From: Thermoanaerobaculia bacterium
Lineage (GTDB): Bacteria; Acidobacteriota; Thermoanaerobaculia; Gp7-AA8
Direction: 5' to 3'
Assembly: GCA_017883235.1 (NCBI GenBank)
Contig: JADGNY010000007.1
Location: forward strand, 17,546 to 81,545
DNA length: 64,000 nucleotides
Shown: positions 1 through 64,000 of the stretch, in pieces
Layout: every line of letters starts with the position of its first letter
How positions within the stretch are numbered: position 1 is the stretch's first letter
Program-made: the position numbers and the translations under genes
The notes under the pieces: model-generated
Told to the model about the DNA's origin: nothing
What the model saw: only the letters and a program-made list of their open reading frames with translations
Databases searched by the model: none

Positions 1-1
1 C

Positions 2-490
2 CGCGACTCCCTCGACCTCCGCGTCGACGGCACCATCGACCGCATCGATGCCCGTCCGGACGGTTACCGCATCATCGACTACAAGGGCGGCAAGGCCACA
101 CGCCACAAGGAGCTCGGCTCGAAAATCGATCGCGGCGTCCGCCTGCAGCTTGCGCTCTACGCAATGGCGGTGTCGCAGTTCTTCGGTGCCGATGCAGCAT
201 CCGTCAGCGGGGCGATCAAGCCGCTCGTCACCAGCGAAACGAACGCCAGAAAATTCGCCTTCGCGCTGGCCGAAAAGGAAACGGCGCTCCGCGAGACGCT
301 CGATCTGTTCGTCACCTCGATCCTCAACGGCATCTTCCCGGCCTTTCCGGCGGACGATGATGCCGACTTCAATGCCTGCAAGTACTGCCCGGTGAATCAC
401 TCCTGCCGCACGAAACACGACTTCACCGAGAAGTATCTGGTCACGCGCCATCGGGAGCCGCGTACGCTCCTCGGCGGAGGCTCGGATTGA
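2..490 (+). CDS. PD-(D/E)XK nuclease, AddB/RecB-like C-terminal end (5' part lies outside the window)
   Basis: The frame is open from the window edge. It has an IDRID...IIDYKGG nuclease motif and a C-terminal CKYCPVNHSC cysteine cluster. Its stop overlaps the start of the downstream helicase. Confidence 0.7.
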   Translation, partial: RDSLDLRVDGTIDRIDARPDGYRIIDYKGGKATRHKELGSKIDRGVRLQLALYAMAVSQFFGADAASVSGAIKPLVTSETNARKFAFALAEKETALRETLDLFVTSILNGIFPAFPADDDADFNACKYCPVNHSCRTKHDFTEKYLVTRHREPRTLLGGGSD

Positions 491-3400
491 GCGCCATCGC
501 CGTCCAGTCGGCGTTCGCGTTCGAGAAACCGCGGCGCCGCAACGTCGTCATCGAGGCCGGCGCCGGCACCGGCAAGACCACAGCGATCGTGGCGGAGGTG
601 CTGAAGCTGCTGCTCGGCGACGAGACGCTTTCCCCCGAGCGCATCGTCCTCGTCACATTCACCGAGAAGGCTGCCGGCGAGATCGCCGACCGCATTCACC
701 AGGCGCTCACCGAACTGGCCCTTCGCTTCGACGCCGGCGACGACGTGACCTGGCCCATCGGCTCCGCCACGCCGCTCTTCGAGGTGCCGCCGGGCAAGCG
801 CGACGACTACCGGCGCGCGTGCATCGCACAACTCGGGCGCATCGAGTCGCTTCGTTCGCAGACGATTCATTCGTTCTGCCAGAGCCTCCTGCGCCAGTTC
901 CCGATCGAGGCCGGACTCGATCCGCAATTCACCATCATCGAAGGCTTCGAGCGCTCGCTCCTCTACGGCGAGTTGTACGACGCCTGGGTCGACGACGAGA
1001 CCCGCCTCCATCCCACCGCCGAGGCGCGGAGGGATTGGGAAGTGCTGCTCGAACATGTCGGCTACCTCTTCCTGGTCCGCAACATCATCCTGCCGCTCAT
1101 CGACCGGCGCGATCTCTTCCTCGACGATTCCTACGACCTCGGCGCGCTCGATCTGGTCGAGCACGAGCTGCTCATCGCCATCGACCGGCTGCGCGTCTGC
1201 GATGCCGATTCGGTCGCCGGCATCTGCGACTACCTGCGCGCCAATCCGTCGCCGCGCCGCGGAAGCGGCATCGAGACATGGCTGGAGTATCTGAAGCCGA
1301 TCGCGAACGTGATCCGCACCAGCGACCTGCCGAAAGGGAGAAAGGCCGAGTTCAACGAAGCCGTGCGCGTCCTGCGGGCGGATAAGGACAAGGGCAACTC
1401 CGTCTACGACCGCCTCTCCTCCCACCGCGCCGCGGTTTCCCTGCTGTCGATGATGCGCCGCTTCCTGAGTTTCCTGGATGCTGAGAAGCACAAGCGCGGC
1501 GTGGTCGACTTCGACGATCTCCTGCTGCGAACTCTGAGAGTGCTCGATGATGAAACCGTCCTCGAGCGCGTGCGTGGCCAGTTCGATTTCATCTTCGTCG
1601 ACGAGTTCCAGGACACCGACCGCGTGCAGGCGCGGATCATCGATCGCCTGGCGCGCGACCGGAGCGGCGCGCTGGTCGACGGACGGACGATCGTCGTCGG
1701 CGATCCGAAGCAGTCGATCTACGGCTTCCGCCGCGCCGACCCGGAGACCTACGACGCCTTCACGCGCGCGCTGATCGCCGCCGGCGCCGAGCATCGCAAG
1801 CTCCTCGACCAGTTCCGCAGCCATCCCCCGCTGCTCGACGCCGTCAACGCCATCTTCACGGATCTCTTCGCCGATGCCGCTCGCGATCCGAATGTGTTCC
1901 GGCCGGAGTATCACCGGCTGCGCGCTGCCAAAACGAATTCATTCGCAAGCGATGCGTCGATCACCGTCATCGACGCTCCCTTCGGCGCGCGCGACGACCG
2001 GTTCACCGCCGAGGCCGAGTCGATCGCGGCATGGATCGCGGCGCGCGGCGGTGACCTGAGGCGATACGCGCTCCTCTTCCGAAGGACGACGAAGCTCGAC
2101 GACTATCTCGATGTCTTCGAACGGCGCGGCATCCCGTACATCCTCCCGCCGACGCGCCTCTTTCTCGACCGTCCGGCACCGGTCGATCTGCTCGCCGTGC
2201 TGCGCGCCATTGCCTTCTCCTTCGACCGCGGCGCCGAAGTCTCCGCCGCGAGGACGCCGTACTTCGCGCTGACCGACGCGGAGATCGTTCGCAGGGATGA
2301 CACGTACGCCGGGTATCTCCAGGTTCTCGGCTCCCTCCGCGCCGCCGCGCAACACCTCACCGTCGCACAGCTCATCGACCTCGTCATCCGTACGTGCGGC
2401 ATCGAGGCGGTCTACGCGGCAGCAGCCGATGGAATGCGGTCGTTGCGGCATCTCGAACATGTCCGGGCCATCGCCTTTGCGTACGACCAGCGCATTGGCG
2501 GGTCGGTGCGGCAATTCGTCGATGAGATCTCGCGCCGCCGCGGCGATCCGGACGAGATGGAGCCGTCGCTGATCGACGAGGCCGGCGACGCCATCCGCAT
2601 CCTCACGGTTCATGCGGCCAAGGGGCTCGAATTCGACACGGTCATCCTCCCCGACCTCGAGTTCCCGCTGAAGTCTGCCGAGGTGTTTTTGGTAGACGAG
2701 CCCCGCAGCCTGGTGTTGCGCGGCCAGGTCGAGACGCTCTCCGCGCACTACGGCCGTGCCGGTGACGTGGCGCTGAAAGAGATCGGCAGCAGGCGTGAGG
2801 AGGCGGAGACCCGGCGGCTGTTCTACGTCGCCGTCACGCGCGCAAAAACCGAGGTCGTCTTCGTGACGAACGCAAAACCGCGAAAGGAAGGGTTCGCGCG
2901 CTATGTGGAGCAGATCTTCGACCTTCCCAACGCGCCATGGCCGCTGGAGCACGGACGTGTGATCAAGACGATGACGATCGGAGGGGATGCCGTTCCGATC
3001 GCGTTCGCGCGTGTCGCCACAGAGGGCACCGGAACGCGCACGCGGCGGAGGCTGGCGGATGCCGCACTCGAAGCGGAGCTGGCGGCGTCGCCGATCGTTG
3101 AACCGTCATTGCCGGCGCCGGCCGCACTCCCGGAAACGCTCCTTCGCGGTGATGTGCTCATCCGCCGCGCCTCCTCGCAGAAACGGGGCGCCGGAATCCT
3201 CCTGCACCGCATCCTGGAGCTGTGGGACGGCAACTCCCCCATCGAGCCGCTCCTCACGTCGATCACCATCGAGCAGGCAGCCGACGCCGCGACGGCCGCG
3301 CTCGTCCGCAAGCGTCTGGCCACCGTCAGCAAATCGAAGACGTTCAACCGCATCGCCAGCGCCGAAACGCTCGGCCGCGAGTTTCCTCTCCTGACACCAG

Positions 3401-3615
3401 GCGGCGAGCGCCGCATCGACCGGTTTCTGCGCGAGAACGGGACGGATCTCATCGTCGATTACAAGAGCGGACAACCGTCGGAGACTCGGGTGGCGTTGGA
3501 CCGCAAACAGGTAGCCCAGTATTGCCAGGCCATGAGCGCGATCACGGGAAAGCCGTGCAAAGGGTTGCTCTGGTACATCGATGTGGATGTTGATGAGGCC
3601 GTCCCAGTCGATTGA
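487..3615 (+). CDS. UvrD/AddA-type ATP-dependent helicase-nuclease
   Basis: 1042 aa. Walker A GAGTGKTT, FVDEFQDTD (motif II), VGDPKQSIYGFRRAD, TVHAAKGLEF, YVAVTRAK, and a C-terminal LIVDYKSG nuclease motif. Confidence 0.88.
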   Translation: MSAIAVQSAFAFEKPRRRNVVIEAGAGTGKTTAIVAEVLKLLLGDETLSPERIVLVTFTEKAAGEIADRIHQALTELALRFDAGDDVTWPIGSATPLFEVPPGKRDDYRRACIAQLGRIESLRSQTIHSFCQSLLRQFPIEAGLDPQFTIIEGFERSLLYGELYDAWVDDETRLHPTAEARRDWEVLLEHVGYLFLVRNIILPLIDRRDLFLDDSYDLGALDLVEHELLIAIDRLRVCDADSVAGICDYLRANPSPRRGSGIETWLEYLKPIANVIRTSDLPKGRKAEFNEAVRVLRADKDKGNSVYDRLSSHRAAVSLLSMMRRFLSFLDAEKHKRGVVDFDDLLLRTLRVLDDETVLERVRGQFDFIFVDEFQDTDRVQARIIDRLARDRSGALVDGRTIVVGDPKQSIYGFRRADPETYDAFTRALIAAGAEHRKLLDQFRSHPPLLDAVNAIFTDLFADAARDPNVFRPEYHRLRAAKTNSFASDASITVIDAPFGARDDRFTAEAESIAAWIAARGGDLRRYALLFRRTTKLDDYLDVFERRGIPYILPPTRLFLDRPAPVDLLAVLRAIAFSFDRGAEVSAARTPYFALTDAEIVRRDDTYAGYLQVLGSLRAAAQHLTVAQLIDLVIRTCGIEAVYAAAADGMRSLRHLEHVRAIAFAYDQRIGGSVRQFVDEISRRRGDPDEMEPSLIDEAGDAIRILTVHAAKGLEFDTVILPDLEFPLKSAEVFLVDEPRSLVLRGQVETLSAHYGRAGDVALKEIGSRREEAETRRLFYVAVTRAKTEVVFVTNAKPRKEGFARYVEQIFDLPNAPWPLEHGRVIKTMTIGGDAVPIAFARVATEGTGTRTRRRLADAALEAELAASPIVEPSLPAPAALPETLLRGDVLIRRASSQKRGAGILLHRILELWDGNSPIEPLLTSITIEQAADAATAALVRKRLATVSKSKTFNRIASAETLGREFPLLTPGGERRIDRFLRENGTDLIVDYKSGQPSETRVALDRKQVAQYCQAMSAITGKPCKGLLWYIDVDVDEAVPVD

Positions 3616-3665
3616 CATCGCACAGACAAGAGTAACTGTGCCACATAAAAACCCGTACCTCGCTT

Positions 3666-3857
3666 TGTCATCCTGAGCCGCCGGAGCCGCGTAATCGCGA
3701 CAGCGATTGCGCGGCGCAGGACGGTCGAAGGACCCCCAAATTGTTATCCCGGTAGGGCGGTGGAATAGTCGGCATTCCGCCACCCTGTCCGGGTTTCAGG
3801 CTGGGGGTCCTTCGGCGCGCTCTGCCCCTCCGGGGCTGCCGCCGCCTCAGGATGACA
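3666..3857. repeat. MITE-like rod hairpin element, family 1, copy A
   Basis: Termini are TGTCATCCTGAGCCGCCGGAGC ... GCCGCCTCAGGATGACA. Internal CGAAGGACCCCC pairs with GGGGGTCCTTCG. Near-identical to copies at 15699, 28767 and 30453. Confidence 0.8.
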
Positions 3858-3903
3858 GGTAACGCCGTAAGCGCTCGCTGCGGTCCGGTGAGAAACACGC
3901 CCG

Positions 3904-4599
3904 GTGCTCGCCGCAACTTACAATCCCTCCATGCCGTTGTACAAAGTCGCGCTCCTCTCCTTTGTCGCCCTGGTCACGATGGTGAACCCGCTGGCGGTCG
4001 CGCCATCGTTCATCGCCTTGACCGACGGCGCCTCGCGAAAGACCCGATCGAGTGTTGCGCTCGTCGCCGGCGTTTCCTGCATCGCCGTCCTCACCGTCTT
4101 CTTTCTGGCGGGGAACTACGTGTTCAAATTCTTCGGCATCACCGTGCCTGCGTTTCAGATCATGGGGGGTGTCCTCTTTCTGACGAATGCACTGCGCAGC
4201 CTGATCGCCGACGACCGGCGCGGGTTCAATGTCGGCGGCGAGAAACGGATCGAGGACAGCGACGTGGAGAAGGCCGATATCGATCCTTCGTCGATCGCCA
4301 TCGTTCCGATCGCCGTACCGATGCTCTCCGGTCCGGGCGCGATCACGTCGGTGATGGTGCTGGTGAACCTCTATCCTGAGATCGAGCAGCGCCTGGCCGT
4401 GATCGTAGCCATCGTCGCCGTTGGCGCCATCTCATGGCTCGTGCTGCTCTCCGCGCTGCCGCTCTCGCGCATCATCGGCGACCGCGGCCGCGCCGTCTTC
4501 ACGAAGATCATGTCGCTGCTCCTCGGCGCGATCGGTATCCAGTTCATCATCAACGGCTTGAAGCCGGTGGTGATCGAGATATTGAAGGCGGTGAGGTAG
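3904..4599 (+). CDS. MarC-family (UPF0056) integral membrane protein
   Basis: 231 aa and multi-TM. Has the N-terminal VNPLAVAPSFIALT motif typical of MarC. The start could instead be the MPLYKV codon 27 nt downstream. Confidence 0.7.
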   Translation: MLAATYNPSMPLYKVALLSFVALVTMVNPLAVAPSFIALTDGASRKTRSSVALVAGVSCIAVLTVFFLAGNYVFKFFGITVPAFQIMGGVLFLTNALRSLIADDRRGFNVGGEKRIEDSDVEKADIDPSSIAIVPIAVPMLSGPGAITSVMVLVNLYPEIEQRLAVIVAIVAVGAISWLVLLSALPLSRIIGDRGRAVFTKIMSLLLGAIGIQFIINGLKPVVIEILKAVR

Positions 4600-4629
4600 T
4601 GGATTCGATTCACGAATACAATCGCCGGC

Positions 4630-5058
4630 ATGACCAGAAAGCGCATCCTCTTCCTTTGCACAGGCAACGCCGCGCGGAGCCAGATGGCCGAGGGACTGAT
4701 GAGAGCGTTTTATGGAGATGAGGTCGACGTCGTCTCGGCCGGATCGAGGCCGGCGGGATGGGTTCATCCGCTGGCGATCGGAGCGCTCGCGGAGATCGGC
4801 ATCGACATCAGCGACGCGCAATCGAAAGGAGCCGAGCAATTCCTCGACCAACGATTCGACATCGTCGTCACCGTCTGCGACTCCGCCGCGCAGGACTGCC
4901 CCCTCTGGCCCGGCGCGGCGCGGATCGAGCACTGGCCGATCGAGGATCCGACCTTTGGCGACGAAAATGGGGGGGCTCGGTTTGCGGCGACGAGGGATGA
5001 ACTCCGGCGGCGGATTGAGGATCTAGCAAAAACACTGAACATTCAACATTGCCTTTAA
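4630..5058 (+). CDS. arsC: Arsenate reductase, LMW-PTP/thioredoxin-coupled type
   Basis: ILFLCTGNAARSQMAEG P-loop plus a VTVCDSAAQDCP cysteine pair. Confidence 0.8.
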   Translation: MTRKRILFLCTGNAARSQMAEGLMRAFYGDEVDVVSAGSRPAGWVHPLAIGALAEIGIDISDAQSKGAEQFLDQRFDIVVTVCDSAAQDCPLWPGAARIEHWPIEDPTFGDENGGARFAATRDELRRRIEDLAKTLNIQHCL

Positions 5059-5663
5059 GGCGAGAGTCGCTCCACCACCCAATCCTTAACATCGTTCCGC
5101 AGCCGGTACCAGAACCGGTCGTGCAACCGGTCAGTGCGGCCCTGCCAGAACTCGAAGAGCAGCGGAATGACGCGGTAGCCGCCCCAATGCGGCGGCCGCG
5201 GGATAGGAACGTCGCGATACGTCGTCGACAGCTCCTCGAAGCGGGCATCGAGCGCGCCGCGGCCGGCCAGGACACGGCTCTGTTCCGAGGCCCAGGCGCC
5301 GAGCTGGCTGCCGCGGGGACGGGTGGCGAAGTACTCGTCCGACTCTTCCTCCGTCGTCCGCACCACAGCCCCCTCGACCCGCACCTGCCGTTCCTGTGAT
5401 TGCCACCAGAACACCAGCGCCGCGCGAGGATTGTCATGGAGCTGCTTCGCCTTGCGGCTGCAGTAGTTCGTGTAGAACGCGAAGCCGCGATGATCGAACG
5501 ACTTGAGGAGGCAGACCCGCGCCGAGACTTCGCCATCGAGTCCTGACGTGGCCACCGTCATGGCCTCGGGCATGACGATGCCGGCGGCTGTCGCGGCGTC
5601 GAACCATCGTCCGAACTGCACGAAAGGATCGGGATCGAGATCGGTCTCCAATAACGGCGTCAC
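5055..5663 (-). CDS. pdxH: Pyridoxamine 5'-phosphate oxidase
   Basis: 202 aa. C-terminal IPLLFEFWQGRTDRLHDRFWY signature and RVCLLK...FYTNY motifs. Confidence 0.9.
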   Translation of the reverse strand: MTPLLETDLDPDPFVQFGRWFDAATAAGIVMPEAMTVATSGLDGEVSARVCLLKSFDHRGFAFYTNYCSRKAKQLHDNPRAALVFWWQSQERQVRVEGAVVRTTEEESDEYFATRPRGSQLGAWASEQSRVLAGRGALDARFEELSTTYRDVPIPRPPHWGGYRVIPLLFEFWQGRTDRLHDRFWYRLRNDVKDWVVERLSP

Positions 5664-5694
5664 TGAGTGCTCCTCCGCGGAAGATATCGCACGC

Positions 5695-6195
5695 TCATGC
5701 CGGCGGGTACCACTGATACAGAAAAAAATAGACGATCACGCCGGTCACGGAGACATACATCCAGAGCGGAAACGTCCATCGCGCGATGCGCCGGTGCTGC
5801 GGCACGCGCATCTTCAGACCGTAGCGCACCGAGAGGATGGCCATCGGAACGATGGTGATGGCCAGGATCGTGTGCGAGATGAGAATCGAAAAGTAGAGCG
5901 GCCGCACCCAGCCGGTGGCGGTGAAGCGCGTGACCACCCCGTGCCGCAGGATGTGATTCAGAACGTAGCAGGCCAGGAACACCAGCGACGTCACGCACGC
6001 CGCCAGCATGAACCGCTTGTGCCACTGGATCTTCCGGCGGCGAATGAGGATGTACGCGATCAGCAACAGCACACCGCTGGTGCCGTTGAGCGTTGCGTTG
6101 ATGGCGGGGAGGATGGTTTGCATCGGCGCCGGACTGTAGCATGTGGTTACGCGGTCTCGCCTTGGGGTTGCTTGGTTGCTCCCGGAACCCACCAA
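5695..6195 (-). CDS. DUF420-family membrane protein
   Basis: 166 aa with 4 predicted TM helices. Sits next to SCO1, as is typical of cytochrome-oxidase assembly neighbourhoods. Confidence 0.65.
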   Translation of the reverse strand: MVGSGSNQATPRRDRVTTCYSPAPMQTILPAINATLNGTSGVLLLIAYILIRRRKIQWHKRFMLAACVTSLVFLACYVLNHILRHGVVTRFTATGWVRPLYFSILISHTILAITIVPMAILSVRYGLKMRVPQHRRIARWTFPLWMYVSVTGVIVYFFLYQWYPPA

Positions 6196-6250
6196 CTCAG
6201 CAACTAACCCGCATCTCTCTCATTGGAATCGTCGGCACCCTGTTCTTCGT

Positions 6251-6440
6251 CGAGACCCTTCTCCCCCAGCGCTTTTCAGCTGGGGGAGAAGGTGCCGAAG
6301 GCGGATGAGGGGGCGCTTCACGAGGATGCGTCGTTAGCTCACGAGGAGTGACAAAACATGTTGCTAAACGCCCCCCTCATCCGCCTTCGGCACCTTCTCC
6401 CCCCGCAAAAAAACCGCGGGGGGAGAAGGGCTCTCGATAA
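6251..6440. repeat. Family 2 hairpin repeat: two inverted units
   Basis: CCTTCTCCCCCAGCGCTTTTCAGCTGGGGGAGAAGG + TGCCGAAGGCGGATGAGGGGGCG, followed about 55 bp later by its reverse complement. Related copy at 35417. Confidence 0.75.
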
Positions 6441-6593
6441 AGAGAGTGGCGAGAGGTTTCGGGGTGAAATGCTGCCGTGTGAAATCGTCGGCAGCCCCTA
6501 CATCGAGAAAGGGCGTTGCAAGTGATTCAGACAGCCTGTGAGAAATGCCGGTTAACCGACGGTTAACCGCGCGACCCCGCAACCGCGAGAGCA

Positions 6594-7160
6594 TCAGTCC
6601 TCGCGCAGCAGCTCGTTGACGACTCCCGCCACATGCGCGACCGCGTCATCGTTCGTTGCAGCGTAGTAGTCGCGGATGACGCCCTTCTTGTCGGCCACCG
6701 CAAACTTCACGCTGTGCAGCACCGACTCATTCGCCGAGTCGGTGGCATCGCCGGCGGCGAGCTTGAAGCCGTTCACCGACAGGTCGACGATGGTCTTGCG
6801 CTCGCCGGTGAGGAACATCCAGCGCGGATCGTTGCGGGCGTAGACGGCGTAGTCGCGGAGAACCTTCGGCGTGTCGCGGATCGGGTCGACACTGATGGAG
6901 ACGAAGCGCACCGGCGCGTCTTTCGGGATCTTTTTGGTCAGCTTCTGCATCGTCGCCGTCATCATCGGACAAGTGCCGGAGCAATGCGTGAAGATGAAGT
7001 CGTAGACCACCACCCGCCCTTTCATCTCGCTCATCTTCACCGGTTTGCCGGCCTCGCTGACGAGCCGCGCCTCGGGGATGGGAAAGAGTTTTGGCAGATC
7101 CGATTCGTGGTGGCAGGCAAGAGCAAGGAGGAACGCGGGGAGGAGGAGGCGCCTGGGCAT
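6594..7160 (-). CDS. SCO1/SenC copper chaperone (thioredoxin fold)
   Basis: Start chosen at MPRRLLLPAFLLALAC (signal/lipobox-like) inside the longer track ORF. Has the FTHCSGTCP (CxxxC) motif. Confidence 0.85.
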   Translation of the reverse strand: MPRRLLLPAFLLALACHHESDLPKLFPIPEARLVSEAGKPVKMSEMKGRVVVYDFIFTHCSGTCPMMTATMQKLTKKIPKDAPVRFVSISVDPIRDTPKVLRDYAVYARNDPRWMFLTGERKTIVDLSVNGFKLAAGDATDSANESVLHSVKFAVADKKGVIRDYYAATNDDAVAHVAGVVNELLRED

Positions 7161-7197
7161 CGGTGCGAAGCGTAGCACGTGATATGAGTGCACGGGC

Positions 7198-7986
7198 ATG
7201 GCCACCGGGTTGGAACAAAAGACCGTCGTCATCACCGGCGCGTCGAGCGGCATCGGCAGGGCGGCGGCGCTGGATTTCGCGCGCCGCGGCGCGAATCTCG
7301 TGCTGGCCGCGCGGCGCCAGGAGCTGCTCGACGAGGTAGCTACCGCCTGCCGCGCGCTCGGCGTCGATTGCAGAACCGTCGTCACCGACGTCACCCTTCG
7401 CTCCGACTGCCAGCACCTCATCGACGTCGCCGGCCATGTCGACGTCCTCGTCAACAACGCCGGCTTCGCCATCTTCGATCCGTTCGAATCGGCCAAGGCG
7501 GACGACCTCGAGGCCATGATGCAGACGAACTACTTCGGTGCGGTCTGGTGCGCGCAGGCGGTGTTGCCGCAGATGCTGGCCAGGGGGAGCGGAACGATCG
7601 TCAACGTCACCTCCATCGCCGGGATCATGGGGTACGCGCGGATGGGCGGCTATTGTGCAACGAAGTTCGCCATGATCGGCTTTTCCGAGACGCTGCGCGA
7701 CGAGGTCCTCGGGCGCGGCGTGCGCGTGGCCATGGTCTGCCCCGGCACCGTCGAAACGCAGTTCTTCGTGAAGGCCGAGCGCGGCAAGATGCCGGGCGCC
7801 TCGCGCCTGATCCTGGCCATCAAGCCGGAGACCGTGGCCCGGGCCATCGTCCGAGCTGCCCAGGATGGGAAGTACCGGCGCATCCTGCCGGTTGGAGCGG
7901 CCCTGTTCATGAAACTCAAAGAAGCCTTCCCGCGGCTCGCGCACATGCTGATGCGGCGCGTCTCGGCGGTGCTGGAGAAACATTGA
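7198..7986 (+). CDS. Short-chain dehydrogenase/reductase
   Basis: TGASSGIGRAAA cofactor motif, NNAG, and YCATKFA catalytic YxxxK. Confidence 0.85.
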   Translation: MATGLEQKTVVITGASSGIGRAAALDFARRGANLVLAARRQELLDEVATACRALGVDCRTVVTDVTLRSDCQHLIDVAGHVDVLVNNAGFAIFDPFESAKADDLEAMMQTNYFGAVWCAQAVLPQMLARGSGTIVNVTSIAGIMGYARMGGYCATKFAMIGFSETLRDEVLGRGVRVAMVCPGTVETQFFVKAERGKMPGASRLILAIKPETVARAIVRAAQDGKYRRILPVGAALFMKLKEAFPRLAHMLMRRVSAVLEKH

Positions 7987-8657
7987 TGAAGCGCAAGGCT
8001 CCCGTGACGATGACCCTGCTGGTGATGATCGCCATCGTCTTTCTGCTCGAGTTCCTTGTCGGCGGACCGCGGCAATCCCCGAGCTTGAACATCTTTGTTG
8101 CCGACGTCAATCCGCAGGTACTGACGGCTTTCGGCGCGATCCTCGGCGGAACCCTCGCTCGTCACGAATATTGGCGGCTTCTCGCGGCCATGTTCCTGCA
8201 CGCCAGCATCCTGCACTGGGCCGTCAATTCCTGGGCCCTTTATCAGCTCGGAACCTTGTATGAAGTGTTGTTCGGTTCGCGGCGGTTCATTCTGATCTAT
8301 CTCGCCACCGGCCTCTGCGCCTCGATCGCAAGCGCGGTCCATATCGGCAACGGAAATGGGGCTTCGGTCGGCGCCAGCGGCGCGATCTTCGGGATCCTCG
8401 GCGCCTTCATCTTCTCCATCCGGCGGTCACCGGTCTATCGCCATCAGCCGTGGACGCGCGGCCTCATCGCACAGCTCGTTTTCTGGATCATCATCAACGT
8501 CGCCATCACCTATGCGCTGCCGTTCATCGACAACGTGGCGCACATGGGAGGCCTGATCTCAGGCCTGCTCCTCGGATTGATCCCTCACCGCGTTCCGCCG
8601 CCTCCGCCCAGGGAGAGCGTGATCGATGTGGGGACGTTCGAGCAGCCGCCGCGGTAG
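7986..8657 (+). CDS. Rhomboid-family intramembrane serine protease
   Basis: ATG at 7986 overlaps the SDR stop. Has GASGAIFGILGA (GxSG) and AHMGGLISG (His) motifs and is multi-TM. Confidence 0.8.
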   Translation: MKRKAPVTMTLLVMIAIVFLLEFLVGGPRQSPSLNIFVADVNPQVLTAFGAILGGTLARHEYWRLLAAMFLHASILHWAVNSWALYQLGTLYEVLFGSRRFILIYLATGLCASIASAVHIGNGNGASVGASGAIFGILGAFIFSIRRSPVYRHQPWTRGLIAQLVFWIIINVAITYALPFIDNVAHMGGLISGLLLGLIPHRVPPPPPRESVIDVGTFEQPPR

Positions 8658-8707
8658 ACGTGGGCAGATCTCTTCCGCATCGCCGCGATAGTGGCATCGG
8701 AAGGTAG

Positions 8708-8906
8708 CCAGGGGTGCGAGCGGCTTTATCGCGAGCACCCCTGGGACCAACGTGAAAGGAATTGTGCCGCGTCAGCGGCATCGGATGGAGTGTCGCAACC
8801 TCCAGTGCCGCTAACGCGGCACGAATCCCATTGCGCTGTAACCAGGCGTGCTCGCGATGAAGCCGCTCTCACGCCTGGCTACCCTCTCGTGCCGCTAACG
8901 CGGCAT
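8708..8906. repeat. REP-like hairpin cluster
   Basis: Two CCAGG(G/C)GTGC...GCAC(C/G)CCTGG hairpins (8708-8744, 8842-8878). Three copies of the GTGCCGC-N4-GCGGCA(C/T) hairpin at 8764, 8805 and 8889. Confidence 0.65.
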
Positions 8907-9003
8907 CGTCCGCGGTCTCGCGGTGTATGGAATCGAGGACTCCGCCCAATCGCAAACCACCGCGAGACCGCGCAACTTCGAGACCGCGAGACCACAACCG
9001 CCT

Positions 9004-10089
9004 TCAATTCCGCCGCAGAACCAGCCTCAAATCCTGCCCGCCGAAGACCCGCGCGTTCAACGCCTCGACCAGCCCTCGCATCTCTTCGCTCGCCGCCACG
9101 AACCGATTCGCTTCCGGGAAGGGGTGAATGGCGCGAATGTCGTCGACCGCGAACCCATTCTCCCGCCCAAGCAGGACCAGTGCGGCGGGATGACGCGGCG
9201 CGAGGTGCGTCGGGTCGCGCCAGAACTCGGAGGCGCTGACGGCCAGCGATTCGGCATTCGGCGTTTCGATGATCAGCAGCCCACCAGGACGCAACACCCG
9301 CGCCCCCTCGGCGAAAAGCGCAAAAAGCGCTTCGACCGGCAAATGCTCGACGACGTGCATCGCCACGACGGTGCCGATCGATCCGTTTGTGATGCTCGCG
9401 AAACATCCCGGCACCCCGGCCACCGAAGCGTCGATGCCGCGGGCAACAAGATCGGCAACCGAGCGCTCGTTCGTATCGAAACCGCGCCCGGCGATGCCGG
9501 CATCGCCGCAGGCCAGCAGAAACTCGCCGCGGCCACAGCCGACGTCGATCACCGGCTGCTGCTCGCGAGCGAGCGCAACGTAATCGGCCACGTCGACAGG
9601 ACCGCGCAGCCCGTCCTCCAGCCGGCGATAGAGAAAGTCGCTGGTAAACCCGGACGAGGCCACGATCGGATTGGTCACATCGCGTACGCGGACTGCCACC
9701 GTTTCGATCTTCTGATCGAGCGCGGCGATCAGCGCATCGTTGCGCTTCGCCGCGATCGGGATCAGCTCGTGGATCGTCTTCAGCTCCGCGGCCAGCAACT
9801 CGTCGGCGGCGCGGACATCGCGCTGCACGTTCTCGATGTCACCCTTCAGATCGAGGCGCCCGTGCGCGATGTCGTTGCGCAGGCCGGTGAGGAGATCGAG
9901 CAGCACGACGTTGAAATTGCGCTGCCGCTCCTCCTCCGCCTCCACCGACCGGTTGACGAGGCGGCGAAAGAAACGAAAGAGAAAATCCAGGCGCGACGGC
10001 CGCGGCCGAAACCGGCGATCGTTGATCCAGACATCGCGCCACCCATCGGCCCCCGACGGCGGAGCATCGACGAAACGGTCGTCGCTCAT
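9004..10089 (-). CDS. Class I SAM-dependent methyltransferase with N-terminal coiled-coil region
   Basis: VIDVGCGRGEFLLA motif I, and the HVVEHLP...LRPGGLLIIETPN post-I/II motifs. Confidence 0.8.
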   Translation of the reverse strand: MSDDRFVDAPPSGADGWRDVWINDRRFRPRPSRLDFLFRFFRRLVNRSVEAEEERQRNFNVVLLDLLTGLRNDIAHGRLDLKGDIENVQRDVRAADELLAAELKTIHELIPIAAKRNDALIAALDQKIETVAVRVRDVTNPIVASSGFTSDFLYRRLEDGLRGPVDVADYVALAREQQPVIDVGCGRGEFLLACGDAGIAGRGFDTNERSVADLVARGIDASVAGVPGCFASITNGSIGTVVAMHVVEHLPVEALFALFAEGARVLRPGGLLIIETPNAESLAVSASEFWRDPTHLAPRHPAALVLLGRENGFAVDDIRAIHPFPEANRFVAASEEMRGLVEALNARVFGGQDLRLVLRRN

Positions 10090-10117
10090 GGTGCGGAGGA
10101 TAACAGCAGCGGAAAGA

Positions 10118-10155
10118 CGAGGGGCGCACAGACAGGAGTGTCCGTGCGCCCCTCG
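10118..10155 (-). terminator. GC-rich hairpin downstream of rplI
   Basis: CGAGGGGCGCACAGAC-loop-GTCCGTGCGCCCCTCG, 7 nt after the rplI stop. There is only a weak U-run, so intrinsic-terminator status is uncertain. Confidence 0.4.
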
Positions 10156-10161
10156 GAGAAC

Positions 10162-10677
10162 TTACGCTTCTGCTTCGGCGGCCGGAGCGGCCGCGGCCTT
10201 CGGAGCGGGCGCCTCTTCGACGATCGATTCCTTCCCCTCGGGGATGACTTCGACCTGAATGTGGGCGGCCACTTCGCGGTGCAGGCGCACTTCGACGTCG
10301 TGCGTGCCGACGCTCTTGATCGGATGCGCCAGCTCGATGCGGCGCTTGTCGACCTCGATGCCCTTGGCCGTCAACGCATCGGCGATGTCGTTGGTGGTTA
10401 CCGAGCCGAAGAGGTTGCCGTGATCGCCGACGCGCTTGTGGATGACGATCTTCATCCCCTTCACGCTGTCGGCTGCTTTCTGCGCCACGATCTTTTCCTT
10501 GTCGCCGAGCGCGGCCCACTTCTTGCTCTCCTGTTCGATCGACTTCAGGTTACCGGGCGTTGCTTCGCGCGCCAACTGCTTGGGCAGCAGGAAATTGCGC
10601 GCGTAGCCATCCTTGACCGTCACGATGTCGCCGCGGCTGCCAAGGCCGCGGATTTCGTCAATGAGAATGACTTTCAT
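10162..10677 (-). CDS. rplI: 50S ribosomal protein L9
   Basis: MKVILIDEIRGLGSRGDIVTVKDGYARNFLLP N-terminus. Confidence 0.95.
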   Translation of the reverse strand: MKVILIDEIRGLGSRGDIVTVKDGYARNFLLPKQLAREATPGNLKSIEQESKKWAALGDKEKIVAQKAADSVKGMKIVIHKRVGDHGNLFGSVTTNDIADALTAKGIEVDKRRIELAHPIKSVGTHDVEVRLHREVAAHIQVEVIPEGKESIVEEAPAPKAAAAPAAEAEA

Positions 10678-11689
10678 CAGAGTGATCCTTTCGATTGAAA
10701 TGTCGGAAATCGAAAAACGCGTCGAATAGCCCCACGATGGAGAGCGGCAGCAGCGAGATCCCGGTCAGCGTCAGCACGCCGAGAATCGTCCACACGAACA
10801 GCGATCCCATCACTCCCGCTCCCGTCGCCGCGACGAACGACCGAACGATCGCCAGCCCCTGCAGGAAGTAGAGAAATACGACCACGATCAGAACGTTCGC
10901 GCCGATCTGCTTGGCCATCCCGCTGGCCAGCGGCGTGAGACCGCCGATGACGAACGCGAAGAGCAGCCCTTCGGGGAGCGAGAGAAAACGAAAACGATAA
11001 GGGGTGGGCTCCACGGTACGCCGCAGGGCCACATCCCGCCACGCCCGGAGCCGTCCGAGCATGACCAGGCTGAAGACAAAGAAGATCGTGATGTAGATCA
11101 GCAGAATGCCCGGCAGACAGTAGGAGCCGATGTCCATCCAGGTTCGGACAAAACTGACGGCATCGGAAGGAAGGCCGGCCTTCTGATAGTTGGCCACCAT
11201 CTTCGTAGCCGTGTCGTGCACGTCCGCGATCTGCGCCGCGTACGGGGAAAACCCGGCCGCCATCCGCATCGTCAGTTCCGTGGCCACCAGGCCAACGACG
11301 CTGAACACGACCGCATAGAGCAGCACGCGGCCGAACTTCTCGCCGCGCTCCACCATCGCAAGGACGGCCAGAGCCGGCACGCCGATGGCCAGAAAAAATC
11401 CGAGCAGCGAGGCGAACGTCGCCGACCTCTCCACTGCGGTCGCGGCAGCCGCGGACGGATAAAGCAGCAGCCCCACCACAGCCGCGGAGAGCACGAGCAG
11501 CAGCCAGGCCGCGCGCCGTCCGTTGCGGATCCCGCAATGGAGCAGCGACGCCGGAAGGAAGACCACCAGAGGTGGAACGAACATCAGCGCGGTGACGATC
11601 GTGTAGCCGGCCATGCTGCGGACCAGCTTCCCGAACGACCGCGCCGGTATCGCCACCGGCTGGTCATGCTGCAGAGACGTCTCGGTCAT
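10658..11689 (-). CDS. DUF2232/YybS-like polytopic membrane protein
   Basis: 343 aa with many TM helices. Located between rpsR and rplI, as YybS is in Firmicutes (recollection). Confidence 0.6.
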   Translation of the reverse strand: MTETSLQHDQPVAIPARSFGKLVRSMAGYTIVTALMFVPPLVVFLPASLLHCGIRNGRRAAWLLLVLSAAVVGLLLYPSAAAATAVERSATFASLLGFFLAIGVPALAVLAMVERGEKFGRVLLYAVVFSVVGLVATELTMRMAAGFSPYAAQIADVHDTATKMVANYQKAGLPSDAVSFVRTWMDIGSYCLPGILLIYITIFFVFSLVMLGRLRAWRDVALRRTVEPTPYRFRFLSLPEGLLFAFVIGGLTPLASGMAKQIGANVLIVVVFLYFLQGLAIVRSFVAATGAGVMGSLFVWTILGVLTLTGISLLPLSIVGLFDAFFDFRHFNRKDHSDESHSH

Positions 11690-11702
11690 CTACGTATCGG
11701 TA

Positions 11703-12023
11703 TCAGTCGGTCGCGAACGGAAGCATGGCCGCGATGCGGGCCCGCTTGATCGCGTTCTGGAGCTTGCGCTGATGCAGCGCGCACGTTCCGGAGATACGGC
11801 GCGGAAGGATCTTCCCCCGCTCCGGGATGAATTGCTGCAGCGTCTTGATGTCTTTGTAGTCGATGTACTCGAGCTTCTCGACGCAGAACTTGCAGACGCG
11901 CTTGCGGCGAAAGAAGAACTTCTTCTTGCCGCCCTGCGCTCCGCCAGGTCCGCTGGAGCCGCCGCGGCCACCGGAATCGCGGCCACCGCCGCCACCACCA
12001 GGTCGTCTCATTTCAGTTGCCAT
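11703..12023 (-). CDS. rpsR: 30S ribosomal protein S18
   Basis: CKFC...IDYKD...[27 protein letters not shown] signature. Confidence 0.95.
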
Positions 12024-12038
12024 GTTGGTCTCCTCTCC

Positions 12039-12470
12039 TTATTCAACCGGCGCCGTTTCGTCGGACGCGGGCGCTTCCATGGCCTCGGCAGGAGCCGCGG
12101 CCGAAGGGCTGGCCGCGAACGACGGGGCCGGCCGGAGGCGTTCCTTCTTCGGATTGCGCTTGGCGAGCTTCTCGGCGCGCTTGTGGTCGAGATCCGTGCG
12201 CACGATCATGTGCCGCAGGATCCGGTCCGAGTTCTTCATCCGGCGGTCGAGCTCATTGAGCCCGGCCTCGGTCTCGAACACCAGGAGCTGGTAGTTGCCT
12301 TCGTTGAACTTCTGGATGGGATACGCGAGACGGCGGCGCCCCCACGATTCTTCATGCGTGAGCTTCGCGCCTGTCCCCTCGGCGATACGCTTGAACTCTG
12401 TTGCAAGCGTCGTCGCCTCTTCCTCCGGTACTTGCGGAGAAAGGATGAACAGGACTTCATAAGTCCTCAT
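12039..12470 (-). CDS. rpsF: 30S ribosomal protein S6
   Basis: Start at MRTYEVLFIL (CAT at 12468-12470) preceded by AGGAGGA. The track ORF extends upstream into a repeat and was trimmed. Confidence 0.9.
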   Translation of the reverse strand: MRTYEVLFILSPQVPEEEATTLATEFKRIAEGTGAKLTHEESWGRRRLAYPIQKFNEGNYQLLVFETEAGLNELDRRMKNSDRILRHMIVRTDLDHKRAEKLAKRNPKKERLRPAPSFAASPSAAAPAEAMEAPASDETAPVE

Positions 12471-12628
12471 AAATCCTCCTTCTGGCCTAGCGGAGCCTCG
12501 CCTTCTGCGATGGCTCAAGGAGCTGCCCAGATTGTCAAAAGAATGTCCGGCCGCGGATGGACCGGGCCGGCAAGGATACGCAAAGGGGTGGGTGGGAGCA
12601 ATTATTTCAGGAGCGCGCGGAGCGCGTC

Positions 12629-12782
12629 TCACCGGAGCGCTGGCGTCTCGCCGGCTGGCCCGGAGGCGTCTCGCCTCCGGTCCGCCGACGCGGCCGGTTA
12701 CCAAATACGATCCTCGGCTACCGTTCCCTACCTGGGGCGAGACGCCCCCGGGCCAGCCGGCGAGACGCCAGCGCTCCGGTGA
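12629..12782. repeat. 47-bp inverted repeat (1 mismatch) with 60-bp spacer
   Basis: Left arm 12629-12675 is TCACCGGAGCGCTGGCGTCTCGCCGGCTGGCCCGGAGGCGTCTCGCC. Right arm 12736-12782 is its complement. It shares the GGCGTCTCG core with the 19951-20036 hairpin. Confidence 0.8.
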
Positions 12783-12824
12783 CCCCCAGAATCCGCTACC
12801 CTCTGCAAAACCAGGAGGAGCCCC

Positions 12825-13247
12825 ATGCAAGCAGTCATCGTCCGTTCCGGCAAATCGCTGCGCAACGACATCGAGGCGGGTCCGCATCGGATGATTGCGG
12901 ACGAACCGGCAGGCGCGGGAGGCACCGAGGCCGGGCCGACGCCGTACGACTTCCTCGCCGCCGCCCTCGGCACATGCACCTCGATGACGCTACGCGTCGT
13001 GGCCGCGAAGGAGAACATCCCGCTCGAAGGGGTCGAGATCACCGTCGAGAACGACCGGATGCACGCCAAAGACTGCGCCGACTGCCTCACCACATCCGGC
13101 TACATCCACCGCTTCACCGTCGCCATCAAGCTTATCGGGACCTTGACGCCCGCGCAGAGGGATCGGATGCTCGACGTAGCAAGCCGCTGCCCCGTTCACA
13201 AGACGCTCACCTCGGAGATCCGGATCGACGAGCGTCTGGTCGACTGA
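12825..13247 (+). CDS. OsmC/Ohr-family protein
   Basis: 140 aa with GPTPYDFLAAALGTCTSMT and ASRCPVHKTL motifs. Confidence 0.85.
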   Translation: MQAVIVRSGKSLRNDIEAGPHRMIADEPAGAGGTEAGPTPYDFLAAALGTCTSMTLRVVAAKENIPLEGVEITVENDRMHAKDCADCLTTSGYIHRFTVAIKLIGTLTPAQRDRMLDVASRCPVHKTLTSEIRIDERLVD

Positions 13248-13292
13248 GTGGCACAATTCTTCTACTAGAAGAGGCAGATTCGGGTTATTTGC

Positions 13293-13757
13293 ATGGCACA
13301 GAGCCAAGAAGAAGAGCTCCAGAGGGTGCTGGTCGCCGATGACGATCAGTCGATCCGGCAGCTCGTCTCGACGATCGTGAGGCGCGAGCGCTTCGCCGTC
13401 GACCTCGCCGCCGACGGTGCGGAAGCGATCGAGTGCCTCAAAAAGCACCAGTACGCCGTCATCCTTCTCGATCTGATGATGCCGCGAATGGATGGGTTCG
13501 GCGTCATCGAGTGGATGAAACAGAATCCGCCGCCGATCAAGCCGGTCGTCGTCGTGATCACCGCCTACGCCGACCAGCGATTCAAGGAGGTCGACGCTGA
13601 GGTCGTCTCCGGCGTCCTCCACAAGCCCTTCGAAGTGGCCGAGCTCCGCAACCTCGTCCGCGCCTGCGTGGTCGGATTCACCGACGAGCTGCGGCAACAG
13701 CTCTTCGTCTCGAATGACCGGGCCATTCGCAATTTCGGCCGCGGAGAGGATATGTAG
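13293..13757 (+). CDS. Stand-alone response-regulator receiver protein
   Basis: VLVADDD...ILLDLMMPRMDG...KP receiver motifs. No output domain. Confidence 0.85.
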   Translation: MAQSQEEELQRVLVADDDQSIRQLVSTIVRRERFAVDLAADGAEAIECLKKHQYAVILLDLMMPRMDGFGVIEWMKQNPPPIKPVVVVITAYADQRFKEVDAEVVSGVLHKPFEVAELRNLVRACVVGFTDELRQQLFVSNDRAIRNFGRGEDM

Positions 13758-13780
13758 GGACGTTGGTTGCGCGGTCTCGC

Positions 13781-15616
13781 CTACGAGCCCCAGTTCTCCA
13801 ACCAGTACTGCAAAATCACCAGCGCCCAGAGCGGCTTGGCGTTGTTCGCCTGGCCGCTTCGATGTGCCGACAGCAGCTCACCGACGTGGCGCTCGTCGAG
13901 AAGCCCCTGCGCGCGCAGCCGCTCCGGCGCGAGGAGACGATCGACTTCGGCGCGCAATCCTTCGTTGATCCAATTGGCGATGGGGACGCTCAGTCCCCGC
14001 TTGCGGCGATAGATCACGCTCTTCGGCAGCCAGCGTTCCGACGCTTTCTTCAGAACCCACTTCGTCTCGAAACGGCGGATGCGCAGGTCGAGCGGCAGCG
14101 ACAGCGCGAAACGGGTCACATCGCGGTCGAGGAACGGCGCCCGCGCCTCGACCGACGAGAGCATCGTGGCCCGGTCGACTTTCACAAGCAGGTTGTCGCG
14201 GAGATAGCTCCGGTAATCGAGCAGCATCGCCCCGGTCAGCGGATCGCCGTTCGAGGCGCCGGGCAGATCGGGCATGTCGTTTCCGAGCTTGTAGACCGCC
14301 GGCGACAGCCCGGTCCCGAACCACGCCAGATGCCGCTCGATCCACGGCTTCTCGGCGTCGGAGACGAATCGTTTCAGCAGAAACTCGAGCGTCACCTTCT
14401 TCGTCGATGACGGCACGCGCTGCACGGCCCGCCGCAACGCCGCGCGCACGAACGATGGCAAGGCGTCGTACATCGGCGCGACCTTGTGACCGATGTAGGT
14501 CGGATAGCCGCCGAACAACTCGTCCGCCCCCTCGCCGCTGAGGATGACCTTGACGCGCTGCCGCGCCGCCCGCGCCAGGAGAAAGGTCGGCAGAATGGCC
14601 GGATCGGCCAGCGGCTCGGCCACCCCTCGCACGACGCACTGCAGCGCCTCCAGCAAGGTTTCGGCATCCGTCCGCACCGGCACATACCGTGTCCTGATCC
14701 GCTTCGCCAGCTCCTCGGCGACGGGACTCTCGTCATACGACTGCTCGGCGAACGCGGCGGAGTAGGTGTGAACCTTGTCGACGCCGATGAACTTCGCCGC
14801 CAGCGTGGCCAGGATCGAGGAATCGAGTCCGCCGCTGGTGAAGACGCCGACCGGCACATCGGCCATGACCTGCTTTTCGACCGCGCGCTCGACGAGGCGT
14901 TGCGTTTCGGCGACGGCATCGCGCGCGTCAATGCGCTCGATGCGGAAAGAGCCGGCATCCCAATAGCGGACGGTCTCCTCGGAGCCATTACGGAAACGGA
15001 TGAACGTCCCCGCCTCCACGCGGCGGACGTCGCGGAACGGCGTGCGCGGCTCGGGGATGTACCCGAGGCGAAGGTACTCGCCGATGGCGATGGGATCGAG
15101 CTCGCGGCCGATGTCGGGATGCCGCAGAAGGCATTGCAGCTCCGAGGCGAAGATCACCTCTCCCCGAGGCTTCGCGTAAAACAGAGGCTTCTCGCCGGCC
15201 CGGTCGCGGGCCAGGATCAGTTGCTGCGTCCGCGCATCCCAGATGGCCAGACCGAACATCCCATCGAGCTCGGGGATGGCGGCCACGCCGCGCTCCAGGT
15301 ACAGAGGCAGGATCGTTTCGACGTCCGACTTCGAGCGATACGGATAGTCCGGATAGCGGGCCCGGATCTCCGTGGCGTTGTAGATCTCGCCGTTGCACTC
15401 CAGCCACACCTCTGATCCCGGCGCCGCGAACGGCTGGTCGGCGCGCTCATGAAGATCGATGATGCGCAGCCGCTCGGTCCCGATCACCGCCTCGGGACTC
15501 GTGAATTCCGCGTGCCCGTCCGGTCCGCGGTGCCGCAACGCCTCGCCCATGAATCCGAGGACCTCCGGATACCGCAGCGCCGCCCCCTCCGCGACCATTC
15601 CATAGATGCCACACAT
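13781..15616 (-). CDS. asnB: Asparagine synthetase (glutamine-hydrolysing)
   Basis: MCGIYG N-terminal nucleophile and SGGLDSS PP-loop. 611 aa. Confidence 0.9.
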   Translation of the reverse strand: MCGIYGMVAEGAALRYPEVLGFMGEALRHRGPDGHAEFTSPEAVIGTERLRIIDLHERADQPFAAPGSEVWLECNGEIYNATEIRARYPDYPYRSKSDVETILPLYLERGVAAIPELDGMFGLAIWDARTQQLILARDRAGEKPLFYAKPRGEVIFASELQCLLRHPDIGRELDPIAIGEYLRLGYIPEPRTPFRDVRRVEAGTFIRFRNGSEETVRYWDAGSFRIERIDARDAVAETQRLVERAVEKQVMADVPVGVFTSGGLDSSILATLAAKFIGVDKVHTYSAAFAEQSYDESPVAEELAKRIRTRYVPVRTDAETLLEALQCVVRGVAEPLADPAILPTFLLARAARQRVKVILSGEGADELFGGYPTYIGHKVAPMYDALPSFVRAALRRAVQRVPSSTKKVTLEFLLKRFVSDAEKPWIERHLAWFGTGLSPAVYKLGNDMPDLPGASNGDPLTGAMLLDYRSYLRDNLLVKVDRATMLSSVEARAPFLDRDVTRFALSLPLDLRIRRFETKWVLKKASERWLPKSVIYRRKRGLSVPIANWINEGLRAEVDRLLAPERLRAQGLLDERHVGELLSAHRSGQANNAKPLWALVILQYWLENWGS

Positions 15617-15698
15617 CGAGGCGACTATAACCGGAAAGATTCAAGGGGCATTCGAGGGAGAGCGCAGATGGAGTGTCAGGGAGGACCAATCGAAACAC

Positions 15699-15888
15699 TG
15701 TCATCCTGAGCCGCCGGAGCCGCGTAATCGCGAAAGCGATTGCGCGGCGCAGGACGGTCGAAGGACCCCCAAGTTGTATCCCGGTTGGGCGGCGGAATAA
15801 TCGACATCCACCGCCCCGTCCGGGTTTCAGGCTGGGGGTCCTTCGGCGCGCTCTGCCCCTCCGGGGCTGCCGCCGCCTCAGGATGACA
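15699..15888. repeat. MITE-like element, family 1, copy B
   Basis: Same termini and core as copy A. Has an internal CCGCGTAATCGC-GAAA-GCGATTGCGCGG hairpin. Confidence 0.8.
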
Positions 15889-15924
15889 GTGCTTTTGTTG
15901 TACGGCTGCCCTGTCTGTGCTTTG

Positions 15925-16578
15925 TCACACCACCCCTCGGTACAAATAGGCGATGCCGAAGGTCAGCGGGCGAACATCGATCGACGTGAACCGCGCCGCT
16001 CCCCGCATCATCGCCACGAACTCCTCACCGCAGGGAAACCGCGCTGCCGACGATTCGAGATACTCGTACGCGCCGCGCTCGCCGGTGACGGCACCGCCGA
16101 GGCGCGGGAGAAAATGGCGGCGGTAGGAGTCGTAGAGGGCGGAAGCGAGGTGGCCGGACGGCTGGCCGAATTCCAGCACGATCACCCGTCCGCCGGGGCG
16201 GACCACGCGCGTCATCTCCGCGATCGCTTTGAAAGGATCGCCGACGTTGCGGATGCCGAATGAGATGCTGGCGATGTCGAAAACAGCGTCGCCGAACGGC
16301 AATGCGGTAACGTCGGCAACGTCGAAGGTGATCTCGCGCGACTTCTGCCGCGCCAGCGCGATCATCTCCGGCGTGAAATCGGTCCCGACCACACGCCCGC
16401 TGCCGACGGCCTTCTTGAATGCGATCGCCAGATCGCCCGTACCGGTCGCACAGTCGAGAACCGCATCGCCCTCCTTCGCGCCGGCCCATCGCACCGCCCT
16501 GCGCCGCCAGAGGTGATGAACGCCCGCGGACATGACGGTGTTGGCGCGGTCGTAGCGTCCGGCGATGGAGCCGAACAT
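15925..16578 (-). CDS. ubiE: Demethylmenaquinone/ubiquinone C-methyltransferase
   Basis: MFGSIAGRYDRAN..., VLDCATGTGDLA (motif I), and PGGRVIVLEF. The conservative start is 16578. The track ORF extends upstream through a family 3 repeat. Confidence 0.85.
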   Translation of the reverse strand: MFGSIAGRYDRANTVMSAGVHHLWRRRAVRWAGAKEGDAVLDCATGTGDLAIAFKKAVGSGRVVGTDFTPEMIALARQKSREITFDVADVTALPFGDAVFDIASISFGIRNVGDPFKAIAEMTRVVRPGGRVIVLEFGQPSGHLASALYDSYRRHFLPRLGGAVTGERGAYEYLESSAARFPCGEEFVAMMRGAARFTSIDVRPLTFGIAYLYRGVV

Positions 16579-16609
16579 GGATTGGATGCGGGTGGGGTCG
16601 GGTCCTGTG

Positions 16610-16827
16610 TACTGCGCGGCTGGCGCGCTGGCGCGCGCCGGCCGCGCGTTGTCTGCGCTCCGCGCGTTGTCTGCGCGTTGCGCGTTGTCGGTTGGTTCTC
16701 GGTCGTCAGTCATTCGCTCTCGAACGTTACCACCCGGCAACGAGGCCACACCAACGCGCGGAGCGCAGACAACGCGCAAGGCGCAGACAACGCGGCGAAG
16801 CCGCAGACAACGCGCGAAGCGCAGTTA
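16610..16827. repeat. Family 3 symmetric element, copy 1
   Basis: TACTGCGCGGCTGG... with 3x GCGTTGTC(T/G)G on the left arm and 3x CGCAGACAACGC on the right arm, ending ...GCGCAGTTA. It fills the divergent ubiE/menF intergenic region. Confidence 0.8.
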
Positions 16828-16837
16828 CAATCCAGCC

Positions 16838-17884
16838 ATGTCTCACGACTTCGCCTTCATCCAGACCGCGCCCGGGCGGGTCTTCGTCGGATGGGGGCCG
16901 TTCGAGCAACTACCGTTCAGGCGGCCGGAGCGGCCGGCATTCTTCATCGCCGACTTTTTTCTCGATGATCCGCATCCGTGGCGGCATCCGGCGGCGTGGG
17001 AGGAGATGGCGTTCGAGGAGCTGGCCTCGCGCTTCGACGATTACGGCGCGCCGCGCGTGGCGTGGGACCCTCCGTCGCTCCCCGACTTCACGGCGCTCTT
17101 CGATTCCGCGCACGCGGCCATGATCCGCGGCGAGTTTCAGAAAATCGTTCCGGTGATCTTCGAAACGGGCCGCTTCGTCGAGCGCGGCGAATGGTGGCGC
17201 TGGTTCTTCACGCGATTGAGCCAGTTGCCGCCCGGCATGCGCGCCTACGGCTATTCGTACCAGAACCACGGGATAATCGGAGCGACCCCCGAGCTGCTGT
17301 TCGAAGCCTACGCGCGCGGCTACCGGACCATGGCTTTGGCGGGGACGCGTCCCGTCGCCCGCGCGGAAGAGCTGACGCGCAATCCGAAAGAGCTCCGCGA
17401 ACATCGCTTCGTCGTCGACGACATCGTGCGCCGTCTGGCGCCGTTCGGGAACATCGAGATCGGTCCGCTCGGAACGTTGCGCCTGCCCAAGATCGCGCAC
17501 CTCATCACGCCGATCTTCTTCAGCGAGAGCGGCGGCTCGGAGCGGATGTCGTTCTCCGAGATGGTTCGCCGCCTCCACCCCACCGCCGCCCTCGGCGTCT
17601 CCCCGCGCAGCGAGGCCGGCGAGCGCTGGCTGCGCGAGGCCGACCGCGGCGTAAAGCGCCGCACCTTCGGCGCGCCGTTCGGACTGGAGCGCGAAGACCG
17701 CTCCGCGCTGGCCCTGGTGGCCATCCGCAATCTGGAGTGGAGCGGCGAGCGCGTACGCGTCGGTTCCGGCGCCGGGATGCTGATGGAAAGCCGCGTGGAG
17801 CTCGAGTGGAAAGAGCTGCGCGAGAAACGCGGGCAGGTGAAGGCGCTATTCGGCGTAGACGCACACGTCGAAGCATTCGCATGA
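16838..17884 (+). CDS. menF: Isochorismate synthase
   Basis: Start at MSHDFAFIQ (16838). Has IIGATPELLF, ALAGTRP and LHPTAALGV motifs. The track ORF's N-terminal extension lies in the repeat. Confidence 0.85.
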   Translation: MSHDFAFIQTAPGRVFVGWGPFEQLPFRRPERPAFFIADFFLDDPHPWRHPAAWEEMAFEELASRFDDYGAPRVAWDPPSLPDFTALFDSAHAAMIRGEFQKIVPVIFETGRFVERGEWWRWFFTRLSQLPPGMRAYGYSYQNHGIIGATPELLFEAYARGYRTMALAGTRPVARAEELTRNPKELREHRFVVDDIVRRLAPFGNIEIGPLGTLRLPKIAHLITPIFFSESGGSERMSFSEMVRRLHPTAALGVSPRSEAGERWLREADRGVKRRTFGAPFGLEREDRSALALVAIRNLEWSGERVRVGSGAGMLMESRVELEWKELREKRGQVKALFGVDAHVEAFA

Positions 17885-19335
17885 CCAACATCGCCGAAGC
17901 GCGGCGCGTCATCGAGCAGGCCTGCCGACTCGGCGCCGCCGACTTCTGCGTCTGCGCCGGCTCGCGCAACGCGCCGCTTCTTGCCGTCCTGGGAGCATCG
18001 GATCTTCGCATCTTCTCCTTCGTCGACGAACGCTCCGCCGCCTTCTTCGCCCTCGGCCGCGCCAAGCTGACTGGCCGCCCAGTCGCTATCGTCACCACGT
18101 CCGGCACCGCCGTCGCCGAGCTCCTCCCCGCCGCCGTCGAAGCGCATTACTCAGGGACAAAGCTGATCTTCATCACCGCCGACCGCCCGGCGCGATACCG
18201 CGGCACCGGCGCTCCGCAAGCGATCGAGCAGGAAGAGATCTTCGGCGTGTACGGGCGGGGGGCGGTTTTTCACATCAATGTTGCGTTTGATGAGCCGCTG
18301 ATCGACGAGGAGGTTGCCGCGTTGCTGGGTTGCAAGGTTGCTGCGTTGGAGACCGAGCAACCCAGGAACCAAGCAACCAGGCAACCCATCCCCTTCCCGC
18401 GCCCACTCGTGATCCTCAGCGGCCTCGCCCCCACCCACCACGCCCGCGTCCGCGCCTTCGCGCTCGCGCTGAATGCAACGGTGTACGCCGAGCCGCTTTC
18501 CGGTTTGCGCGAAGATCCGGCGCTCGCACATCTCCTCATCACCGCGGGAGAGCGGATGATCGGGCTGGGCAACTTCGATGGGGTGATCCGCATCGGCAAC
18601 GTGCCGTCGCTGCGCTTCTGGCGCGATCTCGATGAGTCGCGCCGCGACCTGCCGCTGGTCAGTTTCAGCGATCTGCCGTTCACCGGTTGCAGCCGCGGAG
18701 AGGTTCATCCGATCGAGTCGCTGCCGGACGATGTGACGCCGCGCGATCGGGATGAGAGCTTCTTCGCCATCGACCGTTCTCGCGCCTCTGCCATCGCTGA
18801 CATTCTCGATGAAGAGCCTCAATCCGAGTTGGCGATGGTCCGCTCGCTGTCGCGCACGATCCCCGCCAACGCCCGCGTCTACCTCGGCAATTCGCTTCCG
18901 ATCCGCGAATGGGATCTCGCCGCCACGCGCGAATGGCGTGGCTTTGCCATCGATGCAAATCGAGGCGCAAACGGCATCGACGGACAGCTCTCGACATTCT
19001 TCGGCCAGTGCCATCCCTCGCGCCCGAACGTCTGCGTCGTCGGCGATCTCACTACTATCTATGACAGCAACGCCCCCTGGATCGTCCCGCAGCTCGATCC
19101 CGGCATCGACTTCCGCATCGTCATCATCAACAACGGCGGCGGACGGATCTTCAGCCGCGTCCCCTCGCTCCGCACACTCGATCCGTCCATGCGCGAGCGG
19201 ATGATCGAGAACAGTCACGCGCTACGCTTCGATCACTGGGCCGCGATGTGGAGCATCGAAGAGCGCGTCACGGAGCTGCGCCCCGACGCCGACTCCACAC
19301 GCCGCGCCTGGGAACGCTACGACGCCCTATGGTGA
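17881..19335 (+). CDS. menD: SEPHCHC synthase (ThDP enzyme)
   Basis: ATG at 17881 overlaps the menF stop. Has CAGSRNAPL...DERSAAFFALG...TSGTAVAELLPA and GDLT...NNGGG ThDP motifs. Confidence 0.9.
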   Translation: MTNIAEARRVIEQACRLGAADFCVCAGSRNAPLLAVLGASDLRIFSFVDERSAAFFALGRAKLTGRPVAIVTTSGTAVAELLPAAVEAHYSGTKLIFITADRPARYRGTGAPQAIEQEEIFGVYGRGAVFHINVAFDEPLIDEEVAALLGCKVAALETEQPRNQATRQPIPFPRPLVILSGLAPTHHARVRAFALALNATVYAEPLSGLREDPALAHLLITAGERMIGLGNFDGVIRIGNVPSLRFWRDLDESRRDLPLVSFSDLPFTGCSRGEVHPIESLPDDVTPRDRDESFFAIDRSRASAIADILDEEPQSELAMVRSLSRTIPANARVYLGNSLPIREWDLAATREWRGFAIDANRGANGIDGQLSTFFGQCHPSRPNVCVVGDLTTIYDSNAPWIVPQLDPGIDFRIVIINNGGGRIFSRVPSLRTLDPSMRERMIENSHALRFDHWAAMWSIEERVTELRPDADSTRRAWERYDALW

Positions 19336-19943
19336 TCACCTGCCTCCACGGCTTCCTCGGCAACCCCCACGACTGGGACTTCCTCCGCGACGCCGGCTTC
19401 TCCATCGAGACCCCTCCCCTCGACACCATCCCCCTACACGGCGACACCCTCCTCGGCTACTCCCTCGGCGGCCGCCTCGCGCTGCACGCACTCCTGGCCG
19501 GCGCGCAGTACAAACGCGCAATCTTCGTCTCCACCGGCCTCGGCGTCGAAGGCGACGAAGGGCGCGCCGCGCGCCGCGCTGCCGATGAGGCATGGGCGCG
19601 GCGTTTCGAGACCGAGGACTTTGATGCGGTGATGGCCGCCTGGAACGCGCAGCCGGTGCTTGCTGGGCCCGCGCTTACTCGCACACGCGATGACTACGAC
19701 TCGCGCGCTCTCCGCGAGTGGTCGTCCGGTGCTTTACCACCGGTTGCCTCACGCCTGCACGAGCTGACGATTCCAACGCTCTGGATCGCCGGTGCGCGGG
19801 ATGCAAAGTACGCCGCCGAGGCGAAGCGGGCTGTTTCGCTGGTTCGGGGCGCGAACCTGGCGACGATCGAGGATGCAGGGCATCGCGTTCCCTGGGAGCA
19901 GCCAGCCGCATTCATGGAAAGGCTTCAACCACAGAGATACTGA
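19329..19943 (+). CDS. menH: Alpha/beta hydrolase, probable SHCHC synthase
   Basis: ATG at 19329 overlaps the menD stop. Has a GYSLGG nucleophile elbow. Assignment rests on operon context with menF and menD. Confidence 0.7.
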   Translation: MVITCLHGFLGNPHDWDFLRDAGFSIETPPLDTIPLHGDTLLGYSLGGRLALHALLAGAQYKRAIFVSTGLGVEGDEGRAARRAADEAWARRFETEDFDAVMAAWNAQPVLAGPALTRTRDDYDSRALREWSSGALPPVASRLHELTIPTLWIAGARDAKYAAEAKRAVSLVRGANLATIEDAGHRVPWEQPAAFMERLQPQRY

Positions 19944-19950
19944 GGACGAG

Positions 19951-20036
19951 CCCCCTGGGACCGCGGGCGTCTCGACCGCGGGTCTTGGCAGCATCCTGCT
20001 CAACCGCGCGGGCGAGACGCCCGCGGTCCCAGGGGG
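19951..20036. terminator. 24-bp-arm hairpin between convergent menH and the GH88/105 gene
   Basis: CCCCCTGGGACCGCGGGCGTCTCG ... CGAGACGCCCGCGGTCCCAGGGGG. Placed between two stop codons (19943 and 20044). Confidence 0.55.
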
Positions 20037-20043
20037 GGTGCGG

Positions 20044-21330
20044 TTAATTCTGCTTTCCCAGCTCCTCGTCAGAGAACTTCATCACCTCTGACGCTGCCAG
20101 GAGCCACCCGCCGGCACCATAGTTGACGTTGATCACGTCGTCGGACGCGATCGTCGGCCGGCTGCAATCGGGCCCGGTACCGGGCGGCTGGATGCCGGTG
20201 ACAACGCCGTCGGCGTCGATGCGCTGCATGAGCACGCCGAAGCCCTTCATGACCACGGGCAGATACGCATCGCGGTCGAGCAATCCTTCGTTGATCCCGC
20301 GCGCGAGAAAGAACGTCATCATGCCGGTGGCCGATGTCTCCGCGATGGGGCAGTCGAGAGGGTGGGAGAGATCGGAGCCCCAGCCGCCGCCAGGCGTCTG
20401 CCTCTCTTTCAATGACGCCGCCATCAGCACCAGCATCTGGCGGATCTCAGGCGGGCTGACCACACTCGGATACTGCGTGCCGGAGTACGGACGATCGAGG
20501 TAATGAGCCGCGCGCATCAGCGCGATGGCCGACCAGCCGTTTCCGCGCCCCCAGAAAAGATCGTTCCTGCCGATCCACTCCGGCTGATGCTGAAAGAGAT
20601 CGTGATTCGGATCCCAAAGGAGAAACCCGTTGCGCGCGGCGGCAGTAGGAACGGCGACCTCCCGAGGATCCGACGATGCCGGACGATGATCGTAGACATA
20701 CGCCTCGATCCACTCGTACGCGAGGTTCCGCGCCAGCTCGTTCGACGGCAGCCCATCGACCGACGATCCGTTCATGGACAGCCAGGAAATGACCATGTAC
20801 ATGTCGTCCTGCCAGTAGCGGGTACCGTAGCCTCCCTCGATCCACCACGGGTCGCGCGGCACACCGGCAGCGGGTGTGGTGCGGATCGCGTGCTCGGCGA
20901 AACTCATCGGACCGGTCAGCGTTGCCAGCAACGCTTCACGCCTCGGATCACCCGGAGGGATCACGCGATAGAGATCGAGAGAAACTTGCGCGTACGCCGT
21001 GCCATCACCCCAGTAGAGATTGGTGATGTCGTCGTCGCTTCCCAGGATCACGGACGCCGCCCGGTCGATCAGCCGCGCTCCAGCCGGATTCGATTGATTC
21101 TCCAGCTCCTCGCCCATCAGCACGAGCCCGTCGAGAAACGGAACGTTCTCCCAGTGCCGCCGCGGCTCGAACGAATCGATCCGCACTCGATCGGCAATCC
21201 GGATGGCGGTGGAAGCGATCACCTTCCGGCTTAGCGGCGTGGGATGGAGAACGGCCCGCCGCCGGGCAAACGCGGGACATGCAGCGAGTACGACGAGAGC
21301 AAGGATCGCGAGAAAGATCTTCCGGGACAT
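20044..21330 (-). CDS. Glycoside hydrolase family 88/105-like (unsaturated glucuronyl/rhamnogalacturonyl hydrolase)
   Basis: Signal peptide MSRKIFLAILALVVLAACPAFA. Has the FWGRGNGWSAIAL motif characteristic of the family. Confidence 0.75.
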   Translation of the reverse strand: MSRKIFLAILALVVLAACPAFARRRAVLHPTPLSRKVIASTAIRIADRVRIDSFEPRRHWENVPFLDGLVLMGEELENQSNPAGARLIDRAASVILGSDDDITNLYWGDGTAYAQVSLDLYRVIPPGDPRREALLATLTGPMSFAEHAIRTTPAAGVPRDPWWIEGGYGTRYWQDDMYMVISWLSMNGSSVDGLPSNELARNLAYEWIEAYVYDHRPASSDPREVAVPTAAARNGFLLWDPNHDLFQHQPEWIGRNDLFWGRGNGWSAIALMRAAHYLDRPYSGTQYPSVVSPPEIRQMLVLMAASLKERQTPGGGWGSDLSHPLDCPIAETSATGMMTFFLARGINEGLLDRDAYLPVVMKGFGVLMQRIDADGVVTGIQPPGTGPDCSRPTIASDDVINVNYGAGGWLLAASEVMKFSDEELGKQN

Positions 21331-21439
21331 ACCAAGGCCCCGAACGCCTCACGCCGAGGAGTTATTCATGATGACGGTACCGCTCCGACGGTTTTATCTG
21401 CGTACATCTGCGTCATCTGCGGATCGGCTTACGGTCGTC

Positions 21440-22417
21440 TCACCACCCCAACACGTACGCAAACATTAACGGCGCCACGATCGACGCATCCGACTCGATC
21501 ACGTGGCTCGGCGTGTCGACGCCCAGCTTCCCCCATGTGATCTTCTCGTTCGGTACGGCGCCGGAGTACGAGCCGAAGCTCGTCGTGGAGTCGCTGATCT
21601 GGCAGAAGTAGCCCCAGAGGGGGACGTTGGTGCGCTGCAGATCCTGGTGCAGCATCGGGACGACGCAGATGGGGAAGTCGCCGGCGATGCCGCCGGCGAT
21701 CTGGAAGAAGCCGATGGTGGTCCCGTCCTGCGTGGTCTTCGTGTAGTAGTCGGCCAGCTCGATCATGTATTCGATGCCGGTGCGAACGGTGTGCACGTTC
21801 TTCACGTCGCCGGAGATGCAGTGGCCGGAGTACATGTTGCCGAGGGTCGAGTCCTCCCAGCCGGGGACGAACATGGGGAGATTCTTCTCGGCCGCGGCGA
21901 TCATCCACGAATCCTTCGGATCGATCTGGTAGAACTCGGCGATCGAGCCGTCGCGAAGGATCTCGTACATGAACTCGTGCGGGAAGAGGCGGCGCCCTTC
22001 CTTGTCCTTGGCCACCCAGTGACGCAGCACCGCCGATTCGATGCGGCGCATGGCCTCCCCCTCGGGGATGCAGGTATCCGTCACGCGGTTCATGTGCCGG
22101 TCGAGCAGCGCCTTCTCATCCTGCGCGGAGAGGTAGCGGTAACCCGGAACGCGCTCGTAGTGATCGTGCGCCACCAGGTTGAAGATGTCCTCCTCGAGGT
22201 TGGCGCCGGTGCAACAGATGGCGTGGACCTTCCCCTGCCGGATCATTTCGGCGAGCGAGATCCCCAGCTCCGCGGTCGACATCGCGCCGGCCATCGTGAC
22301 AAGCATCTTGTTCCCGCCGTCGAGGTGCTTGATGTAGTCGTCCGCCGCCGCGCGCAACGCCGCGGCGTTGAAGTGGCGATAGTGATGCTGAATGAAATCT
22401 CTGATCGGACTAGGCAT
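21440..22417 (-). CDS. Deoxyhypusine synthase-like protein (homospermidine-synthase family)
   Basis: 325 aa with MAGAMSTAELG...CCTGANLEEDIFNLV motifs. Confidence 0.85.
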   Translation of the reverse strand: MPSPIRDFIQHHYRHFNAAALRAAADDYIKHLDGGNKMLVTMAGAMSTAELGISLAEMIRQGKVHAICCTGANLEEDIFNLVAHDHYERVPGYRYLSAQDEKALLDRHMNRVTDTCIPEGEAMRRIESAVLRHWVAKDKEGRRLFPHEFMYEILRDGSIAEFYQIDPKDSWMIAAAEKNLPMFVPGWEDSTLGNMYSGHCISGDVKNVHTVRTGIEYMIELADYYTKTTQDGTTIGFFQIAGGIAGDFPICVVPMLHQDLQRTNVPLWGYFCQISDSTTSFGSYSGAVPNEKITWGKLGVDTPSHVIESDASIVAPLMFAYVLGW

Positions 22418-22425
22418 GGCCGATG

Positions 22426-22669
22426 ATACTGCGCGGCTGGCGCGCTTTGTCTGCCGCTCCGCGGCGTTGTCGGTTGTCTGCGCCGCGGGCGCGTGGACGA
22501 GAAGTCACATGTCGCGCGAGATGTTGCTGCGCCCGCGTTGCAGCGTTGCCTGGGCCAGTTGGCGGTTCGTCGTAGGGCTCTCGCGTCACATGAGCCTTTT
22601 GACCACGCGCCGGCGGCGCAGACAACTGACAACGCGGCGAAGCCGCAGACAACGCGCCGCGCGCAGTAT
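22426..22669. repeat. Family 3 symmetric element, copy 2
   Basis: ATACTGCGCGGCTGGCGCGC...TTGTC(T/G)G motifs ... CAGACAA motifs ...GCGCGCAGTAT. It fills the divergent intergenic region between the DHS-like gene and the M28 gene. Confidence 0.8.
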
Positions 22670-22679
22670 CATCCGCCGC

Positions 22680-25670
22680 ATGAAACGAGCCCTTCCCCTG
22701 CTGCTCCTCGTCTGTACCACCGTCTTTGCGGATGACGCCAAGCTGACGAAATCGATCGAGACCGACATCCGCACGCTGGCCGCGCCGAACATGGAGGGCC
22801 GCGGCCTCGGTACGAAGGGCATCGGCCTGGCGGCGAACTACATCGAGGGGCGGCTGCGCGCTCTCGGACTGCAACCGGCGTTCGGCAAGTCGTATCGACA
22901 GCCGTTTCCGGTCAAGATGGGCGTCTCGCTCGGCAGCGGCAACAAGCTGGAGGGAGTGGCGGACGGCGACTGGACGCCGCTCGGCTTCTCCAGCGCTGGC
23001 CCGTTCTCAGGACCGCTGGCCTTCGCCGGCTACGGCATTGACGCCACACCGATCGGATACAACGACTTCGACGGAATCGACGTGAAGGGAAAAGTCGTGC
23101 TGATGCTGCGGTACGAGCCGCAGGAGAAGGACGACAACTCGAAGTTCGACGGACGCAGGCCGAGCCGCTGGTCGGCGATGCGCTACAAGGTCCTGCAGGC
23201 CCGCGAGCGCGGCGCGGTGGCGGTGATCTTCACCACCGGCCCGATTCAGGACGAAGGGAAGGACAAGGTTCCGCCGCTCGTCAACGACGGGCCGGAGAGT
23301 CCGGCCGGCATCCCGGTGATCCAGGTGAAGACGTCGGTGGCCCAGCGCTGGCTGAAGGATGCCGGGATCGATCTGGCCCAGTTTCAGAAGGACGTGGATG
23401 CCGATCTCAAGCCGCGCTCGCGCGTGCTGGCGGCGAGCGTCAGCGGCGTGGCCGATGTGAAGCCGCAGTTCGATAACGGCGAGAACATCGCCGCCATCCT
23501 CCCGGGCCGCGGCTCGCTGGCGAACGAGGTCATCGTCCTCGGTGCACATTACGATCACCTCGGGTACGGCGGTGAGGGCTCGATGAAACCGAACGTGCAC
23601 GCCATCCACCCCGGCGCGGACGACAATGCCTCCGGCGACGCGGGGGTGATGAACGCCGCCGAGCTGCTGCGCGATTCGCTGACGGGTATCCCGGACCGCC
23701 GCACGATCCTCTTCGCGCTCTTCTCGGGCGAGGAGCGCGGCCTGGCCGGATCCGGCTATTTCGTCGCGCATTCGCCGGTGCCGATCTCCAGCATCAAGGC
23801 AATGGTGAATCTCGATATGGTCGGCGCCTTGCGTGAGGACAAGATCACCGCCTTCGGCACCGACTCGGCCCCGCAGTGGAAGGCGCTCGTCGACACGGCC
23901 GGCGCCGGATCGAACCTCAAGATCACCGAGACCGGCGACGGCTACGGCCCGTCCGATCAGACCAGTTTCTACGCGGCGAAGGTGCCGGTGCTGCACTTCT
24001 TCACCGGCGCCCACGAGCGTTACCACACGCCGGAAGACATCGCCGATGCGGTCAACTTCGCCGGCGAAGCGCGCATCGTGAGGCTGATCGCGAACGTGAT
24101 GACGCCGCTGGCCCGTGGCGCCGTGACCCCGGTCTATGCGCGCGCTTCGAGCGCGCCGGCGATGGAAGGCGACTCCCGCGGTTACGGCGCGTACCTCGGC
24201 TCGGTCCCTGACTACTCGGCGATGGATGCCACCACCGGCGGCGTTCTCCTGTCCGACGTGCGCCCTGGCTCACCGGCCGACAAGGCCGGTATCCGCGGCA
24301 AGGACCGGATCGTCTCGATCGGAGGCACGCGCATCGAGAACCTTTACGACATGTCCTACGCGCTGCAGGATCACAAGCCCGGCGATACCGTCGACATCAT
24401 CGTCGTCCGCGGCGGTGACCGCTTGACGCTGCGCGCGACGCTCACGACGCGCGGCGGCGGCGCTCCGATGGCACCTGTGCCGGTCGCTCCCACACCTTCC
24501 CCGCGCCCGCCGCCGGGTGGAAAACTGACACCTTCACCGGTCGTACCTACCCCCTCGCCCCGCCCACCGCGTGCAGGGTTGCAGCCCTCGCCGGTCGTTC
24601 CGCCGCCCTCGCCAAGACCGCCGGGTCCAGGACCGGTGAGCCCGCCGGCAGGCACGCCTACGCCCTCAAACGGTTTCACGATCGGCGCCGGCAAACCGTT
24701 CGAGAAGACGTACGACGGCGAGAAGCATCTGAAAGACATCCGCCAGCTCACCTTCGGCGGCGAGAACGCCGAGGCCTACTTCACTCCTGACGGAACGAAG
24801 ATCATCTACCAGGCCACCGTGCCCGGCGCCGGATGCGATCAGGAGTACACGATGGATCTGGCCACCGGCGCGACGAAGCTCGTCTCGAACGGCAAGGGGC
24901 GGACGACGTGCGGCTACTACCGCTATCCGCAGGGCGACCGCATCATCTATGCGACCACCGAGGGCGGCGGCGCCGATTGCCCGCCGAAGCCGGACATGTC
25001 CAAGGGATACGTCTGGCCCGTTTACTCGTCATTCGACATCGTCGAGGCCAACGTCGACGGCTCCAAGGCGAAGAAGATCACCACCGCTTCCGGATACGAC
25101 GCGGAGATGACGTGGTGTCACAAGGGCGGGAAGATGGTCTTCACGTCGATGCGCGACGGCGATCTCGAGCTCTACGAGATGGACGAGGCGAGCGGGAAGG
25201 TCAAGCGCCTGACCTACGCCCCCGGCTACGACGGCGGCGCCTTCTACAACGGCGACTGCACCGAGATCGTCTGGCGCGCGAACCATCCGGTGGGTCCGGC
25301 GCTCGATGAGTATCGCGGGCTGCTGGCGAAAGAGCTCGTCAAGCCGCTGCTCATGGAGCTGTTCCTGATGAATGCCGACGGCACGAACCAGCGCCAGATC
25401 ACCCACAACGGCGCCGCCAACTTCTGTCCCTACTTCATGAACGACGGGAAGCGAATCATCTTCGCCTCGAACGTCAACGCCCACGGCTTCGACTTCGACC
25501 TCTGGACGATTCAGAAGGACGGCCAGGGCCTGGAGCGCATCACCACCGCCCCCGGCTTCGACGGCTTCTGCGTCTTCAGCCCCGACGGCCAGTACCTGAT
25601 CTGGGCCTCCAGCCGCGCCAAGCCGGACAGCTACGAGATGAACCTGTTCATCGCGAAGTGGGTGGACTGA
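22680..25670 (+). CDS. Secreted M28 aminopeptidase - PDZ - Pro-rich linker - TolB/PD40-like beta-propeller fusion
   Basis: Start at MKRALPLLLLVCTTVFA (22680). Contains GAHYDHLGYG...GADDNASG (M28), a PDZ segment (GSPADKAGIRGKDRIVSIGG), 3x SPVVPxPSPRPP, then PD40-like repeats. Confidence 0.85.
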   Translation: MKRALPLLLLVCTTVFADDAKLTKSIETDIRTLAAPNMEGRGLGTKGIGLAANYIEGRLRALGLQPAFGKSYRQPFPVKMGVSLGSGNKLEGVADGDWTPLGFSSAGPFSGPLAFAGYGIDATPIGYNDFDGIDVKGKVVLMLRYEPQEKDDNSKFDGRRPSRWSAMRYKVLQARERGAVAVIFTTGPIQDEGKDKVPPLVNDGPESPAGIPVIQVKTSVAQRWLKDAGIDLAQFQKDVDADLKPRSRVLAASVSGVADVKPQFDNGENIAAILPGRGSLANEVIVLGAHYDHLGYGGEGSMKPNVHAIHPGADDNASGDAGVMNAAELLRDSLTGIPDRRTILFALFSGEERGLAGSGYFVAHSPVPISSIKAMVNLDMVGALREDKITAFGTDSAPQWKALVDTAGAGSNLKITETGDGYGPSDQTSFYAAKVPVLHFFTGAHERYHTPEDIADAVNFAGEARIVRLIANVMTPLARGAVTPVYARASSAPAMEGDSRGYGAYLGSVPDYSAMDATTGGVLLSDVRPGSPADKAGIRGKDRIVSIGGTRIENLYDMSYALQDHKPGDTVDIIVVRGGDRLTLRATLTTRGGGAPMAPVPVAPTPSPRPPPGGKLTPSPVVPTPSPRPPRAGLQPSPVVPPPSPRPPGPGPVSPPAGTPTPSNGFTIGAGKPFEKTYDGEKHLKDIRQLTFGGENAEAYFTPDGTKIIYQATVPGAGCDQEYTMDLATGATKLVSNGKGRTTCGYYRYPQGDRIIYATTEGGGADCPPKPDMSKGYVWPVYSSFDIVEANVDGSKAKKITTASGYDAEMTWCHKGGKMVFTSMRDGDLELYEMDEASGKVKRLTYAPGYDGGAFYNGDCTEIVWRANHPVGPALDEYRGLLAKELVKPLLMELFLMNADGTNQRQITHNGAANFCPYFMNDGKRIIFASNVNAHGFDFDLWTIQKDGQGLERITTAPGFDGFCVFSPDGQYLIWASSRAKPDSYEMNLFIAKWVD

Positions 25671-25765
25671 CTGCGCGGCGTTGCCGCGCGTTGTCGGTTG
25701 TCTGCGCTTCGCGCGTTGTCGAAGAGCGGCCTCTGAAACGCGGCCACGCAGACAACGCCCACGCC
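25669..25765. repeat. Family 3 element, short copy 3
   Basis: GACTGCGCGGCG...GCGTTGTCGGTTGTCTGCG...CGCAGACAACGC, starting at the stop codon of the M28 fusion gene. Confidence 0.65.
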
Positions 25766-25862
25766 AGCGCCGCATCACACCTCAATGCGTGGTACTGGCT
25801 TCTTCGAGACGGTCGACACGCGCCCGTAGGTTGGAAAACGCTTCTTCAAAGGTGCGCGAAGT

Positions 25863-26204
25863 CTACTGTTCGACAACGCGAAGCCGGCGATCGAGCTCGG
25901 CATGCGAGAACTTGATCATCGCCTGCGTGTCTGCGAATCCAAGCTCCATCCGCGCTTCGATGTTGGCGGTCCTGCGGTCCACCTTCTCGTCGAGGTTGGC
26001 AAGACCTTCCGCGAGCAGGTCGGACCTTCGACGCAAGTCTTCGGCGGTCACGTCGAAGTGGAGGCGTAGCTCCGCCGTTTTGTCATCGAACTTCTTGTCG
26101 AGCGCGTCGATGCGTCGATCGATCGCATCGAAGCGCTTCTCGAAGCCCTTCTCAATCCGCTCGGTGTTCGCTTCCAGCAGACGTTTCAGCTCGTCGTCCG
26201 TCAT
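25863..26204 (-). CDS. Hypothetical coiled-coil protein
   Basis: 113 aa with charged heptad-like sequence. No recognisable family. Confidence 0.45.
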   Translation of the reverse strand: MTDDELKRLLEANTERIEKGFEKRFDAIDRRIDALDKKFDDKTAELRLHFDVTAEDLRRRSDLLAEGLANLDEKVDRRTANIEARMELGFADTQAMIKFSHAELDRRLRVVEQ

Positions 26205-26225
26205 CGCGTGAGTGTACCTCGGCTC

Positions 26226-26702
26226 CTACTTCTTCGTCACCGTAATCGTCGCCGTTGAGCTCACCCGTGCTCCGTTGTCGTCGAGCCCCTCGACGCGGAC
26301 GTCACCGTAGATCCTGCTGAAGAGGTGGTCGTCGGTGACTTCCATGCGCGGAACGAAGTGGTAGTGAATCTCATGCTTGGCCTGGATCGAGGTGGCGAAG
26401 CCGAGGGACTTGATTTTGGCGGCGTCGAAGGACTCGGTCGCCACCGGGATACCGCCGCCGGCGTAAACGCTCGCCGTCACCCTGTCGATCGTGACCGGAT
26501 GGCCGCCGGTCTCCTTGACCACGGCGTCGAACGGGAAGTCGTACGTGCTTCCACTGACGTTGGCGGCCACGACCGCACTGGGCGTGATCGTGAGTTTGAT
26601 CTCGCCGCGGCCGGGCGTGGCGGTGCTCTTATTCGTCCCCGGCCGTTGCGAGGCGCAGGCGAGCGGAAGGCAGACGAGCGCGATGAGGGCCAGTCGTTTC
26701 AT
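26226..26702 (-). CDS. Hypothetical lipoprotein
   Basis: MKRLALIALVCLPLAC lipobox. 158 aa. Confidence 0.6.
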   Translation of the reverse strand: MKRLALIALVCLPLACASQRPGTNKSTATPGRGEIKLTITPSAVVAANVSGSTYDFPFDAVVKETGGHPVTIDRVTASVYAGGGIPVATESFDAAKIKSLGFATSIQAKHEIHYHFVPRMEVTDDHLFSRIYGDVRVEGLDDNGARVSSTATITVTKK

Positions 26703-26715
26703 GACGTGACTCCTG

Positions 26716-27234
26716 TTACTTCATGTCGCCCATGAGCGTGGTCACGCCGCAGGCGATGCGAGGACCGGCGTTGCCGGCAGGCTGCGAGGTCAGATCGTCC
26801 GGATTGCCGTGCAGGACGATGGCGTGGCCGACCACGCCGTTCGCGCCGGTATTGATCGTGATCGAGTGCGTCGTGAAGCGGGCGTGAACTTCGCCCTTGT
26901 CATCCGCGGTGACGTTGCCGAAGTCACCGGCGTGGTGAGACACCGCGTCCGGCGCGCCGTGGACCATGCCGCCGGGATTGAAGTGGCCGCCGGCATTCGC
27001 GGCGTCGTTGCCGCAGTCGCCCTTCTCGTGGACGTGGAAACCGTGGACGCCGGGGGGAACGCCGGTGAGATCGGCGACGACTTCGACGCCGTCATCGCCG
27101 GCACTCTGGAAGTGAACGACGCCTTTCGCGGTCGAGCCGCTGGTCGGGTCGAGCGTGGCCATCGCCATCGGTCCTTTGCTGTGGGCACATGCGGCGAAAA
27201 CGAGTGCGAACGGGATCACCAGAAGTTTTTTCAT
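26716..27234 (-). CDS. sodC: Cu/Zn superoxide dismutase
   Basis: Signal peptide, then HGFHVHEKGDCG and GGHFNP...HAGDFGN motifs. Confidence 0.9.
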   Translation of the reverse strand: MKKLLVIPFALVFAACAHSKGPMAMATLDPTSGSTAKGVVHFQSAGDDGVEVVADLTGVPPGVHGFHVHEKGDCGNDAANAGGHFNPGGMVHGAPDAVSHHAGDFGNVTADDKGEVHARFTTHSITINTGANGVVGHAIVLHGNPDDLTSQPAGNAGPRIACGVTTLMGDMK

Positions 27235-27278
27235 ATTGCCTCCTCTTGCAAGATCCAGACGATTCTATGACGGACCGG

Positions 27279-28712
27279 TCACTGCGACCATGCCGCGATC
27301 TTTTTTCCGAGCGATCCGAGCCACCCTTTGGCCACGTCCTGGTAGTACGTCGAAGCCGCTTTCTGCAAGGCGTCGGCCAGGGATGGGTAGGGGGAAATGA
27401 GCTGCGCGAGCTGTGCCACGGTGACCTTCTTCTGCCTGGCCAGGACGAGCGTTTCGATGAGGGTGGAGGCGTTGGCGCAGAGCGCGTGCGCGCCGAGGAT
27501 GCGGCCCCGCTTGTCGCAGACGAGCTTCACGAATCCCCCGGTCGTTCGATCGACCACGGCGCGGTCGACCTCGGCCATCTCCACGCTGTACGTGCGGATG
27601 CTCTCCGCGCCATGCGCCGCGATCGCTTCCGCTTCCGTCATCCCGATGTGCCCGACCTCGGGGTCGGTATAGAGCCCCCACGGAACGTTGTCGTAGCTCA
27701 CCGGAGAACGGCCGGGAAAAAGCATGTTGCGCACGAGCTTCACCGCCTCGTACGCGGCCACGTGCGTGAACTGCATGCCGCCGTGGACGTCGCCGCAGGC
27801 CCAGATCCGCGGCACCGAGGTCTGGAGATACTTGTCGACGGTGACGAAGCCGCGGTTCGTCTTCACCCCCGCCGCTTCGAGTCCGAGGTTCTCGGTGTTG
27901 GCCCGGCGGCCGCTGGCGACGAAGATCTCGTCGACGCGCACCTCCATCGTCTCGCCGATCTTGTTCTCGATACGGACGACTTTCTTCCCGTCCTCGGCAC
28001 GCACCGACTTCGCCGCCCAGCCGCTGCGGATCACGATCCCCTCCTCGGAGAGAATCGTGCGGATGCGGGCGATGACGTCGGCATCCTCTTTGTTGACGAT
28101 CTCGTCGAGCATTTCGACGACGACGACGACCTCGCTGCCGAAACGCCGGAAGAGCTGCGCGAACTCGATGCCGATGTAACCGCCGCCAAGAATCAAAAGC
28201 GATGCCGGGAAGGAATCCTGGTTCAGAAACGACACGTGGTCGAGAAAGCCGTTCTCCGCGAGCCCTTCGACCGGCGGGATGGCGGTCCGGGTGCCTGTGG
28301 CGATGACGATGTCTTTCGCGGCCAGCCGCCGGCCATCGACGTCGACCTCGCTACGCGACGCGAGCGTGGCCTTGCCGAAGATCACCTCGATGCCGAGGGC
28401 GCGGAACTTTTCCGGATCATCGTGATGCTCGATGGCGTGGCGCTGCGCGCGCATCGAATCCATCACCGACTTCGGCGTCACGCGCGCCGTCCGCGGCTCC
28501 AGGCCGTAGGCATCGGCATGCTGCATCTGGTGGACGAGACGCGCCGTGGCCACCAACGCCTTGGTCGGCACGCAGCCGGTCCAGAGACAGTCGCCGCCCA
28601 GCTTCTCGCGCTCGATCAGCGCAACCTTGCGGCCGAGGCGCGCGCAGCCGGAGGCGGTAACCAGTCCGGCCGTGCCGCCGCCGATGACCACGACGTCGAA
28701 TGATTCAGGCAT
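27279..28712 (-). CDS. FAD-dependent pyridine nucleotide-disulfide oxidoreductase (dihydrolipoamide dehydrogenase/mercuric-reductase-like)
   Basis: VVVIGGGTAG, the redox-active GGDCLWTGCVPTK motif, and a C-terminal dimerisation region. Confidence 0.85.
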   Translation of the reverse strand: MPESFDVVVIGGGTAGLVTASGCARLGRKVALIEREKLGGDCLWTGCVPTKALVATARLVHQMQHADAYGLEPRTARVTPKSVMDSMRAQRHAIEHHDDPEKFRALGIEVIFGKATLASRSEVDVDGRRLAAKDIVIATGTRTAIPPVEGLAENGFLDHVSFLNQDSFPASLLILGGGYIGIEFAQLFRRFGSEVVVVVEMLDEIVNKEDADVIARIRTILSEEGIVIRSGWAAKSVRAEDGKKVVRIENKIGETMEVRVDEIFVASGRRANTENLGLEAAGVKTNRGFVTVDKYLQTSVPRIWACGDVHGGMQFTHVAAYEAVKLVRNMLFPGRSPVSYDNVPWGLYTDPEVGHIGMTEAEAIAAHGAESIRTYSVEMAEVDRAVVDRTTGGFVKLVCDKRGRILGAHALCANASTLIETLVLARQKKVTVAQLAQLISPYPSLADALQKAASTYYQDVAKGWLGSLGKKIAAWSQ

Positions 28713-28766
28713 GCGGGGATATTAGCGGAGCCCAGACAAGAGTGCCTGTGCGCACACCTGGCCTAC

Positions 28767-28971
28767 CTGTCATCCTGAGCCGCCGGAGCTGCGAGTCGCG
28801 AAGCGATGAAGCAGCGTAGGACGGTCGAAGGACCCCCAGACTGAAACCAGGGAAGGGTGGTGGAAAGTGGACAGCCGCCGCCCCGTCCGGGTTGCAGGGA
28901 GGGGGTCCTTCGACCGTCCTGCGCCGCGCAATCGCTCCGCGATTACGCGGCTCCGGCGGCTCAGGAGGACA
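28767..28971. repeat. MITE-like element, family 1, copy C (long-arm variant)
   Basis: The left arm is as in copies A, B and D. The right arm is a near-full reverse complement (…GGGGGTCCTTCGACCGTCCTGCGCCGCGCAATCGC…GGCTCCGGCGGCTCAGGAGGACA). Confidence 0.8.
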
Positions 28972-28981
28972 GGTAAGCGCC

Positions 28982-30412
28982 TCACCGCGAGTACGCGTCG
29001 ATGATCCTCTCGATCGCCTTCCGGCACACCCGGCAGAACCCCACCTCGTCCCGCGTGAACATGATGCAATCGAGCTCCGGCCGGTAGAGGCCGCGCGGCT
29101 CGTACTCTGCCCCTTCGAACGCCCCCACCTTGCCGGCGAACTTCTGGCCGCCGAGGAATTGCGTCTCCCAGGCGCGCTCGTCGGTGAAGAGCTTGTCCAT
29201 CTCCGACTCCGGCGCGTTCGTGGCGCGAAGGTGGGCACGCTCCTTCTGAATCGCGAGGCTGTGCTTCTCGAATGTCTCTTTGTCCCACGGCGTCGGCAGC
29301 GGTGTCGATGGCTGCATTAGAGAGTCGACGAGGTCGTGCCACTTCACCTTGGCCGGATCGTGGAGCGCCGTCACGTTCGGCTCCCACGGCTCCGGATGCT
29401 CGCTGCTGCCGCTCGTCGTGTACGACACCGGCGACGTGTAGTACTCGTCCGCCAGCGCGGCGAAATGGTGGCCGAACTCGTGGACGAACACGTACTCCGC
29501 GAAGGCGCTGTCGACGCAGGCGGTTGCCTGGTCGTTGAAGATCCCGCCGCCGCCGTACTGCTTCTCGTTGACCAGGATCTCGATGAAGTCATACGGAGCG
29601 GACGACGCCACATCGCGCATGCGGTGATCGTCGAGCGTGAGCATGTAACGCTCGGAATCGAAGATGTTGTACTGCACGCCGGTCATGGTGCGGCGGTTGT
29701 CGCTCGTGCGCGGACGGTGCACGCCGCTGGCCGGCTCGGCCAGATCGAGCGCGCGGACGTTGAAATCCTTGCGGCGGCTCTTGAACGGCTCGGTGTCGAA
29801 CAGCTTGCCGATCATCCGCGCCACATCCTTATGAAACTTCGGCAGCTCGCTCTCGGTGTAGCCCTCGCCGATCACCAGGATGTCCACCTTCTCCGACGGC
29901 GGCCCGTTCTCGATCACGTTCCAGACATGCCCGGCCGGCTTGCGCTCGGAGGGATTGACGAATCGCGACGACGGATCGATCAGCGTCGACCAGAGCTGCT
30001 GGAAGGCGCCGTTCGCGTCGCGTTTCTTGACGACGAGTTGTACCGGATGCTTCGGCCACGGGAACCGCACCGACTCGGCGAACGTTCCCGCGCGCTGGTT
30101 GGCCTCGTCCGTCGTCTGCCACTCGCCGAAAACCGAGGCGAAGCCGCGCGTGTAGATGGCCTGGTTCGTATCGCGGTCGATGACCTCGAAGTAGTAATTG
30201 CCGAGGTTGAGCGTGTCGATCAGGCGCGTGCGGCTGCCCGGCCAGGGACCGTCCGAGACGACCGAATCGAGAGCGATGATCTCCTCGCCATGATTGCCCG
30301 TGTGGAAGTAGTTCACCCGCATCGTCCGATCCAGAAACATCTCGTCGAATGGCGCGGCGAAGGCGGAGGTGGCCAGCAGAAACAAGGTGGTGACGAAAAC
30401 GAGCGTGCGCAT
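28982..30412 (-). CDS. Peptidase M64 (IgA-peptidase-like) family protein
   Basis: Start at MRTLVFVTTLFLLATSAFA (30412). Has the HEFGHHFAALADEY metallopeptidase motif. Confidence 0.8.
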   Translation of the reverse strand: MRTLVFVTTLFLLATSAFAAPFDEMFLDRTMRVNYFHTGNHGEEIIALDSVVSDGPWPGSRTRLIDTLNLGNYYFEVIDRDTNQAIYTRGFASVFGEWQTTDEANQRAGTFAESVRFPWPKHPVQLVVKKRDANGAFQQLWSTLIDPSSRFVNPSERKPAGHVWNVIENGPPSEKVDILVIGEGYTESELPKFHKDVARMIGKLFDTEPFKSRRKDFNVRALDLAEPASGVHRPRTSDNRRTMTGVQYNIFDSERYMLTLDDHRMRDVASSAPYDFIEILVNEKQYGGGGIFNDQATACVDSAFAEYVFVHEFGHHFAALADEYYTSPVSYTTSGSSEHPEPWEPNVTALHDPAKVKWHDLVDSLMQPSTPLPTPWDKETFEKHSLAIQKERAHLRATNAPESEMDKLFTDERAWETQFLGGQKFAGKVGAFEGAEYEPRGLYRPELDCIMFTRDEVGFCRVCRKAIERIIDAYSR

Positions 30413-30452
30413 GTAGCGATTGTAGACTGCGAAGATGCGCCCGCACCCCGCC

Positions 30453-30647
30453 GTCATCCTGAGCCGCCGGAGCCGCGTAATCGCGAAAGCGATTGCGCGG
30501 CGCAGGACGGTCGAAGGACCCCCAGCCTGTAACCCGGGTTGGGAGGGGGCCGGCGAAAAAAAGCCGCCCCCTCCACTCCCGCGGTTGCAGCCGGGGGTCC
30601 TTCGTCGTCCTCAGCCCCTACCGGGGCATCGGCGACTCAGGATGACA
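30453..30647. repeat. MITE-like element, family 1, copy D
   Basis: Same family. Its right terminus ...CTCAGGATGACA contains the only plausible start codon (30642) of the downstream VWFA gene. Confidence 0.8.
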
Positions 30648-31679
30648 GCGCTTTTCGTCCTCCTCCTCGCCGTGTCTGCAACCGCCCAGGTCCAGGAGCA
30701 GATCACCGTCGAGCGCATCCTCGTCGACACCCGCGTCACGGACGACCGCGGCAATCCCATCACCGGCCTCAAGGCGTCCGACTTCCGCGTCCGCGTCGAC
30801 GGGAAGCCGGCCGGCGTCGAGTCGGCCGAATGGATCCCCGAGACCGCCGCGGCCCGCGAGCTGGCCAGCATCGACACCGCCATCGACCACGCAGGGGCCG
30901 ACGTCAACACATCGCTCGATCAGCCTGCCCCTCACGGGCGGCTCCTCATCTTCTTCTACCAGACCGATTTCGAGCGCAACAGCGTCCGCATCGCCGGGCA
31001 GATGCAGCAGGTCGTCAACGCGAACGACTGGCTGGACTGGCTCGACCCGGAGGACCGCGTGGCGGTCTTCTCGTTCGACTCGCATCTCAAATTCCGGCTC
31101 GACTTCACCGACAACAAGGACCACATCAAAGACGCCATGGAGCAGGCCCTGCTCACCGACGAACCGCCGCCGCCGCGGATCGTTCCGATGCCCGCGCTGG
31201 CCAAGCGGCTCGACCGCGAGGAGATGCGCAAGGCCGCCTCGCCGGAAGCGGCTCTGATCATCGTCGCCAACGCCCTCCGCCCGATCCCGGGGCCGAAGTC
31301 GATCATCCTTTTCGGCTGGGGCCTCGGCAAGCTGACTCCGAGCGGCGTGATGATGGATCGGAAGTACGTCCCCGCGCGGCAGGCGCTCGAGTCGGCGCGC
31401 GCCACCGTCTTTTCGATCGATTTCACGCAGGCGGATTACCACTCACTCGAGGCCGGCCTCGGGCAGGTCGCCGGCGACACCGGCGGCTTCTACGCCAAGA
31501 CCTTTCATTTCCCCAGGATCGCCGTCGATCGCCTGCAGAAAACGCTGGCCGGCCACTACGAGCTCGAAGTGCGCAAGCCCGACATCAAAGTGCGCGGCAC
31601 GCACACGATCGAAGTCGAGGTTCCGTCGCAACGCCGCGCCACCGTCCTGGCAAGGAGCACGTATGTGGATCGCGACTAG
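30642..31679 (+). CDS. VWFA-related acidobacterial-type protein (TIGR03436-like)
   Basis: Signal peptide MTALFVLLLAVSATAQ, then ITVERILVDTRVTDDRGNPITGLKASDFRVRVDGKP, and a VWA-like core. Confidence 0.75.
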   Translation: MTALFVLLLAVSATAQVQEQITVERILVDTRVTDDRGNPITGLKASDFRVRVDGKPAGVESAEWIPETAAARELASIDTAIDHAGADVNTSLDQPAPHGRLLIFFYQTDFERNSVRIAGQMQQVVNANDWLDWLDPEDRVAVFSFDSHLKFRLDFTDNKDHIKDAMEQALLTDEPPPPRIVPMPALAKRLDREEMRKAASPEAALIIVANALRPIPGPKSIILFGWGLGKLTPSGVMMDRKYVPARQALESARATVFSIDFTQADYHSLEAGLGQVAGDTGGFYAKTFHFPRIAVDRLQKTLAGHYELEVRKPDIKVRGTHTIEVEVPSQRRATVLARSTYVDRD

Positions 31680-32766
31680 GCCGGCACGGCCGGCTGCGCT
31701 GGTTGCCCAAGGCTCGGCCAGCAGTGGCGCAATTGCGTTTCTGCCGCGCAGACTCCTGGCTGGAGCGCTGTTGATCGCGGCCGCGGCGATGGCCCAGACC
31801 CCACCGCCGCTGATCGAGAAAATCGAAGTCGAGCGCGTCATCATCGACGCGCGCGTCACCAACATCGACGGTGAGCCCATCCTAGGCCTCCAGCGCGGCG
31901 ACTTTCGCGTGCGCATCGACGGCAAGCCCGTGGAGATCGAATCGGTCGACTGGATCTCCGAAAGCCGAGATGTAGCTCAGTTCGAGAACGCGGCGCACGT
32001 CCCCAACGGCATCGCACCGGAGCCGCAGAAACATGGGCGGCTCTTCGTCATCTTCGTGCAGACCGACTTCGGCCGCGCTCGACAGCGCGTGCAAGGGCAG
32101 ATGGCCATCAACGCGGCGCTGGACAAGTGGCTGGCCTTCCTCGAGCCGGACGACCAGACCGCCGTCTTCTCGTTCGACTCGCACCTGAAGTTCCGCCTCG
32201 ACTTCTCCGGCGACAGTGCCGCCGTCCAACGCACCGTGAAGGAGTCACTCTTCATCGGCGAACCGCCGCCTCCCGCGCCGTCGAAGACGTGGGCGCTCTC
32301 GATGCTGCTCGACCGCCAGGCCATGCACGATGCCGCACGCCCGGAGATCGCGCTGCGCATCATCGGTGAGGCCCTGGCGAAGGTGCCCGGAGCGAAATCG
32401 ATGATCTTCATCTGCTGGGGCATGGGCCATGTGACCAACGGCGTGTCGTTCAACGACTACGGTTACGAGCATGCCGTCCTGGCACTGCAGCGCGCCCGTG
32501 TCACCGTCTTCACCATCGACATGATGGACTACCACCAACTTGCCTTCAGTCTCGCCAGCATCGCCGGCGATACGGGCGGTTTCTATACGACTTCGACCCG
32601 CTTTCCCGCAATCGCCATCCATCGCCTCCATCACACGCTCGGCGGCCACTACGAGATCGAGGTCATCAAGCCGCAGTTGACGCACCGCGGGTTCCACCAG
32701 ATCGCCGTCGAAGTTCCGACCCAGCGCCGCGTGACGATCCTCGCCCGCAACGTCTTCGGCGACTGA
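31663..32766 (+). CDS. VWFA-related acidobacterial-type protein, paralogue
   Basis: IEVERVIIDARVTNIDGEPILGLQRGDFRVRIDGKP. Collinear with the upstream paralogue. The start is uncertain. Confidence 0.75.
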   Translation: MWIATRPARPAALVAQGSASSGAIAFLPRRLLAGALLIAAAAMAQTPPPLIEKIEVERVIIDARVTNIDGEPILGLQRGDFRVRIDGKPVEIESVDWISESRDVAQFENAAHVPNGIAPEPQKHGRLFVIFVQTDFGRARQRVQGQMAINAALDKWLAFLEPDDQTAVFSFDSHLKFRLDFSGDSAAVQRTVKESLFIGEPPPPAPSKTWALSMLLDRQAMHDAARPEIALRIIGEALAKVPGAKSMIFICWGMGHVTNGVSFNDYGYEHAVLALQRARVTVFTIDMMDYHQLAFSLASIAGDTGGFYTTSTRFPAIAIHRLHHTLGGHYEIEVIKPQLTHRGFHQIAVEVPTQRRVTILARNVFGD

Positions 32767-32893
32767 GCCGGCAGGCTCACCAGAGGAGCCGTCATCTCCT
32801 ACGCTCGACTCCCGATCGCGAGAGCGGCACGGAGTCGCTCTTACCTTGGCAAGTCCCCTGAGATCAACGCGGCACTAGACCTCTTACCATGGA

Positions 32894-33001
32894 ATGATGA
32901 GATGCTCTGAAATGACGCATGCATGGTTCGAAATGAAGCATGCCTGCTTCAAAATAAAGCACGCTATGATGAAAATGATGCAATCGCTATTGCCATGGTA
33001 A
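32894..33001 (+). CDS. Speculative 35-codon small ORF inside repeat module 1
   Basis: MMRCSEMTHAWFEMKHACFKIKHAMMKMMQSLLPW. No Shine-Dalgarno. Bracketed by complementary CTCTTACCATGG / CCATGGTAAGAG. Confidence 0.2.
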   Translation: MMRCSEMTHAWFEMKHACFKIKHAMMKMMQSLLPW

Positions 33002-33085
33002 GAGACTTGGCTGCTGAATGACGTCTTGTCTCTCGCCATGGTAATAGAAATACCATCCAAAACAAGTGTGCGCTCTCGCCATGGC

Positions 33086-33193
33086 ATGACATCGAGCCGC
33101 AACCGGCACCTCGCTAAGATTGAAACAAAGCACGCGCGCTTCGAAATGATGCACGCGAGGATCAAAACAATGCTCGTGTCTTCACCATGGTAA
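33086..33193 (+). CDS. Speculative 35-codon small ORF inside repeat module 2
   Basis: MTSSRNRHLAKIETKHARFEMMHARIKTMLVSSPW. Same frame and same length as the module 1 ORF, exactly 192 nt downstream. 13 of 35 residues are identical. No Shine-Dalgarno. Confidence 0.2.
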   Translation: MTSSRNRHLAKIETKHARFEMMHARIKTMLVSSPW

Positions 33194-33309
33194 GAGCTGA
33201 TGCTCCGAAACGATGCTCCCTTTCTTACCTTGGTAAGAGAAGCGGCTTCCCGACAACGGGGCGAACCATCGAACAGAGCCTCGCCGCCTGTTCGCGCTAC
33301 ACTTCCCCC

Positions 33310-33933
33310 ATGACGAACCGCCTCCTCATCACCCTCTTCATCGCGGTCTTCGTCTGGTCGCTCATCCACCCGCACGACTACTTCACCTGGATCCTCGAAG
33401 TCTTCCCGGCCATCATCGGCATCGTCCTCGTCATCGCCGTGAGAAAGAGCTTCCCCCTTACGCCGCTCCTTCTCACCCTGCTCACCTTCCACGCCATCAT
33501 CCTCATGGTCGGCGGTCACTACACGTACGCCGAGGTGCCGCTGGGGTTCTGGATGCGCGACGCCTTTCACCTCGGGCGGAACGACTACGACCGCATCGGC
33601 CACTTCGCACAGGGCTTCGTCCCCGCCATCGTCGCGCGGGAGATCCTCATCCGGCGCAACGTCGTCCGCACCCGCGGCTGGCGCTACTTCATCATCGTCG
33701 CCATCTGCCTGGCCATCAGCGCCGCCTATGAATTGCTGGAGTGGCGCGTCAGCGTCGCCACCGGCAGCTCCGGCGACGCCTTCCTCGGCACGCAGGGGGA
33801 CGTGTGGGACACGCAGGAAGACATGGCCACGGCGCTCATTGCCGCGCTGATGGCGCCGCTGCTGATGGGGCGTTTTCACGACCGGCAACTGGCGCGGCTG
33901 GCGGCCGGTTCCGTATCCCGCGAAAGTCCGTGA
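33310..33933 (+). CDS. DUF2238 (E. coli YjdF-like) inner membrane protein
   Basis: Start at MTNRLLITLF (33310). Has GGHYTYAEVPLG...NDYDRIGHFAQGF motifs. Confidence 0.75.
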   Translation: MTNRLLITLFIAVFVWSLIHPHDYFTWILEVFPAIIGIVLVIAVRKSFPLTPLLLTLLTFHAIILMVGGHYTYAEVPLGFWMRDAFHLGRNDYDRIGHFAQGFVPAIVAREILIRRNVVRTRGWRYFIIVAICLAISAAYELLEWRVSVATGSSGDAFLGTQGDVWDTQEDMATALIAALMAPLLMGRFHDRQLARLAAGSVSRESP

Positions 33934-34267
33934 GGAACCAGAGCACCAGCATCAGCACCCCCATTGCCCAATAGAAATTGCGCGAGAGGACGCCGTTCAT
34001 GAACTTGCCGTACCACGGCGCGGCGATGAGGCATACCGCCATCACCAGCTCGACGAATCCGTGCACCGCCAGACCGATGCGCTTCATGATCCCCAACGGA
34101 TACCGTGTGAACACGGCCAACAGAAAGAGCAGCGCGGCGGCGAGGTACGCCCAGGTGGTGGCCGGACGGCCGGAGAAACCGGCGATCGACGGTCCGGCCG
34201 CGAGCAGGATGGCTAGCGCGTAGTCGATGATGCCGTGCGAGACCGCTCCGATGCTGCGATGAATCAT
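33836..34267 (-). CDS. Hypothetical 4-TM membrane protein
   Basis: 143 aa. Its start overlaps the stop of the upstream MBL gene (ATGA). Its 3' end overlaps the convergent DUF2238 gene by 98 nt. Confidence 0.5.
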   Translation of the reverse strand: MIHRSIGAVSHGIIDYALAILLAAGPSIAGFSGRPATTWAYLAAALLFLLAVFTRYPLGIMKRIGLAVHGFVELVMAVCLIAAPWYGKFMNGVLSRNFYWAMGVLMLVLWFLTDFRGIRNRPPAAPVAGRENAPSAAAPSARQ

Positions 34268-35301
34268 GGCAGGTCGCGTCCTTCCCCCTGATCGAGTACG
34301 AGGAACGGCGGATGGCCGGTCCCGGCGAGCGCATAGTCCAGGTCGCGCAACGGATCGTACTCCCCCTCATCGCTGAGCTCGAATGTCCCGAAGTGAACGG
34401 CCACGCTCGTACGCGCGCCGAGGGCGAAGTGCGCATCGACCGCCTGGGCCGGATCGATGTGCACCGGCTGCATGAACCAGCGCGGCAGATACGACCCGAT
34501 CGGCAGCAACGCCGCCCGGATCGGCGCAAAGCGGCGCCCGATCTCCGCGAAGTGCTCCCCCCACCCCGTGTCGCCGGCGAAGTAGACGTTCCCCGACGGC
34601 CCGCTGACGACGAAGCCTCCCCACAGATTGCGATTGCGGTCGCTCACCGCCCGCGACGAGAAGTGCCGCGCCGGCACGACGGTGACGTCGAGTCCGTTCG
34701 CTTCGAACGTCTCCCACCAGTCGAGATCGACACAACCCCGAATCCCATGCCGCCGCATCAGCGCCGCATTGCCCAGCGGCGCGATGACAGGCCCGCTATT
34801 TCGTTCGGCAAGCGCCCGCAACGTCGCCACATCCATATGGTCGTAGTGGTTATGGCTGACGAGCACGAAATCGATCGCCGGCAGATCCTCAAACCGGATC
34901 CCCGGCGCCCGATGCCTCTTCGGTCCCGCAAACGACACCGGCGACACCCGCTCCGACCACACCGGATCGGTGAGGATGTTGACCCCATCCATCTGAATGA
35001 GCGTGGTCGCATGATTGATGAAGGTGACCCGCAGCCGCCCCTCCCCCTCCCTCTCCGGCGGCGCCGGACCGTAGATCTCGTCCCGATGCTCCGACCACTC
35101 CCCCCGCTGCCTCGTAGCCATCCACTTCAGCAACGACCCCTCGGTTCGCCACACGCGTTCATGGTTATGAAACCGCTGACCATCGAAATGATCGCTGACC
35201 GCCCCCCGCCACCGCGACGACGCGAAGAAGATCCGTTCGATGGCAACGACACCGAGTGCCGCCCCGATGGTGATGCCTGCCGCCTTCGCCGTTTTTCGCA
35301 T
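34264..35301 (-). CDS. MBL-fold metallo-hydrolase
   Basis: Start at MRKTAKAAGITIG (35301). Has the VLVSHNHYDHMD motif. The track ORF's N-terminal extension runs into a family 2 repeat. Confidence 0.8.
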   Translation of the reverse strand: MRKTAKAAGITIGAALGVVAIERIFFASSRWRGAVSDHFDGQRFHNHERVWRTEGSLLKWMATRQRGEWSEHRDEIYGPAPPEREGEGRLRVTFINHATTLIQMDGVNILTDPVWSERVSPVSFAGPKRHRAPGIRFEDLPAIDFVLVSHNHYDHMDVATLRALAERNSGPVIAPLGNAALMRRHGIRGCVDLDWWETFEANGLDVTVVPARHFSSRAVSDRNRNLWGGFVVSGPSGNVYFAGDTGWGEHFAEIGRRFAPIRAALLPIGSYLPRWFMQPVHIDPAQAVDAHFALGARTSVAVHFGTFELSDEGEYDPLRDLDYALAGTGHPPFLVLDQGEGRDLP

Positions 35302-35416
35302 CAGACCTATTCGAGCACAAAACCCCCGCTGTACTACTGACCTTTGGTTTCTGCGCGTGACGCGAAGGTTTCTTCCAAAACCGTGCGGCCCCGAGAACGA
35401 GAGCTCGCGCTTCCCT

Positions 35417-35520
35417 ACATCGAGAGTCCTTCTCCCCCAGCGCTTTTCAGCTGGGGGAGAAGGGCCTGCCCTGAGCGAGCGAAGCGAGTCGAAGGGTGCC
35501 GAAGGCGGATGAGGGGGCGG
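35417..35520. repeat. Family 2 hairpin repeat, single unit with insert
   Basis: CCTTCTCCCCCAGCGCTTTTCAGCTGGGGGAGAAGG ... TGCCGAAGGCGGATGAGGGGGCGG. Confidence 0.7.
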
Positions 35521-35625
35521 TGCTTGCCGTGCCCTTGCCGGCATCGAGGGTGGGCGGCTGTGCGCGATCCGAACGTTTCCCGCCTGATCACAACCCAATA
35601 ACGTCCCGCGAATAAACTCAATCGC

Positions 35626-36245
35626 ATGAAAGCCACACTCCTGGCCTCAATGCTCGTCAGCGCAACGAGTTTCGCCACCTACCAACTGACCCACGCCGTC
35701 ACCGTCGATCCCTCGTTCTCTCCCGACGGCGCCCGCATGGTCTACATCGTCGTCGTCGCCGGCAAAGAGCAGCTCTTCACCGCCGATGCGGATGCCACGA
35801 AGCCGATCCAGATCACGCACGACGACTGGAACCACGAAGACCCCGCCTGGTCTCCCGACGGCCGCAAGATCGCATTCGTGTCGTTGAACCCGACGGCAAA
35901 CGCATGGCCTTCCGCCGCATCCTCGGCGAACTGAATTCCGAGGTCTTCATCGCCAACGCCGACGGCTCCGACGCGAAGAACCTGACGAACAACCCATCCT
36001 TCGACGGCTGGCCGAGCTGGTCGCCCGACGGCTCCGAGATCGCCTTCGCCTCGAACCGCCGCGCCAACTACCAGATCTTCGTGATGAAGCCCGACGGCTC
36101 CGACGTCCGCCTCGTCGCCAACACCGAAGGCCGCGCCACCGCCCCCATCTGGTCTCGCGACGGCAAGTCGATCTACTTCCCCAACTGCCGCAAAGTCGAC
36201 CTCGGCACCGACTGCCAGATCTTCGTCGCCCCCGCCCCACATTGA
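35626..36245 (+). pseudogene. PD40/TolB-like beta-propeller repeat protein with a frame break near 35878-35885
   Basis: ORFs 35626-35934 and 35904-36245 both carry SPDG...IAF PD40 repeats. Continuity (…RKIAFV / VEPDGKRMAFRRI…) needs one extra nucleotide. Confidence 0.65.
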
Positions 36246-36324
36246 CGCCCCCGCGACGTGCGGCTATCCTCTCCCCCGCCCCGGAAATAGCGAGGCAGCA
36301 CAGCTCGTTGAGACGATCCCAAAC

Positions 36325-36400
36325 AGGCGCTTAGCTCAGTCGGTAGAGCATCACCTTCACACGGTGGGGGTCAGCGGTTCGAGTCCGCTAGCGCCTACCA
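36325..36400 (+). tRNA. tRNA-Val (anticodon CAC), CCA encoded
   Basis: Hand-folded cloverleaf: acceptor AGGCGCT/AGCGCCT, D arm GCTC-AGTCGGTA-GAGC, anticodon arm TCACC-TTCACAC-GGTGG, T arm AGCGG-TTCGAGT-CCGCT. 76 nt. Confidence 0.9.
36380..36394 (+). repeat. att-like direct repeat, proximal copy (inside the tRNA-Val 3' half)
   Basis: CGAGTCCGCTAGCGC, identical to 39463-39477. Confidence 0.7.
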
Positions 36401-36538
36401 ATCTAAACCGCTCACGCCGCTCAGGTTAGCCATACCGAGCGGCGTTTCCATTTTCTGATTCGGCCCTCAAAGTGTTCGCAGATGACGCGTCGGATCGGTG
36501 CTCGCGTCAGTTTGTGTCCGGTGTGTCGGGGTAGCGAT

Positions 36539-36567
36539 TTGCGGTACTTGCGTCACTCCTGTAGTAT
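36539..36567 (+). promoter_or_regulatory. Sigma-70-like promoter candidate for the lasso precursor
   Basis: TTGCGG - 17 nt - TAGTAT, about 35 nt upstream of the GGAGG Shine-Dalgarno at 36589. Confidence 0.4.
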
Positions 36568-36602
36568 GTTGGTCAAGGTATCCCATTTGGAGGTATGCGC
36601 CC

Positions 36603-36710
36603 ATGAAGAAACAGTTGCCGGTGAAACGTGTCACGAGAATCGGCCCCGCTGTTCGACTCACGAAGAATGCACGCGGATCTCAGACCGAAGGAAGTCACGG
36701 CCGCACCTAA
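36603..36710 (+). CDS. Candidate lasso-peptide precursor (35 aa)
   Basis: MKKQLPVKRVTRIGPAVRLTKNARGSQTEGSHGRT. GGAGG lies 9 nt upstream. The leader has G-x5-T-x ending LTK. Glu is 8 residues after the predicted cleavage site. The ORF lies 38 nt upstream of the cyclase gene. Confidence 0.55.
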   Translation: MKKQLPVKRVTRIGPAVRLTKNARGSQTEGSHGRT

Positions 36711-36748
36711 GCTTCTCGATCTGATCGCTTCATCCCCAGAAGGCTGCC

Positions 36749-38461
36749 ATGCGGCTGCTCGCGCAGATAACCGCAACCGATGAAACGCTTACAATCAGTG
36801 CGGCCGGTGATGGTGTGGTCGCCACACCGACGCCTACGGGCTGGATCATGGGTAGGTGCCCGGTTGATAGCGATGCGCTCGTACGTGATGCGGCATCTCA
36901 CCTTGACCGTGTGGGACCGATCATTTGTTATGACGCCGGGCCTGTGCAGCACCTTCAGTTCTTTGCTCACCCCCTGGGTCGTGGCACGTTCTTCTTCGCG
37001 CGAAATGGCACCTCGACTTTCATCGCGACCGATTTGGCTGATCTAGTTGCGCTCACACGCCGCACAAGGCTCGATGAGCGCATAGTGGCGAACTACTTCG
37101 CGTCGCGCCGTCGAACACCCTGTGACACGAGTACGTTCTTGGTCGGCATTGAACAAGTACCGCCCGCTCACGTACTGCGCATCACCACTCAATTGCAACA
37201 AATTACGTCGTACTGGTGCCCCACCGACGATCCTGAGTATGAATGCCTTACTCGGCCTGATGCTGTCAGGCGATTGCGTGATGCGATTAATGATGAACTT
37301 CAGGTTGGCACGAAGAGTCGCGCTACCGCGGTCTTGGTCAGTGGTGGGATCGATTCCGGTGTCGTTGCAAGCATGACGTGCGCGGTCAAGCCCGATGTGT
37401 CACTTGTCTGCATTCGAGGGCCCGTGGTGGCGAGCGAGGAGATTGCTTTGCAGGACGCCTTGGTAGCGCACCTAGGTCGGCCGGCAATCATGTACGAGGC
37501 AACGCCTCGCCTTTTGCTACGTGCACTGCGTGAGCGGAATCGTAATGCGCCCGCACCTTCTGGCGGTCTGTTTACGGGGCTCTATGCCGATCTGTTGGCG
37601 ATGTTAGCAACCAACGGCATTGATGTGGTGGTTGGTGGCGAGGGTGGCGATGAGCTGTTCAATCCGCATCCGGATATCGTCGCTGATCTTTTGCAGCACC
37701 ATCAATATGCCGCGGCGTTTGAGGCGGTGAGTTGGTATGCGTCGCTTCGCTCAGAACGCACCGGTTGGCGCGTGTATCGTGAGTATGGGCATGATGCGCT
37801 TCGTTCGGCGCCAGTAAGGCGAAGTGATGAGGATCGCTTGTTCCTTCGGCGGCTCCTGGGTGACTTTGCGGCGAATGTGGAAGCGACGTTTGTGTCATAT
37901 CGTCGCGACCGTGATGGCGTCCGTGGACTGGTGTCACGTCATGCCTTTGAGGCATTGCGCGATCTGTGCGAGATTCCGTTCTATGAGGCGTGGGCACCGC
38001 CTGGAGTCGCTGCCGTTCTGAATCCGCTCGGGAGTGTTGGTGTCGTTCGCGCCGCGATGTCGTTGCGCCTGGAGGATCGGGTCAAGGCTGGCGCGGGTGC
38101 TTGCTCGAAGTTACTTCTTCGTGATGCTGGGATTGGTGTTGTTCCGAGAGATGTGCGTGAGGCACCAAAGATTGGGATTGGCAATCTGTTGTGGCAGATG
38201 ACGAGTGGGCAAGCGCTGGAGCTGGTGGACGTCTTAAGCACAGCGGTTTTGCGTGACGTCGGGATCCGGTCAGACCCCGTGTTTATCGATCCGCGCAATG
38301 TCCCTGGAAGCGTGAGCTTGTATTGGTCGCTGCTTCTTGTCCTAACGTTGTGGTATCGGGAGGTTCAGGAATGGTTAACTCAGCCGCTTCCTACGATGAT
38401 GCCGATCTCTTCTATGTTGCAACCCGTGTCAGCGTTCTCGACGACCACAGTGGTGATGTGA
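36749..38461 (+). CDS. Lasso-peptide cyclase (asparagine-synthetase-like lactam synthetase, C protein)
   Basis: 570 aa. Has the LVSGGIDSGVVAS PP-loop. Lacks the N-terminal Cys nucleophile (starts MRLLAQ). Assignment uses its context with the B protein. Confidence 0.8.
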   Translation: MRLLAQITATDETLTISAAGDGVVATPTPTGWIMGRCPVDSDALVRDAASHLDRVGPIICYDAGPVQHLQFFAHPLGRGTFFFARNGTSTFIATDLADLVALTRRTRLDERIVANYFASRRRTPCDTSTFLVGIEQVPPAHVLRITTQLQQITSYWCPTDDPEYECLTRPDAVRRLRDAINDELQVGTKSRATAVLVSGGIDSGVVASMTCAVKPDVSLVCIRGPVVASEEIALQDALVAHLGRPAIMYEATPRLLLRALRERNRNAPAPSGGLFTGLYADLLAMLATNGIDVVVGGEGGDELFNPHPDIVADLLQHHQYAAAFEAVSWYASLRSERTGWRVYREYGHDALRSAPVRRSDEDRLFLRRLLGDFAANVEATFVSYRRDRDGVRGLVSRHAFEALRDLCEIPFYEAWAPPGVAAVLNPLGSVGVVRAAMSLRLEDRVKAGAGACSKLLLRDAGIGVVPRDVREAPKIGIGNLLWQMTSGQALELVDVLSTAVLRDVGIRSDPVFIDPRNVPGSVSLYWSLLLVLTLWYREVQEWLTQPLPTMMPISSMLQPVSAFSTTTVVM

Positions 38462-39054
38462 TTCTGCTCGACGAATGTCGTGGTGAGTATTGGAGGCTCG
38501 CGTCGTCGACGTATGCACTTCTAGAACTGCTGCAGCGTTCTCCTCTCTGCTTTGGTGAGATTGCCGGTCTGGAGCTCGTTTGCGATGACCTCGTGTTGCT
38601 GATCAATGCTGGTCTGGTGTCGCGGCGTCGGGCATTTGCCCGGCCACGGTTGGTTGCTGTTGCTGGTTACGCGGTGTTGCATCTTTGGTTTCAATTTCGG
38701 CTGCGCGTATTCGGTTGGCGCGTTGTTGAGGCTGAGAGGCGGCTTTCGGTACGGCGTGTGGCGTTCGCGCCTCACATCATGGTGATATCGGAGGCGCTGT
38801 TGAGTGCTGCGCGGTTTGCGATGCTTGTACCGTTTGTGCGTGCGGATTGCTTACCTCGTGCCTTGTCGTTCCATCGGCTGCTTCGGTTTCGCGGTCATGA
38901 GGCGGTTCTCCGCATAGGCGCAGTATCATCTGACTTTGAGCCACACATTTGGGTAGAGGTGGGTGATGAGCGCATTGATTCTGGTGCTGACGATCAGGCG
39001 CTGCGATGGTTTCGTCCTCTTGAGCACACCATAACAACAACTGGTGATCCTTGA
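38371..39054 (+). CDS. Lasso-peptide B protein: PqqD/RRE-like N-domain fused to a transglutaminase-like leader peptidase
   Basis: Start chosen at MVNSAASYDD (GGGAGG 7 nt upstream). The C-terminal half has ADCLPRALSFHRLL...EPHIWVEV...D, matching the Cys-His-Asp pattern of McjB-type proteases. Confidence 0.8.
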   Translation: MVNSAASYDDADLFYVATRVSVLDDHSGDVILLDECRGEYWRLASSTYALLELLQRSPLCFGEIAGLELVCDDLVLLINAGLVSRRRAFARPRLVAVAGYAVLHLWFQFRLRVFGWRVVEAERRLSVRRVAFAPHIMVISEALLSAARFAMLVPFVRADCLPRALSFHRLLRFRGHEAVLRIGAVSSDFEPHIWVEVGDERIDSGADDQALRWFRPLEHTITTTGDP

Positions 39055-39103
39055 TCGCAAGAATCCGAAATTCTAACGACCTGGGAACGCCAGCTCCAGC
39101 AAT

Positions 39104-39298
39104 CTATGCAAGAGCGCGGATGACGGCCTCCAACGCTTCGGTCCTCGCTCGCGCGTAGCGCTCAGTCGTCCTGGTGCTGGTGTGACCGAGCAGGTCGCGC
39201 AGCGTGAAGCTGTTAATGCCTTTGCTTGCGGAGGTGCTTGCGAAGGTGTAGCGTTGGTCGTGGAAGCGCGGCACTCGACACCTGCTGCAAGCGCACGG
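39104..39298 (-). pseudogene. Tyrosine recombinase (phage integrase) C-terminal remnant
   Basis: Translates to ...RVPRFHDQRYTFASTSASKGINSFTLRDLLGHTSTRTTERYARARTEALEAVIRALA*. It has no start codon and an upstream in-frame TAA. Confidence 0.7.
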
Positions 39299-39319
39299 TT
39301 ACGCTGAAGCCACGGTGTC

Positions 39320-39379
39320 AGACCTTCGTTTTTCGTAGCCTCGCAACAGATTGAGAAAGCATGCACTTACGGACGATCC
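39320..39379. repeat. 60-bp direct repeat, copy 1
   Basis: AGACCTTCGTTTTTCG..CTCGCAAC..ATTGAGAAA.CATGCACTTACGGACGA.CC. Roughly 85 percent identical to 41011-41070 by hand alignment. Confidence 0.75.
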
Positions 39380-39462
39380 CAAAGTGATACCTGAGCGACG
39401 TTCGGTTATTCGCATTTACGAAACGTCTCAGAACGAAGCCCTGGCCCCGCCACATCTTCCCA

Positions 39463-39477
39463 CGAGTCCGCTAGCGC
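39463..39477 (+). repeat. att-like direct repeat, distal copy
   Basis: CGAGTCCGCTAGCGC, identical to tRNA-Val positions 36380-36394. Confidence 0.7.
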
Positions 39478-39738
39478 GACGACGCGGTGTCGGTGTGCTG
39501 GACGCAATGCTAGGGAGGTAGGTGACACGCCCTACTATGGCGCGCATTTCCTCGTCGAGCTCTTGCAGGTACCGGCTGATCTGGGTCTGTAAGACCCTTC
39601 CATACCTGACGAGTTGTGGTAGGGCGTACTGCGCTTGTCCTGGTATGAGGCGTGGTGTGATGGGCATAGGAGTGTCTCCTTGAAGGGAGAGTGTGCCGCA
39701 GGAGCGGGAGTCTGTCGCGTATGGACCGGCTCTTGGGT

Positions 39739-40830
39739 TTAGGGCGTGCCCGGGTCTTTCTTGGCGTCCTTCTTCGGGTCGTCGGCTTTCGGCTTGTCCG
39801 CCGATGGTGGTGGCGTGGCGATTTGGTCGACGTGGTACTGGTAGGGTTTCGTGAAGCGATCATCGAGGTAGAGGGGCGTAAGGGGGCCGTCGCCCGGGAG
39901 CGGGCCGCAGGGACTGCGGTGCTGCTCGGTGATGGCGGTGAGGGTGTGTTGGACGAAACGCGTCTCAATGGCGAGCGTGATGCTCTCCGGTAGGTTGGTG
40001 GACGTCGTCTTTGTTGGTTTGAAGTCGTTGAGTTGGAAGCGGTCGAACTCTGCGGCGGCCGCGGTCGGCGTCGCAGCTGGCGTTGCTGTGCTGGTGAGCC
40101 CAAGTGCTTTGCTGAGGACGGCGCTGATGGGGAGGACGTTGAGGATTGCTTGTGCTGTTTGGTTGTCGGCGGTTGCTGTCCCATTGGTGAGGCTGCCGTC
40201 TTTGTCGAGGCTGGCGTTGGCGGTGCTGCTGCCAAGCCACGGCATACGGGTGTTGAAGTAGTACGGTTTGGTGTAGTCGGTGAAGAAGTCACTTGTGCGG
40301 GTGTTGCTGGCAAGGACGACGTTGCGCTGCTCGACGTCGGTGACGATGAGGCTCTTCGTGACGTTGATCCCTGTCCAGGCCTCGTTGATGGCCTTGAGTT
40401 TCGTCGAGTCCATTGTGGGTTGTGCGTCTGTGGGTTGTGCATCGGCTAGCGCTTTTTGGAGGTTGTCGAGTAGTTGGAGTGACTTGATCGCTGGGCACTT
40501 CGAGGGATCTTCGGGAGTAGAGCATGGGTCGGACAGCTCTGAGCGGCGGGCAATCTTTGTTTGCTTGATGGTTTTGGTCGTTGGTGCTGGAGTGCCTGCT
40601 TTGGTTGTTGGTTGTTGTTCGCGGTACGTGTCTTCGCGGGTGAGTGCGTAGAGTGGTTCGAGCCAGATAGTGTCTTGTCTGCAGACGGCGCGTTTGGGGT
40701 AGAACGGGATACCGTCGAGGTGGGTGTTGTCGGCGATAGGGTTCGTGTTGCCGGTGGTGATACGTGCGGTGCCGAGGCACGCGGTGGTGAGGAGCGTGAG
40801 GAGGAGGACTGCGGGTGTGTACGTGCGCAT
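39739..40830 (-). CDS. Hypothetical lipoprotein (Thr/Pro-rich)
   Basis: Start at MRTYTPAVLLLTLLTTAC (lipobox), with AGGAGAA upstream. G+C looks lower by eye. No recognisable family. Confidence 0.55.
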   Translation of the reverse strand: MRTYTPAVLLLTLLTTACLGTARITTGNTNPIADNTHLDGIPFYPKRAVCRQDTIWLEPLYALTREDTYREQQPTTKAGTPAPTTKTIKQTKIARRSELSDPCSTPEDPSKCPAIKSLQLLDNLQKALADAQPTDAQPTMDSTKLKAINEAWTGINVTKSLIVTDVEQRNVVLASNTRTSDFFTDYTKPYYFNTRMPWLGSSTANASLDKDGSLTNGTATADNQTAQAILNVLPISAVLSKALGLTSTATPAATPTAAAAEFDRFQLNDFKPTKTTSTNLPESITLAIETRFVQHTLTAITEQHRSPCGPLPGDGPLTPLYLDDRFTKPYQYHVDQIATPPPSADKPKADDPKKDAKKDPGTP

Positions 40831-41010
40831 TGGGTTCTCCTGCATGAGGTAATTGCGTTGCTGTAGTTCTTCAGCGAGTGCTGTCATTCTTGTTGGACGG
40901 ACGAGGTGGGGGTATTTCGCGGGGCCGATGGAATTGGTCTCTCAAGGAACGGATGAGTGAGTGTCCCCCGCGGGGCGATTGACTCGCGGCCTGGGGATCA
41001 CACTGGGGGG

Positions 41011-41070
41011 AGACCTTCGTTTTTCGGCGGCTCGCAACCAATTGAGAAAACATGCACTTACGGACGAGCC
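41011..41070. repeat. 60-bp direct repeat, copy 2
   Basis: See 39320-39379. Lies 30 bp upstream of the truncated LLM gene fragment. Confidence 0.75.
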
Positions 41071-41101
41071 AAAAAGGGCACCAGCGGCGTTGTGTGATTC
41101 G

Positions 41102-41518
41102 ATGCGTGCCTACCGCACCGGCTTCTCCACGAACGGCGTACTCGACAAACCGCACGCCATCCTCGCGCTCTCGGTCTACTGCGCCGACACGGAGCAGGCA
41201 GCGCAGCGACTGGCCTCATCCGTGCTGCTCTCGTTTGTCCAGCTCCGGACCGGACGCCCAGGCCGGATGCCGAGCCCGGACGATGCGATGGCCCACGTCT
41301 TCACGCCCGAGGAGCAGCCGCTCGTCGCGTCTTACAGGAGACTGCAGATCGTCGGCACGCCCGACCAGGTCCGCGCTCGCATCGAGGAGATCGCCACGCG
41401 GACGCGGGCTGACGAGGTGATGATCGCCACCCACGCCTACGACCCGGCGGCGCGCGTTCGATCGTACGAGCTGGTGGCACAGGCCTTCGGCCTGCCGGAG
41501 ACATCGATGACGGCTTGA
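41102..41518 (+). pseudogene. 3' fragment of an LLM-class (luciferase-like) oxidoreductase gene
   Basis: The 138 codons are collinear with the C-terminus of the intact gene at 51991-53016 (constant offset 11498 nt, 4 aa differences). The 5' two-thirds are missing. Confidence 0.85.
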
Positions 41519-41552
41519 CTGCAGCCGGCTAGATGTGACCCCAACTTGCTCG

Positions 41553-43310
41553 CTACTGAATGCCAACCTTGTCATAGGCAGCATCGATCGCGTCGATCTT
41601 CTGCTGCGCGACGTGAAGGTCCCCACCCCAGATCGTCTTGGCGATGCTCTTCATCGTCGCGCGCGTGTCCAGGAAGGTCGCGAAGACAGAGAGGCGCGTC
41701 AACGTGTAGTAATACAACTGCGCGACATCCGTGACGCTGAACGCGCGCGCGCCGTTTGCGTCGGTCGCGGTGAGGATATTGTACGCGGCCTTGTTGTGAA
41801 TATTGCTGTTCGTATGCACGCCGCCCGCGTCGTCATTCGCACTCTTATTGACGTACTTGGACTTGTGATCCGGGTCGCCCGTTCGAGTAGGATCGCTGAA
41901 ATCGCGAAGCGGACCGCCGCCCGCGGCGAGAGTCGTGCCGATCTCCCACGACCACGTCGATAGGTCATTCGGATCGCGACCCTGCGCCTTCGCGTTCGTG
42001 TAATTCGCGATGATCACGCCGAAGATATCGCTGAAGGACTCGTTTAGAGCCCCCGACTCGAAAATGTATTTCAGCCCCGCGGTTGACTCAGTGAGGCCGT
42101 GCGTCAGCTCGTGCGCGATGACGTCGAGGTAGCGTGAAAGGCTGTGCGGCGTTCCGGCCGTGTCGAACAGTTGGCCGTATAGCATCTGTTTGCGAAACCA
42201 GACCGCGTTGCGCCAGTTCGCGGGCGCGCCCGCCGGCAGCCTATAGGTACAGTTGACGATGGAAATGAGCTCCATCCGGTTGCCGTCGACGCCGTTCCGC
42301 TTGAGGACGTCATTGTAAAAATCGAAGACGCGGGTCGCGTTCACGTGTGCGGAGACGGCCGCGGTATTGGCGTTGGCAAAGTCCGCGGCGGCGTTCGACA
42401 CGAGCGTGCCCGGCGCCGTCGGCGCATTGATGTCGTCGAATTTGAGGTCGAACGTACGGAGCATTCGGACCGGGTCGCGCATTTCGAAGACGCCGCCGTT
42501 GATCAGGCCGTCGAAGGTCTGGTGAGCACTAAGCTCGTCGATCCCTTCACAGTGCGTCGGCAGATCGAACCAGGGCGTTGCGCTGTAGTAGAGGACGATC
42601 TCTCCGGAATGCGCGTCGACGAGGTACGTCATGTCGAGGAGCAGCATCCGTGGAGAGGGATCGAGGCCGTGTCCGCGCGCAGTCTCCGCCGACTGACGAA
42701 GCGCGTCCGGAGCGGCGCCGATATGCTCGAATTCGTAGACGAGGTGCCATACGTCGTCGTGGTCGTGGAAGTAACAGATCGTCGGCGCCGGCACTCCCGC
42801 CAGGCTGGTCGGTTGGACAGCGCACAACGCCGCGATCCTGTCGCGAGCATCCGCGGGGCTCAGCGTCGCAACCGCGTCAACGTTTGGCATCTCGGCGACG
42901 TGCGCGTCGATCGAGATGAGCTCGCGCTCCTGAGTCAGCTCGACGCTCGCCTTCCCGCCGAGGATCGGGACGTTGTTCGCGGACTGCTCGAAATGGATGA
43001 CGCGCGTATTCATCAGCGGCGACTCCTGGACGGTTGCCGCGCGCAGGTCCGGCATCACTTCCGGCTGCTCGGGAGCCGTCGCCGCGGCGAGCGCCGGAAA
43101 CTCGTCCTGGCCGGACCACAGCGTGTCCATGTAGTGCCGCGCCGCAGCTTCGTCGGTGTGAAACGTAATCGACGGCGCCTCGGGTGCGACCGCCGCCAGC
43201 GTAGCTTCCTCAACGGTCATGCCACTCGCGAGTGCGCCGAGGGCGATCGGCCCCACTGACTGCATGGCCTGGTCGATTGCGTGGAAGTGATAGCGCGTGA
43301 AACCCGGCAT
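41553..43310 (-). CDS. M4 (thermolysin-like) metallopeptidase without a recognisable signal peptide
   Basis: VIAHELTHGLTE (HExxH) and GALNESFSDIFG (third zinc ligand). Has a pro-region-like N-terminus. Confidence 0.85.
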   Translation of the reverse strand: MPGFTRYHFHAIDQAMQSVGPIALGALASGMTVEEATLAAVAPEAPSITFHTDEAAARHYMDTLWSGQDEFPALAAATAPEQPEVMPDLRAATVQESPLMNTRVIHFEQSANNVPILGGKASVELTQERELISIDAHVAEMPNVDAVATLSPADARDRIAALCAVQPTSLAGVPAPTICYFHDHDDVWHLVYEFEHIGAAPDALRQSAETARGHGLDPSPRMLLLDMTYLVDAHSGEIVLYYSATPWFDLPTHCEGIDELSAHQTFDGLINGGVFEMRDPVRMLRTFDLKFDDINAPTAPGTLVSNAAADFANANTAAVSAHVNATRVFDFYNDVLKRNGVDGNRMELISIVNCTYRLPAGAPANWRNAVWFRKQMLYGQLFDTAGTPHSLSRYLDVIAHELTHGLTESTAGLKYIFESGALNESFSDIFGVIIANYTNAKAQGRDPNDLSTWSWEIGTTLAAGGGPLRDFSDPTRTGDPDHKSKYVNKSANDDAGGVHTNSNIHNKAAYNILTATDANGARAFSVTDVAQLYYYTLTRLSVFATFLDTRATMKSIAKTIWGGDLHVAQQKIDAIDAAYDKVGIQ

Positions 43311-43319
43311 GATCCACTC

Positions 43320-44873
43320 CTATGTGTACTTCTTGATGATGGTTTGCACATCGGCCTGGTAGAAAAAGTTTGTGTGCATAACGACCGATTGCGCGGTGCT
43401 GCTCGATCCGAAGCGATAGTTGTTCACGTTCGCCACCGGAAGCCACTGATCGAACACTTCGGCACCGGTGAACGGCACCACCATGTCGTTCGCCGTCCCA
43501 AAGATCTGGTTCACGTTCCAGTCGAGGTACTCCTTCAGGAGTCCTTGCGTCGCGTCGTAATTCGCATGAAGGACCACGAGCTGTCTGATGTTGGTCATCG
43601 TCGGCCCATTGAGGCCGGCGAGAAACGTGTTGACTGCCGGGTCGGGGTTGAGCGCGAGGATGCTCGGAAGTTTCACAGCGCCGTGTGCCAGGACGCGAAG
43701 GAGTCCCACGATGACGCGCAGCACGACGCCGGCCTGCCCGAGAAGCGGAATCGAGCCGATGGCCGAATAGATGTTGAGGAGCCGGTTCACGTTCTCAAAG
43801 CGTGCGAGCTGCGATCCTTGATTCGCGCCGGCGACGAAAATCGCCGTTCCGACGGATTGAATCTTCTGCTTGGCAAGGGCGTGAAGCGAATTGTCCTCGA
43901 ACATCGCGCGAGTGACCAGTCCGCCGCGGCTATGGCAGATCATGTCGACGTCGAGGTTGTCCGGCAAACGCGTGAGGATGTCGTTCGCGTTCTCGAGCGG
44001 TGTCTTCGAGACCGTGTAATGATCCCAGCCGATGATGTTCGCGTACTTCGTCCGAAGATACGTGAGCAGCGGATGGCCGGGCGTGCCGAAAGCAGCGAAT
44101 GCGCCGGTCGTCGAGCTGAAGATGCCGTGAGTGAGCAGAAGTGTTTTCCCCTGCAATGCCGAGAGATCACCGAGCACGGGGAAGTTGTGCTCTGGATCGA
44201 AGAGGCGAAACGCCTCCGTCTTCGCTTTCGCTTCGACCTCCCGCGCGATCCAGGCGATGATGCGCTCGACGGCACCATCGATGAGATCCTGCACGATGTC
44301 GGTGACGAGCTTGAAGCGGAAGAATCGCATCACCGCGCCAGCGAACGATGACGCGCTGAATCCCGCCGGCGAGACACCGACCATTGACGTCAGCGCGGAC
44401 TGCGGCACATGAAATCGTAACGGAGCGGCTGCTGGCTCGGCGGCGAGTCCCACGACGTCCGGCGTGTTTCCGGGCGCGGCTGCGCCGGCGTTCACCGGAA
44501 CGAACCACTGGACGACATCGCCGTTTCGAACCATGAGCAAAAGACCTTCGCCCGGTTCGGGTGTCGCCTCGAGCTCGACATGCGCGTCATCCGATCCTGG
44601 CGCGCTCAACGTTGCCACCGGCGCGCCGGCTATGCCGAGCGGCGCCGCCATCGGCGTGACCTGCATCGTCTGGAACGCCGGCGCGAGCTCGTTCGCTGTG
44701 ATGGCGTCGTCCCATACCCCCTCACCGGGCGTGAACGCTTCCGCCGACAGGCTGGGTGGCGCCTCAACGGTTTCAAAGAGCAGCGGCACACCGGGAGCGT
44801 TGACCGTGATCGCACTCCCGTCATCGAAGCGAAGGGTTTGCGGCGCGATTACACCGGTAGTGATGGATGCCAC
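43320..44873 (-). CDS. Hypothetical protein with a C-terminal alpha/beta-hydrolase (lipase/esterase-like) domain
   Basis: LLLTHGIFSS... and a DMICHSRGGLVTR nucleophile-elbow-like motif. The N-terminal ~230 aa are unassigned. Lies 9 nt upstream of the M4 gene. Confidence 0.55.
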   Translation of the reverse strand: MASITTGVIAPQTLRFDDGSAITVNAPGVPLLFETVEAPPSLSAEAFTPGEGVWDDAITANELAPAFQTMQVTPMAAPLGIAGAPVATLSAPGSDDAHVELEATPEPGEGLLLMVRNGDVVQWFVPVNAGAAAPGNTPDVVGLAAEPAAAPLRFHVPQSALTSMVGVSPAGFSASSFAGAVMRFFRFKLVTDIVQDLIDGAVERIIAWIAREVEAKAKTEAFRLFDPEHNFPVLGDLSALQGKTLLLTHGIFSSTTGAFAAFGTPGHPLLTYLRTKYANIIGWDHYTVSKTPLENANDILTRLPDNLDVDMICHSRGGLVTRAMFEDNSLHALAKQKIQSVGTAIFVAGANQGSQLARFENVNRLLNIYSAIGSIPLLGQAGVVLRVIVGLLRVLAHGAVKLPSILALNPDPAVNTFLAGLNGPTMTNIRQLVVLHANYDATQGLLKEYLDWNVNQIFGTANDMVVPFTGAEVFDQWLPVANVNNYRFGSSSTAQSVVMHTNFFYQADVQTIIKKYT

Positions 44874-45349
44874 GTAGGACCTCCTCTCGTCACGAGATAA
44901 GAGTGACGAAACCGGCGGTTTCCCCTACCGATTGCGTAAACGATTGGTCACAGAGTGGGAAAGCGGCCCGGGGCGTCACTCCTAATTCAGAGAGGTTAGC
45001 TTCGCTCCCAATCATGATCACGGCAGGATTGACCTGCCTCGGCTTTCCCTACGGCACCGCTCTGGGTGTCGCGACCCTTGTCGTTCTCGGTCGGCCGTCG
45101 GTGTCGGCACTCTTTGATCCTCCCTCTGTCCCAGGAAGCACCTCTCCGCACGTCTAACTCGTCGACCGGATGGGGTCAGGTCGAAAGTCGAAAGTGCCGA
45201 TGCCTGCATGGAGTACTTGGTGCAATCTGTCTTTCGGCACTTTCGACTTTCGACCAGACCCCATCCGCGCAACTCGGAAAACGGAACCAGCGAGATAGAA
45301 CCGGAGGAGCCGAGCGGCCCGCACCCTGGCGGAAGATCAGTGGAGGAGT

Positions 45350-47752
45350 TCAGTGCGTCGCCGCCCTCCGGCGAGATTGTTGATACGCGAAAACAGACAC
45401 AGTGCTGATCCTTGCACCGGCGCTGGTCGATGTCTTGAGGCGGAAGACGAAGAGGTCGGCGACGTCAGGGGTGAAGGTTGGATTCTCGACGTCGGTGGAT
45501 GAGAGGTCGGCAGCAGAGCCGGGAGGACGGCGAATCAGCGTCCATTCCCATGCCGTAGCTGCTCTCGGCGCGGTACCGAGCAGGCGCGTGATCCCGGTCA
45601 GGCCCGACGCAGCGTCGACGGTGGCGGCGGCGGCGATCGCCGGCACGCCCTTGATGATCGCGTGGTTGTGGGAATCGGCGACATAGATGTTTCCGCTGCT
45701 GTCGACCGCCACTCCCGAGGCCGAATAAAATTGGGCCGCACTACCGATGCCGTCGGCGTTGCCGAATGAGCCAGCGGTCCCGGCGAACGTCGTCACCACA
45801 CCGGCCGGCGTGATCTTGCGGATCGTATTGGCGTCGGCGACGTAGATATTGCTGCTGCTGTCGGCCGCCACTCCCGTGGGCGAATAGAATTGGGCCGCAC
45901 TGCCGGTGCCATCGGTGCTGCCGAATGAACCAGCGGTCCCGGCGAGCGTCGTCACCGCACCGGTCGGCGTGATCTTGCGGATCATCTGGTTGCCTTCGTC
46001 GGCGACGTAGACATTGCCGCTGCCGTCGACCGCCACTCCGCGGGGGTACTTGAACCGGGCCGCGCTGCTGGTGCCGTCGGCGCTGCCGGACGAATTGGCC
46101 GTTCCGGCCAGCGTCGTCACCACGCCGGCCGGCGTGATCTTGCGGATCGTGTAGTTCCAGGTATCGGCCACGTAGACGTTGCCGCTGCCATCGACCGCCG
46201 CTCCATAGGGCGAATAGAATCGGGCCGCACTGCCGGTGCCATCGGCGCTGCCCCGTGAGCCGGCCGTTCCAGCCAGAGTCGTCACCACCCCGGCCGGCGT
46301 GATCTTGCGGATCGTGTGGTTGGACGTGTCGGCGACGTAAACGTTGCCGCTGCCGTCCACCGCCACTCCATGAGGGTTATTGAACCTGGCCGCACTGCCA
46401 GCACCATCGGCGTTGCCCCTCGAGCCGGCCGTTCCAGCGAGCGTCGTCACCACGCCGGCGGGCGTGATCTTGCGGATCGTCAGGTTGCCTTCGTCGGCGA
46501 CGTAGCTGTTGCCGCTACCGTCGACCGCCACTCCATAGGGGCTATCGAACCTGGCCGCAGTGCCGGTGCCATCGGCGCTGCCCGGCGAAGCGGCCATTCC
46601 GGCGAGCGTCGTCACACCACCGGCCTGCGCGATCTTGCGGATCGTGTGGTTGGAGGTATCGGCGACGTAGATGTTGCCACTGCCGTCGACCGCCACTCCA
46701 TGGGGGTCATGGAAATAGGCCGCGGTGCCATCGGCGCTGCCCGGCAAACCGGCCCATCCTGCCAGCGTCGTTACCGCGCCCGCCGGCGTGATCTTGCGGA
46801 TCTGGTGGTTGGAGGTATCGGCGACGTAGACGTTGCCGCTGCCGTCGGCCGCCACTCCATTGGGGATAAAGAACCGGGCCGCGCTACCGGTGCCGTTGGC
46901 GCTGCCATACGAACCTGTCATTCCTGCCAGCGTCGTCACGACGCCGGCCGGGGTGATCTTGCGGATCGTGTAGTTCCACGTATCGGCGACGTAGACGTTG
47001 CCGCTGCCGTCGACTGCCACTCCCGCGGGTTGATTGAACCTGGCCGCACTGCCGGTGCCGTCGGCGTCGCCGGACGAACCAGCGCTTCCGGCGAGCGTCG
47101 TCACCACGCCCGACGGCGTAATCTTGCGGATCGTGTCGTTGAATGTATCGGCGACGTAGACGTAGCCGCCGCCGTCGACCGCCACTCCATGGGGGATGAA
47201 GAACCGGGCCGCACTGCCGGTGCCGTCGGCGCTGCCAGACGAAGACGCCTTTCCGGCGAGTGTCGTCACCACGCCCGCCGGCGTGATCTTGCGGATCGCT
47301 TCGTTATCGGAGACATAGACGTTACCGCTGCCATCGACGGCCACTCCAAAGAGGCCGCCGAACCGGGCCGCACTGCCGGTGCCGTCGACGCTGCCGGATG
47401 AACCGGCGGTTCCGGCGAGCGTCGCCACCACACCCGACGGAGTGATCTTCCGGATCGTGTGGTTGGCGGTATCGGCGACATAGACGTTGCCGCTGCGGTC
47501 GATCGCCACCGCTTCCGGCGCATTGAATCGCGCGGCGCTTCCCGCGGCGTCGATGCTGTCGCATCCTCCGGGCGAGCCGGCTAAGTGCGTGAAGGTCAGC
47601 GGCTGGGCGCCAGCCGGCGCGGCGCAGGCGAGAAAAGCCACCAAGCCGGCGAGTTGAACGCACGTGATTGAGAACGCGGCCAGCTTCAGTCCGGCAAGAA
47701 GACGGTGGAGAACGGGCAGGGTCGCCGCTTCCGACTTTCGACAGAGCGTCAT
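45350..47752 (-). CDS. NHL-repeat beta-propeller protein (about 14 repeats) with a C-terminal Ig/PKD-like domain
   Basis: The repeat unit GSADGTGSAARFxxPxGVAVDGSGNVYVADxxNHTIRKITPxGVVTTLAG is iterated. GGGAG Shine-Dalgarno upstream of the ATG. Confidence 0.85.
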   Translation of the reverse strand: MTLCRKSEAATLPVLHRLLAGLKLAAFSITCVQLAGLVAFLACAAPAGAQPLTFTHLAGSPGGCDSIDAAGSAARFNAPEAVAIDRSGNVYVADTANHTIRKITPSGVVATLAGTAGSSGSVDGTGSAARFGGLFGVAVDGSGNVYVSDNEAIRKITPAGVVTTLAGKASSSGSADGTGSAARFFIPHGVAVDGGGYVYVADTFNDTIRKITPSGVVTTLAGSAGSSGDADGTGSAARFNQPAGVAVDGSGNVYVADTWNYTIRKITPAGVVTTLAGMTGSYGSANGTGSAARFFIPNGVAADGSGNVYVADTSNHQIRKITPAGAVTTLAGWAGLPGSADGTAAYFHDPHGVAVDGSGNIYVADTSNHTIRKIAQAGGVTTLAGMAASPGSADGTGTAARFDSPYGVAVDGSGNSYVADEGNLTIRKITPAGVVTTLAGTAGSRGNADGAGSAARFNNPHGVAVDGSGNVYVADTSNHTIRKITPAGVVTTLAGTAGSRGSADGTGSAARFYSPYGAAVDGSGNVYVADTWNYTIRKITPAGVVTTLAGTANSSGSADGTSSAARFKYPRGVAVDGSGNVYVADEGNQMIRKITPTGAVTTLAGTAGSFGSTDGTGSAAQFYSPTGVAADSSSNIYVADANTIRKITPAGVVTTFAGTAGSFGNADGIGSAAQFYSASGVAVDSSGNIYVADSHNHAIIKGVPAIAAAATVDAASGLTGITRLLGTAPRAATAWEWTLIRRPPGSAADLSSTDVENPTFTPDVADLFVFRLKTSTSAGARISTVSVFAYQQSRRRAATH

Positions 47753-47851
47753 ATCCGCGTACTCCCTTCTGACAGGAAACTACACCGGTCGAGTCTCGGT
47801 GTCTGTGACGAACCCGAGGAGAGCTCAGCGGGGCTGGTCGAACTGCCTCGT

Positions 47852-50053
47852 TCAGTGCGTCGCCGCCCTCCGGCGAGATAGTTGATACGCGAGAACCGAC
47901 ACGGTGCTGATCCTGGCGCCGCTACTGGTCGACGCCTTGAGGCGGAAGACGTAGAGGTCGGCAACGTCAGGGGTGAAGGTTGGATTCTCGACGTCGGTGG
48001 ATGAGAGTTCGGCCGTAGAGCCGGGAGGACGGCGAATCAGCGTCCACTCCCACGCGATGGCGGTTCGCGGCGCTGTTCCGAGCACGTGCGTGATGCCGAT
48101 CGCGCCCGACGCAGCGTCGATGGTCGCGGCGGCGTCGATGACCGGCGCGCTCCTTCGGATCGCATTGTTGTCGCCATCGGCGACGTAGATGTTGCCGCCG
48201 CCATCGACAGCCACTCCATGGGGGCCAGAGAACCGGGCTGCACTGCCGGCGCCGTCGGCGCTGCCCCGCGAGCCGGCCGTTCCGGCGAGCGTCGTCACCA
48301 CACCGCCCGGCGTGATCTTGCGGATCGTGTCATTGTACGTTTCGGTGACGTAGACGTTGCCGCTGCCGTCGACCGCCACTCCCGAGGGGTTATGAAACCG
48401 GGCCGCACCGCCTGTGCCGTCGGCGCTGCCATACGAACCGGCCGCCCCGGCGAGCGTCGTCACCACACCGTCCGGCGTGACCTTGCGAATCTCGGAGGAA
48501 TCGGCGACGTAGAGGTTGCCGCCGCCGTCGACCGCCACTCCCGACGGGTAGTTAAACCGGGCCGCGCTGCCGGTGCCGTCGGCGCTGCCATACGAACCTG
48601 GCATTCCTGCCAGCGTCGTCACCACCCCGCCCGGCGTGATCTTGCGGATCGTGTAGATGCCGGAATCGGCGACGTATAGGTTGCCACTGCCATCGACCGC
48701 CACTCCCGAAGGGTCATGAAACCGGGCTGCACTGCCGGTGCCGTTCGCGCCGCCGACCGAACCGGCCTTTCCGGCGAGCGTCGTCACCGCGCCACCTGGC
48801 GTGACCCTGCGGACCGTATGGTTGAGAGTGTCGGCGACGTAGACGTTGCTGCTGCCGTCGACCGCCACTCCAAAGGGGCGGAAGAACCGGGCCGCACTGG
48901 CGGTGCCGTCTGCGCTGCCCGGCGAAGCCATCGCTCCCGCGAACGTCGTTACGACACCGTCCGGCGTGATCTTGCGGATGGCGTCGTTCTCCGTATCGGC
49001 GACGTAGACGTTGCCGCTGCCGTCGACCGCCACTCCTGAGGGGTAGGAGAATCCGGCCTTGCTGCCGGTGCCGTCGACGCTGCCGGCCCATAAAGGCGAT
49101 CCGGCGAGCGTCGTGTCGACACCACCCGGCGTGATTTTGTGGATCGTACCGTCTCGATCAGCGACGTAGACGTTGCCGCCGCCATCGACCGCCACTCCAA
49201 ACGGGTCACCGAACCCGGCTGCGAGCGTCGTCACCACTCCGTCCGGCGTGATCTTGCGGATCGTGTGGTTCAACGTATCGGCGACATAGACATTGCCGCC
49301 GCCGTCGACCGCCACTCCCTGGGGAGACGAGAACCGGGCCGCGCTGCCGGTGCCGTCGGCGCTGCCCAACGAAAAGGGCGCTCCGGCGAGCGTGGTCACC
49401 ACACCGCCCGGCGTGATCTTGCGAATCTCGCAGAAATCGGCGACGTAGACGTTGCCGCCGCCGTCGACCGCCACTCCCTGTGTGCCCTCGAACCGGGCCG
49501 CACTGCCGGTGCCGTCGGCGCTGCCGAGCGAACCGGCCTTTCCGGCGAACGTCGTGACCACTCCGCCCGGCGTGATCTTGCGGATCGTGTAGTTGCCTGT
49601 ATCGGCGACGTAGACGTTGCCGCTGCCGTCGACCGCCACTCCCGAAGGGTTGTTAAACCGGGCCGCACTGCGGGTGCCGTCGGCGCTGCCGGACGAACCG
49701 GTCTTTCCGGCGAGCGTCGTCACCGCGCCGCCTGGCGTGATTTTGCGGATCGTGTAGTTGCCGGTATCGGCGACGTAGACGTTGCCGCTGCCGTCGATCG
49801 CCACTCCCTGCGGCGAATAGAAACGCGCGTCACTTCCCGAGGCGTCGACGCTGTCGGCTCCTCCGGGCGAGCCGGCAAAGTGCGTGAAGGTCAACGACTG
49901 GGCACGGGCTCCTGCAGCGAATGCGAGAACGGCCACCAATCCGGCGAGTTGAACGCGCGTGATTGAGAACGCGGCCGGCTTCAGTCCGGCGAAAAGACGG
50001 CTGAGGACGAGCGGGGTTGTCGCCGCCAACGTTCGACAGAGCCTCATATCCAC
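47852..50053 (-). CDS. NHL-repeat beta-propeller protein, tandem paralogue
   Basis: Same repeat unit, same C-terminal domain ending SRRRAATH, and the same conserved 5' leader. Confidence 0.85.
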   Translation of the reverse strand: MDMRLCRTLAATTPLVLSRLFAGLKPAAFSITRVQLAGLVAVLAFAAGARAQSLTFTHFAGSPGGADSVDASGSDARFYSPQGVAIDGSGNVYVADTGNYTIRKITPGGAVTTLAGKTGSSGSADGTRSAARFNNPSGVAVDGSGNVYVADTGNYTIRKITPGGVVTTFAGKAGSLGSADGTGSAARFEGTQGVAVDGGGNVYVADFCEIRKITPGGVVTTLAGAPFSLGSADGTGSAARFSSPQGVAVDGGGNVYVADTLNHTIRKITPDGVVTTLAAGFGDPFGVAVDGGGNVYVADRDGTIHKITPGGVDTTLAGSPLWAGSVDGTGSKAGFSYPSGVAVDGSGNVYVADTENDAIRKITPDGVVTTFAGAMASPGSADGTASAARFFRPFGVAVDGSSNVYVADTLNHTVRRVTPGGAVTTLAGKAGSVGGANGTGSAARFHDPSGVAVDGSGNLYVADSGIYTIRKITPGGVVTTLAGMPGSYGSADGTGSAARFNYPSGVAVDGGGNLYVADSSEIRKVTPDGVVTTLAGAAGSYGSADGTGGAARFHNPSGVAVDGSGNVYVTETYNDTIRKITPGGVVTTLAGTAGSRGSADGAGSAARFSGPHGVAVDGGGNIYVADGDNNAIRRSAPVIDAAATIDAASGAIGITHVLGTAPRTAIAWEWTLIRRPPGSTAELSSTDVENPTFTPDVADLYVFRLKASTSSGARISTVSVLAYQLSRRRAATH

Positions 50054-50607
50054 GTTCTCCCTGCTGACAGGAAACTACACCGGTCGGAGTCTCGGCGTCT
50101 GTGACGTACCCAAGGGTTCAGCAGGCCGCAACAGCGATCGACCGCAGTTTGCAGCGTCTTGTCGCAATCGAGCCGGCCGGGCCTCGGAAAGCCCAGCCAG
50201 GCCGCTACCATTCGCTCCGCTCCACCGTGTCTGTGGCGGATCTGCTCCTCCTCGGTTCCAAACGCCGTGGCCACAGTCGCCACCACTTTCGCCATTCCCG
50301 GTCGCCCGATCTCGCGCTGAGCCCGCGGATGATCGTCGCTCCGCAGCGGGCCGCCTTCGATCCGCTCGCGCAGCCTTTCCGTCCACGCCACGCTGCCGAG
50401 GTAGATCCGGCCCACCAGATTGTCCCGGAGCGAACGGCGGTCGGCCAACTTCTCATCGACAAACGCGCGGGATAGCGCCTGAGCCTCCCCGCGATCCGCC
50501 GAGAACTGGCCGAGCAGCCAGCCCGTCTCCAGCCACGGCGGGGCCGTCTCGTACCCGGCCGTGGCGCAGTAGCTACTCCAGCGATAGGCCTCGGGGCGCG
50601 CGACCAT
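50044..50607 (-). pseudogene. Y1 (IS200/REP-associated-type) transposase, C-terminal fragment
   Basis: Begins at ARPEAYRWSSY (the motif around the catalytic Tyr region, from memory) and continues into a DnaA-C-like HTH tail. The N-terminal HUH part is absent. Confidence 0.5.
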
Positions 50608-50679
50608 TCCCGCACGTGGCGTTTGGCGGGGCGCTCAGTCTGTTGATTCCCAACGAAGTGGTGCTCTTGGAATGCTGTC

Positions 50680-51105
50680 TTAATGGAAGGAGTACTTGTG
50701 AACGCCAGTCACTTGTTCTAGCCGCTGGTTCGCAAACTGACGCAGTAACAAGGCTTCCTTCTCGTTCGTAACAATCTGTTCCAGCGTTGTGCGGTCAGTA
50801 AGCTGCCCGACCGCAGTGAAACGAACCTCAGGGATCTTATGTTCAGTCGCGATATGTGCTAATGCAACTTGATCAGTGAGCCGTACAACAGCGGCTTCGC
50901 GAACAAGTTCATCCTGATCCTCAAAAACCACTCTCGCCAGTAAGGCCTGATCGCTTAGTTTTTCTACTGCGGCTTTGCGAACCTTTGGATCTTTGTCTTT
51001 GATTCCTGACGTACACGCCAGGACTGTACATAGTAGCAATATAAGTGCAGGTAAGGCGGCCATCGCCCTGGAAGCCTGCGTCAATGTTGTGCGAACGATC
51101 TTCAT
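50680..51105 (-). CDS. HEAT-like repeat lipoprotein
   Basis: Start at MKIVRTT...LLLCTVLAC with GGAGGA upstream. Has repeats VRKAAVEKLSDQALLA / VREAAVVRLTDQVALA / VRFTAVGQLTDRTTLE. G+C looks lower by eye. Confidence 0.55.
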   Translation of the reverse strand: MKIVRTTLTQASRAMAALPALILLLCTVLACTSGIKDKDPKVRKAAVEKLSDQALLARVVFEDQDELVREAAVVRLTDQVALAHIATEHKIPEVRFTAVGQLTDRTTLEQIVTNEKEALLLRQFANQRLEQVTGVHKYSFH

Positions 51106-51299
51106 GCAATCCTCCGAATCTGAATGAACATCTATTAGCCCATCGAACGCACGTGCAAAAGAGCAGAGATCACCTTCGAGCGTGATGACCAGGTCGGCCC
51201 CCCCAAGGTTCAACCTTAGAACCTTGGGGTCTAGATCTAGAGCTTCTGATCTCGGATCGCGATGACCTTGCTCGCGCTCGCGCGCGGTGTTAGGCGATG

Positions 51300-51757
51300 T
51301 CAAGGGTGGGATATCCGGAAGAAATCGTCGAGTTTGAGAGAAGAGCGAAGGTCTGGCCCCAGCCCCGTGATTTCGGCCCCGTGATTCCCTGTCGAGGTCA
51401 GCGAGGTCAGCGGATCAGCGTTCAATGCGTCGCTGCCCTCCGGCGAGATAGTTGATACGCGAAAACGGACACGGGTGCTGATCCTTGCGCCGCCGCTGGT
51501 CGATGTCTTGAGGCGGAAGACGAAGAGGTCGGCAGCGTCAGGAGTGAACGTTGGATTCTCGACGGAGCTGGAGGAGAGCTTGGCGGTAGAACCGGGAGGG
51601 CGGCGAATCAGCGTCCATTCCCACGCCGTGGCGGTTCTCGGTGCGGTATCGAGCAAGCGCGTGATGCCGATCGGGCCCGACACCGCGTCGATGGTGGCGG
51701 CGGCGTCGATCGCCGGCACGCTCTTTCGGATCGCGTGGTTGTTCGTATCGGCGACAG
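51300..51757 (-). pseudogene. Decayed C-terminal fragment of a third NHL-repeat paralogue
   Basis: ...VADTNNHAIRKSVPAIDAAATID... is collinear with the two intact genes. A 1-nt insertion near the 3' end abolishes the normal AATH stop. The 5' end is cut at the 51767 hairpin. Confidence 0.7.
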
Positions 51758-51766
51758 GGTAGGTCT

Positions 51767-51831
51767 GGGGGTCGTATCTGGAAAATCAACTTAACAAGGT
51801 TCGTCAAGTTGATTTTCCAGATACGACCCCC
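51767..51831. repeat. Perfect 26-bp inverted repeat with 13-nt spacer
   Basis: GGGGGTCGTATCTGGAAAATCAACTT - AACAAGGTTCGTC - AAGTTGATTTTCCAGATACGACCCCC. Confidence 0.9.
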
Positions 51832-51990
51832 AACTTCCCCCGATTTCAGATCCTCCACCCCAGCGGCGTCTTCGGGCGCGTACGATGGTATACGGATGAC
51901 TGCATCGTCGTCTCCTTAGGTGTCGTGCACTAGACGGACGTGCCGGGACCGCGGACAAACTTGATGTCGCCCGGGAACAAGGAGCAAGGC

Positions 51991-53016
51991 TTGGCTCTAT
52001 CCATCTCAGCACTCGACCTCGTTCCGCTCGGCCAGGGAGGCACGAGCGTCGCGGCGCTCCGCAACGCCGCCGAGCTTGCGCGGGCGGTCGATCGCCTCGG
52101 CTACACGCGGCTGTGGTACGCCGAGCACCACAACATGCCGGGGATCGCCACCACAACCCCTGAGATCCTCATCGCGTACGTCGGCTCGATGACGACGCGG
52201 ATCCGGCTCGGCGCGGGCGGCGTCATGCTTCCGAACCACTCGCCGCTCAAGGTGGCCGAGTCGTACAAGCTTCTGGAGGCGATCTATCCGGGCCGGATCG
52301 ATCTCGGCATCGGCCGCGCGCCGGGCACCGACGGCTTGACGGCGCTCGCGCTCCGCCGCTCGCGGGAGGCCCTCGTCGCGGATGACTTCCTCAATCAGCT
52401 CGGTGAACTCATCGCGTGGGGGAATGGGTCGTTTCCGGCAGATCATCCGTTCCGAGCCATCCTGGCGATGCCGGACGACAGGCCGCTGCCGCCGCTCTAC
52501 ATCCTCGGGTCAAGCGACTACGGCGCGAAGCTGGCCGCCGAGATGGGGGTCGGATTCGCCTTCGCGGGACATTTCAGTCAGGACTCGCCCGACCCTCCGA
52601 TGCATGCCTACCGCACCGGGTTCTCCACGAACGGCGTGCTCGACAAACCGCACGCCATCCTCGCGCTCTCGGTCTACTGCGCCGACACCGAGCAGGCAGC
52701 GCAGCGACTGGCCTCATCCGTGCTGCTCTCGTTTGTCCAGCTCCGGACCGGACGCCCCGGCCGGATGCCGAGCCCGGAAGATGCGATGGCCCACGTCTTC
52801 ACGCCGGAGGAGCAGCCGCTCGTCGCGGCTTACAGGAGACTGCAGATCGTCGGCACGCCCGACCAGGTCCGCGCTCGCATCGAGGAGATCGCAACGCGGA
52901 CGCGGGCTGACGAGGTGATGATCGCCACCCACGCCTACGACCCGGCGGCACGCGTTCGATCGTACGAGCTGGTGGCACAGGTCTTCGGCCTGCCGGAGAC
53001 ATCGATGACGGCTTGA
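51991..53016 (+). CDS. LLM-class flavin-dependent (luciferase-like) oxidoreductase
   Basis: ALSISALDLVPL..., YTRLWYAEHHN motifs. Favoured start is the TTG at 51991 (AAGGAG 6 nt upstream). The track ORF starts at 51940. Confidence 0.85.
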   Translation: MALSISALDLVPLGQGGTSVAALRNAAELARAVDRLGYTRLWYAEHHNMPGIATTTPEILIAYVGSMTTRIRLGAGGVMLPNHSPLKVAESYKLLEAIYPGRIDLGIGRAPGTDGLTALALRRSREALVADDFLNQLGELIAWGNGSFPADHPFRAILAMPDDRPLPPLYILGSSDYGAKLAAEMGVGFAFAGHFSQDSPDPPMHAYRTGFSTNGVLDKPHAILALSVYCADTEQAAQRLASSVLLSFVQLRTGRPGRMPSPEDAMAHVFTPEEQPLVAAYRRLQIVGTPDQVRARIEEIATRTRADEVMIATHAYDPAARVRSYELVAQVFGLPETSMTA

Positions 53017-53116
53017 CTGCATGCCGGGGAAACCTTTTCTGATATCATGATGTCATTATGGTGGCGCGCGCACCGCCTTTGCAAGAGCACACCCCCTGCC
53101 ACAGTGACATCGATCG

Positions 53117-54454
53117 ATGAAGGAGAGTGCGCGAATGTGTTCTTCCAATGCGGTTATTCGAAAAGGCCTGCTCCTCGCCGGCCTGTGGTTGTCCGCGGCC
53201 GGCACGCTGCTGGCTGCCACGCCCACGCAGTCGATTCCCCTCGCTTCCAGGGTTCCTCCCGCCATCGCCAATGCGGCGACTTCCACGCGATGGTTCTTCG
53301 CCGTGCCGGAGACGCGCGCCGCCGCCGACGCGACCGACGTGCGCCTGGTCATCACGGTCGACGGCGAGCTGTTCGCCGACGGCGCGTTCCATCTGAACCG
53401 TTCCGCGGCCGGCGCGGCGCTCGAGCTCTTCGTTGGCGATGACGCGCGGCAGCGGAGGCTCGCTGAGGCCGCGGCATCGTCGCGGCCGAGCGAAGTGCGG
53501 CTGTTCGCCGGCGACCACCTCGTGGCCTCGTCCACGCTGCAGGAGCTCGCCGCGCAGAGCCGCAAGCTGCAGGCGATGCACATCAATGCGACAATCCCGA
53601 TCAGCGGCAAGTACACGATGGGAGCCGACGCCGGTCTGCCCGACGCGCCGTCCGACGCGCGGCGCCTGCACGTGAAGGCGAACGATGCGTGCAGCGACGG
53701 CTGCGAGACCGAGCGTACCTGGTGTTATCAGAACAACCCCGATTGCGGCACGCAGATCATCTGCGACGTCTGTGAAGCGGAGTACAACAGTTGCACCAAC
53801 TACTGCGATTACGTCCGCGACTCCGACGGCGACGGCGTCCCCGACCGCAGCGACAACTGCCCGGCGACGTACAACCCCGGCCAGGCCGACTGCGACGGCG
53901 ACGGCGTCGGCGACGCCTGCGACTCGTTCAGCGGGACCGTCTCACAGTCCGGCTACATCACCGGCTGGGATCCGCCGTACTACTTCTTCGGCGAGGACTC
54001 GTGCCAGGACCCCTGGCATTACTGGCCGTACTCGCAGACCTTCCACTACGTGATCTACACGACGTACACGTATTGCAGCGGCGGGTCGACGACCTATGCG
54101 GAGTACGGCTCCGGAAGCACCTCTGGCAGAGACGTCTCCTACGATCCGGGCTGTCAACAGTGGTATCCGTTTGCGGTGAGTGGCGGCGATCAAGCGACAT
54201 CGGCGAAATCCGCGGCCGCGCCGCCGGACTTCTGGCAGGATCACCGGCTCGCCGTGGCAAACGGCCAAGTCTTCGTGACCGGGCCCGATGGCAATCACGT
54301 CGTCATTCCGTCGACCGGCAGCGTCCGCCTCGAACAGCGCGGCAACGATCTTTTCCTCATCACGCCGCAGGGACGCGTTCCCTTCAGTCTTCGGCCCACG
54401 ACGCTCTGGCTGAAGGGTCTTTCCGCGACCTCGCCCGGCGGCGCGCACAACTGA
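53117..54454 (+). CDS. Secreted Cys-rich protein with thrombospondin type-3-like calcium-binding repeats
   Basis: Signal-like N-terminus. Contains DSDGDGVPDRSDNCPATYNPGQADCDGDGVGDACD. Confidence 0.6.
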   Translation: MKESARMCSSNAVIRKGLLLAGLWLSAAGTLLAATPTQSIPLASRVPPAIANAATSTRWFFAVPETRAAADATDVRLVITVDGELFADGAFHLNRSAAGAALELFVGDDARQRRLAEAAASSRPSEVRLFAGDHLVASSTLQELAAQSRKLQAMHINATIPISGKYTMGADAGLPDAPSDARRLHVKANDACSDGCETERTWCYQNNPDCGTQIICDVCEAEYNSCTNYCDYVRDSDGDGVPDRSDNCPATYNPGQADCDGDGVGDACDSFSGTVSQSGYITGWDPPYYFFGEDSCQDPWHYWPYSQTFHYVIYTTYTYCSGGSTTYAEYGSGSTSGRDVSYDPGCQQWYPFAVSGGDQATSAKSAAAPPDFWQDHRLAVANGQVFVTGPDGNHVVIPSTGSVRLEQRGNDLFLITPQGRVPFSLRPTTLWLKGLSATSPGGAHN

Positions 54455-54560
54455 GCGTTCCCCGCATTCCCCGGAGCGCACGCCGCTCCGGGGATGCATG
54501 CACACCTTCACCGTCTCGTTTTTCGCCCGCAATCAGTGTGCGAACTGGATGGCCGGGTCG

Positions 54561-55382
54561 TCAGCTTCTTCCGCGCCGGAGCACCACGCACACGGCGCGA
54601 ATTGCCGCGCGCGCGATGCGCCGGCACAAGGGCGACCTTCTCGTCAGGCCCGCCAATCGAGGTCCAACGACGTTGTAAATGCGGATGAACAGCATCCCGG
54701 CTGCATGCGAGGCCAGCCGCTCATCGCGGAATCTCCGCAGAAGCTCGACCTCGGGTTGCATGGCCGAACCGAATGCCGCCGTCGCCACGAAGCAAGGGCC
54801 TTTCGTCGCCGGTGCCTGGGCATTTGCAGGCGTAGATTTGCCGGCCGCGCCCAACTCGGCGGCCTTCTCCGCGGGAATGGGCTGCTGCGCCTTCCGGAGC
54901 GTGGTGAATTGCCCGGGATCCCACTCCTTCTGGCACTTGGGGCAGCCGAATCCCTGTTCCGGTCCACGCTCGCCCTCCTTGATGAACAGTCTGATTTGCA
55001 ACTGTCCCTTCTCGCCCAGAACGAACTCACCGCAATGCGGGCAGAACCCGCGCGCAGGCCCCGTCATCGCCGGGCTCGGTAGTTTCTCCGCGGCTACGGC
55101 CTCGCCGGTCCTCAGGAACGGCCGGTAAGCCGGCATCAGCGTCCTCTGTTTGCATTGCGGACAAATCTCTCCCTGCATCTGGCAGCACGTTGGACAGAGG
55201 GCCTTCTTGCACGCGGTACAGAAGAAGCCCCGGTAGAGAAAGGGGTCTTTCTTGACCTCTTCGGGGACGGACCCAGAACCGATGTTGACCACGTTCTGGT
55301 ATTGCTGGGCGAGCTGGACACCCGGAGGAATGCCGATTTCCTCCAGTGTCTTGCCGCATTGGCCGCAGTTGTAGTCGGGCAT
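54561..55382 (-). CDS. Multi-zinc-ribbon protein with a C-terminal CFVATAAFGS...LRRFRD motif
   Basis: At least six CxxC pairs (CGQC, CTAC, CPTC/CPQC, CPHC, CPKC). Confidence 0.55.
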   Translation of the reverse strand: MPDYNCGQCGKTLEEIGIPPGVQLAQQYQNVVNIGSGSVPEEVKKDPFLYRGFFCTACKKALCPTCCQMQGEICPQCKQRTLMPAYRPFLRTGEAVAAEKLPSPAMTGPARGFCPHCGEFVLGEKGQLQIRLFIKEGERGPEQGFGCPKCQKEWDPGQFTTLRKAQQPIPAEKAAELGAAGKSTPANAQAPATKGPCFVATAAFGSAMQPEVELLRRFRDERLASHAAGMLFIRIYNVVGPRLAGLTRRSPLCRRIARAAIRAVCVVLRRGRS

Positions 55383-55572
55383 GAATCACCTCGCTGCGGC
55401 GCGTATACCACACGCGGGCCCGCCAGGATGTGAGTGCCCTCGCCCCGCCGTGTGTTGCGCCGCTCGGCGGTTCCTTTGCGCCGCGCAAACTGTCCGCGCC
55501 AGCAATAGAGCCATTCCGGCAGCCAGCAGCCTCACGACGGTATCCGAAGAATGATCCGCTAAAACCAACTTC

Positions 55573-55629
55573 ACCACAGAGGCACAGAGAACACAGAGTT
55601 TTTCTCTGTGTCCTCTGTGTCTCTGTGGT
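55573..55629. repeat. CACAGAG-type hairpin repeat
   Basis: ACCACAGAGGCACAGAGAACACAGAG-TTTTT-CTCTGTGTCCTCTGTGTCTCTGTGGT. The flanking motif TGGTTCAAAAG recurs at about 58207. Confidence 0.75.
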
Positions 55630-55710
55630 TCAAAAGCTTTTCGGCGCAATCCAGCCGAGAATCCTGAATGTGCCGCTCATAGATGAGGACATTCGTGTCA
55701 AACGCGATCA
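55630..55710 (-). pseudogene. PIN-domain (VapC-like) N-terminal fragment
   Basis: MIAFDTNVLIYERHIQDSRLDCAEKLL, then runs straight into the hairpin repeat. Confidence 0.45.
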
Positions 55711-55786
55711 TGAAGTTCCTCTCGGCTGGGAAGCGGTCCCTCCGAGAAGAAACGCATGCTGGCGATCCCTGCAGGAGAATCATGCC

Positions 55787-55878
55787 ATGACCGACGCCGC
55801 CACGCACATCCGCCGCCTCTTCCTCGAACCGAAGGAGACCTACTCCGTCCGCGACGCCGCCGAGATCCTCTGCATGCC
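55787..55878 (+). pseudogene. HTH protein gene, 5' piece (interrupted)
   Basis: MTDAATHIRRLFLEPKETYSVRDAAEILCMP with AGGAG upstream. Continuity resumes at 57770. Confidence 0.55.
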
Positions 55879-55998
55879 GCCTACGGGACCGCAAAATCAG
55901 AAGGCACAAACCGCCCTTTCTGGTTTCTGGTTTCTGGTTTCTTCGTTTTCCTCTCCGGTGGAGCGCCCGCTCCTGTCGCGGGCACTCCTTGACTTCCC

Positions 55999-56370
55999 CT
56001 ACGCCGCGGGCGGCAGGCGGCGGCGCAGCGCGAGATTCCCCAACCCGCCGGCGGCGCCGGCGATGAGCGCGGCGGTCACGATGAGAGGCGTTGAGAGCCA
56101 CTGGAGACCGAGCACCGCGTCGAGCGAAAAGCGGCCGGGGCCGGTGAGGGCGAAGGTGATGGCAGCCGTGGCGTACAGCAGCGGCAGCTCGATCCCGTTC
56201 GACGTGGCGAAGAGGCCGTTCTTCCAGTGCACCGTCACGGCGGCCACCACCATCACCGACAGCATGAGCGCGGGCCCGATCGGCCCGAGAAAACCGAGGG
56301 CGACCAGGAGCCCGCTGACGACCTGAGTAGTCACTTCTTTTAAGTTAGCCGCTAGAATCGCGATCGTCAC
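55999..56370 (-). CDS. DoxX-family membrane protein
   Basis: 123 aa. Has VHWKNGLF...GIELPLLY motifs. Divergent from an HxlR-type gene, a common pairing. Confidence 0.75.
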   Translation of the reverse strand: MTIAILAANLKEVTTQVVSGLLVALGFLGPIGPALMLSVMVVAAVTVHWKNGLFATSNGIELPLLYATAAITFALTGPGRFSLDAVLGLQWLSTPLIVTAALIAGAAGGLGNLALRRRLPPAA

Positions 56371-56381
56371 ATGGAAAGTCC

Positions 56382-56551
56382 ATGGTTGATTGCGCGTTCT
56401 GGCCGGTGATGAAGAAGGCCGCTCACGAGACGCCCGAGCTCTGCAACGCCTTCCACGCCGCCATCGAGCTGATCGGGCGGCGCTGGACCGGAGCCATCAT
56501 CTTTCTCCTGCTCCGCTCGCGCTGCCGCTACGCCACGCTACGCGACGCCTT
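56382..56551 (+). pseudogene. HxlR-type transcriptional regulator, truncated after about 55 codons
   Basis: CNAFHAAIELIGRRWTGAIIFLLLRSRCRYATLRDA parallels the intact HxlR at 62900-63382 and then loses similarity. Confidence 0.6.
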
Positions 56552-57529
56552 TCGATCCTTCTGGTGGCCGGATCAGTGGTCGCGCAGACATACGCGATTA
56601 CAGACCTTGGCACATTGGGCGGCCCCTTCGGCCAGGCCAACGGCATTGGAAGCATGGGACAAATCGTCGGCTACAGTCAAAACGCGAGCAACAGCTATCA
56701 CGTCTTTCTCTACAGCGGCGGCGCCATGCACGACCTTGGCGCGTTCGGCGGCACACAGAGCACCGCGGAAGCGATGAACGGATCGTCGCAAATTACGGGA
56801 TATTTCTATAGCAATGGCTACAGAGCATTCTTGTGGACCAACGGCACCGTGACCGACCTCGGCAATCTCGGCTCCGGTTACGCCGTGGCGTGGGCCATCA
56901 ACAATGCCGGACAGGTGGTCGGCGACTCGAAGACCTCGAAGGCCACAAATTACAAAGACCACGCATTTCTTTATAGCCATGGAGCGATGCGTGATCTCGG
57001 AACCCTCGGCGGCGACGACAGCAGCGCGCACGGCATCAACGTCAGCGGCCAGATCACCGGCTACGCCTACGACGCCAAAGACAACTTTCTCGCCTTCCTC
57101 TGGCAGAACGGCACGATGACCAGCATCGGCACGCTCGGCGGCGACTGGAGCAAGGGACTGGCCATCAATGCCAACGGCCAGATCGTCGGCCAGGCGTACA
57201 CACCCGGCAACGCCGGTGCTCACGCATTTCTCTACAGCGCCGGGCGGATGACCGACCTCGAAGGCTTGGGCAACCCGTACAGCTCCGCGATGGCCATCAA
57301 CTCGTCCGGCACGCAGATCGTCGGCAACTCCGGCAACAGCGCGTTTCTCTACACGAACGGGCAGATGTTGAACCTGAACCTGCTCATCCCGCCGGGGACG
57401 GGATGGAGTCTCTACGCCGCAACGGCGGTCGACGACACGGGCCTGATCGCCGGCTACGGGATTTTGAACGGACACTCGCGTGCGTTTCTGCTCACGCCGG
57501 TCCCGCCGCCGCGCCCCCCGAAGAAGTAA
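56552..57529 (+). pseudogene. HAF-family extracellular repeat protein lacking its 5' end and start codon
   Basis: Repeats of the type G.A.GIN..GQIVG....HAFLY..G.M.DLGTLGG. Only a partial signal peptide (ILLVAGSVVAQT) and no start codon. Confidence 0.6.
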
Positions 57530-57769
57530 CGTTCCGTGCCGCGTCCCGCATACTGCGCGCGCATGTCGCGCGTCCAGCTCGGCGTCGACCGTGGCCGTCA
57601 TCTCATCGTCACCGTCGTCCGCATCGCGGCGACTAGCGCATCATCAGCCACATCTCCTCTGCTGCGAGCAAAATGATCTTCGCCCGCAAAACTAACCGAG
57701 CCGGAGTTCTGCGACCGGCCGCACACTTCTCGAGGTATCGGCCTGGATGCGGCGAAACTCGTGCATGCC

Positions 57770-58158
57770 CATGCCGGACATCCTCGCATGGATGGAAGTC
57801 GGTGAGCTGGAAGGCGCGGACACCCCTTAGGGCGTGAAGCTGTCGTGGGGAGAGATGGCCCCTCCTTCGGCATGGACTTCTGGCCGCAGGAAGCGCCTAT
57901 GAAAGCGATGGCTGCCGCCCTCGGCGCCGCCCTCGGCGCCGACCTCGCCGACGCCATCCCGAGCTCCTCCGCCTCGCCGGCCTGGAAGTGCGCATCCCCC
58001 GCCTCGAGATCCTGGCCCTGGAACGCCTCGCCGAACGCGACGGCAAGTCGGTCGACGCCGTCCTCGCGCGCGAGCTGCTGGATGTCGTCTCCGCGCACTC
58101 GGAGTACCTGGCCACGGCGATACCGGGCTTCACCGCCGCACTTCGGTGGCCACAATAG
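57770..58158 (+). pseudogene. HTH protein gene, 3' pieces (frameshifted)
   Basis: …PMPDILAWMEVGELEGADTP* (stop at 57828), then in other frames MDFWPQEA…ADLADAIP and ELLRLAGLEVRIPRLEILALERLAERDGKSVDAVLARELLDVVSAHSEYLATAIPGFTAALRWPQ*. Confidence 0.5.
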
Positions 58159-58225
58159 GACGCACTCCGTGTGCGAAACGAAGGTCCGACCCTTCGTTTC
58201 GACTCGTGGTTCAAAAGACCTTCGG

Positions 58226-59062
58226 TTAATACCGCGCGTTTGTCGGAATCCCGATTCCCACCTCGGGCGCAAGACCGGGAATGACATTCAGCTCCCCGCT
58301 CAGAGAGGTCGCAAACGTCATGCTTGGTTCGTCGACCGTGATCACCGTATAGCGCATCCATCTGAATGTGGTCGCGTCGGATCCACAGGTGTCCGCCCCC
58401 TTCTGGAATCCCGCGAATTGTACGAGCGTATCTGGTGGTACCTGAACGTCGCGCGCATCGACGAGACTGCTGTCACAGGAACGCCTGACCTCGATATGGG
58501 CGTTTGCGATCACGTCACTCTGATTGTAAATTCCGACGTTGATGCGCGCATCTTTCGAGCCGATATCTGTTCCTAGATGAACCTGAGGCTGATTGGCTGG
58601 CACCGCCGCGCGGAACACCGGCAGCGACACCTTCCCAAGCGACAACGGCGGAAACGGCAAAATGCAGGCACTCCCCTGAAACATCTCATTGCGGCTTTCG
58701 ATGATCACACCCTCGGGTACGTCAAGGTGCATGATCCACAGGCCGGGCGCCCGATCGTTTGTCGGCAACCATGCGGAACCCAGGACATCCGCTAATACGA
58801 CATGGCCGGGCGGAATGTCGATCCTGTCAGGACTCGTGCTGAACGGCGTGCCGTTGCTGATCCCAAGCACCCGGACAGTGACCGTGGAATCCGTCGTATT
58901 GTAAAACGTCAGATTATCGTGCCATGTAAGCGTGTTACACACGCCTACGCGCGGACCGGACGCGTTGAACCGGATAACATGCGCCGGCGCCGCGTAAAGT
59001 GTACAGGCCAGCAACAGAGCCATTCCAGCAGCCAGCAGCCTCACGGTCGATGCGGGTTTCAT
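58226..59062 (-). CDS. Hypothetical secreted protein
   Basis: Signal peptide MKPASTVRLLAAGMALLLACTLYAAPA. 278 aa. No recognisable family. Confidence 0.55.
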   Translation of the reverse strand: MKPASTVRLLAAGMALLLACTLYAAPAHVIRFNASGPRVGVCNTLTWHDNLTFYNTTDSTVTVRVLGISNGTPFSTSPDRIDIPPGHVVLADVLGSAWLPTNDRAPGLWIMHLDVPEGVIIESRNEMFQGSACILPFPPLSLGKVSLPVFRAAVPANQPQVHLGTDIGSKDARINVGIYNQSDVIANAHIEVRRSCDSSLVDARDVQVPPDTLVQFAGFQKGADTCGSDATTFRWMRYTVITVDEPSMTFATSLSGELNVIPGLAPEVGIGIPTNARY

Positions 59063-59143
59063 CTTCGATCACCCCGGATCATTCTCGCGCAAGTTTCTGT
59101 CTCAGAGACCTCTACAGGTCACGTTCGGCGACTGGCAGCATTG

Positions 59144-60121
59144 CTACCTGAAGCCACCACCGGTCACGAGCACCAGTCCGAGATCAACCGACTCGTCATC
59201 ACTCCGAACGGAAAAGGCGAGAGGTGCTGGATTCGAGGCTGGATCGGTCTTGTCGGCGACGAAGATGGCTGATTGCGAGCAGAGGTTGTAGGTGCCCTTT
59301 TTCACGCCCGCCAGCGAAAAGCGGCCGAGTGCGTCCGTCACAGTCTCGATGGCCAGACCATCGTATTTGATCGTCATGGTGATCGAATTGCCCTGGATGG
59401 TGACGGAACAGGGAAAGAGATGAACACCAGCAAGCGGTTGGCGCGTATCGTTCCTTGCCAGGAGGCCCGCAACCCGGCTGCCATCTTTGGCGCCCGACGG
59501 CGGGGCGAGCGGCGCCGAGGCCAGCGCATGCAGACGCTCGGTGCGAGCTCCGGCGTCAGTCAGCTTGCTGAGTGCGTCCGCTTCGGCACGGGACCATCTC
59601 GCGGCAGCAACGGTTCTCACGGCCTCTATGGGATGACCGGCCGCGATCTCCAGCAGTTCTGCCCTCTGGAGAGTCTCTCCAACAATTTGCAGCGCCGCAG
59701 AGGTGCGCACGTTGGCGTTGCTATCGTTCTTGGCGATGTCGGCGAGCACGGTGTGGTCGGTCACCCGCGTCGCCGCCACGGACCGAACATTAGGGTTGGT
59801 GCTGTTCTTGGCGATGTCGGCGAGGATGGCCTGGTCGGTGAGGCGCCTTACCGCTGTGACTTGCACGTTGTTTTCGTTGTCGGTCCTGGCGATGTCGGCG
59901 AGGACGGCTTGGTCGGTGAGGTACTCCGTCGCCTGGTACCGTGCCCTCCAATCCTTGTTGGTCCTCGCCGTTTCCGTGAGCTTCGCGCAGGAATCGGCCT
60001 GGCCCGCTTTGCATTCCGCGGCCCACCTCTGGGCGTTCTTGGCGTCGTTGCCAGCGAGTACTGGCGATGTCGTGACCAGAACGAGAACGATGGCGCGTTT
60101 GAAGGAACTCACTATTCGCAT
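59144..60121 (-). CDS. HEAT-like repeat protein with a C-terminal carboxypeptidase-regulatory-like beta-sandwich
   Basis: Signal peptide. Repeats VQVTAVRRLTDQAILADIAKN / VRSVAATRVTDHTVLADIAKN. C-terminal ...TDALGRFSLAGVKKGTYNL. Confidence 0.6.
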   Translation of the reverse strand: MRIVSSFKRAIVLVLVTTSPVLAGNDAKNAQRWAAECKAGQADSCAKLTETARTNKDWRARYQATEYLTDQAVLADIARTDNENNVQVTAVRRLTDQAILADIAKNSTNPNVRSVAATRVTDHTVLADIAKNDSNANVRTSAALQIVGETLQRAELLEIAAGHPIEAVRTVAAARWSRAEADALSKLTDAGARTERLHALASAPLAPPSGAKDGSRVAGLLARNDTRQPLAGVHLFPCSVTIQGNSITMTIKYDGLAIETVTDALGRFSLAGVKKGTYNLCSQSAIFVADKTDPASNPAPLAFSVRSDDESVDLGLVLVTGGGFR

Positions 60122-60255
60122 CGTGCACCTCGCCTATATCTTAGACCGCTTGATTCAAGAAGGGAGACGGAAATGAGAAGCGCGTGAATCCCCACTCCCA
60201 TCGAACACTGATCAGGCCGTAGCCATGCTCGCTGACCTCGTACCCGGCTCGCTTC

Positions 60256-60810
60256 TCAGCGGCCCCCATCTGCCGGAGCGCTCGCGGCATCTTTGTTGCC
60301 GAGTGCCTTGATCTTTTCTTGCTGCTCCTTGGTCATCAACAGGCCGCCAACGTTCACGCCGGAGCCGTCGATGACCGTCCTATCGCTCTGCCCTGACGGA
60401 GAGAGTTCAACCCGTAGCGTCCCGAAGTCCCGCGTCACCAGATCAATCGTCACAGGACCAGTGAGGACGGTCTCGCTGACGCCCGCGAGCGCGATGTCGT
60501 GCCCGTTGATCATAAGGCCTGTGATCATCTTCGATTCTGACATTTGCCCGCCGTTGTTGATGAAACTCCGAGCGATCTTCAGTTTGTACTTGAAGTCGAC
60601 GGGCTCGACTCGATCGTACACGACGGCTGGGGAGGGGGTGGCGGAAGAGGTGGCCGTGACGCCCGCGGCTTGTGGGCCGGATCTCGACTCACAGCCCAAC
60701 GAAAGCGCGCAGAGGGTAGCAATCCCCAGCAAGAGCAGCGCGAAAGACGCGTTGGCGATGTTGTCGAGGATAATCTTGGCAGTGACGTTCTTGAGCATGT
60801 TCAACTCCAC
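60256..60810 (-). CDS. Hypothetical lipoprotein
   Basis: LLLLGIATLCALSLGC lipobox-like N-terminus. 184 aa. Confidence 0.45.
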   Translation of the reverse strand: MELNMLKNVTAKIILDNIANASFALLLLGIATLCALSLGCESRSGPQAAGVTATSSATPSPAVVYDRVEPVDFKYKLKIARSFINNGGQMSESKMITGLMINGHDIALAGVSETVLTGPVTIDLVTRDFGTLRVELSPSGQSDRTVIDGSGVNVGGLLMTKEQQEKIKALGNKDAASAPADGGR

Positions 60811-61008
60811 CTGTTCTCGTAACCGACGGTCTGCAAGCAGAATCTACGTGCACCCTGCGTGCGCCAGGTGCGGCCGAGCGCCTGGCCGACCTCGGCACGA
60901 CGCTCCGCCGCCGAACGGACCTGCCGTTCACCCGCACGAACCGCGACGGGCTGAAGTATAGCCCCGCGATGCAGCAACGCAGCGGTTCGTGTCGGGTGCA
61001 ACCGCAAG

Positions 61009-61404
61009 TTATGCGGCGGGTAGGCGCTCGCGCTTTGTCACGATCAACGCAGCAAGTCCGAAGAGACCTGCCGCAGCCGCTATCTGCGGAACAGCCAGGC
61101 CACAATTCAAGGCCAGTACCAACGCCAAGGTGATTCCTCCGAGGGCGCCGCAGACGAAGCGCGACCGCCTCGTGCGATACCGACTCTGGATAAAGGCCAA
61201 GCCAAAGAAGAGAGGTAGGAGCAAGAAATCCAAAAGAGCACCGAAAAACAGAGCCGATGGAAGCGATGGGTGATACCCCTGACCGAGTGGAACGGCCAGA
61301 TTCTGCACTGTGAACCCGAACGCGCAGGGGAGAATCGCCGCGAGCTCACGTACAACATCGGGTCGCTGTGTCGATTCGCGCTCGGGCATGCTTGCCGTTG
61401 TCAA
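61009..61404 (-). CDS. Hypothetical membrane protein
   Basis: 131 aa with 3-4 hydrophobic segments. G+C looks lower by eye. Confidence 0.4.
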   Translation of the reverse strand: MTTASMPERESTQRPDVVRELAAILPCAFGFTVQNLAVPLGQGYHPSLPSALFFGALLDFLLLPLFFGLAFIQSRYRTRRSRFVCGALGGITLALVLALNCGLAVPQIAAAAGLFGLAALIVTKRERLPAA

Positions 61405-61531
61405 CTGGTCCTATGGAGCCGCCGCATAACAGATCCAGCTTCAGCCGCGCGGACCCGCACGCCGAATTGTAACGTACTCGGAACTCAGCAGGTTGCGGGT
61501 TCGCGTCGGCTGCAAGCGCAAGTTGGGCCTT

Positions 61532-62059
61532 TTACGAGATGTTGGGACGTCGACCACGCAATTGCCGATCGAGGAACCGAATCAACTCAAACGAAATGGC
61601 GCAGAGAATAGACGCTTCGAGGAGCCAGATGCCATCCGGCATTCCCAACCTGTCTCGAAGGTGCGCGTGAAGAGGGTCGAGTACAAACCAGTACGGGAAG
61701 CCAACGACTGCTGAGAGTCTAGGCGCCGATGTGGGCTCCTCGTCTCGGTGCAAGACTCGCGACAATGCTCCGTAGGAAGCCATGATCCCGAGGAAAAGAC
61801 AACCGAAGAGCGCGAGTCCGACCGCCGCACCCTCCCAACCCAAATCTCCCACCACACCATTGTGACGATGCGCATACCAGGCGGCGGCTGCGAGACCGCC
61901 GAGATATCCAGCAGCGACGTAGATCACAGCAGACTGTATCTTCATTAAGGCCCAACTTGTTATTGAGCCCTGCCCCCACTTCCCGGCGAAAACCCCGCCG
62001 TGACGGATATCGGGCGAATGGGCTCGTGACAGACCGGATCGTAACACGCTCCACTCCAA
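61532..62059 (-). CDS. Hypothetical membrane protein
   Basis: 175 aa with several hydrophobic segments. Confidence 0.4.
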
Positions 62060-62135
62060 CGGGTTGGCTCATTCCGGTTGCGGGCATGGGGTGGTTATCC
62101 GTCGGGCGTGACGGCGAAGCATCCTCCGAGCGGCC

Positions 62136-62327
62136 GAGGGCATCGAGTGGGCTTCTTACCCCAGACGCGCCCAGACCGAGGACGTGCGTGTAAATCATGG
62201 TCGTCTTGACGTCGGAGTGCCCCATGAGCTCCTGCACGGTCCGAATGTCGTGACCCGACGCCAGAAGGTGTGTCGCAAAAGAGTGTCGTGGGAATTGATG
62301 TGGGGTCACCCCTGTGTTCGCTGTCAT
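62136..62327 (-). pseudogene. Tyrosine recombinase C-terminal fragment, integron-integrase/Xer-like
   Basis: [58 protein letters not shown]. The N-terminal two-thirds are absent, and the frame reads on aberrantly after the domain. Confidence 0.7.
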
Positions 62328-62670
62328 ACGAGATTGACCCGAGACGAACCTGCCGGAATCACGACTCGCTGAGATCGAGCGATACGAGCGCGCCGCCTGC
62401 GGCTACAGCCTGCAGCTCCTGCACGAGATCGGCGTGCGCGACCTCGACCAGTGGCTCTCCGACATCTGCGACCTCCGTTACCTGATGCACTTCTATCGCA
62501 CGGGCCGGAAAGAGGCGTTCCGCTCGTTCTGGTGCGATGGCGCCCCACTGATCGAACCGTTACCGATCCCCGCATTCCAACCGACGCGCTGGCTCTCGCG
62601 TGCCGATGGCATCGTCGTTTAGCCCACGTTTAGCCCCGAGAGCGCTTCTCCCCGACGCGCGGCTGCGCCG

Positions 62671-62776
62671 CCGGGCACAGACAAGAGTGTCTGTGCCACA
62701 TTGGCCCTCGGTATTGGCAGGAGAGTCGAGTCTTGCGGGACCGAATGTGGCACAGACACTCTTGTCTGTGCCCCGG
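62671..62776. repeat. Double-hairpin inverted repeat (GCACAGACA family)
   Basis: CCGGGCACAGACAAGAGTGTCTGTGCCACATT ... AATGTGGCACAGACACTCTTGTCTGTGCCCCGG. Each arm is itself a hairpin. Related motifs occur near 3620, 10125 and 28730. Confidence 0.75.
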
Positions 62777-62899
62777 CCGGAGCCGCCGCCGCTGCGGGCT
62801 TGCAGCTTGCCGTCGATTCCACTTGTAGTGTAAGAAATACGCGCTAAGGTTGTGCGGCGAGCTGCCGTATGGCCGATACGCTTCGCGTAGCCACGCCGG

Positions 62900-63382
62900 C
62901 TACGCCTTCGGCGGACCGGCGATGAACACAGCGGTGCCCCCTTCTTCCCAATTCCGGCGGATCTCGGAGAGAAAGTGCTCGCGTCGTGCACGCATCTTGC
63001 GGATGGCAGCGGGAGGGGCGCCCGTCGGCTCGTGCTGCGCGCCCCAGAGGATCAACTCCACAATGATGGGGGCGAGATCGATGCCTTTGGCCGTCAGGCG
63101 ATAGACCACCTTGCGCCGGTCCTCGGCATCGCCGCTGGTGCTGATGATTCCGGCTGCCTCCAGGCGCTTCAGGCGCTCGGCCAGGATGTTCGTGGCGATC
63201 CCTTCGTCCGAGGAGAGGAACTCCTTGTACGTGCGGTAGCTGCGCAGCATGAGGTCGCGGATGATCAGCAGCGACCAGCGGTCACCGAGGATCTCCAGCG
63301 AGGCGTTGACGGGACACGACGAGCGCCGCTGCGGCTTGTGCGTGGCCGGCATGACGCGCAACGTAACAGAACCCACTTGCAA
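62900..63382 (-). CDS. HxlR-family transcriptional regulator
   Basis: CPVNASLEILGDRWSLLIIRDL...GIATNILAERLKRLEAAGI...YRLTAKG. Confidence 0.85.
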   Translation of the reverse strand: MQVGSVTLRVMPATHKPQRRSSCPVNASLEILGDRWSLLIIRDLMLRSYRTYKEFLSSDEGIATNILAERLKRLEAAGIISTSGDAEDRRKVVYRLTAKGIDLAPIIVELILWGAQHEPTGAPPAAIRKMRARREHFLSEIRRNWEEGGTAVFIAGPPKA

Positions 63383-63439
63383 TCAGCAAGCGATCCATGA
63401 AACACTACTTGCAAATCGCAAGTGAACTGAGGAGGCATC

Positions 63440-63988
63440 ATGAACCCCTACGGACCCCAGCAGTTGGCCACCGCAATTCGCACCGTGCGCAAGAACACCA
63501 TCCTCGTGGCCGAGGACATCCCGGAGGAGAGCTATGGCTATCGCGTCACCCCGGATAGCCGTTCGGTGACGGAAACTCTGCTGCACATCGCTGCCGCACC
63601 GCAGATCAGCTTCCACATTCACGGCAGCGAGCGCATCTCTTCGATCGAGGACTTTCAGCTCTTCGGCACGATCCTCAAGGAGTCGCCGATTCACGAGAAG
63701 CTGCCGTATTCGAAGGCACAGATCGTCGATCTGCTCCGCAGCGAAGGCGAGAAGTGGGCGGCGTTCGTGGAGCGCATCCCGCAGTCGCAGGCCGACGAGC
63801 TCGTGACCATGCCGCACGGCGCGCCGCCGCAGAGCCGCTTTGAGATGCTGCAGGGCATCAAGGAGCACGAGATGCACCACCGCGCGCAGCTCATGGTGGT
63901 CGAGCGTCTCCTCGGCGTGGTCCCCCACCTGACACGCAACCGCCGCCCGGCTCCGCCCGTGGCAACGGCCGCGGCGGCAGCACACTGA
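63440..63988 (+). CDS. DinB-family (four-helix-bundle metalloenzyme-like) protein
   Basis: 182 aa with LLHIAAAP... and HEMHHRAQL motifs. Divergent from the HxlR gene. Confidence 0.75.
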   Translation: MNPYGPQQLATAIRTVRKNTILVAEDIPEESYGYRVTPDSRSVTETLLHIAAAPQISFHIHGSERISSIEDFQLFGTILKESPIHEKLPYSKAQIVDLLRSEGEKWAAFVERIPQSQADELVTMPHGAPPQSRFEMLQGIKEHEMHHRAQLMVVERLLGVVPHLTRNRRPAPPVATAAAAAH

Positions 63989-64000
63989 CCGGAGCGATCT

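Follow-up and report, generated by a model that had tools for sequence, protein, structure and literature searches.

What are the palindromic elements, here called family 3, that lie against several genes in this Thermoanaerobaculia DNA, and do they bring promoters to those genes? The stretch analysed (the window) comprised 64,000 nt of GCA_017883235.1 (JADGNY010000007.1:17546-81545), and the source genome (G000) is a MAG of an uncultured soil Thermoanaerobaculia. An earlier note had described three 'TTGTCTG-array' copies with inverted-array arms in the window and had read them as a portable, two-faced promoter/5′-UTR cassette or, alternatively, as an array of sites for one regulator. The three copies were confirmed where it placed them, with borders set by the CTGCG...CGCAG termini (Table 1). 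Our analysis points to a different origin: family 3 is probably the gene-less population of a palindromic hairpin family, of a class linked to PF05635 genes, that is lodged between protein genes.

Table 1 Family-3 copies and adjoining gene features in the window
Feature	Positions	Strand	Remarks
ubiE/menG methyltransferase CDS	15925..16713	-	ATG at 16713 inside copy 1 centre
Family-3 copy 1	16612..16824	.	Left arm ~16612-16698, centre ~16699-16751, right arm ~16752-16824
menF start region	16826..16840	+	-10-like TACAAT 16826-16831, 6 nt, ATG 16838-16840; leaderless-type, just outside copy 1
DHS-like gene start region	22415..22428	-	ATG 22417-22415; -10-like TATCAT 22428-22423 adjoining copy 2 left end
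Family-3 copy 2	22429..22666	.	Flanked on both sides by -10 hexamers of divergent genes
M28/PDZ/TolB-propeller fusion gene start region	22667..22682	+	-10-like TATCAT 22667-22672, 7 nt, ATG 22680
Family-3 short copy 3	25671..25774	.	0 nt past TGA stop (25668-25670) of M28 fusion gene

The arms in the window were inverted arrays of 43–55 nt with 86–89% complementarity, so arranged that two tandem short-unit arrays form one long stem. The unit GCGTTGTC was present three times in each arm of copy 1, and the arms of copy 2 were 55 nt long and 89% complementary. The motif GCGTTGTCKG had 10 matches in the window, all inside the three copies, against an expected 0.71, and none of 100 shuffles reached 10. 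Folding predicted a single long hairpin both for copy 1 as RNA (-145.9 kcal/mol, z -9.9) and for copy 2 as DNA (-98.2 kcal/mol, z -8.3). The right end of copy 3 lies approximately 8 nt short of the ancestral stop of the convergent gene. On its other side, the stop of the M28 fusion gene has kept its position across the genus, and in nearly all species arms of family 3 or of another family begin 0–3 nt past it.

Both full copies had been thought to fill divergent intergenic gaps. This holds for copy 2, which occupies the space between the -10 hexamers of its two neighbours, but not for copy 1, inside which ubiE starts. The ubiE start assumed earlier (16578) is an internal Met; the ORF stays open as far as the ATG at 16713, so that ubiE includes the left arm of copy 1 as coding sequence and this copy is not a simple intergenic filler. 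The first approximately 33 codons of ubiE are the reverse complement of that arm (MTDDREPTDNAQRADNARSADNARPARASAPAAQ...), and the TIGR01934 match in UbiE begins at residue 43 of 262. The arm-encoded N-terminal tail was in frame in five species (G000, G007, G005, G013, and G015).

A motif census of the genome gave 604 matches in 239 clusters, of which 80 read plus-strand and then minus-strand motifs, forming long palindromes, and none had the reverse order. Approximately 130 copies carried multiple motifs, and more than 100 copies were without an ORF. Each arm, 45–100 nt in length, was built of tandem short modules, either the heptamer GGTTGTC or an 18-nt module consisting of GTTGTCT and a GC mini-hairpin (e.g. 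GCGGC-TTC-GCCGC). Perfect stems of at least 4 bp were found in 183 of the 311 inter-heptamer spacers, compared with 15 of 311 after shuffling; the stems differed (GCGGC, GCGC, GCGCC, and GCCGC) with pairing kept. The outer arm end CTGCG and the inner end GCGCGTGGWC both recurred at approximately 80 unlinked sites, and the loop between the arms (20–100 nt) was particular in sequence to each copy. Arms were more similar within an element than between elements (mean scores 35.3 and 29.5), with the own partner ranking top in 7 of 36 cases. Copies in the genome were at best approximately 78% alike over their full length, and recent copying is therefore not evident. Mismatches in the arms comprised 9 G-U and 21 A-C, and the transcribed strand displayed no G-U preference. 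This test thus revealed no RNA-level signal and gives no support to selection on an RNA stem.

Family-3 elements press against gene ends, either stop codons or -10 boxes. Among 139 classified arm ends, 74 were directed toward gene 3′ ends, 47 toward 5′ ends, and 18 faced non-coding sequence. The gap from the stop codon to CTGC was 0 nt in 42 of the 74 stop-facing ends and 0–3 nt in 61. The triplet just outside CTGC was TAA in 42 cases, TAG in 10, and TGA in 9; as the genome uses TGA 684 times, TAG 366 times, and TAA 211 times, TAA is over-represented at element ends. TAA also preceded 7 of the 47 start-facing ends and adjoined 3 of the 18 non-coding-facing ones. Over 142 ends, the bases outside CTGC were predominantly T (83), A (72), and A or G (69 and 44). 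Nineteen of the 53 classifiable elements lay between convergent genes and 11 between divergent genes.

These positions bear on the proposal that the elements are kept for supplying promoter parts or regulator sites to both neighbours. The right-hand ATGs of both full copies indeed lie 12 nt after GCAGT (13 nt after GCAG), and at six ends the element end is followed by TAnnnT, 6–7 nt, and ATG. Start codons are not at a constant distance, however: genome-wide the gap ranged from 1 to 29 nt (n = 47), with a mode of 12–13 nt and six or seven ends at 13 nt. This mode equals a pre-existing -10 hexamer plus the 6–7 nt of leaderless genes, and TAnnnT recurs 12–18 nt ahead of ATG throughout the genome. 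Comparison of orthologous intergenic regions showed that the hexamers persist where the element is absent. TACAAT was present upstream of menF in 7 of 9 species compared, including two with an unrelated repeat at the site (G010 and G006); the M28 gene had TATCAT, TACCAT, or TACGAT in all species compared; and the DHS-like gene had TATCAT or TAGAAT in all, including G010 and G004, whose sites are empty. Since the hexamers exist at empty sites and beside unrelated repeats, the element appears to land next to leaderless promoters that were already there and not to supply their -10 boxes. The terminal unit does place a -35-like CAGACA 15–17 nt from the element end, and upstream of menF it contributes the CAGACA at 16804, separated by 16 nt from TACAAT; a side effect on neighbouring promoters is thus possible. 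Although the 11 elements between divergent genes are suitably placed for a two-faced promoter, more lie between convergent genes, ends facing stops outnumber those facing starts, and a single promoter-like match was found in 9.6 kb, the same as the shuffle mean of 1.2. A promoter cassette or operator array kept for its neighbours is accordingly improbable. Taken simply as a set of sites for one protein, the second option of the earlier note would fit a link to a cognate PF05635 protein.

This link is provided by one copy in G000 (C85:20115-20985), the only family-3 copy in the genome to carry a PF05635 gene, which encodes 136 aa and lies in the loop (20367-20774, E 3e-32). PF05635 includes the 23S rRNA intervening-sequence (IVS) protein S23p as well as Avd, and the nearest solved structure is 2GSC (Xanthomonas XCC0516, a pentameric S23p; E 1.6e-21). 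Because this copy encloses a PF05635 gene, family 3 was placed among hairpins with short-unit arms that are built like the ORF-bearing IVS of 23S rRNA. The second PF05635 gene of the genome (C160) has arms of GCAGARG, a unit with 1024 dimers in the genome. Across the genus, 28 of 29 PF05635 homologues were located between inverted arrays. Mapped on the protein tree, the arm families required 8 changes, the minimum possible (shuffles, mean 18.5; 0 of 200 as low), a matching of arms to clades that is in part expected from plain co-inheritance of a gene and its flanks. All 8 genomes carrying a gene of the family-3 clade had 59–495 occurrences of GTTGTCGGTTGTC, and the 6 genomes with 0–1 hits were all without such a gene. 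Several observations count against the link. Five genomes had 18–99 family-3 hits with no clade gene detected; four of these assemblies are fragmented or incomplete, whereas the fifth, G004, has a completeness of 99%. The top heptamer family in the source genome, AAACCAG (1059 dimers), had no detectable PF05635 gene of its own. Other large family-3 loops carried unrelated cargo (DUF2442, DUF433 with DUF5615, and PIN_12), and no remnants of a PF05635 gene were found in gene-less loops.

Family 3 occurs in part of one genus only and is patchy there. Most sites were orthologous across three species and vertically inherited; units are gained and lost fast, and their numbers varied between orthologous copies. 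Gene-bearing and gene-less states alternate at orthologous sites between sister species. At site A (C85), the gene is present in G000, whereas G007 and G018 have a gene-less hairpin of 85–160 nt between flanks that are orthologous on both sides. At site B (C110), a PF05635 gene is present in G005, G007, and G018 and absent from G000; relative to G000, both flanks match in G005 and G007, and the right flank alone in G018. Collapse to mini-hairpin remnants was seen as CTGCGCGATAGCGCAG in G018 and CTGCGCCGCGCGCGCCGT in G007. The single clean filled/empty site, C14:5481-5641, is filled in G000 and empty in G007 and G018, and no target duplication was visible there.

Three other origins were weighed against these data. 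Inverted doublets that are extragenic, enriched between convergent genes, and free of target duplication recall REP/REPIN families, which RAYT (an IS200-like Y1 transposase) moves in trans on single-stranded hairpins. The genome has 9 Y1_Tnp matches, and the arms contain mini-hairpins of the GCGAAGC type, a stable DNA mini-hairpin. Moreover, REP termini can give stop codons to flanking ORFs (PMC3733652). However, no Y1 gene among the 9 had family-3 motifs within 900 nt, the REPs on either side of the best RAYT-like gene (C237) are its own and unrelated to family 3, the GTAG/CGTC tag is absent and the flank logo is T-A-A/G, and the elements are far longer and more modular than REPs of 20–40 nt, so mobilisation by RAYT appears unlikely. 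A classical MITE derived from an insertion sequence with a DDE transposase, such as a TA-targeting IS630 type, would account for the terminal inverted repeats, the TA-rich flanks (TAA, or the TA of -10 boxes), and the patchy occurrence within the genus. It is very hard to reconcile with a filled/empty pair lacking a duplicated TA or other target duplication, with copies that are far from near-identical and differ in their loops, with orthology of most sites across three species, and with cargo that never includes a transposase; this is the least probable origin.

Selection by the host, with 3′-end hairpins (terminators or mRNA stabilisers) grown in place by slippage and PF05635 and other small genes landing in neutral loops, would agree with the start of elements 0–3 nt past stops, the enrichment of convergent pairs, the differing unit numbers of orthologous copies, and the varied cargo. 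Yet the stems are not followed by a T-run, the outer element ends gave no terminator-like call, and the G-U bias is missing from the transcribed strand. Nor would it be anticipated that almost every PF05635 gene of the genus has arms whose units track the protein clades, or that identical termini and an identical inner boundary recur at unlinked sites. We give this account a low probability.

The preferred reading, a gene-less hairpin population of a PF05635-linked class, leaves room for several mechanisms. The PF05635 protein may recognise, in DNA or RNA form, the unit repeated in its own family and could help to maintain or spread the hairpins, following a logic of one protein for one repeat family as in RAYT and REPIN. 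Transcribed hairpins might act as double-stranded RNA sites for processing or stabilisation, as in rRNA intervening sequences. To our knowledge, no catalytic activity has been assigned to the PF05635 family, and no enzyme linked to family-3 elements was found. We propose only tentatively a sequence-specific partnership of each PF05635 protein with its own hairpin family, in which a single-copy gene would maintain or spread hundreds of gene-less hairpins flush against stops and promoters. If true, this would be a protein-repeat partnership like that of RAYT and REPIN with no known nuclease or transposase, and it would account for the so far unexplained heptamer-repeat excess of bacteria and for an S23p/Avd-like function outside retroelements.

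Several known systems resemble family 3 in part. As in the palindromic elements of Rickettsia, in-frame translation is seen in copy 1, whose left arm encodes the UbiE tail and adds a low-complexity segment; this is one in-frame case in a family that is otherwise mainly extragenic and unrelated in sequence. With the REP/BIME/REPIN and RAYT systems (PMC3116915, PMC3733652), family 3 shares extragenic hairpin repeats that are arranged as inverted doublets and have persisted vertically for long, a single-copy gene with its own repeat on both sides, termini usable as stop codons, and some copies in ORFs. It differs in that the flanked gene encodes a four-helix bundle and not a Y1 transposase, in the missing tag and the much longer, modular arms, and in that the RAYT-like gene of this genome carries other REPs.

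The intergenic heptamer arrays of Xanthomonas (GGGAATC) and Nostoc (GGGGAYT), with 70–75 convergent inverted pairs, are treated as G-quadruplex-forming sequences in the portions of Rehm et al. (2015, PMC4692102) drawn on here. As described there, these dispersed 7-nt tandem units are mainly intergenic and often in inverted pairs, lie mostly 0–50 bp from the adjacent ORF with some overlapping the stop codon, and keep their location between related species, all as in family 3. The family-3 unit is distinct and not G-quadruplex-forming, and its arms differ in carrying GC mini-hairpins and in having a defined end on the outer and on the inner side.

ORF-bearing IVS of 23S rRNA are known from Coxiella burnetii, Leptospira, and Xanthomonas (Warrier et al. 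2016, PMC4990558). Whereas these are inserted in helix 25 or 45 of 23S rRNA, family 3 lies between or partly inside protein genes; more than 100 of its copies are ORF-less, and its arms are composites of heptamers and GC mini-hairpins with an 18-nt period. A further property of the IVS is excision by RNase III. The two are nevertheless alike in having no transposase, a loop with a PF05635 (S23p) four-helix-bundle ORF, and a long inverted-repeat terminal stem with tandem heptamers, the number of which is strain-variable in IVS (PMC4990558).

The three family-3 copies of the window, inverted-arm hairpin repeats, were found at the places reported for them in the earlier note, as confirmed by their terminal sequences (table below). 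In every copy, the left arm consists of GCGTTGTC(T/G)G motifs and the right arm of their reverse complement, with arm lengths of 43–55 nt and complementarity of 86–89%. All 10 exact matches to GCGTTGTCKG in the 64-kb window fell within the three copies; shuffled windows contained a mean of 0.71 and none of 100 shuffles reached 10. Folding gave a single long hairpin for copy 1 as RNA (z-score −9.9) and for copy 2 as DNA (z-score −8.3). An Rfam search of window positions 14000–28000 (E up to 1) returned no family for the elements, and only sub-threshold miRNA/SymR-type chance matches fell on the hairpins.

Positions of the window copies of family 3 and of the best PF05635 gene in the same genome
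Feature	Position	Size and score	Boundaries
Family-3 copy 1	16612-16824		CTGCG...CGCAG termini
Family-3 copy 2	22429-22666		CTGCG...CGCAG termini
Family-3 copy 3	25671-25774		CTGCG...CGCAG termini
Best PF05635 gene of G000	C85:20367-20774	136 aa, Pfam E 3e-32	between family-3 arms C85:20115-20985

The genome containing the window (G000; 6.92 Mb, 246 contigs, 62.9% G+C) had 604 occurrences of the core motif in 239 clusters. Motifs in + orientation were followed by those in − orientation in 80 clusters and the opposite order was seen in none, indicating that the polarity of family 3 is fixed. The arms were built from two module types, the heptamer GGTTGTC and an 18-nt module composed of GTTGTCT and a GC mini-hairpin, e.g. 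GCGC-TTC-GCGC or GCGGC-TTC-GCCGC. Perfect stems of at least 4 bp were present in 183 of the 311 spacers between adjacent GTTGTC, compared with 15 after shuffling, and these stems varied in sequence with pairing retained. CTGCG formed the outer end at 142 of 208 arm ends, inner arm ends read GCGC-GCGGCGCGTGGWC, and the loops (20–100 nt) were each copy's own. Arm similarity was 35.3 for partners within one element and 29.5 for arms of different elements, with the own partner scoring highest in 7 of 36. No near-identical parent copy was found in G000, the best full-length match being approximately 78% and all loops being unique.

Several large heptamer families were observed side by side in G000, as indicated by exact tandem heptamer dimers over the whole genome: AAACCAG (1059), AAGGCAG (1024), ACCCCCG (790), AACCGAC (706, corresponding to family 3), ACTCCCG (606), AAGGATG (302), and AACATTC (270). 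A second palindromic family (AACGTAGGTCGGACTCTC...GAGAGTCCGACCTACGTT) was nested within or adjoined family-3 loops at C89:4065-4217, C118:18929-19132, and next to C174:22351.

The organism is a member of a MAG genus of uncultured Thermoanaerobaculia (Acidobacteriota). Of 19 genomes of this genus, 6 contained a strict 28-mer of the 18-nt module and 14 the heptamer dimer GTTGTCGGTTGTC; the 28-mer was detected in 0 of 12 genomes of other genera. When the joined flanks of 36 G000 elements were searched against the relatives G007 and G018, almost every orthologous site was filled, but with inserts of other lengths (61–270 nt). One site (C14:5481-5641) was empty in both relatives, two were reduced to a collapsed remnant (CTGCGCGATAGCGCAG in G018 and, in G007, one 18-nt unit flanked by convergent stops), and one in G007 was occupied by another heptamer family. 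This pattern of occupancy indicates that family 3 is old and inherited mostly vertically, with fast internal turnover and occasional gain or loss.

The two intergenic gaps of the full window copies serve generally as landing sites for hairpin repeats. In other species of the genus, these gaps hold unrelated families of palindromic or tandem type, namely CACAAAG arrays, a 60-nt hairpin tandem, and CGCGGAGACGCGGAG palindromes, as observed in loci L016 (G010), L020 (G008), L026 (G001), L024 (G003), L029 (G014), and L035 (G016). A further repeat of about 195 nt (window 15696-15891) has the ubiE stop on one side and the upstream gene on the other; many copies of it, 91–96% identical, are present both in G000 and in G007, a complete genome, and no Rfam match to it was found at E up to 1.

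G000 contained three matches to PF05635, the four-helix-bundle family of the 23S rRNA intervening-sequence protein S23p and of Avd. The best of these lies between family-3 arms, the left of which is duplicated, and the second (on contig C160) is flanked by arrays of GCAGARG, a unit itself abundant in G000 (1024 dimers). Across 19 genomes of the genus, inverted arrays surrounded 28 of 29 PF05635 homologues. The nine arm labels required 8 changes on a maximum-likelihood protein tree, which is the minimum possible; shuffled labels required a mean of 18.5 and none of 200 shuffles was as low as 8. Part of this fit is simple co-inheritance of the gene with its own flanks. Unlinked family-3 copies add independent weight to the association: all 8 genomes with a gene of the family-3 clade had 59–495 heptamer-dimer matches, and the clade gene was absent from all 6 genomes with 0–1 matches. 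It was not detected in five genomes with 18–99 matches, of which four were fragmented or incomplete and G004 is a real exception. For the units GATCTCT, GGCYGTC, GCTCTGA, and CACAAAG, gene and unit were both absent from G000; for AAACCAG, the top unit in G000, no PF05635 gene was detected there. The closest solved protein was Xanthomonas XCC0516 (entry 2GSC). Family 3 most likely represents, in gene-less form, the type of short-unit-armed hairpin family that encloses PF05635 genes.

Gene-bearing and gene-less states were found at the same site. At the C85 site, both flanks were orthologous in G007 and G018; in G000 the insert includes the gene and measures approximately 850 nt, against a gene-less family-3 hairpin of approximately 85 nt in G007 and 160 nt in G018. 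In G005, G007, and G018, the clade gene was located instead at a site matching contig C110 of G000 (both flanks for G005 and G007, right flank only for G018). There, C110:9806-11282 comprised a gene-less hairpin, a gene for a 428-aa NRAMP-like transporter, and a single leftover arm unit, a state that resembles an exchange of cargo at a single site. One copy in G013, matched by one flank only, adjoins the gene that borders a gene-less element at C168 in G000. Searches of gene-less loops by blastn and tblastn found no PF05635 gene remnants. Large-loop family-3 hairpins of G000 enclosed small toxin-antitoxin-like genes at C9:31862-32244, C44:15809-16564, and C10:29561-31017, with cargo of DUF2442, DUF433 plus DUF5615, and PIN_12 plus an unknown 145-aa ORF.

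Other mechanisms were considered for these elements. Mobilization by a RAYT was not favoured, as none of the 9 Y1_Tnp genes in G000 was flanked by family 3; a 145-aa IS200/RAYT-like gene at C237:15640-16077 (L001:1408-1845, minus strand) was observed to lie between inverted REP-like sequences of its own (CCAGCCCCGCGC...GCGCGGGGCTGG), which bear no relation to family 3. A TA-duplicating MITE was ruled against by the one clean empty site, C14:5481-5641, at which comparison with G007 and G018 found no target duplication. Avd partners with reverse transcriptase, and none of the 3 RVT_1 genes in G000 was on a contig carrying a PF05635 gene. A terminator scan gave no calls at element ends for T-run terminators, and the G-U bias expected from selection on the stem as RNA was in the wrong direction on the transcribed strand (9 vs 21).

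The earlier note had read the elements as likely promoter/5′-UTR cassettes at a fixed distance from start codons. Long ORFs served to train a codon log-odds model, by which 300-nt flanks were classed; element ends faced gene 3′ ends in 74 cases, 5′ ends in 47, and non-coding DNA in 18; the 53 classifiable palindromes lay between convergent (19), co-oriented (23), and divergent (11) gene pairs. At 3′ ends, CTGC followed the stop codon directly (0 nt) in 42 cases and after 1, 2, or 3 nt in 10, 5, and 4 cases, respectively. The triplet immediately outside CTGC was TAA in 42, TAG in 10, and TGA in 9, compared with TGA 684, TAG 366, and TAA 211 in confident long ORFs of G000. Since TAA also preceded 7 of 47 start-facing and 3 of 18 non-coding-facing ends, it seems to belong in part to the element itself or to its target. 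The M28 fusion gene has its stop at the same codon position in all species compared, so the copy there abuts a native stop. Convergent with this gene, a coiled-coil gene (window 25775-26204, minus strand) was observed to carry TAG in frame at 25863-25865, which precedes the stop used in relatives (25782-25784) by about 27 codons.

A fixed distance to start codons was not upheld genome-wide, the gap at 5′ ends ranging from 1 to 29 nt with 6–7 cases at 13 nt. In orthologous intergenic regions, menF had TACAAT 6–10 nt from its start in 7 of 9 species compared; in all species compared, the M28 gene had TATCAT, TACCAT, or TACGAT at 7 nt and the DHS-like gene had TATCAT or TAGAAT at 7–9 nt. Such −10-like hexamers were also present in G010 and G004, whose DHS/M28 sites are empty (85 and 99 nt), and in species with unrelated palindromes at these sites. 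In each of the six 13-nt cases of the genome, the element end was followed by TAnnnT, 6–7 nt, and ATG. Of 1547 G000 genes called by a crude method, about 18% had TAnnnT starting 12–18 nt upstream of their first ATG, against about 0.5% per position elsewhere. The 12-nt distance is therefore best read, from sequence comparison, as the geometry of leaderless promoters predating the element. This leaderless-type signature was common across G000, in which Shine-Dalgarno-like 4-mers peaked at −9 to −12. What stands of the cassette reading is that the element places a −35-like CAGACA 15–17 nt from its end, giving CAGACA-16-TACAAT with the native hexamer upstream of menF; promoter-like matches numbered one in 9.6 kb, equal to the shuffle expectation.

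The ubiE start had been placed at 16578; this ATG proved to be internal, as the ORF is open to an ATG at 16713, the centre of copy 1, with no in-frame start between them. In UbiE, the internal Met is preceded by the conserved YTGPDPTRI, and the TIGR01934 alignment begins at residue 43. In G000, G007, G005, G013, and G015, the left arm is in frame between the central ATG and the conserved core, with differing unit numbers, and the tails encoded by it share a recurring TDNA motif. The element centre has conserved GAACGTTACCAC in three of these five species and the variant AGAACCTTACCAC in G007 and G013. Together, the in-frame arm, the open ORF, and the alignment show that the left arm of copy 1 is coding. 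Such elements can mislead start-codon calls, as for ubiE here, and they cause assembly breaks at repeats.

Heptamer arrays dispersed in genomes are widespread and unexplained, and so are the small "23S rRNA intervening-sequence" proteins. As a compact test bed, this genus combines a number of repeat families that each have a protein clade to match, sister species that differ in whether a shared site bears the gene, and elements that touch stop codons, adjoin promoters, and even add tails to enzymes. The PF05635 protein may recognise the repeat unit of its own family and might help to maintain or spread the hairpins; if such recognition is true, this would be a new kind of protein-repeat system shaping gene ends. 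In the literature searched, no paper was found on repeats in Thermoanaerobaculia and none tying PF05635 genes to dispersed gene-less hairpins. Among known systems, family 3 resembles the Xanthomonas inverted heptamer arrays near stop codons (PMC4692102). It is also built like ORF-bearing 23S rRNA intervening sequences, such as that of Coxiella, which has a 28-bp stem cleaved by RNase III, tandem heptamers in variable number, and an S23p ORF (PMC4990558).

Follow-up and report, generated by a model that had tools for sequence, protein, structure and literature searches.

Organization of the tRNA-Val locus

The window analyzed here, a 64,000-nucleotide stretch of a Thermoanaerobaculia bacterium contig, contains three co-directional genes, A, C, and B, directly downstream of a tRNA-Val gene (Table 1). 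All of the elements that the initial annotation had listed for this locus were recovered at their positions, and the apparent drop in G+C content was confirmed, with 57.1% at 36401–39462 compared with 64.1% / 63.3% in the flanks and 63.7% in the window.

Table 1. Positions of the features discussed in the text, numbered along the window.
Feature	Position	Strand	Remarks
Housekeeping asnB	13781–15616	-	MCGIYG start; GATase_7 and Asn_synthase domains
tRNA-Val (anticodon CAC)	36325–36400	+	ARAGORN; Rfam RF00005, 66.3 bits; integration target and left border
Direct repeat, left copy (15 nt, CGAGTCCGCTAGCGC)	36380–36394	+	In tRNA T-arm and acceptor stem; att core
Islet left arm	36401–36602	+	Hairpin and Shine-Dalgarno; homologous sequence in L001 (alignment)
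A, predicted lasso precursor, 35 aa	36603–36710	+	Conserved in eight loci
C, lasso cyclase candidate, 570 aa	36749–38461	+	Asn-synthase homolog, PF00733
B, predicted fused RRE and leader peptidase, 227 aa	38371–39054	+	Overlaps C by 91 nt
Tyrosine recombinase (integrase) C-terminal remnant, 56 aa	39104–39274	-	PF00589; NCBIfam Xer/integrase models
R1, first copy of 93-bp direct repeat	39320–39412	+	Near islet right end
Direct repeat, right copy (15 nt, CGAGTCCGCTAGCGC)	39463–39477	+	att core
Second lower-G+C stretch (59.8%)	39478–41101		Ends in R2
R2	41011–41101		Adjoins truncated duplicate of luciferase-like gene
Luciferase-like gene, truncated duplicate	41100–41528

The two copies of the 15-nt repeat are exactly identical. 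No third copy was found within the 64 kb with up to two mismatches allowed, and the chance expectation for exact 15-mer pairs in 3.8 kb is about 0.007 by our own estimate. A hairpin (CCGCTCAGG...GAGCGG) followed by a T-rich run lies directly 3' of the tRNA-Val. The integrase remnant matched PF00589 with 28.9 bits (cut-off 27.1; E = 1.1e-6), and the remainder of the gene was absent from the surrounding region in a three-frame reading. Both the left arm and the integrase remnant are common to the islet and the related locus L001, which carries its homologous remnant at 4948–5021. Neither the 79-aa ORF nor the 382-aa lipoprotein-like ORF on the minus strand of the stretch beyond the right repeat had a family match; the DNA of this stretch is probably also foreign. 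The limits proposed earlier for the islet, 36380 and 39477, are the outer ends of the 15-nt repeat, but foreign or rearranged DNA probably continues past them to about 41100.

The locus resembles tRNA-targeting integrative genomic islands in having a tRNA gene at one border, a repeat of the tRNA 3' part at the opposite border, tyrosine recombinase sequence, and a deviating G+C content. In contrast to such islands, it is very small (3.1 kb), its integrase gene is no longer functional but cut down to the 56-aa remnant, and another foreign-looking stretch, together with a duplicated gene fragment, lies beyond the right repeat. The right repeat also lacks the terminal CTACCA of the tRNA-Val and is followed by GACGAC instead. 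The tRNA, repeat, integrase remnant, and G+C drop bear out the earlier description of a decayed mobile islet.

The predicted precursor gene and its family signature

The initial annotation had pointed to a 35-codon ORF with a good Shine-Dalgarno sequence; GGAGG is indeed found at 36589–36593, 9 nt upstream of the ATG of A, and the role of the ORF as a precursor was substantiated by a comparison of eight loci (the window, L001–L006, and L091; G+C 51–66%). The leader of A is MKKQLPVKRVTRIGPAVRLTK, with Gly at -8 and Thr at -2, and the predicted core is NARGSQTEGSHGRT, 14 residues with Asn1, Glu8, and the tail GSHGRT. In all eight distinct loci, a small ORF directly 5' of C carries LT[KR] followed by [NS]x6Exx[RHN]G[RH][ST/R], and the gene order A-C-B is kept in the seven loci besides the window. 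The full signature reads ...G-x-A-x-x-L-T-[KR] up to the predicted cleavage site and [NS]-x6-E-x-x-[RHN]-G-[RH]-[ST/R] after it, with the conserved leader motif [LI]-G-x-A-x-[KRQ]-L-T-[KR]. Its strict form, ending in [ST], was found in seven of the eight loci and nowhere else in 720 kb read in six frames, including 80 unrelated Asn-synthase loci.

The penultimate leader residue of lasso precursors is Thr or, in rare cases, Ile or Val (PMC10368454), and LT[KR] stands immediately 5' of the predicted core in each of the eight loci. The macrolactam of lasso peptides links the N-terminal amine with an Asp or Glu at position 7, 8, or 9 of the core (PMC11664905, PMC8498205); Glu at core position 8 is invariant across the family. 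The expectation that the ring would start with Gly was not borne out, as the predicted first core residue is Asn here and in six further loci, and Ser in the eighth. Asn/Ser1–Glu8 is the only ring of 7–9 residues that is possible in all eight precursors. An invariant Gly12 is flanked on both sides by Arg, His, or Asn, the only residues seen at positions 11 and 13. Between the window and L001, codons 7–35 of A differ by nine synonymous and two non-synonymous changes.

The cyclase candidate

C was described earlier as a 570-aa Asn-synthetase homolog that keeps the SGGIDS PP-loop and lacks the Cys nucleophile of the housekeeping asnB product, all of which was seen again: it begins with MRLLAQ, and the PP-loop lies at residues 198–203, its SGGxDS pattern being invariant in the C family. 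C matched PF00733 (4.5e-16, 59.9 bits, cut-off 21), and a Pfam profile search found no GATase domain. This is the make-up expected of a lasso cyclase, an ATP-dependent Asn-synthetase-like enzyme with a PP-loop and no active glutaminase nucleophile.

The best NCBIfam model for C was the albusnodin-type macrolactam cyclase (1.3e-19), while the lasso cyclase model gave 5e-11 and the generic AsnB model TIGR01536 gave 51.6 bits, about level with the cyclase models. C fell far below the curated cut-offs: it scored 41.8 bits against the 525 of NF033535 (lasso cyclase) and 70.3 against the 300 of NF033561 (albusnodin/ikarugamycin macrolactam cyclase), and lies outside both families. A tblastn search from C reached the cyclases in clusters annotated as astexin-type and benenodin, and hhalign aligned it with the benenodin-cluster cyclase at a probability of 98%. 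Its clade comprises 53 representatives at E <= 1e-30 among 1.84 billion proteins. A Met-Cys start occurs in none of 52 clade representatives and in 14 of the 96 next-nearest relatives. This small Cys-less clade always adjoins a lasso-type B gene. Most of its nearest outside relatives are also Cys-less, and one of them passes the curated lasso-cyclase cut-off. These comparisons favor a lasso cyclase over an ordinary AsnB, in line with the initial annotation.

The predicted leader-binding protease

The ATG at 38371, preceded by GGGAGG, is the best predicted start of B. The L001 counterpart has a stop codon just before the equivalent ATG, and SYDDADLFYVATR is identical at 13 of 13 positions in the B frame between the two loci, whereas the overlapping C frame diverges; the 227-aa extent proposed earlier is thus supported. 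The RRE would occupy approximately residues 10–90, and the transglutaminase core contains Cys160, His192, and Asp203. These residues, found in CLPRALS, in PHIWVEV, and as a later Asp, are invariant in two family alignments, in agreement with the McjB-type pattern recognized before in the C-terminal half. The profile check proposed for B was passed for both Transglut_core3 (PF13471; 1.4e-14, 54.4 bits, cut-off 26) and the NCBIfam model NF033537, lasso_biosyn_B2 (50.6 bits, cut-off 33), and B aligned in BLASTP with the B protein of a benenodin cluster (7e-8), Cys and His included. By its sequence, B is a predicted leader peptidase of the B2 type, with a transglutaminase core and Cys-His-Asp.

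The N-terminus of B had been likened to a PqqD/RRE domain, and this likeness was recovered in part. The direct match to the NCBIfam PqqD model was weak and not significant (E = 0.032), but the N-terminal profile of the B family matched the lasso RRE TfuB1 (6jx3_B) with E = 8e-4, including the LLDxxxGxYW strand motif. The top PDB matches of an AF2 model of B in Foldseek were TbiB1 (5v1v_A) and TfuB1 (6jx3_B), with a probability of 1.0 and TM scores of 0.55–0.62, and other matches were RRE domains from further RiPP enzymes; the model is of moderate quality (pLDDT 65), and the Foldseek E-values range from 6e-3 to 2e-2. Taken with moderate confidence, the N-terminus of B is a PqqD-like RRE.

Accessory genes and promoter

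As reported earlier, the cluster lacks an exporter and an isopeptidase. No McjD-type ABC exporter was found among the window flanking ORFs tested, no Atxe2-type (prolyl-oligopeptidase-like) isopeptidase beside A, C, and B in the window flanks, and neither of the two in the Pfam listings of the related loci. The loci have no conserved flanking gene in common, and no immunity gene or conserved tailoring gene occurs in any of the eight. A scan for the sigma-70 consensus found no promoter-like site at the cluster.

Predicted product

These results support the lasso-peptide reading of the cluster. We put at roughly 0.8 the probability that the locus holds an intact, self-contained class II lasso-peptide cluster of order A-C-B, brought in by horizontal transfer on a small integrative element targeting tRNA-Val, most of whose integrase was subsequently lost. 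The RRE of B would bind the 35-aa precursor through the conserved leader, and its transglutaminase-like Cys-His-Asp domain would cleave after Lys(-1), guided by Thr(-2), freeing the alpha-amine of Asn1. C may then adenylate the Glu8 side chain in an ATP-dependent manner and close the 8-residue Asn1–Glu8 isopeptide ring around the pre-folded tail, giving a predicted product of NARGSQTEGSHGRT minus H2O, 1438.666 Da monoisotopic. In the tail, Gly12 would sit inside the ring, and the basic residues 11 and 13 may act as the upper and lower plugs. Stable threading is uncertain because the tail has only six residues and no aromatic.

It is a rather doubtful idea that the family comprises the smallest naturally threaded lasso peptides known (14-mers with an Asn1–Glu8 ring and a loop of 2 residues, in which Arg/His plugs enclose the invariant Gly), and that these are the product of three genes traveling as a module among distant bacteria (G+C 42–66%), with neither an exporter nor an immunity gene and often arriving amid defence or mobile genes. 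If true, this would mean that the peptide acts inside the cell or in some other non-antibiotic capacity and is not a secreted toxin.

Alternative explanations

The genes could be of lasso type and nevertheless yield an unthreaded branched-cyclic lariat, or a peptide cut or cyclized elsewhere, if the glycine-rich hydrophilic tail is too short or small to lock. The brevity of core and tail, a loop that would span just 2–3 residues, and a tail free of aromatic or large hydrophobic plugs all point in this direction. However, the residues around Gly12 form, in eight loci, the pattern expected of plugs flanking a ring, and the single shared ring option argues against another cyclization. Arg plugs are found among known lasso peptides, and lengths of 14–15 residues occur as well, for example in xanthomonin II, sungsanpin, and chaxapeptin. 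We consider a lariat or a differently processed peptide unlikely.

The cluster may instead be a silent relic, brought by a since-decayed element and no longer expressed or functional, as the reduced integrase, the att right end that is not a clean tRNA 3' end, the rearranged DNA adjoining the islet, and the missing promoter-like site and exporter might suggest. Yet the three ORFs are full length compared with their homologs and have all catalytic motifs intact, the translational signals are kept, A shows a synonymous excess relative to L001, the B-frame N-terminus is conserved across the C overlap, and the promoter scan was limited to one consensus, which together leave loss of function very improbable. 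The view of C as an ordinary amidotransferase, of B as a transglutaminase-like protein unrelated to it, and of the small ORF as a chance occurrence can draw on the generic AsnB models, which score C about as well as the cyclase models do. It is effectively refuted by the absence of a Cys nucleophile and GATase match in C, the true asnB elsewhere in the window, the score of B above the curated lasso B2 cut-off, and the A-C-B order with the precursor signature in eight loci, absent from the 80 control loci. An intact lasso-peptide cluster thus remains the preferred reading.

Comparison with known lasso systems and significance

The cluster shares with the proteobacterial-type class II fused-B clusters (microcin J25 McjABCD, astexin, caulosegnin, and benenodin) a single precursor whose residue -2 is Thr and whose core residue 8 is acidic, a single B protein combining an RRE with a Cys-His-Asp transglutaminase-like peptidase, and a Cys-less Asn-synthase-like cyclase with a PP-loop. 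It differs from them in its order A-C-B instead of A-B-C, in having no McjD-type ABC exporter, Atxe2-type isopeptidase, or TonB receptor, in a leader without the common YxxPxL motif, and in a core of only 14 residues that begins with Asn; the identity is just about 22–26%. TfuB1 (6jx3) and TbiB1 (5v1v) have the fold of the N-terminal approximately 80 residues of B and the LLDxxxGxYW strand motif, at a sequence identity of 16–18%, but both occur as separate B1 proteins in actinobacterial and thermophile systems with a split B, whereas the predicted RRE is here fused to B2.

Asn as ring-forming residue 1 has been demonstrated experimentally only once, in 2025, for metanodin, a lasso peptide from a Steroidobacterales-like soil metagenome with nine ring-opened forms in MS/MS (PMC12670498). 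Metanodin also has Thr at -2 and a precursor type overlooked by automated tools, but it is a longer peptide (m/z 1050.9996 [M+2H]2+) with a ring closing on Asp, and its cluster is described as being of the classical proteobacterial A-B-C type, with an isopeptidase gene included in its cblaster comparison (PMC12670498). There is no evident core similarity, and the two are unrelated; in the family described here, Asn1 is a conserved trait combined with a predicted Glu8 ring.

The family is uncharacterized, rare, and sharply defined, with eight precursors and about 50 cyclase cluster representatives. Its predicted ring-forming residue is a conserved Asn, and its 14-residue, strongly hydrophilic, cationic core would probe how small a threaded peptide can be. 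The cluster is useful to natural-product chemists, although it is no new kind of system and leaves the understanding of lasso peptides unchanged. The family also illustrates that curated cyclase models and precursor finders biased toward Gly/Ala/Ser/Cys can miss real clusters. With a length of only 2.5 kb and no need for accessory genes, the module would lend itself to heterologous expression and engineering as a convenient minimal system.

The lasso-peptide gene cluster and its precursor family

The comparative evidence, which we regard as decisive for the lasso reading, supports an intact minimal lasso-peptide gene cluster, comprising a candidate precursor gene (A), an Asn-synthase-like cyclase gene (C) and a fused leader-binding peptidase gene (B), on a decayed tRNA-Val islet. 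The initial annotation had described three co-directional genes after tRNA-Val in DNA of lower G+C content than its flanks, and they are present as described. Its assignment of these genes to the lasso gene set is borne out by the curated cut-offs passed by B and by a precursor motif and gene order kept across eight loci. The cluster belongs to a rare, uncharacterised lasso-peptide family that stands out by a conserved predicted Asn1-Glu8 ring, by a hydrophilic, cationic predicted core of very few residues and by the lack of accessory genes.

Features of the lasso-peptide islet and its surroundings (window positions)
Feature	Position	Strand	Remarks
Housekeeping asnB	13781-15616		starts MCGIYG; GATase_7
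Overlapping ORFs	35626-35934, 35904-36245	+	different frames; both match PD40 beta-propeller repeats
tRNA-Val(cac)	36325-36400	+	ARAGORN and Rfam
A	36603-36710	+	35 codons, MKKQLPVKRVTRIGPAVRLTKNARGSQTEGSHGRT; GGAGG 9 nt 5' of ATG
C	36749-38461	+	570 aa; Asn_synthase 4.5e-16; starts MRLLAQ; SGGIDS at residues 198-203
B	38371-39054	+	227 aa; ATG 38371 best start by three criteria
Tyrosine recombinase fragment	39104-39274	-	C-terminal, 56 aa; PF00589
93-bp direct repeat	39320-39412, 41011-41101		81% identity; copies 1.7 kb apart
ORF, 79 aa	39428-39667	-	no Pfam match
Right 15-nt repeat	39463-39477		CGAGTCCGCTAGCGC
ORF, 382 aa	39739-40887	-	lipoprotein-like signal …LLTLLTTACLG; no Pfam match
Duplicated luciferase-like gene end	41100-41528, 52598-53027		97% identity; last 430 bp of gene 51940-53016
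ORF, 585 aa	41553-43310		M4 thermolysin-type peptidase

The order of small ORF, C and B is found in every retrievable related locus outside the window (L001-L006 and L091, with L001 the nearest relative), and no flanking gene is conserved between the loci beside A-C-B. A further retrieved locus, L087, is 100% identical to window positions 36367-41170; it stems from the organism or sample of the window itself and is not counted among the independent loci. The absence of an exporter, isopeptidase or kinase, also remarked on at first reading, holds for the tested ORFs flanking the window cluster, and no such gene is conserved across the related loci. The 585-aa ORF encodes a peptidase and not an ABC transporter.

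Precursors of the family, with predicted ring and tail
Locus	Leader end	Ring	Tail
Window	...RIGPAVRLTK	NARGSQTE	GSHGRT
L001	...RIGPAARLTK	NARGSQTE	GSNGRT
L002	...DLGAAVQLTK	NSRGNNAE	GNRGRT
L003	...DLGAAVKLTK	NASGTSSE	ASRGHR...
L004	...ALGSAVRLTR	SARGTAAE	GGRGRS
L005 / L006	...GKAHKLTK	NGSKGNVE	NSRGHS
L091	...QLGAAIKLTK	NGCGKASE	SSRGRS

The 35-codon ORF had been credited with a good Shine-Dalgarno sequence, and this is confirmed. Between the window and L001, whose unit shows about 66% nucleotide identity to that of the window, codons 7-35 of A differ by nine synonymous and two non-synonymous changes. The strict motif LT[KR][NS]x6Exx[RHN]G[RH][ST] is present in seven of the eight loci (the exception, L003, ends in Arg and continues) and occurs nowhere else in a 720 kb six-frame translation that includes 80 unrelated Asn-synthase loci. 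These ordinary loci, reused as negative controls for the motif, came from a contig scan with the C alignment, whose back-translated motifs were generic (GGEGGDE) and which yielded none of the family. A scan of the cluster for terminators and sigma-70 promoters, the sole promoter type scored, gave nothing above shuffled background.

Lasso peptides are recognised by a penultimate leader Thr and a ring of 7-9 residues joining the N-terminal amine to an Asp/Glu side chain (PMC10368454, PMC11664905, PMC8498205). Only one assignment accommodates all eight precursors, namely a cut after Lys/Arg(-1) and a predicted eight-membered ring between Asn1 (Ser1 in L004) and Glu8. Cores beginning at Ile13, Gly14 or Gly25 of the 35-aa ORF were rejected for having no Asp/Glu at position 7-9. 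The common lasso leader motif includes 'G-x5-T-x' and YxxPxL; Gly(-8) and Thr(-2) of the window leader fit the former, and the YxxPxL part is absent from the leader. The predicted window core, NARGSQTEGSHGRT, has a computed mass of 1456.677 Da in linear and 1438.666 Da in dehydrated form. In the six-residue tail Gly12 is invariant and positions 11 and 13 are occupied by Arg, His or Asn, from which we infer that residues 11 and 13 may act as plugs around Gly12. The first experimental case of Asn as the ring-forming residue, metanodin, was reported in 2025 (PMC12670498). It is longer than the peptide predicted here and unrelated to it; its cluster is described as classical proteobacterial A-B-C, and an isopeptidase gene figures among the genes compared with those of related clusters (PMC12670498). 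In the present family Asn1 is a predicted shared trait. The window cluster lends itself well to expression and to probing the size limit of threading.

The L003 precursor (5690-5851) runs past the usual stop (…SRGHRPPRGKFLFLRVQYLSNKKQGS), and an APH/choline-kinase-like gene lies just 3' of its B on the opposite strand (8512-9507). L003 may be a tailored or extended precursor variant, or a case of stop-codon loss. The precursors of L005 and L006 are nearly identical, but their surroundings differ: L006 has a KAP NTPase, and L005 has DUF2958, a 2OG-Fe(II) oxygenase and a helicase that matches a PLD domain faintly. In L092, a further locus, an orphan 144-aa B2 fragment without a C gene (1280-1714) adjoins a SIR2-STAND NTPase gene. 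Several relatives sit among mobile or defence-like genes (KAP NTPase, helicase, DUF2958, SIR2-STAND), and the module apparently tends to insert where the surroundings are variable and defence-like.

The cyclase candidate and the fused peptidase

C was described from the outset as an Asn-synthetase homologue that keeps SGGIDS and lacks the N-terminal Cys, and both its domain match and its first residues agree. No glutaminase domain was found in C, and it has neither the Met-Cys start nor the GATase_7 domain of the housekeeping asnB. The NCBIfam models that C matches best describe the albusnodin-type macrolactam cyclase (1.3e-19) and lasso cyclase (5e-11), although C falls far below the curated cut-offs of both and the generic AsnB score is similar. 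A PDB sequence search with C returned beta-lactam synthetase, AsnB and similar enzymes, and no chain named lasso cyclase. The C profile, run against 1.84 billion representatives, gave 53 matches at E <= 1e-30, beyond which the matches grade without a break into generic relatives. In the tier below, lasso-cyclase-like proteins (P0110, with 627 bits against a cut-off of 525, P0088 and P0090, all of which pass or approach the lasso-cyclase model) are mixed with true Asn synthases (P0097, P0100). A Met-Cys start is found in none of 52 C-clade representatives and in 14 of 96 next-tier proteins. A tblastn search of the plasmid collection with C recovered the cyclases of the astexin-type (Asticcacaulis excentricus) and benenodin (Caulobacter) clusters, which have an A-B-C-isopeptidase-TonB arrangement, unlike the A-C-B of the window. 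The C family matches the benenodin-cluster cyclase with an hhalign probability of 98%, and B aligns to the B protein of that cluster at 7e-8.

C and B are rare: a search for close relatives among 5.8 billion clustered proteins found seven of each. B had no match in the plasmid collection, and a metagenome scan with the B alignment gave three loci only and no new precursor.

The start codon of B was chosen because GGGAGG lies upstream, because a stop codon stands immediately ahead of the equivalent ATG in the homologous ORF of L001, and because SYDDADLFYVATR keeps 13/13 identity in the B frame, whereas the C frame across this overlap has diverged. A 198-aa version that starts at GTG 38458, as given in the Logan record, was rejected, as it would remove the conserved first strand of the RiPP recognition element (RRE). 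B scores 54.4 bits against Pfam Transglut_core3 (curated cut-off 26) and 50.6 bits against NCBIfam lasso_biosyn_B2 (curated cut-off 33), and Cys160, His192 and Asp203 are invariant in alignments with B homologues, which upholds the C-terminal Cys-His-Asp leader-peptidase pattern first proposed. The accompanying proposal of an N-terminal PqqD/RRE domain fared unevenly. The PqqD model itself is not significant against B (E = 0.032), but the B-family profile matches the solved lasso RRE TfuB1 (6jx3_B) at E = 8e-4 across the LLDExxGxYW strand region. Foldseek, given an AlphaFold2 model of B (mean pLDDT 65, and 72-78 in the N-terminal domain), ranks TbiB1 and TfuB1 highest (probability 1.0, TM 0.55-0.62), ahead of the RRE domains of the RiPP enzymes LynD/TruD, ThcOx, TigE, SuiB and CteB. 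Together, the two profile scores, the invariant triad and the TfuB1/TbiB1 matches identify B as a fused RRE-peptidase of the McjB type, with moderate support from profile and model for the RRE half.

The tRNA-Val islet and the adjoining DNA

The right 15-nt repeat exactly duplicates sequence from the T-arm and acceptor stem of the tRNA and is followed by GACGAC where the tRNA itself has CTACCA. Between the 15-nt repeats the G+C content is 57.1%, compared with 63.7% over the whole window and with flank values of 64.1% and 63.3%. Downstream of B only the recombinase fragment is left, the remainder of the gene being missing. Four features support reading the region as a decayed integrative element, in line with the mobile islet originally proposed: its tRNA, the 15-nt repeat, the remnant of an integrase and the lowered G+C content. 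A 12-nt repeat, GACGATCCCAAA (36312-36323 and 39372-39383), was discounted as a sign of a duplicated tRNA flank, being close to chance expectation in 3.8 kb (an estimated 0.4 or so). An Rfam scan of 36200-41300 found nothing besides the tRNA, and the islet DNA had no match in plasmid and phage DNA collections.

L001 carries a degenerate tRNA-Val 3' half and the following hairpin upstream of A (1640-1760), where ARAGORN finds no intact tRNA, and an integrase remnant downstream of B (4875-5210) with Lys at the catalytic Tyr position. These shared remnants show the lasso genes and the integrative element to travel together. At about 1670, L001 has 11 consecutive G, which may be an assembly artefact.

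The islet had been taken to end at 39477, but that border is not clean. The G+C content is still low (59.8%) to about 41000, the right repeat lacks CTACCA, and of the two copies of the 93-bp repeat the first is close to the right-hand end of the islet and the second abuts the duplicate of the 3' end of a luciferase-like monooxygenase gene. The DNA is therefore probably foreign or rearranged as far as about 41100. The repeat and the duplicate point either to a second inserted module or to rearranged DNA on the right of the lasso islet. The 382-aa and 79-aa ORFs occupy this second lower-G+C stretch and are without a counterpart in any related lasso locus.

On the other side, the gene just upstream of tRNA-Val looks frameshifted, since both overlapping ORFs match PD40, and may be a pseudogene or reflect a sequencing error. 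Farther out, 41553-50053 and 22392-30457 encode many secreted-type peptidases and beta-propeller proteins, including an M4 thermolysin-like peptidase, an M28 protein with PDZ and PD40 domains, an M64 peptidase and two large NHL-repeat proteins.

Follow-up and report, generated by a model that had tools for sequence, protein, structure and literature searches.

In Islander (Hudson, Lau and Williams 2015; PMC4383910), a displaced tRNA fragment must be an end fragment, and internal fragments are rejected. Fragments whose end coincides with a damage site, located 3 bp before the discriminator, are exempted from this rule (PMC4383910). Tandem arrays of two or more islands are also known, and 125 of them are listed there (PMC4383910). 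The window analysed here is a stretch of 64,000 nucleotides in which an intact tRNA-Val(CAC) gene is followed by lasso-peptide genes, a remnant of a tyrosine integrase and a second copy of 15 nt of the tRNA (Table 1). A sequence-only reading had taken this repeat for the distal boundary of a small, dead integrative element. The locus, which is contained in sequencing run SRR10489828, is an ordinary decayed tRNA island within a strain-specific patchwork of foreign DNA.

The closest described counterparts are found in related genomes (G-numbered below), where tRNA-Val(CAC) is an integration hotspot of the genus. Displaced tRNA-Val fragments of 22–47 nt are present in G005, G010, and G009, and partial tRNA matches of 47–48 nt lie on the contig of the tRNA in G001 and G015. 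Some intact tRNA-Val genes in relatives carry compensatory T-stem variants brought by the element. A layout of tRNA-Val, cargo, and convergent integrase or integrase remnant recurs in G013 (2.6 kb), G002 (2.7 kb), and G009 (3.8 kb). The integrase of G012 directly adjoins tRNA-Val; an intact relative of the integrase next to this tRNA, for which the sequence-only reading had suggested a search, is thus present as a 473-aa open frame. In G013, genes for a radical-SAM enzyme, an unknown product, and a CutA-like protein fill the slot between tRNA-Val and a related integrase (L040, G013:C66, 567–2784), and this gene set may be another small peptide-modification cargo.

Table 1. Features of the tRNA-Val(CAC) locus, in window coordinates.
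Feature	Position	Strand	Remarks
tRNA-Val(CAC)	36325–36400	+	Intact, CCA encoded; ARAGORN and Rfam RF00005 (66 bits)
Proximal 15-mer copy, CGAGTCCGCTAGCGC	36380–36394	+	tRNA positions 56–70
tRNA-downstream flank	36401–36480	+	Conserved, terminator-like hairpin; common to relatives without lasso genes and to L051
Lasso precursor gene	36603–36710	+	35 codons; from the ORF list; equivalent 35-aa gene upstream of the L051 cyclase
Lasso cyclase	36749–38461	+	Asparagine-synthase-like; Pfam PF00733, E 4.5e-16
Lasso leader peptidase	38323–39054	+	Transglutaminase-like; Pfam PF13471, E 1.4e-14
Tyrosine integrase C-terminal remnant	39104–39274/39277	-	~56–64 residues; Pfam PF00589; read towards tRNA
Dispersed ~126-nt element, copy a	39318–39443		~13–15-bp terminal inverted repeats, CAGACCTTCGTTT ... 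AAACGAAGGTCTG
Truncated gene	39428–39667	-	79 codons; N-terminal part of a 140–220-aa family
Distal 15-mer copy, CGAGTCCGCTAGCGC	39463–39477	+	Orphan scrap, 19 nt right of dispersed element
382-aa gene	39739–40887	-	Function unknown; foreign; highest tetranucleotide deviation in block
Dispersed element, copy b	41011–41101		Cut off by LLM fragment; right end of compositionally odd block
Luciferase-like monooxygenase (LLM) 3′ fragment	41100–41528	+	97% identical to 52598–53027

The lasso-peptide cluster is complete, with precursor, cyclase, and peptidase genes in one direction and in the same gene order as at two other loci, L051 and L052. No cyclase homologue was found at E ≤ 1e-20 in the 123 other genomes of the family. 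Among 5.8 billion proteins, the best relative of the cyclase is 59% identical and is encoded on L051, a 5.3-kb Logan contig (SRR33230234_900088). On L051, a 3′ piece of tRNA-Val with its flank is followed by lasso genes A, C, and B and by a degenerate integrase C-terminus (pseudo-tRNA-Val half and flank, 1672–1753; lasso genes, 1959–4376; integrase stub, 4948–5021). The tRNA piece and its terminator-like flank match window positions 36363–36442 (E 7e-9), and the degenerate integrase C-terminus matches 39150–39226. ARAGORN finds no intact tRNA on L051, which has the lasso locus downstream of a gene for tyrosyl-tRNA synthetase rather than next to a tRNA. A metagenome scan with the protein for lasso relatives having intact integrases returned nothing, and an alignment scan with the same aim gave only relatives of at most 36% identity.

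The two loci, whose cyclases are only 59% identical, have att piece, lasso genes, and integrase in the same order. This order, found also in the only close relative of the cluster, ties the integrase stub to the lasso genes. The lasso cluster itself is horizontally acquired cargo beside tRNA-Val. The claim that it is the fixed cargo of a dead tRNA-targeting element is therefore upheld by the absence of the cyclase from the 123 genomes, by the order on L051, and by the hotspot in relatives. One candidate argument, that the conserved flank downstream of the tRNA proves an insertion of the lasso genes away from the tRNA, was rejected because elements carry a flank copy of their own: the G005 island has one at each end, and L051 has one as well. 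The flank match extends to 36478 in G018, to 36482 in G013, and to 36477 in the displaced fragment of G005.

As the sequence-only reading had proposed, a tyrosine recombinase C-terminus lies between the lasso peptidase gene and the distal repeat. The remnant aligns with model positions 127–170/172 of Pfam Phage_integrase (PF00589; E 1.1e-6; 28.9 bits against a cut-off of 27.1). HxxR, H, and the catalytic Y are retained; neither the first Arg nor any of the N-terminal part is present, and the R...HxxR...H...Y set of the catalytic domain is incomplete. The remnant was also said to have an in-frame stop upstream and no start codon. The stop is indeed there, and ATG is absent, but a GTG at 39274 is a possible start. 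The stop codon of the remnant is 49 nt from that of the lasso peptidase gene. By tblastn, it is 78–81% identical to stubs or partial integrases of G013 and G018, and its alignment with the full-length relative of G012 is limited to residues 400–459 of the latter. Homology to longer integrases starts near 39268–39277, and no further integrase pieces were found within the window.

The tRNA-Val(CAC) sequence is 100% identical in G007, G018, G013, and G002, and the tRNA is the sole match in an Rfam scan of 35–46 kb. The exact recurrence of 15 of its nucleotides was verified by a window search: CGAGTCCGCTAGCGC occurs twice in the window, both times on the + strand and therefore in direct orientation, with the distal copy 3083 nt downstream, and shuffling gave 0.04 expected matches, with two or more matches in 0 of 100 shuffles. 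The 15-mer covers five T-loop bases, the 3′ strand of the T stem, and the first five of the seven 3′ bases of the acceptor stem. Its right edge is position 70 of 76, 3 nt short of discriminator A73, and is internal to the tRNA. The identity is exactly 15 nt, as the contexts GGTT-CGAGTCCGCTAGCGC-CTACCA in the tRNA and CCCA-CGAGTCCGCTAGCGC-GACGAC at the distal site show; the adjoining bases differ on the left (TT and CA, respectively) and on the right (CTACCA and GACGAC), and no tRNA similarity was found beside the distal copy on either side. The predicted joint 36394 → 39478 reads ...AGCGCGACGAC (acceptor end AGCGCGA...), which is not a tRNA end. The repeat had been described as a classical attL/attR signature, a description that is not supported, as the 15 nt lie inside the tRNA and joining the flanks rebuilds no tRNA.

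From left to right, the DNA around the distal copy consists of the integrase break at ~39268–39277, the dispersed element, a spacer of 19 nt, the 15-mer, and a truncated gene. This anatomy makes the distal 15-mer an orphan scrap between two broken or inserted pieces. The dispersed ~126-nt element has about 10 copies in this genome (G000), on contigs including C236, C244, C99, C71, C48, C158, and C168, and copies are also present in G005, G007, and G018, each of which has one in the interval from tRNA-Val to the LLM gene. Its conserved core is CTCGCAACC.ATTGAGAAA...ACTTACGGACGAG...GTTATTCGCA. It has no Rfam match; it may represent either a MITE or a structured RNA. The candidate idea that it ends in tRNA fragments and represents an att arm was discarded, as other copies show no significant tRNA match.

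Members of the family to which the truncated gene belongs have a coiled coil at the N terminus, repeats of an AT-hook-like RGRP motif, and, at the C terminus, a conserved domain (...SRQLQGRYLALVRQ...KEKGREAA...) that the 79-codon copy lacks. Homologues with open frames of 150–250 aa occur in 58 of 101 family genomes, and all have the C-terminal domain; homologous loci are L043–L049. The 79-codon copy itself has no Pfam match, and its only close homologue in a large protein database is the window's own sequence (L063, the same organism, 100% identical). The RRRGRP motif of the family reads RRR|ASG in this gene, with the break at ~39478. The 15-mer falls in the tail of the frame, in a low-complexity region just beyond the last clearly conserved motif (RRR).

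The DNA to the right of the repeat is foreign as well. The 382-aa gene has no match in 123 family genomes; relatives with 77–82% nucleotide identity come from soil-metagenome contigs, where the context differs, and in one case an intact integrase is adjacent. A sliding G+C and k-mer profile, which had been proposed as a check, shows no step at the repeat: GC remains at 0.55–0.60 without a break over ~36.5–41.0 kb, the drop beginning right after the tRNA, and the tetranucleotide distance is at or above the 96th genome percentile over the same unbroken interval, with its peak right of the repeat. Neither GC nor the tetranucleotide profile has a step at 39477. Foreign DNA goes on past the repeat, which is therefore no clean end of the island, and the claim that it marks the distal boundary of the island is contradicted by the foreign 382-aa gene beyond it and by an anomaly that runs to 41.0 kb.

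Comparison with the two closest genomes, G007 and G018, extends this picture. The match with the window ends at 36404 in G007 and at 36478 in G018, after which unrelated genes follow; in both it resumes only at the LLM gene, near 51.84–51.97 kb, and no sequence from 39478 onwards up to that point has a match in either genome. No relative was seen to have an empty tRNA-Val site, which the sequence-only reading had proposed for comparison; G007 and G018 carry other DNA up to the LLM gene. The LLM 3′ end forms a direct repeat (430 bp, 97%) that brackets 11.5 kb encoding an M4 peptidase, a DUF7379 protein, and NHL-repeat genes. At the same locus, G018 has a different partial LLM duplicate, of the 5′ end of the gene.

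How often a tRNA match of this size arises can be estimated from a census of all exact matches of at least 15 nt between the 47 tRNAs and the non-tRNA DNA of the genome (n = 120). In this census, 108 matches are 15–18 nt long, giving a background of ~2.3 per tRNA. At this rate, a direct match in the 10 kb downstream of the tRNA concerned arises by chance with p ~0.002 per tRNA, which amounts to ~0.08 expected cases in a genome. Of the short matches, just two are close to the tRNA that they match, the present 15-mer and a tRNA-Asp match on contig C219, and the latter is a mutated fragment alignable over its full 41 nt. All nine direct-orientation fragments of 21–49 nt reach the tRNA 3′ end or come within 4 nt of it, and six of the nine are on the same contig as their source tRNA, 3–20 kb away. 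The genome also contains at least six clean island signatures, in which a tRNA is accompanied by a direct 28–49-nt 3′-end fragment 3–20 kb off; their targets are tRNA-Arg(tct), Thr(cgt), Ala(cgc), Met(cat), Glu(ctc), and Ser(tga), and they are located on contigs C1, C103, C120, C122, and C212.

From the anatomy, the foreign DNA on both sides of the repeat, and the conserved module order, all of which are observed, we infer the following course of events. The lasso genes and the integrase stub would be the tRNA-proximal stump of a decayed tyrosine-integrase island at tRNA-Val(CAC); elements of this type have the order att (tRNA 3′ part and terminator-like flank), a small cargo slot, and an integrase read towards the tRNA. 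This stump sits within a larger strain-specific patchwork, spanning 36.48–41.0 kb as judged by composition and reaching ~51.9 kb as judged by the nearest genomes. About 85% of the integrase gene, together with whatever lay behind it, would have been lost in rearrangements that left in place the dispersed 126-nt element, the truncated AT-hook-family gene, and the foreign 382-aa gene.

Within this course of events, the distal 15-mer is somewhat more probably than otherwise the damaged remainder of a displaced tRNA-Val fragment. As such, it would now be an internal joint between two foreign modules rather than a border between island and chromosome, and it would be unable to support a tRNA-restoring excision. 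This origin agrees with the direct orientation and the position 3.1 kb downstream of its own tRNA, of which ~0.08 chance cases are expected per genome, and with the break in the RRRGRP motif of the neighboring gene, which coincides with the right edge of the 15-mer. A single recombination with a secondary site could explain both the edge of the 15-mer and the break in the gene. In addition, the 22-nt fragment of G009 has its left edge in the T loop, resembling the left edge of the distal 15-mer, and the right edge of the 15-mer falls on the damage site named for Islander (PMC4383910). Against this origin, the distal copy has zero flanking tRNA similarity, while the decayed fragment on C219 remains alignable over its length, and the nine longer direct fragments of this genome all end at or near the tRNA 3′ end. 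Moreover, the anticodon loop is where the tRNA piece of L051 begins, so the lasso element probably belonged to a ~45-nt att type, not to a T-loop type, and two separate trimmings would be needed to arrive at 15 nt.

A less probable, though serious, alternative keeps the same decayed patchwork but has the 15-mer arise independently of an att site, as a chance match or as a stray piece of the ‘CCACGAGTCCACTAG’ hairpin-repeat family. Matches of this kind are common, as the 108 exact matches of 15–18 nt illustrate. There are three genome-wide copies of CGAGTCCGCTAGCGC, the third being outside any tRNA at contig C14:21054; there, from 21051, the 15-mer with three more bases is identical to the distal copy (18/18, versus 15/15 between the distal copy and the tRNA) and forms the last unit of a tandem hairpin-repeat array. 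The family comprises at least 15 loci and ~190 arm motifs genome-wide, and a short solo fragment of it is found at C125:40989. The array units are hairpins of ~21/43 bp (CACTAGGTGGCCTC-CAC-GAGTCCACTAGTG), located at C14:20700–21070 and also on C34, C90, C174, C177, C179, C187, C194, and C197; the last unit of the C14 array is just upstream of an AbrB/PIN-like gene pair. Considered as a second att site, the C14 copy was rejected because it closes a tandem array and has no tRNA in its vicinity. The bare flanks of the 15-mer also fit an origin outside the tRNA, as do local alignments of the truncated gene, which cross the 15-mer to residues 75–77 of 79, albeit through a low-complexity stretch. 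What this alternative leaves unexplained is the position and orientation of the copy, with its chance of ~0.002 per tRNA. Furthermore, the distal copy has no hairpin partner arm beside it, and this contig has no repeat array. In 18 relatives, all 15-mer copies examined, a survey covering those read or matched to earlier hits, are within tRNA-Val or tRNA-derived fragments, which likewise favours the origin from a displaced tRNA fragment.

It is unlikely, though conceivable, that the locus represents a family of small tRNA-Val-targeting elements with a cargo slot between att and a convergent integrase, and that the 15-mer is a ‘damaged’ distal site made by the integrase, with the cargo locked in. 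The slot would hold the lasso cluster here and in L051 and the radical-SAM gene set in G013, and the crossover would have joined the boundary between the T and acceptor stems to a secondary site in the neighboring gene.

Least credible is a discrete 3.1-kb element at 36380–39477 with classical attL/attR, a 15-bp core, a lost integrase, and native DNA beyond: an exact direct repeat enclosing an integrase remnant, a GC fall immediately after the tRNA, a length above the 2-kb minimum of Islander, and a correct configuration and orientation (PMC4383910) speak for it, but the right flank is not native, with a 382-aa gene that 123 relatives lack, composition shows no step at the right repeat, the joined flanks give no tRNA, no relative has an empty site, the missing ~1 kb of integrase would have extended past the repeat, and the gap between stub and repeat is occupied by the dispersed element. 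The length of only about 3.1 kb given in the sequence-only reading is thus not backed by a demonstrated discrete element, in view of the foreign right flank, the unbroken anomaly, the missing empty site, and the internal position of the repeat.

In terms of its significance, the result is mainly housekeeping, as the locus is an ordinary decayed island of a known kind. It shows the route by which a rare lasso cluster, now immobile, entered this genome, i.e., as the cargo of a tRNA-Val integrative element. The order tRNA piece, lasso genes, integrase stub, kept at two distant loci, provides a handle for more members of the family. The result also gives a caution: a short internal tRNA match is not equivalent to an island border in a genome with ~2 chance matches of 15–18 nt per tRNA.

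Compared with the islands of Islander, the locus has an intact tRNA at one end, a 3′-side tRNA-derived repeat downstream in direct orientation, and tyrosine-integrase sequence inside, together with foreign cargo of odd composition. The 15-mer stops at the site of the ‘damaged fragment’ exception, a fit that was recognised post hoc. Yet, unlike in those islands, the fragment is only 15 nt long and internal to the tRNA, and it is followed by a truncated foreign gene instead of a tRNA tail or native flank with a small deletion. The integrase is a stub of ~60 residues and not an integrase gene, and the DNA past the repeat is foreign, with neither a restored target nor an empty site. The genuine tRNA-Val(CAC) islands of G005, G010, G001, G015, and G009 share with it the target tRNA, the orientation, and nearby integrase remnants of the same family. 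In these and in the islands at other tRNAs of this genome, by contrast, the fragments are 21–49 nt long and nearly all extend to the CCA end; at tRNA-Val they often run on into the conserved downstream flank, and some of the islands have compensatory T-stem variants that mark the element-derived half. True tandem arrays exist at tRNA-Val in G010 and G005, but an array cannot be demonstrated here, because the second module has neither an integrase nor a fragment of its own. Nevertheless, the locus resembles tandem or accreted islands in that a single tRNA is followed by a stack of several unrelated foreign modules, separated by att-like scraps.
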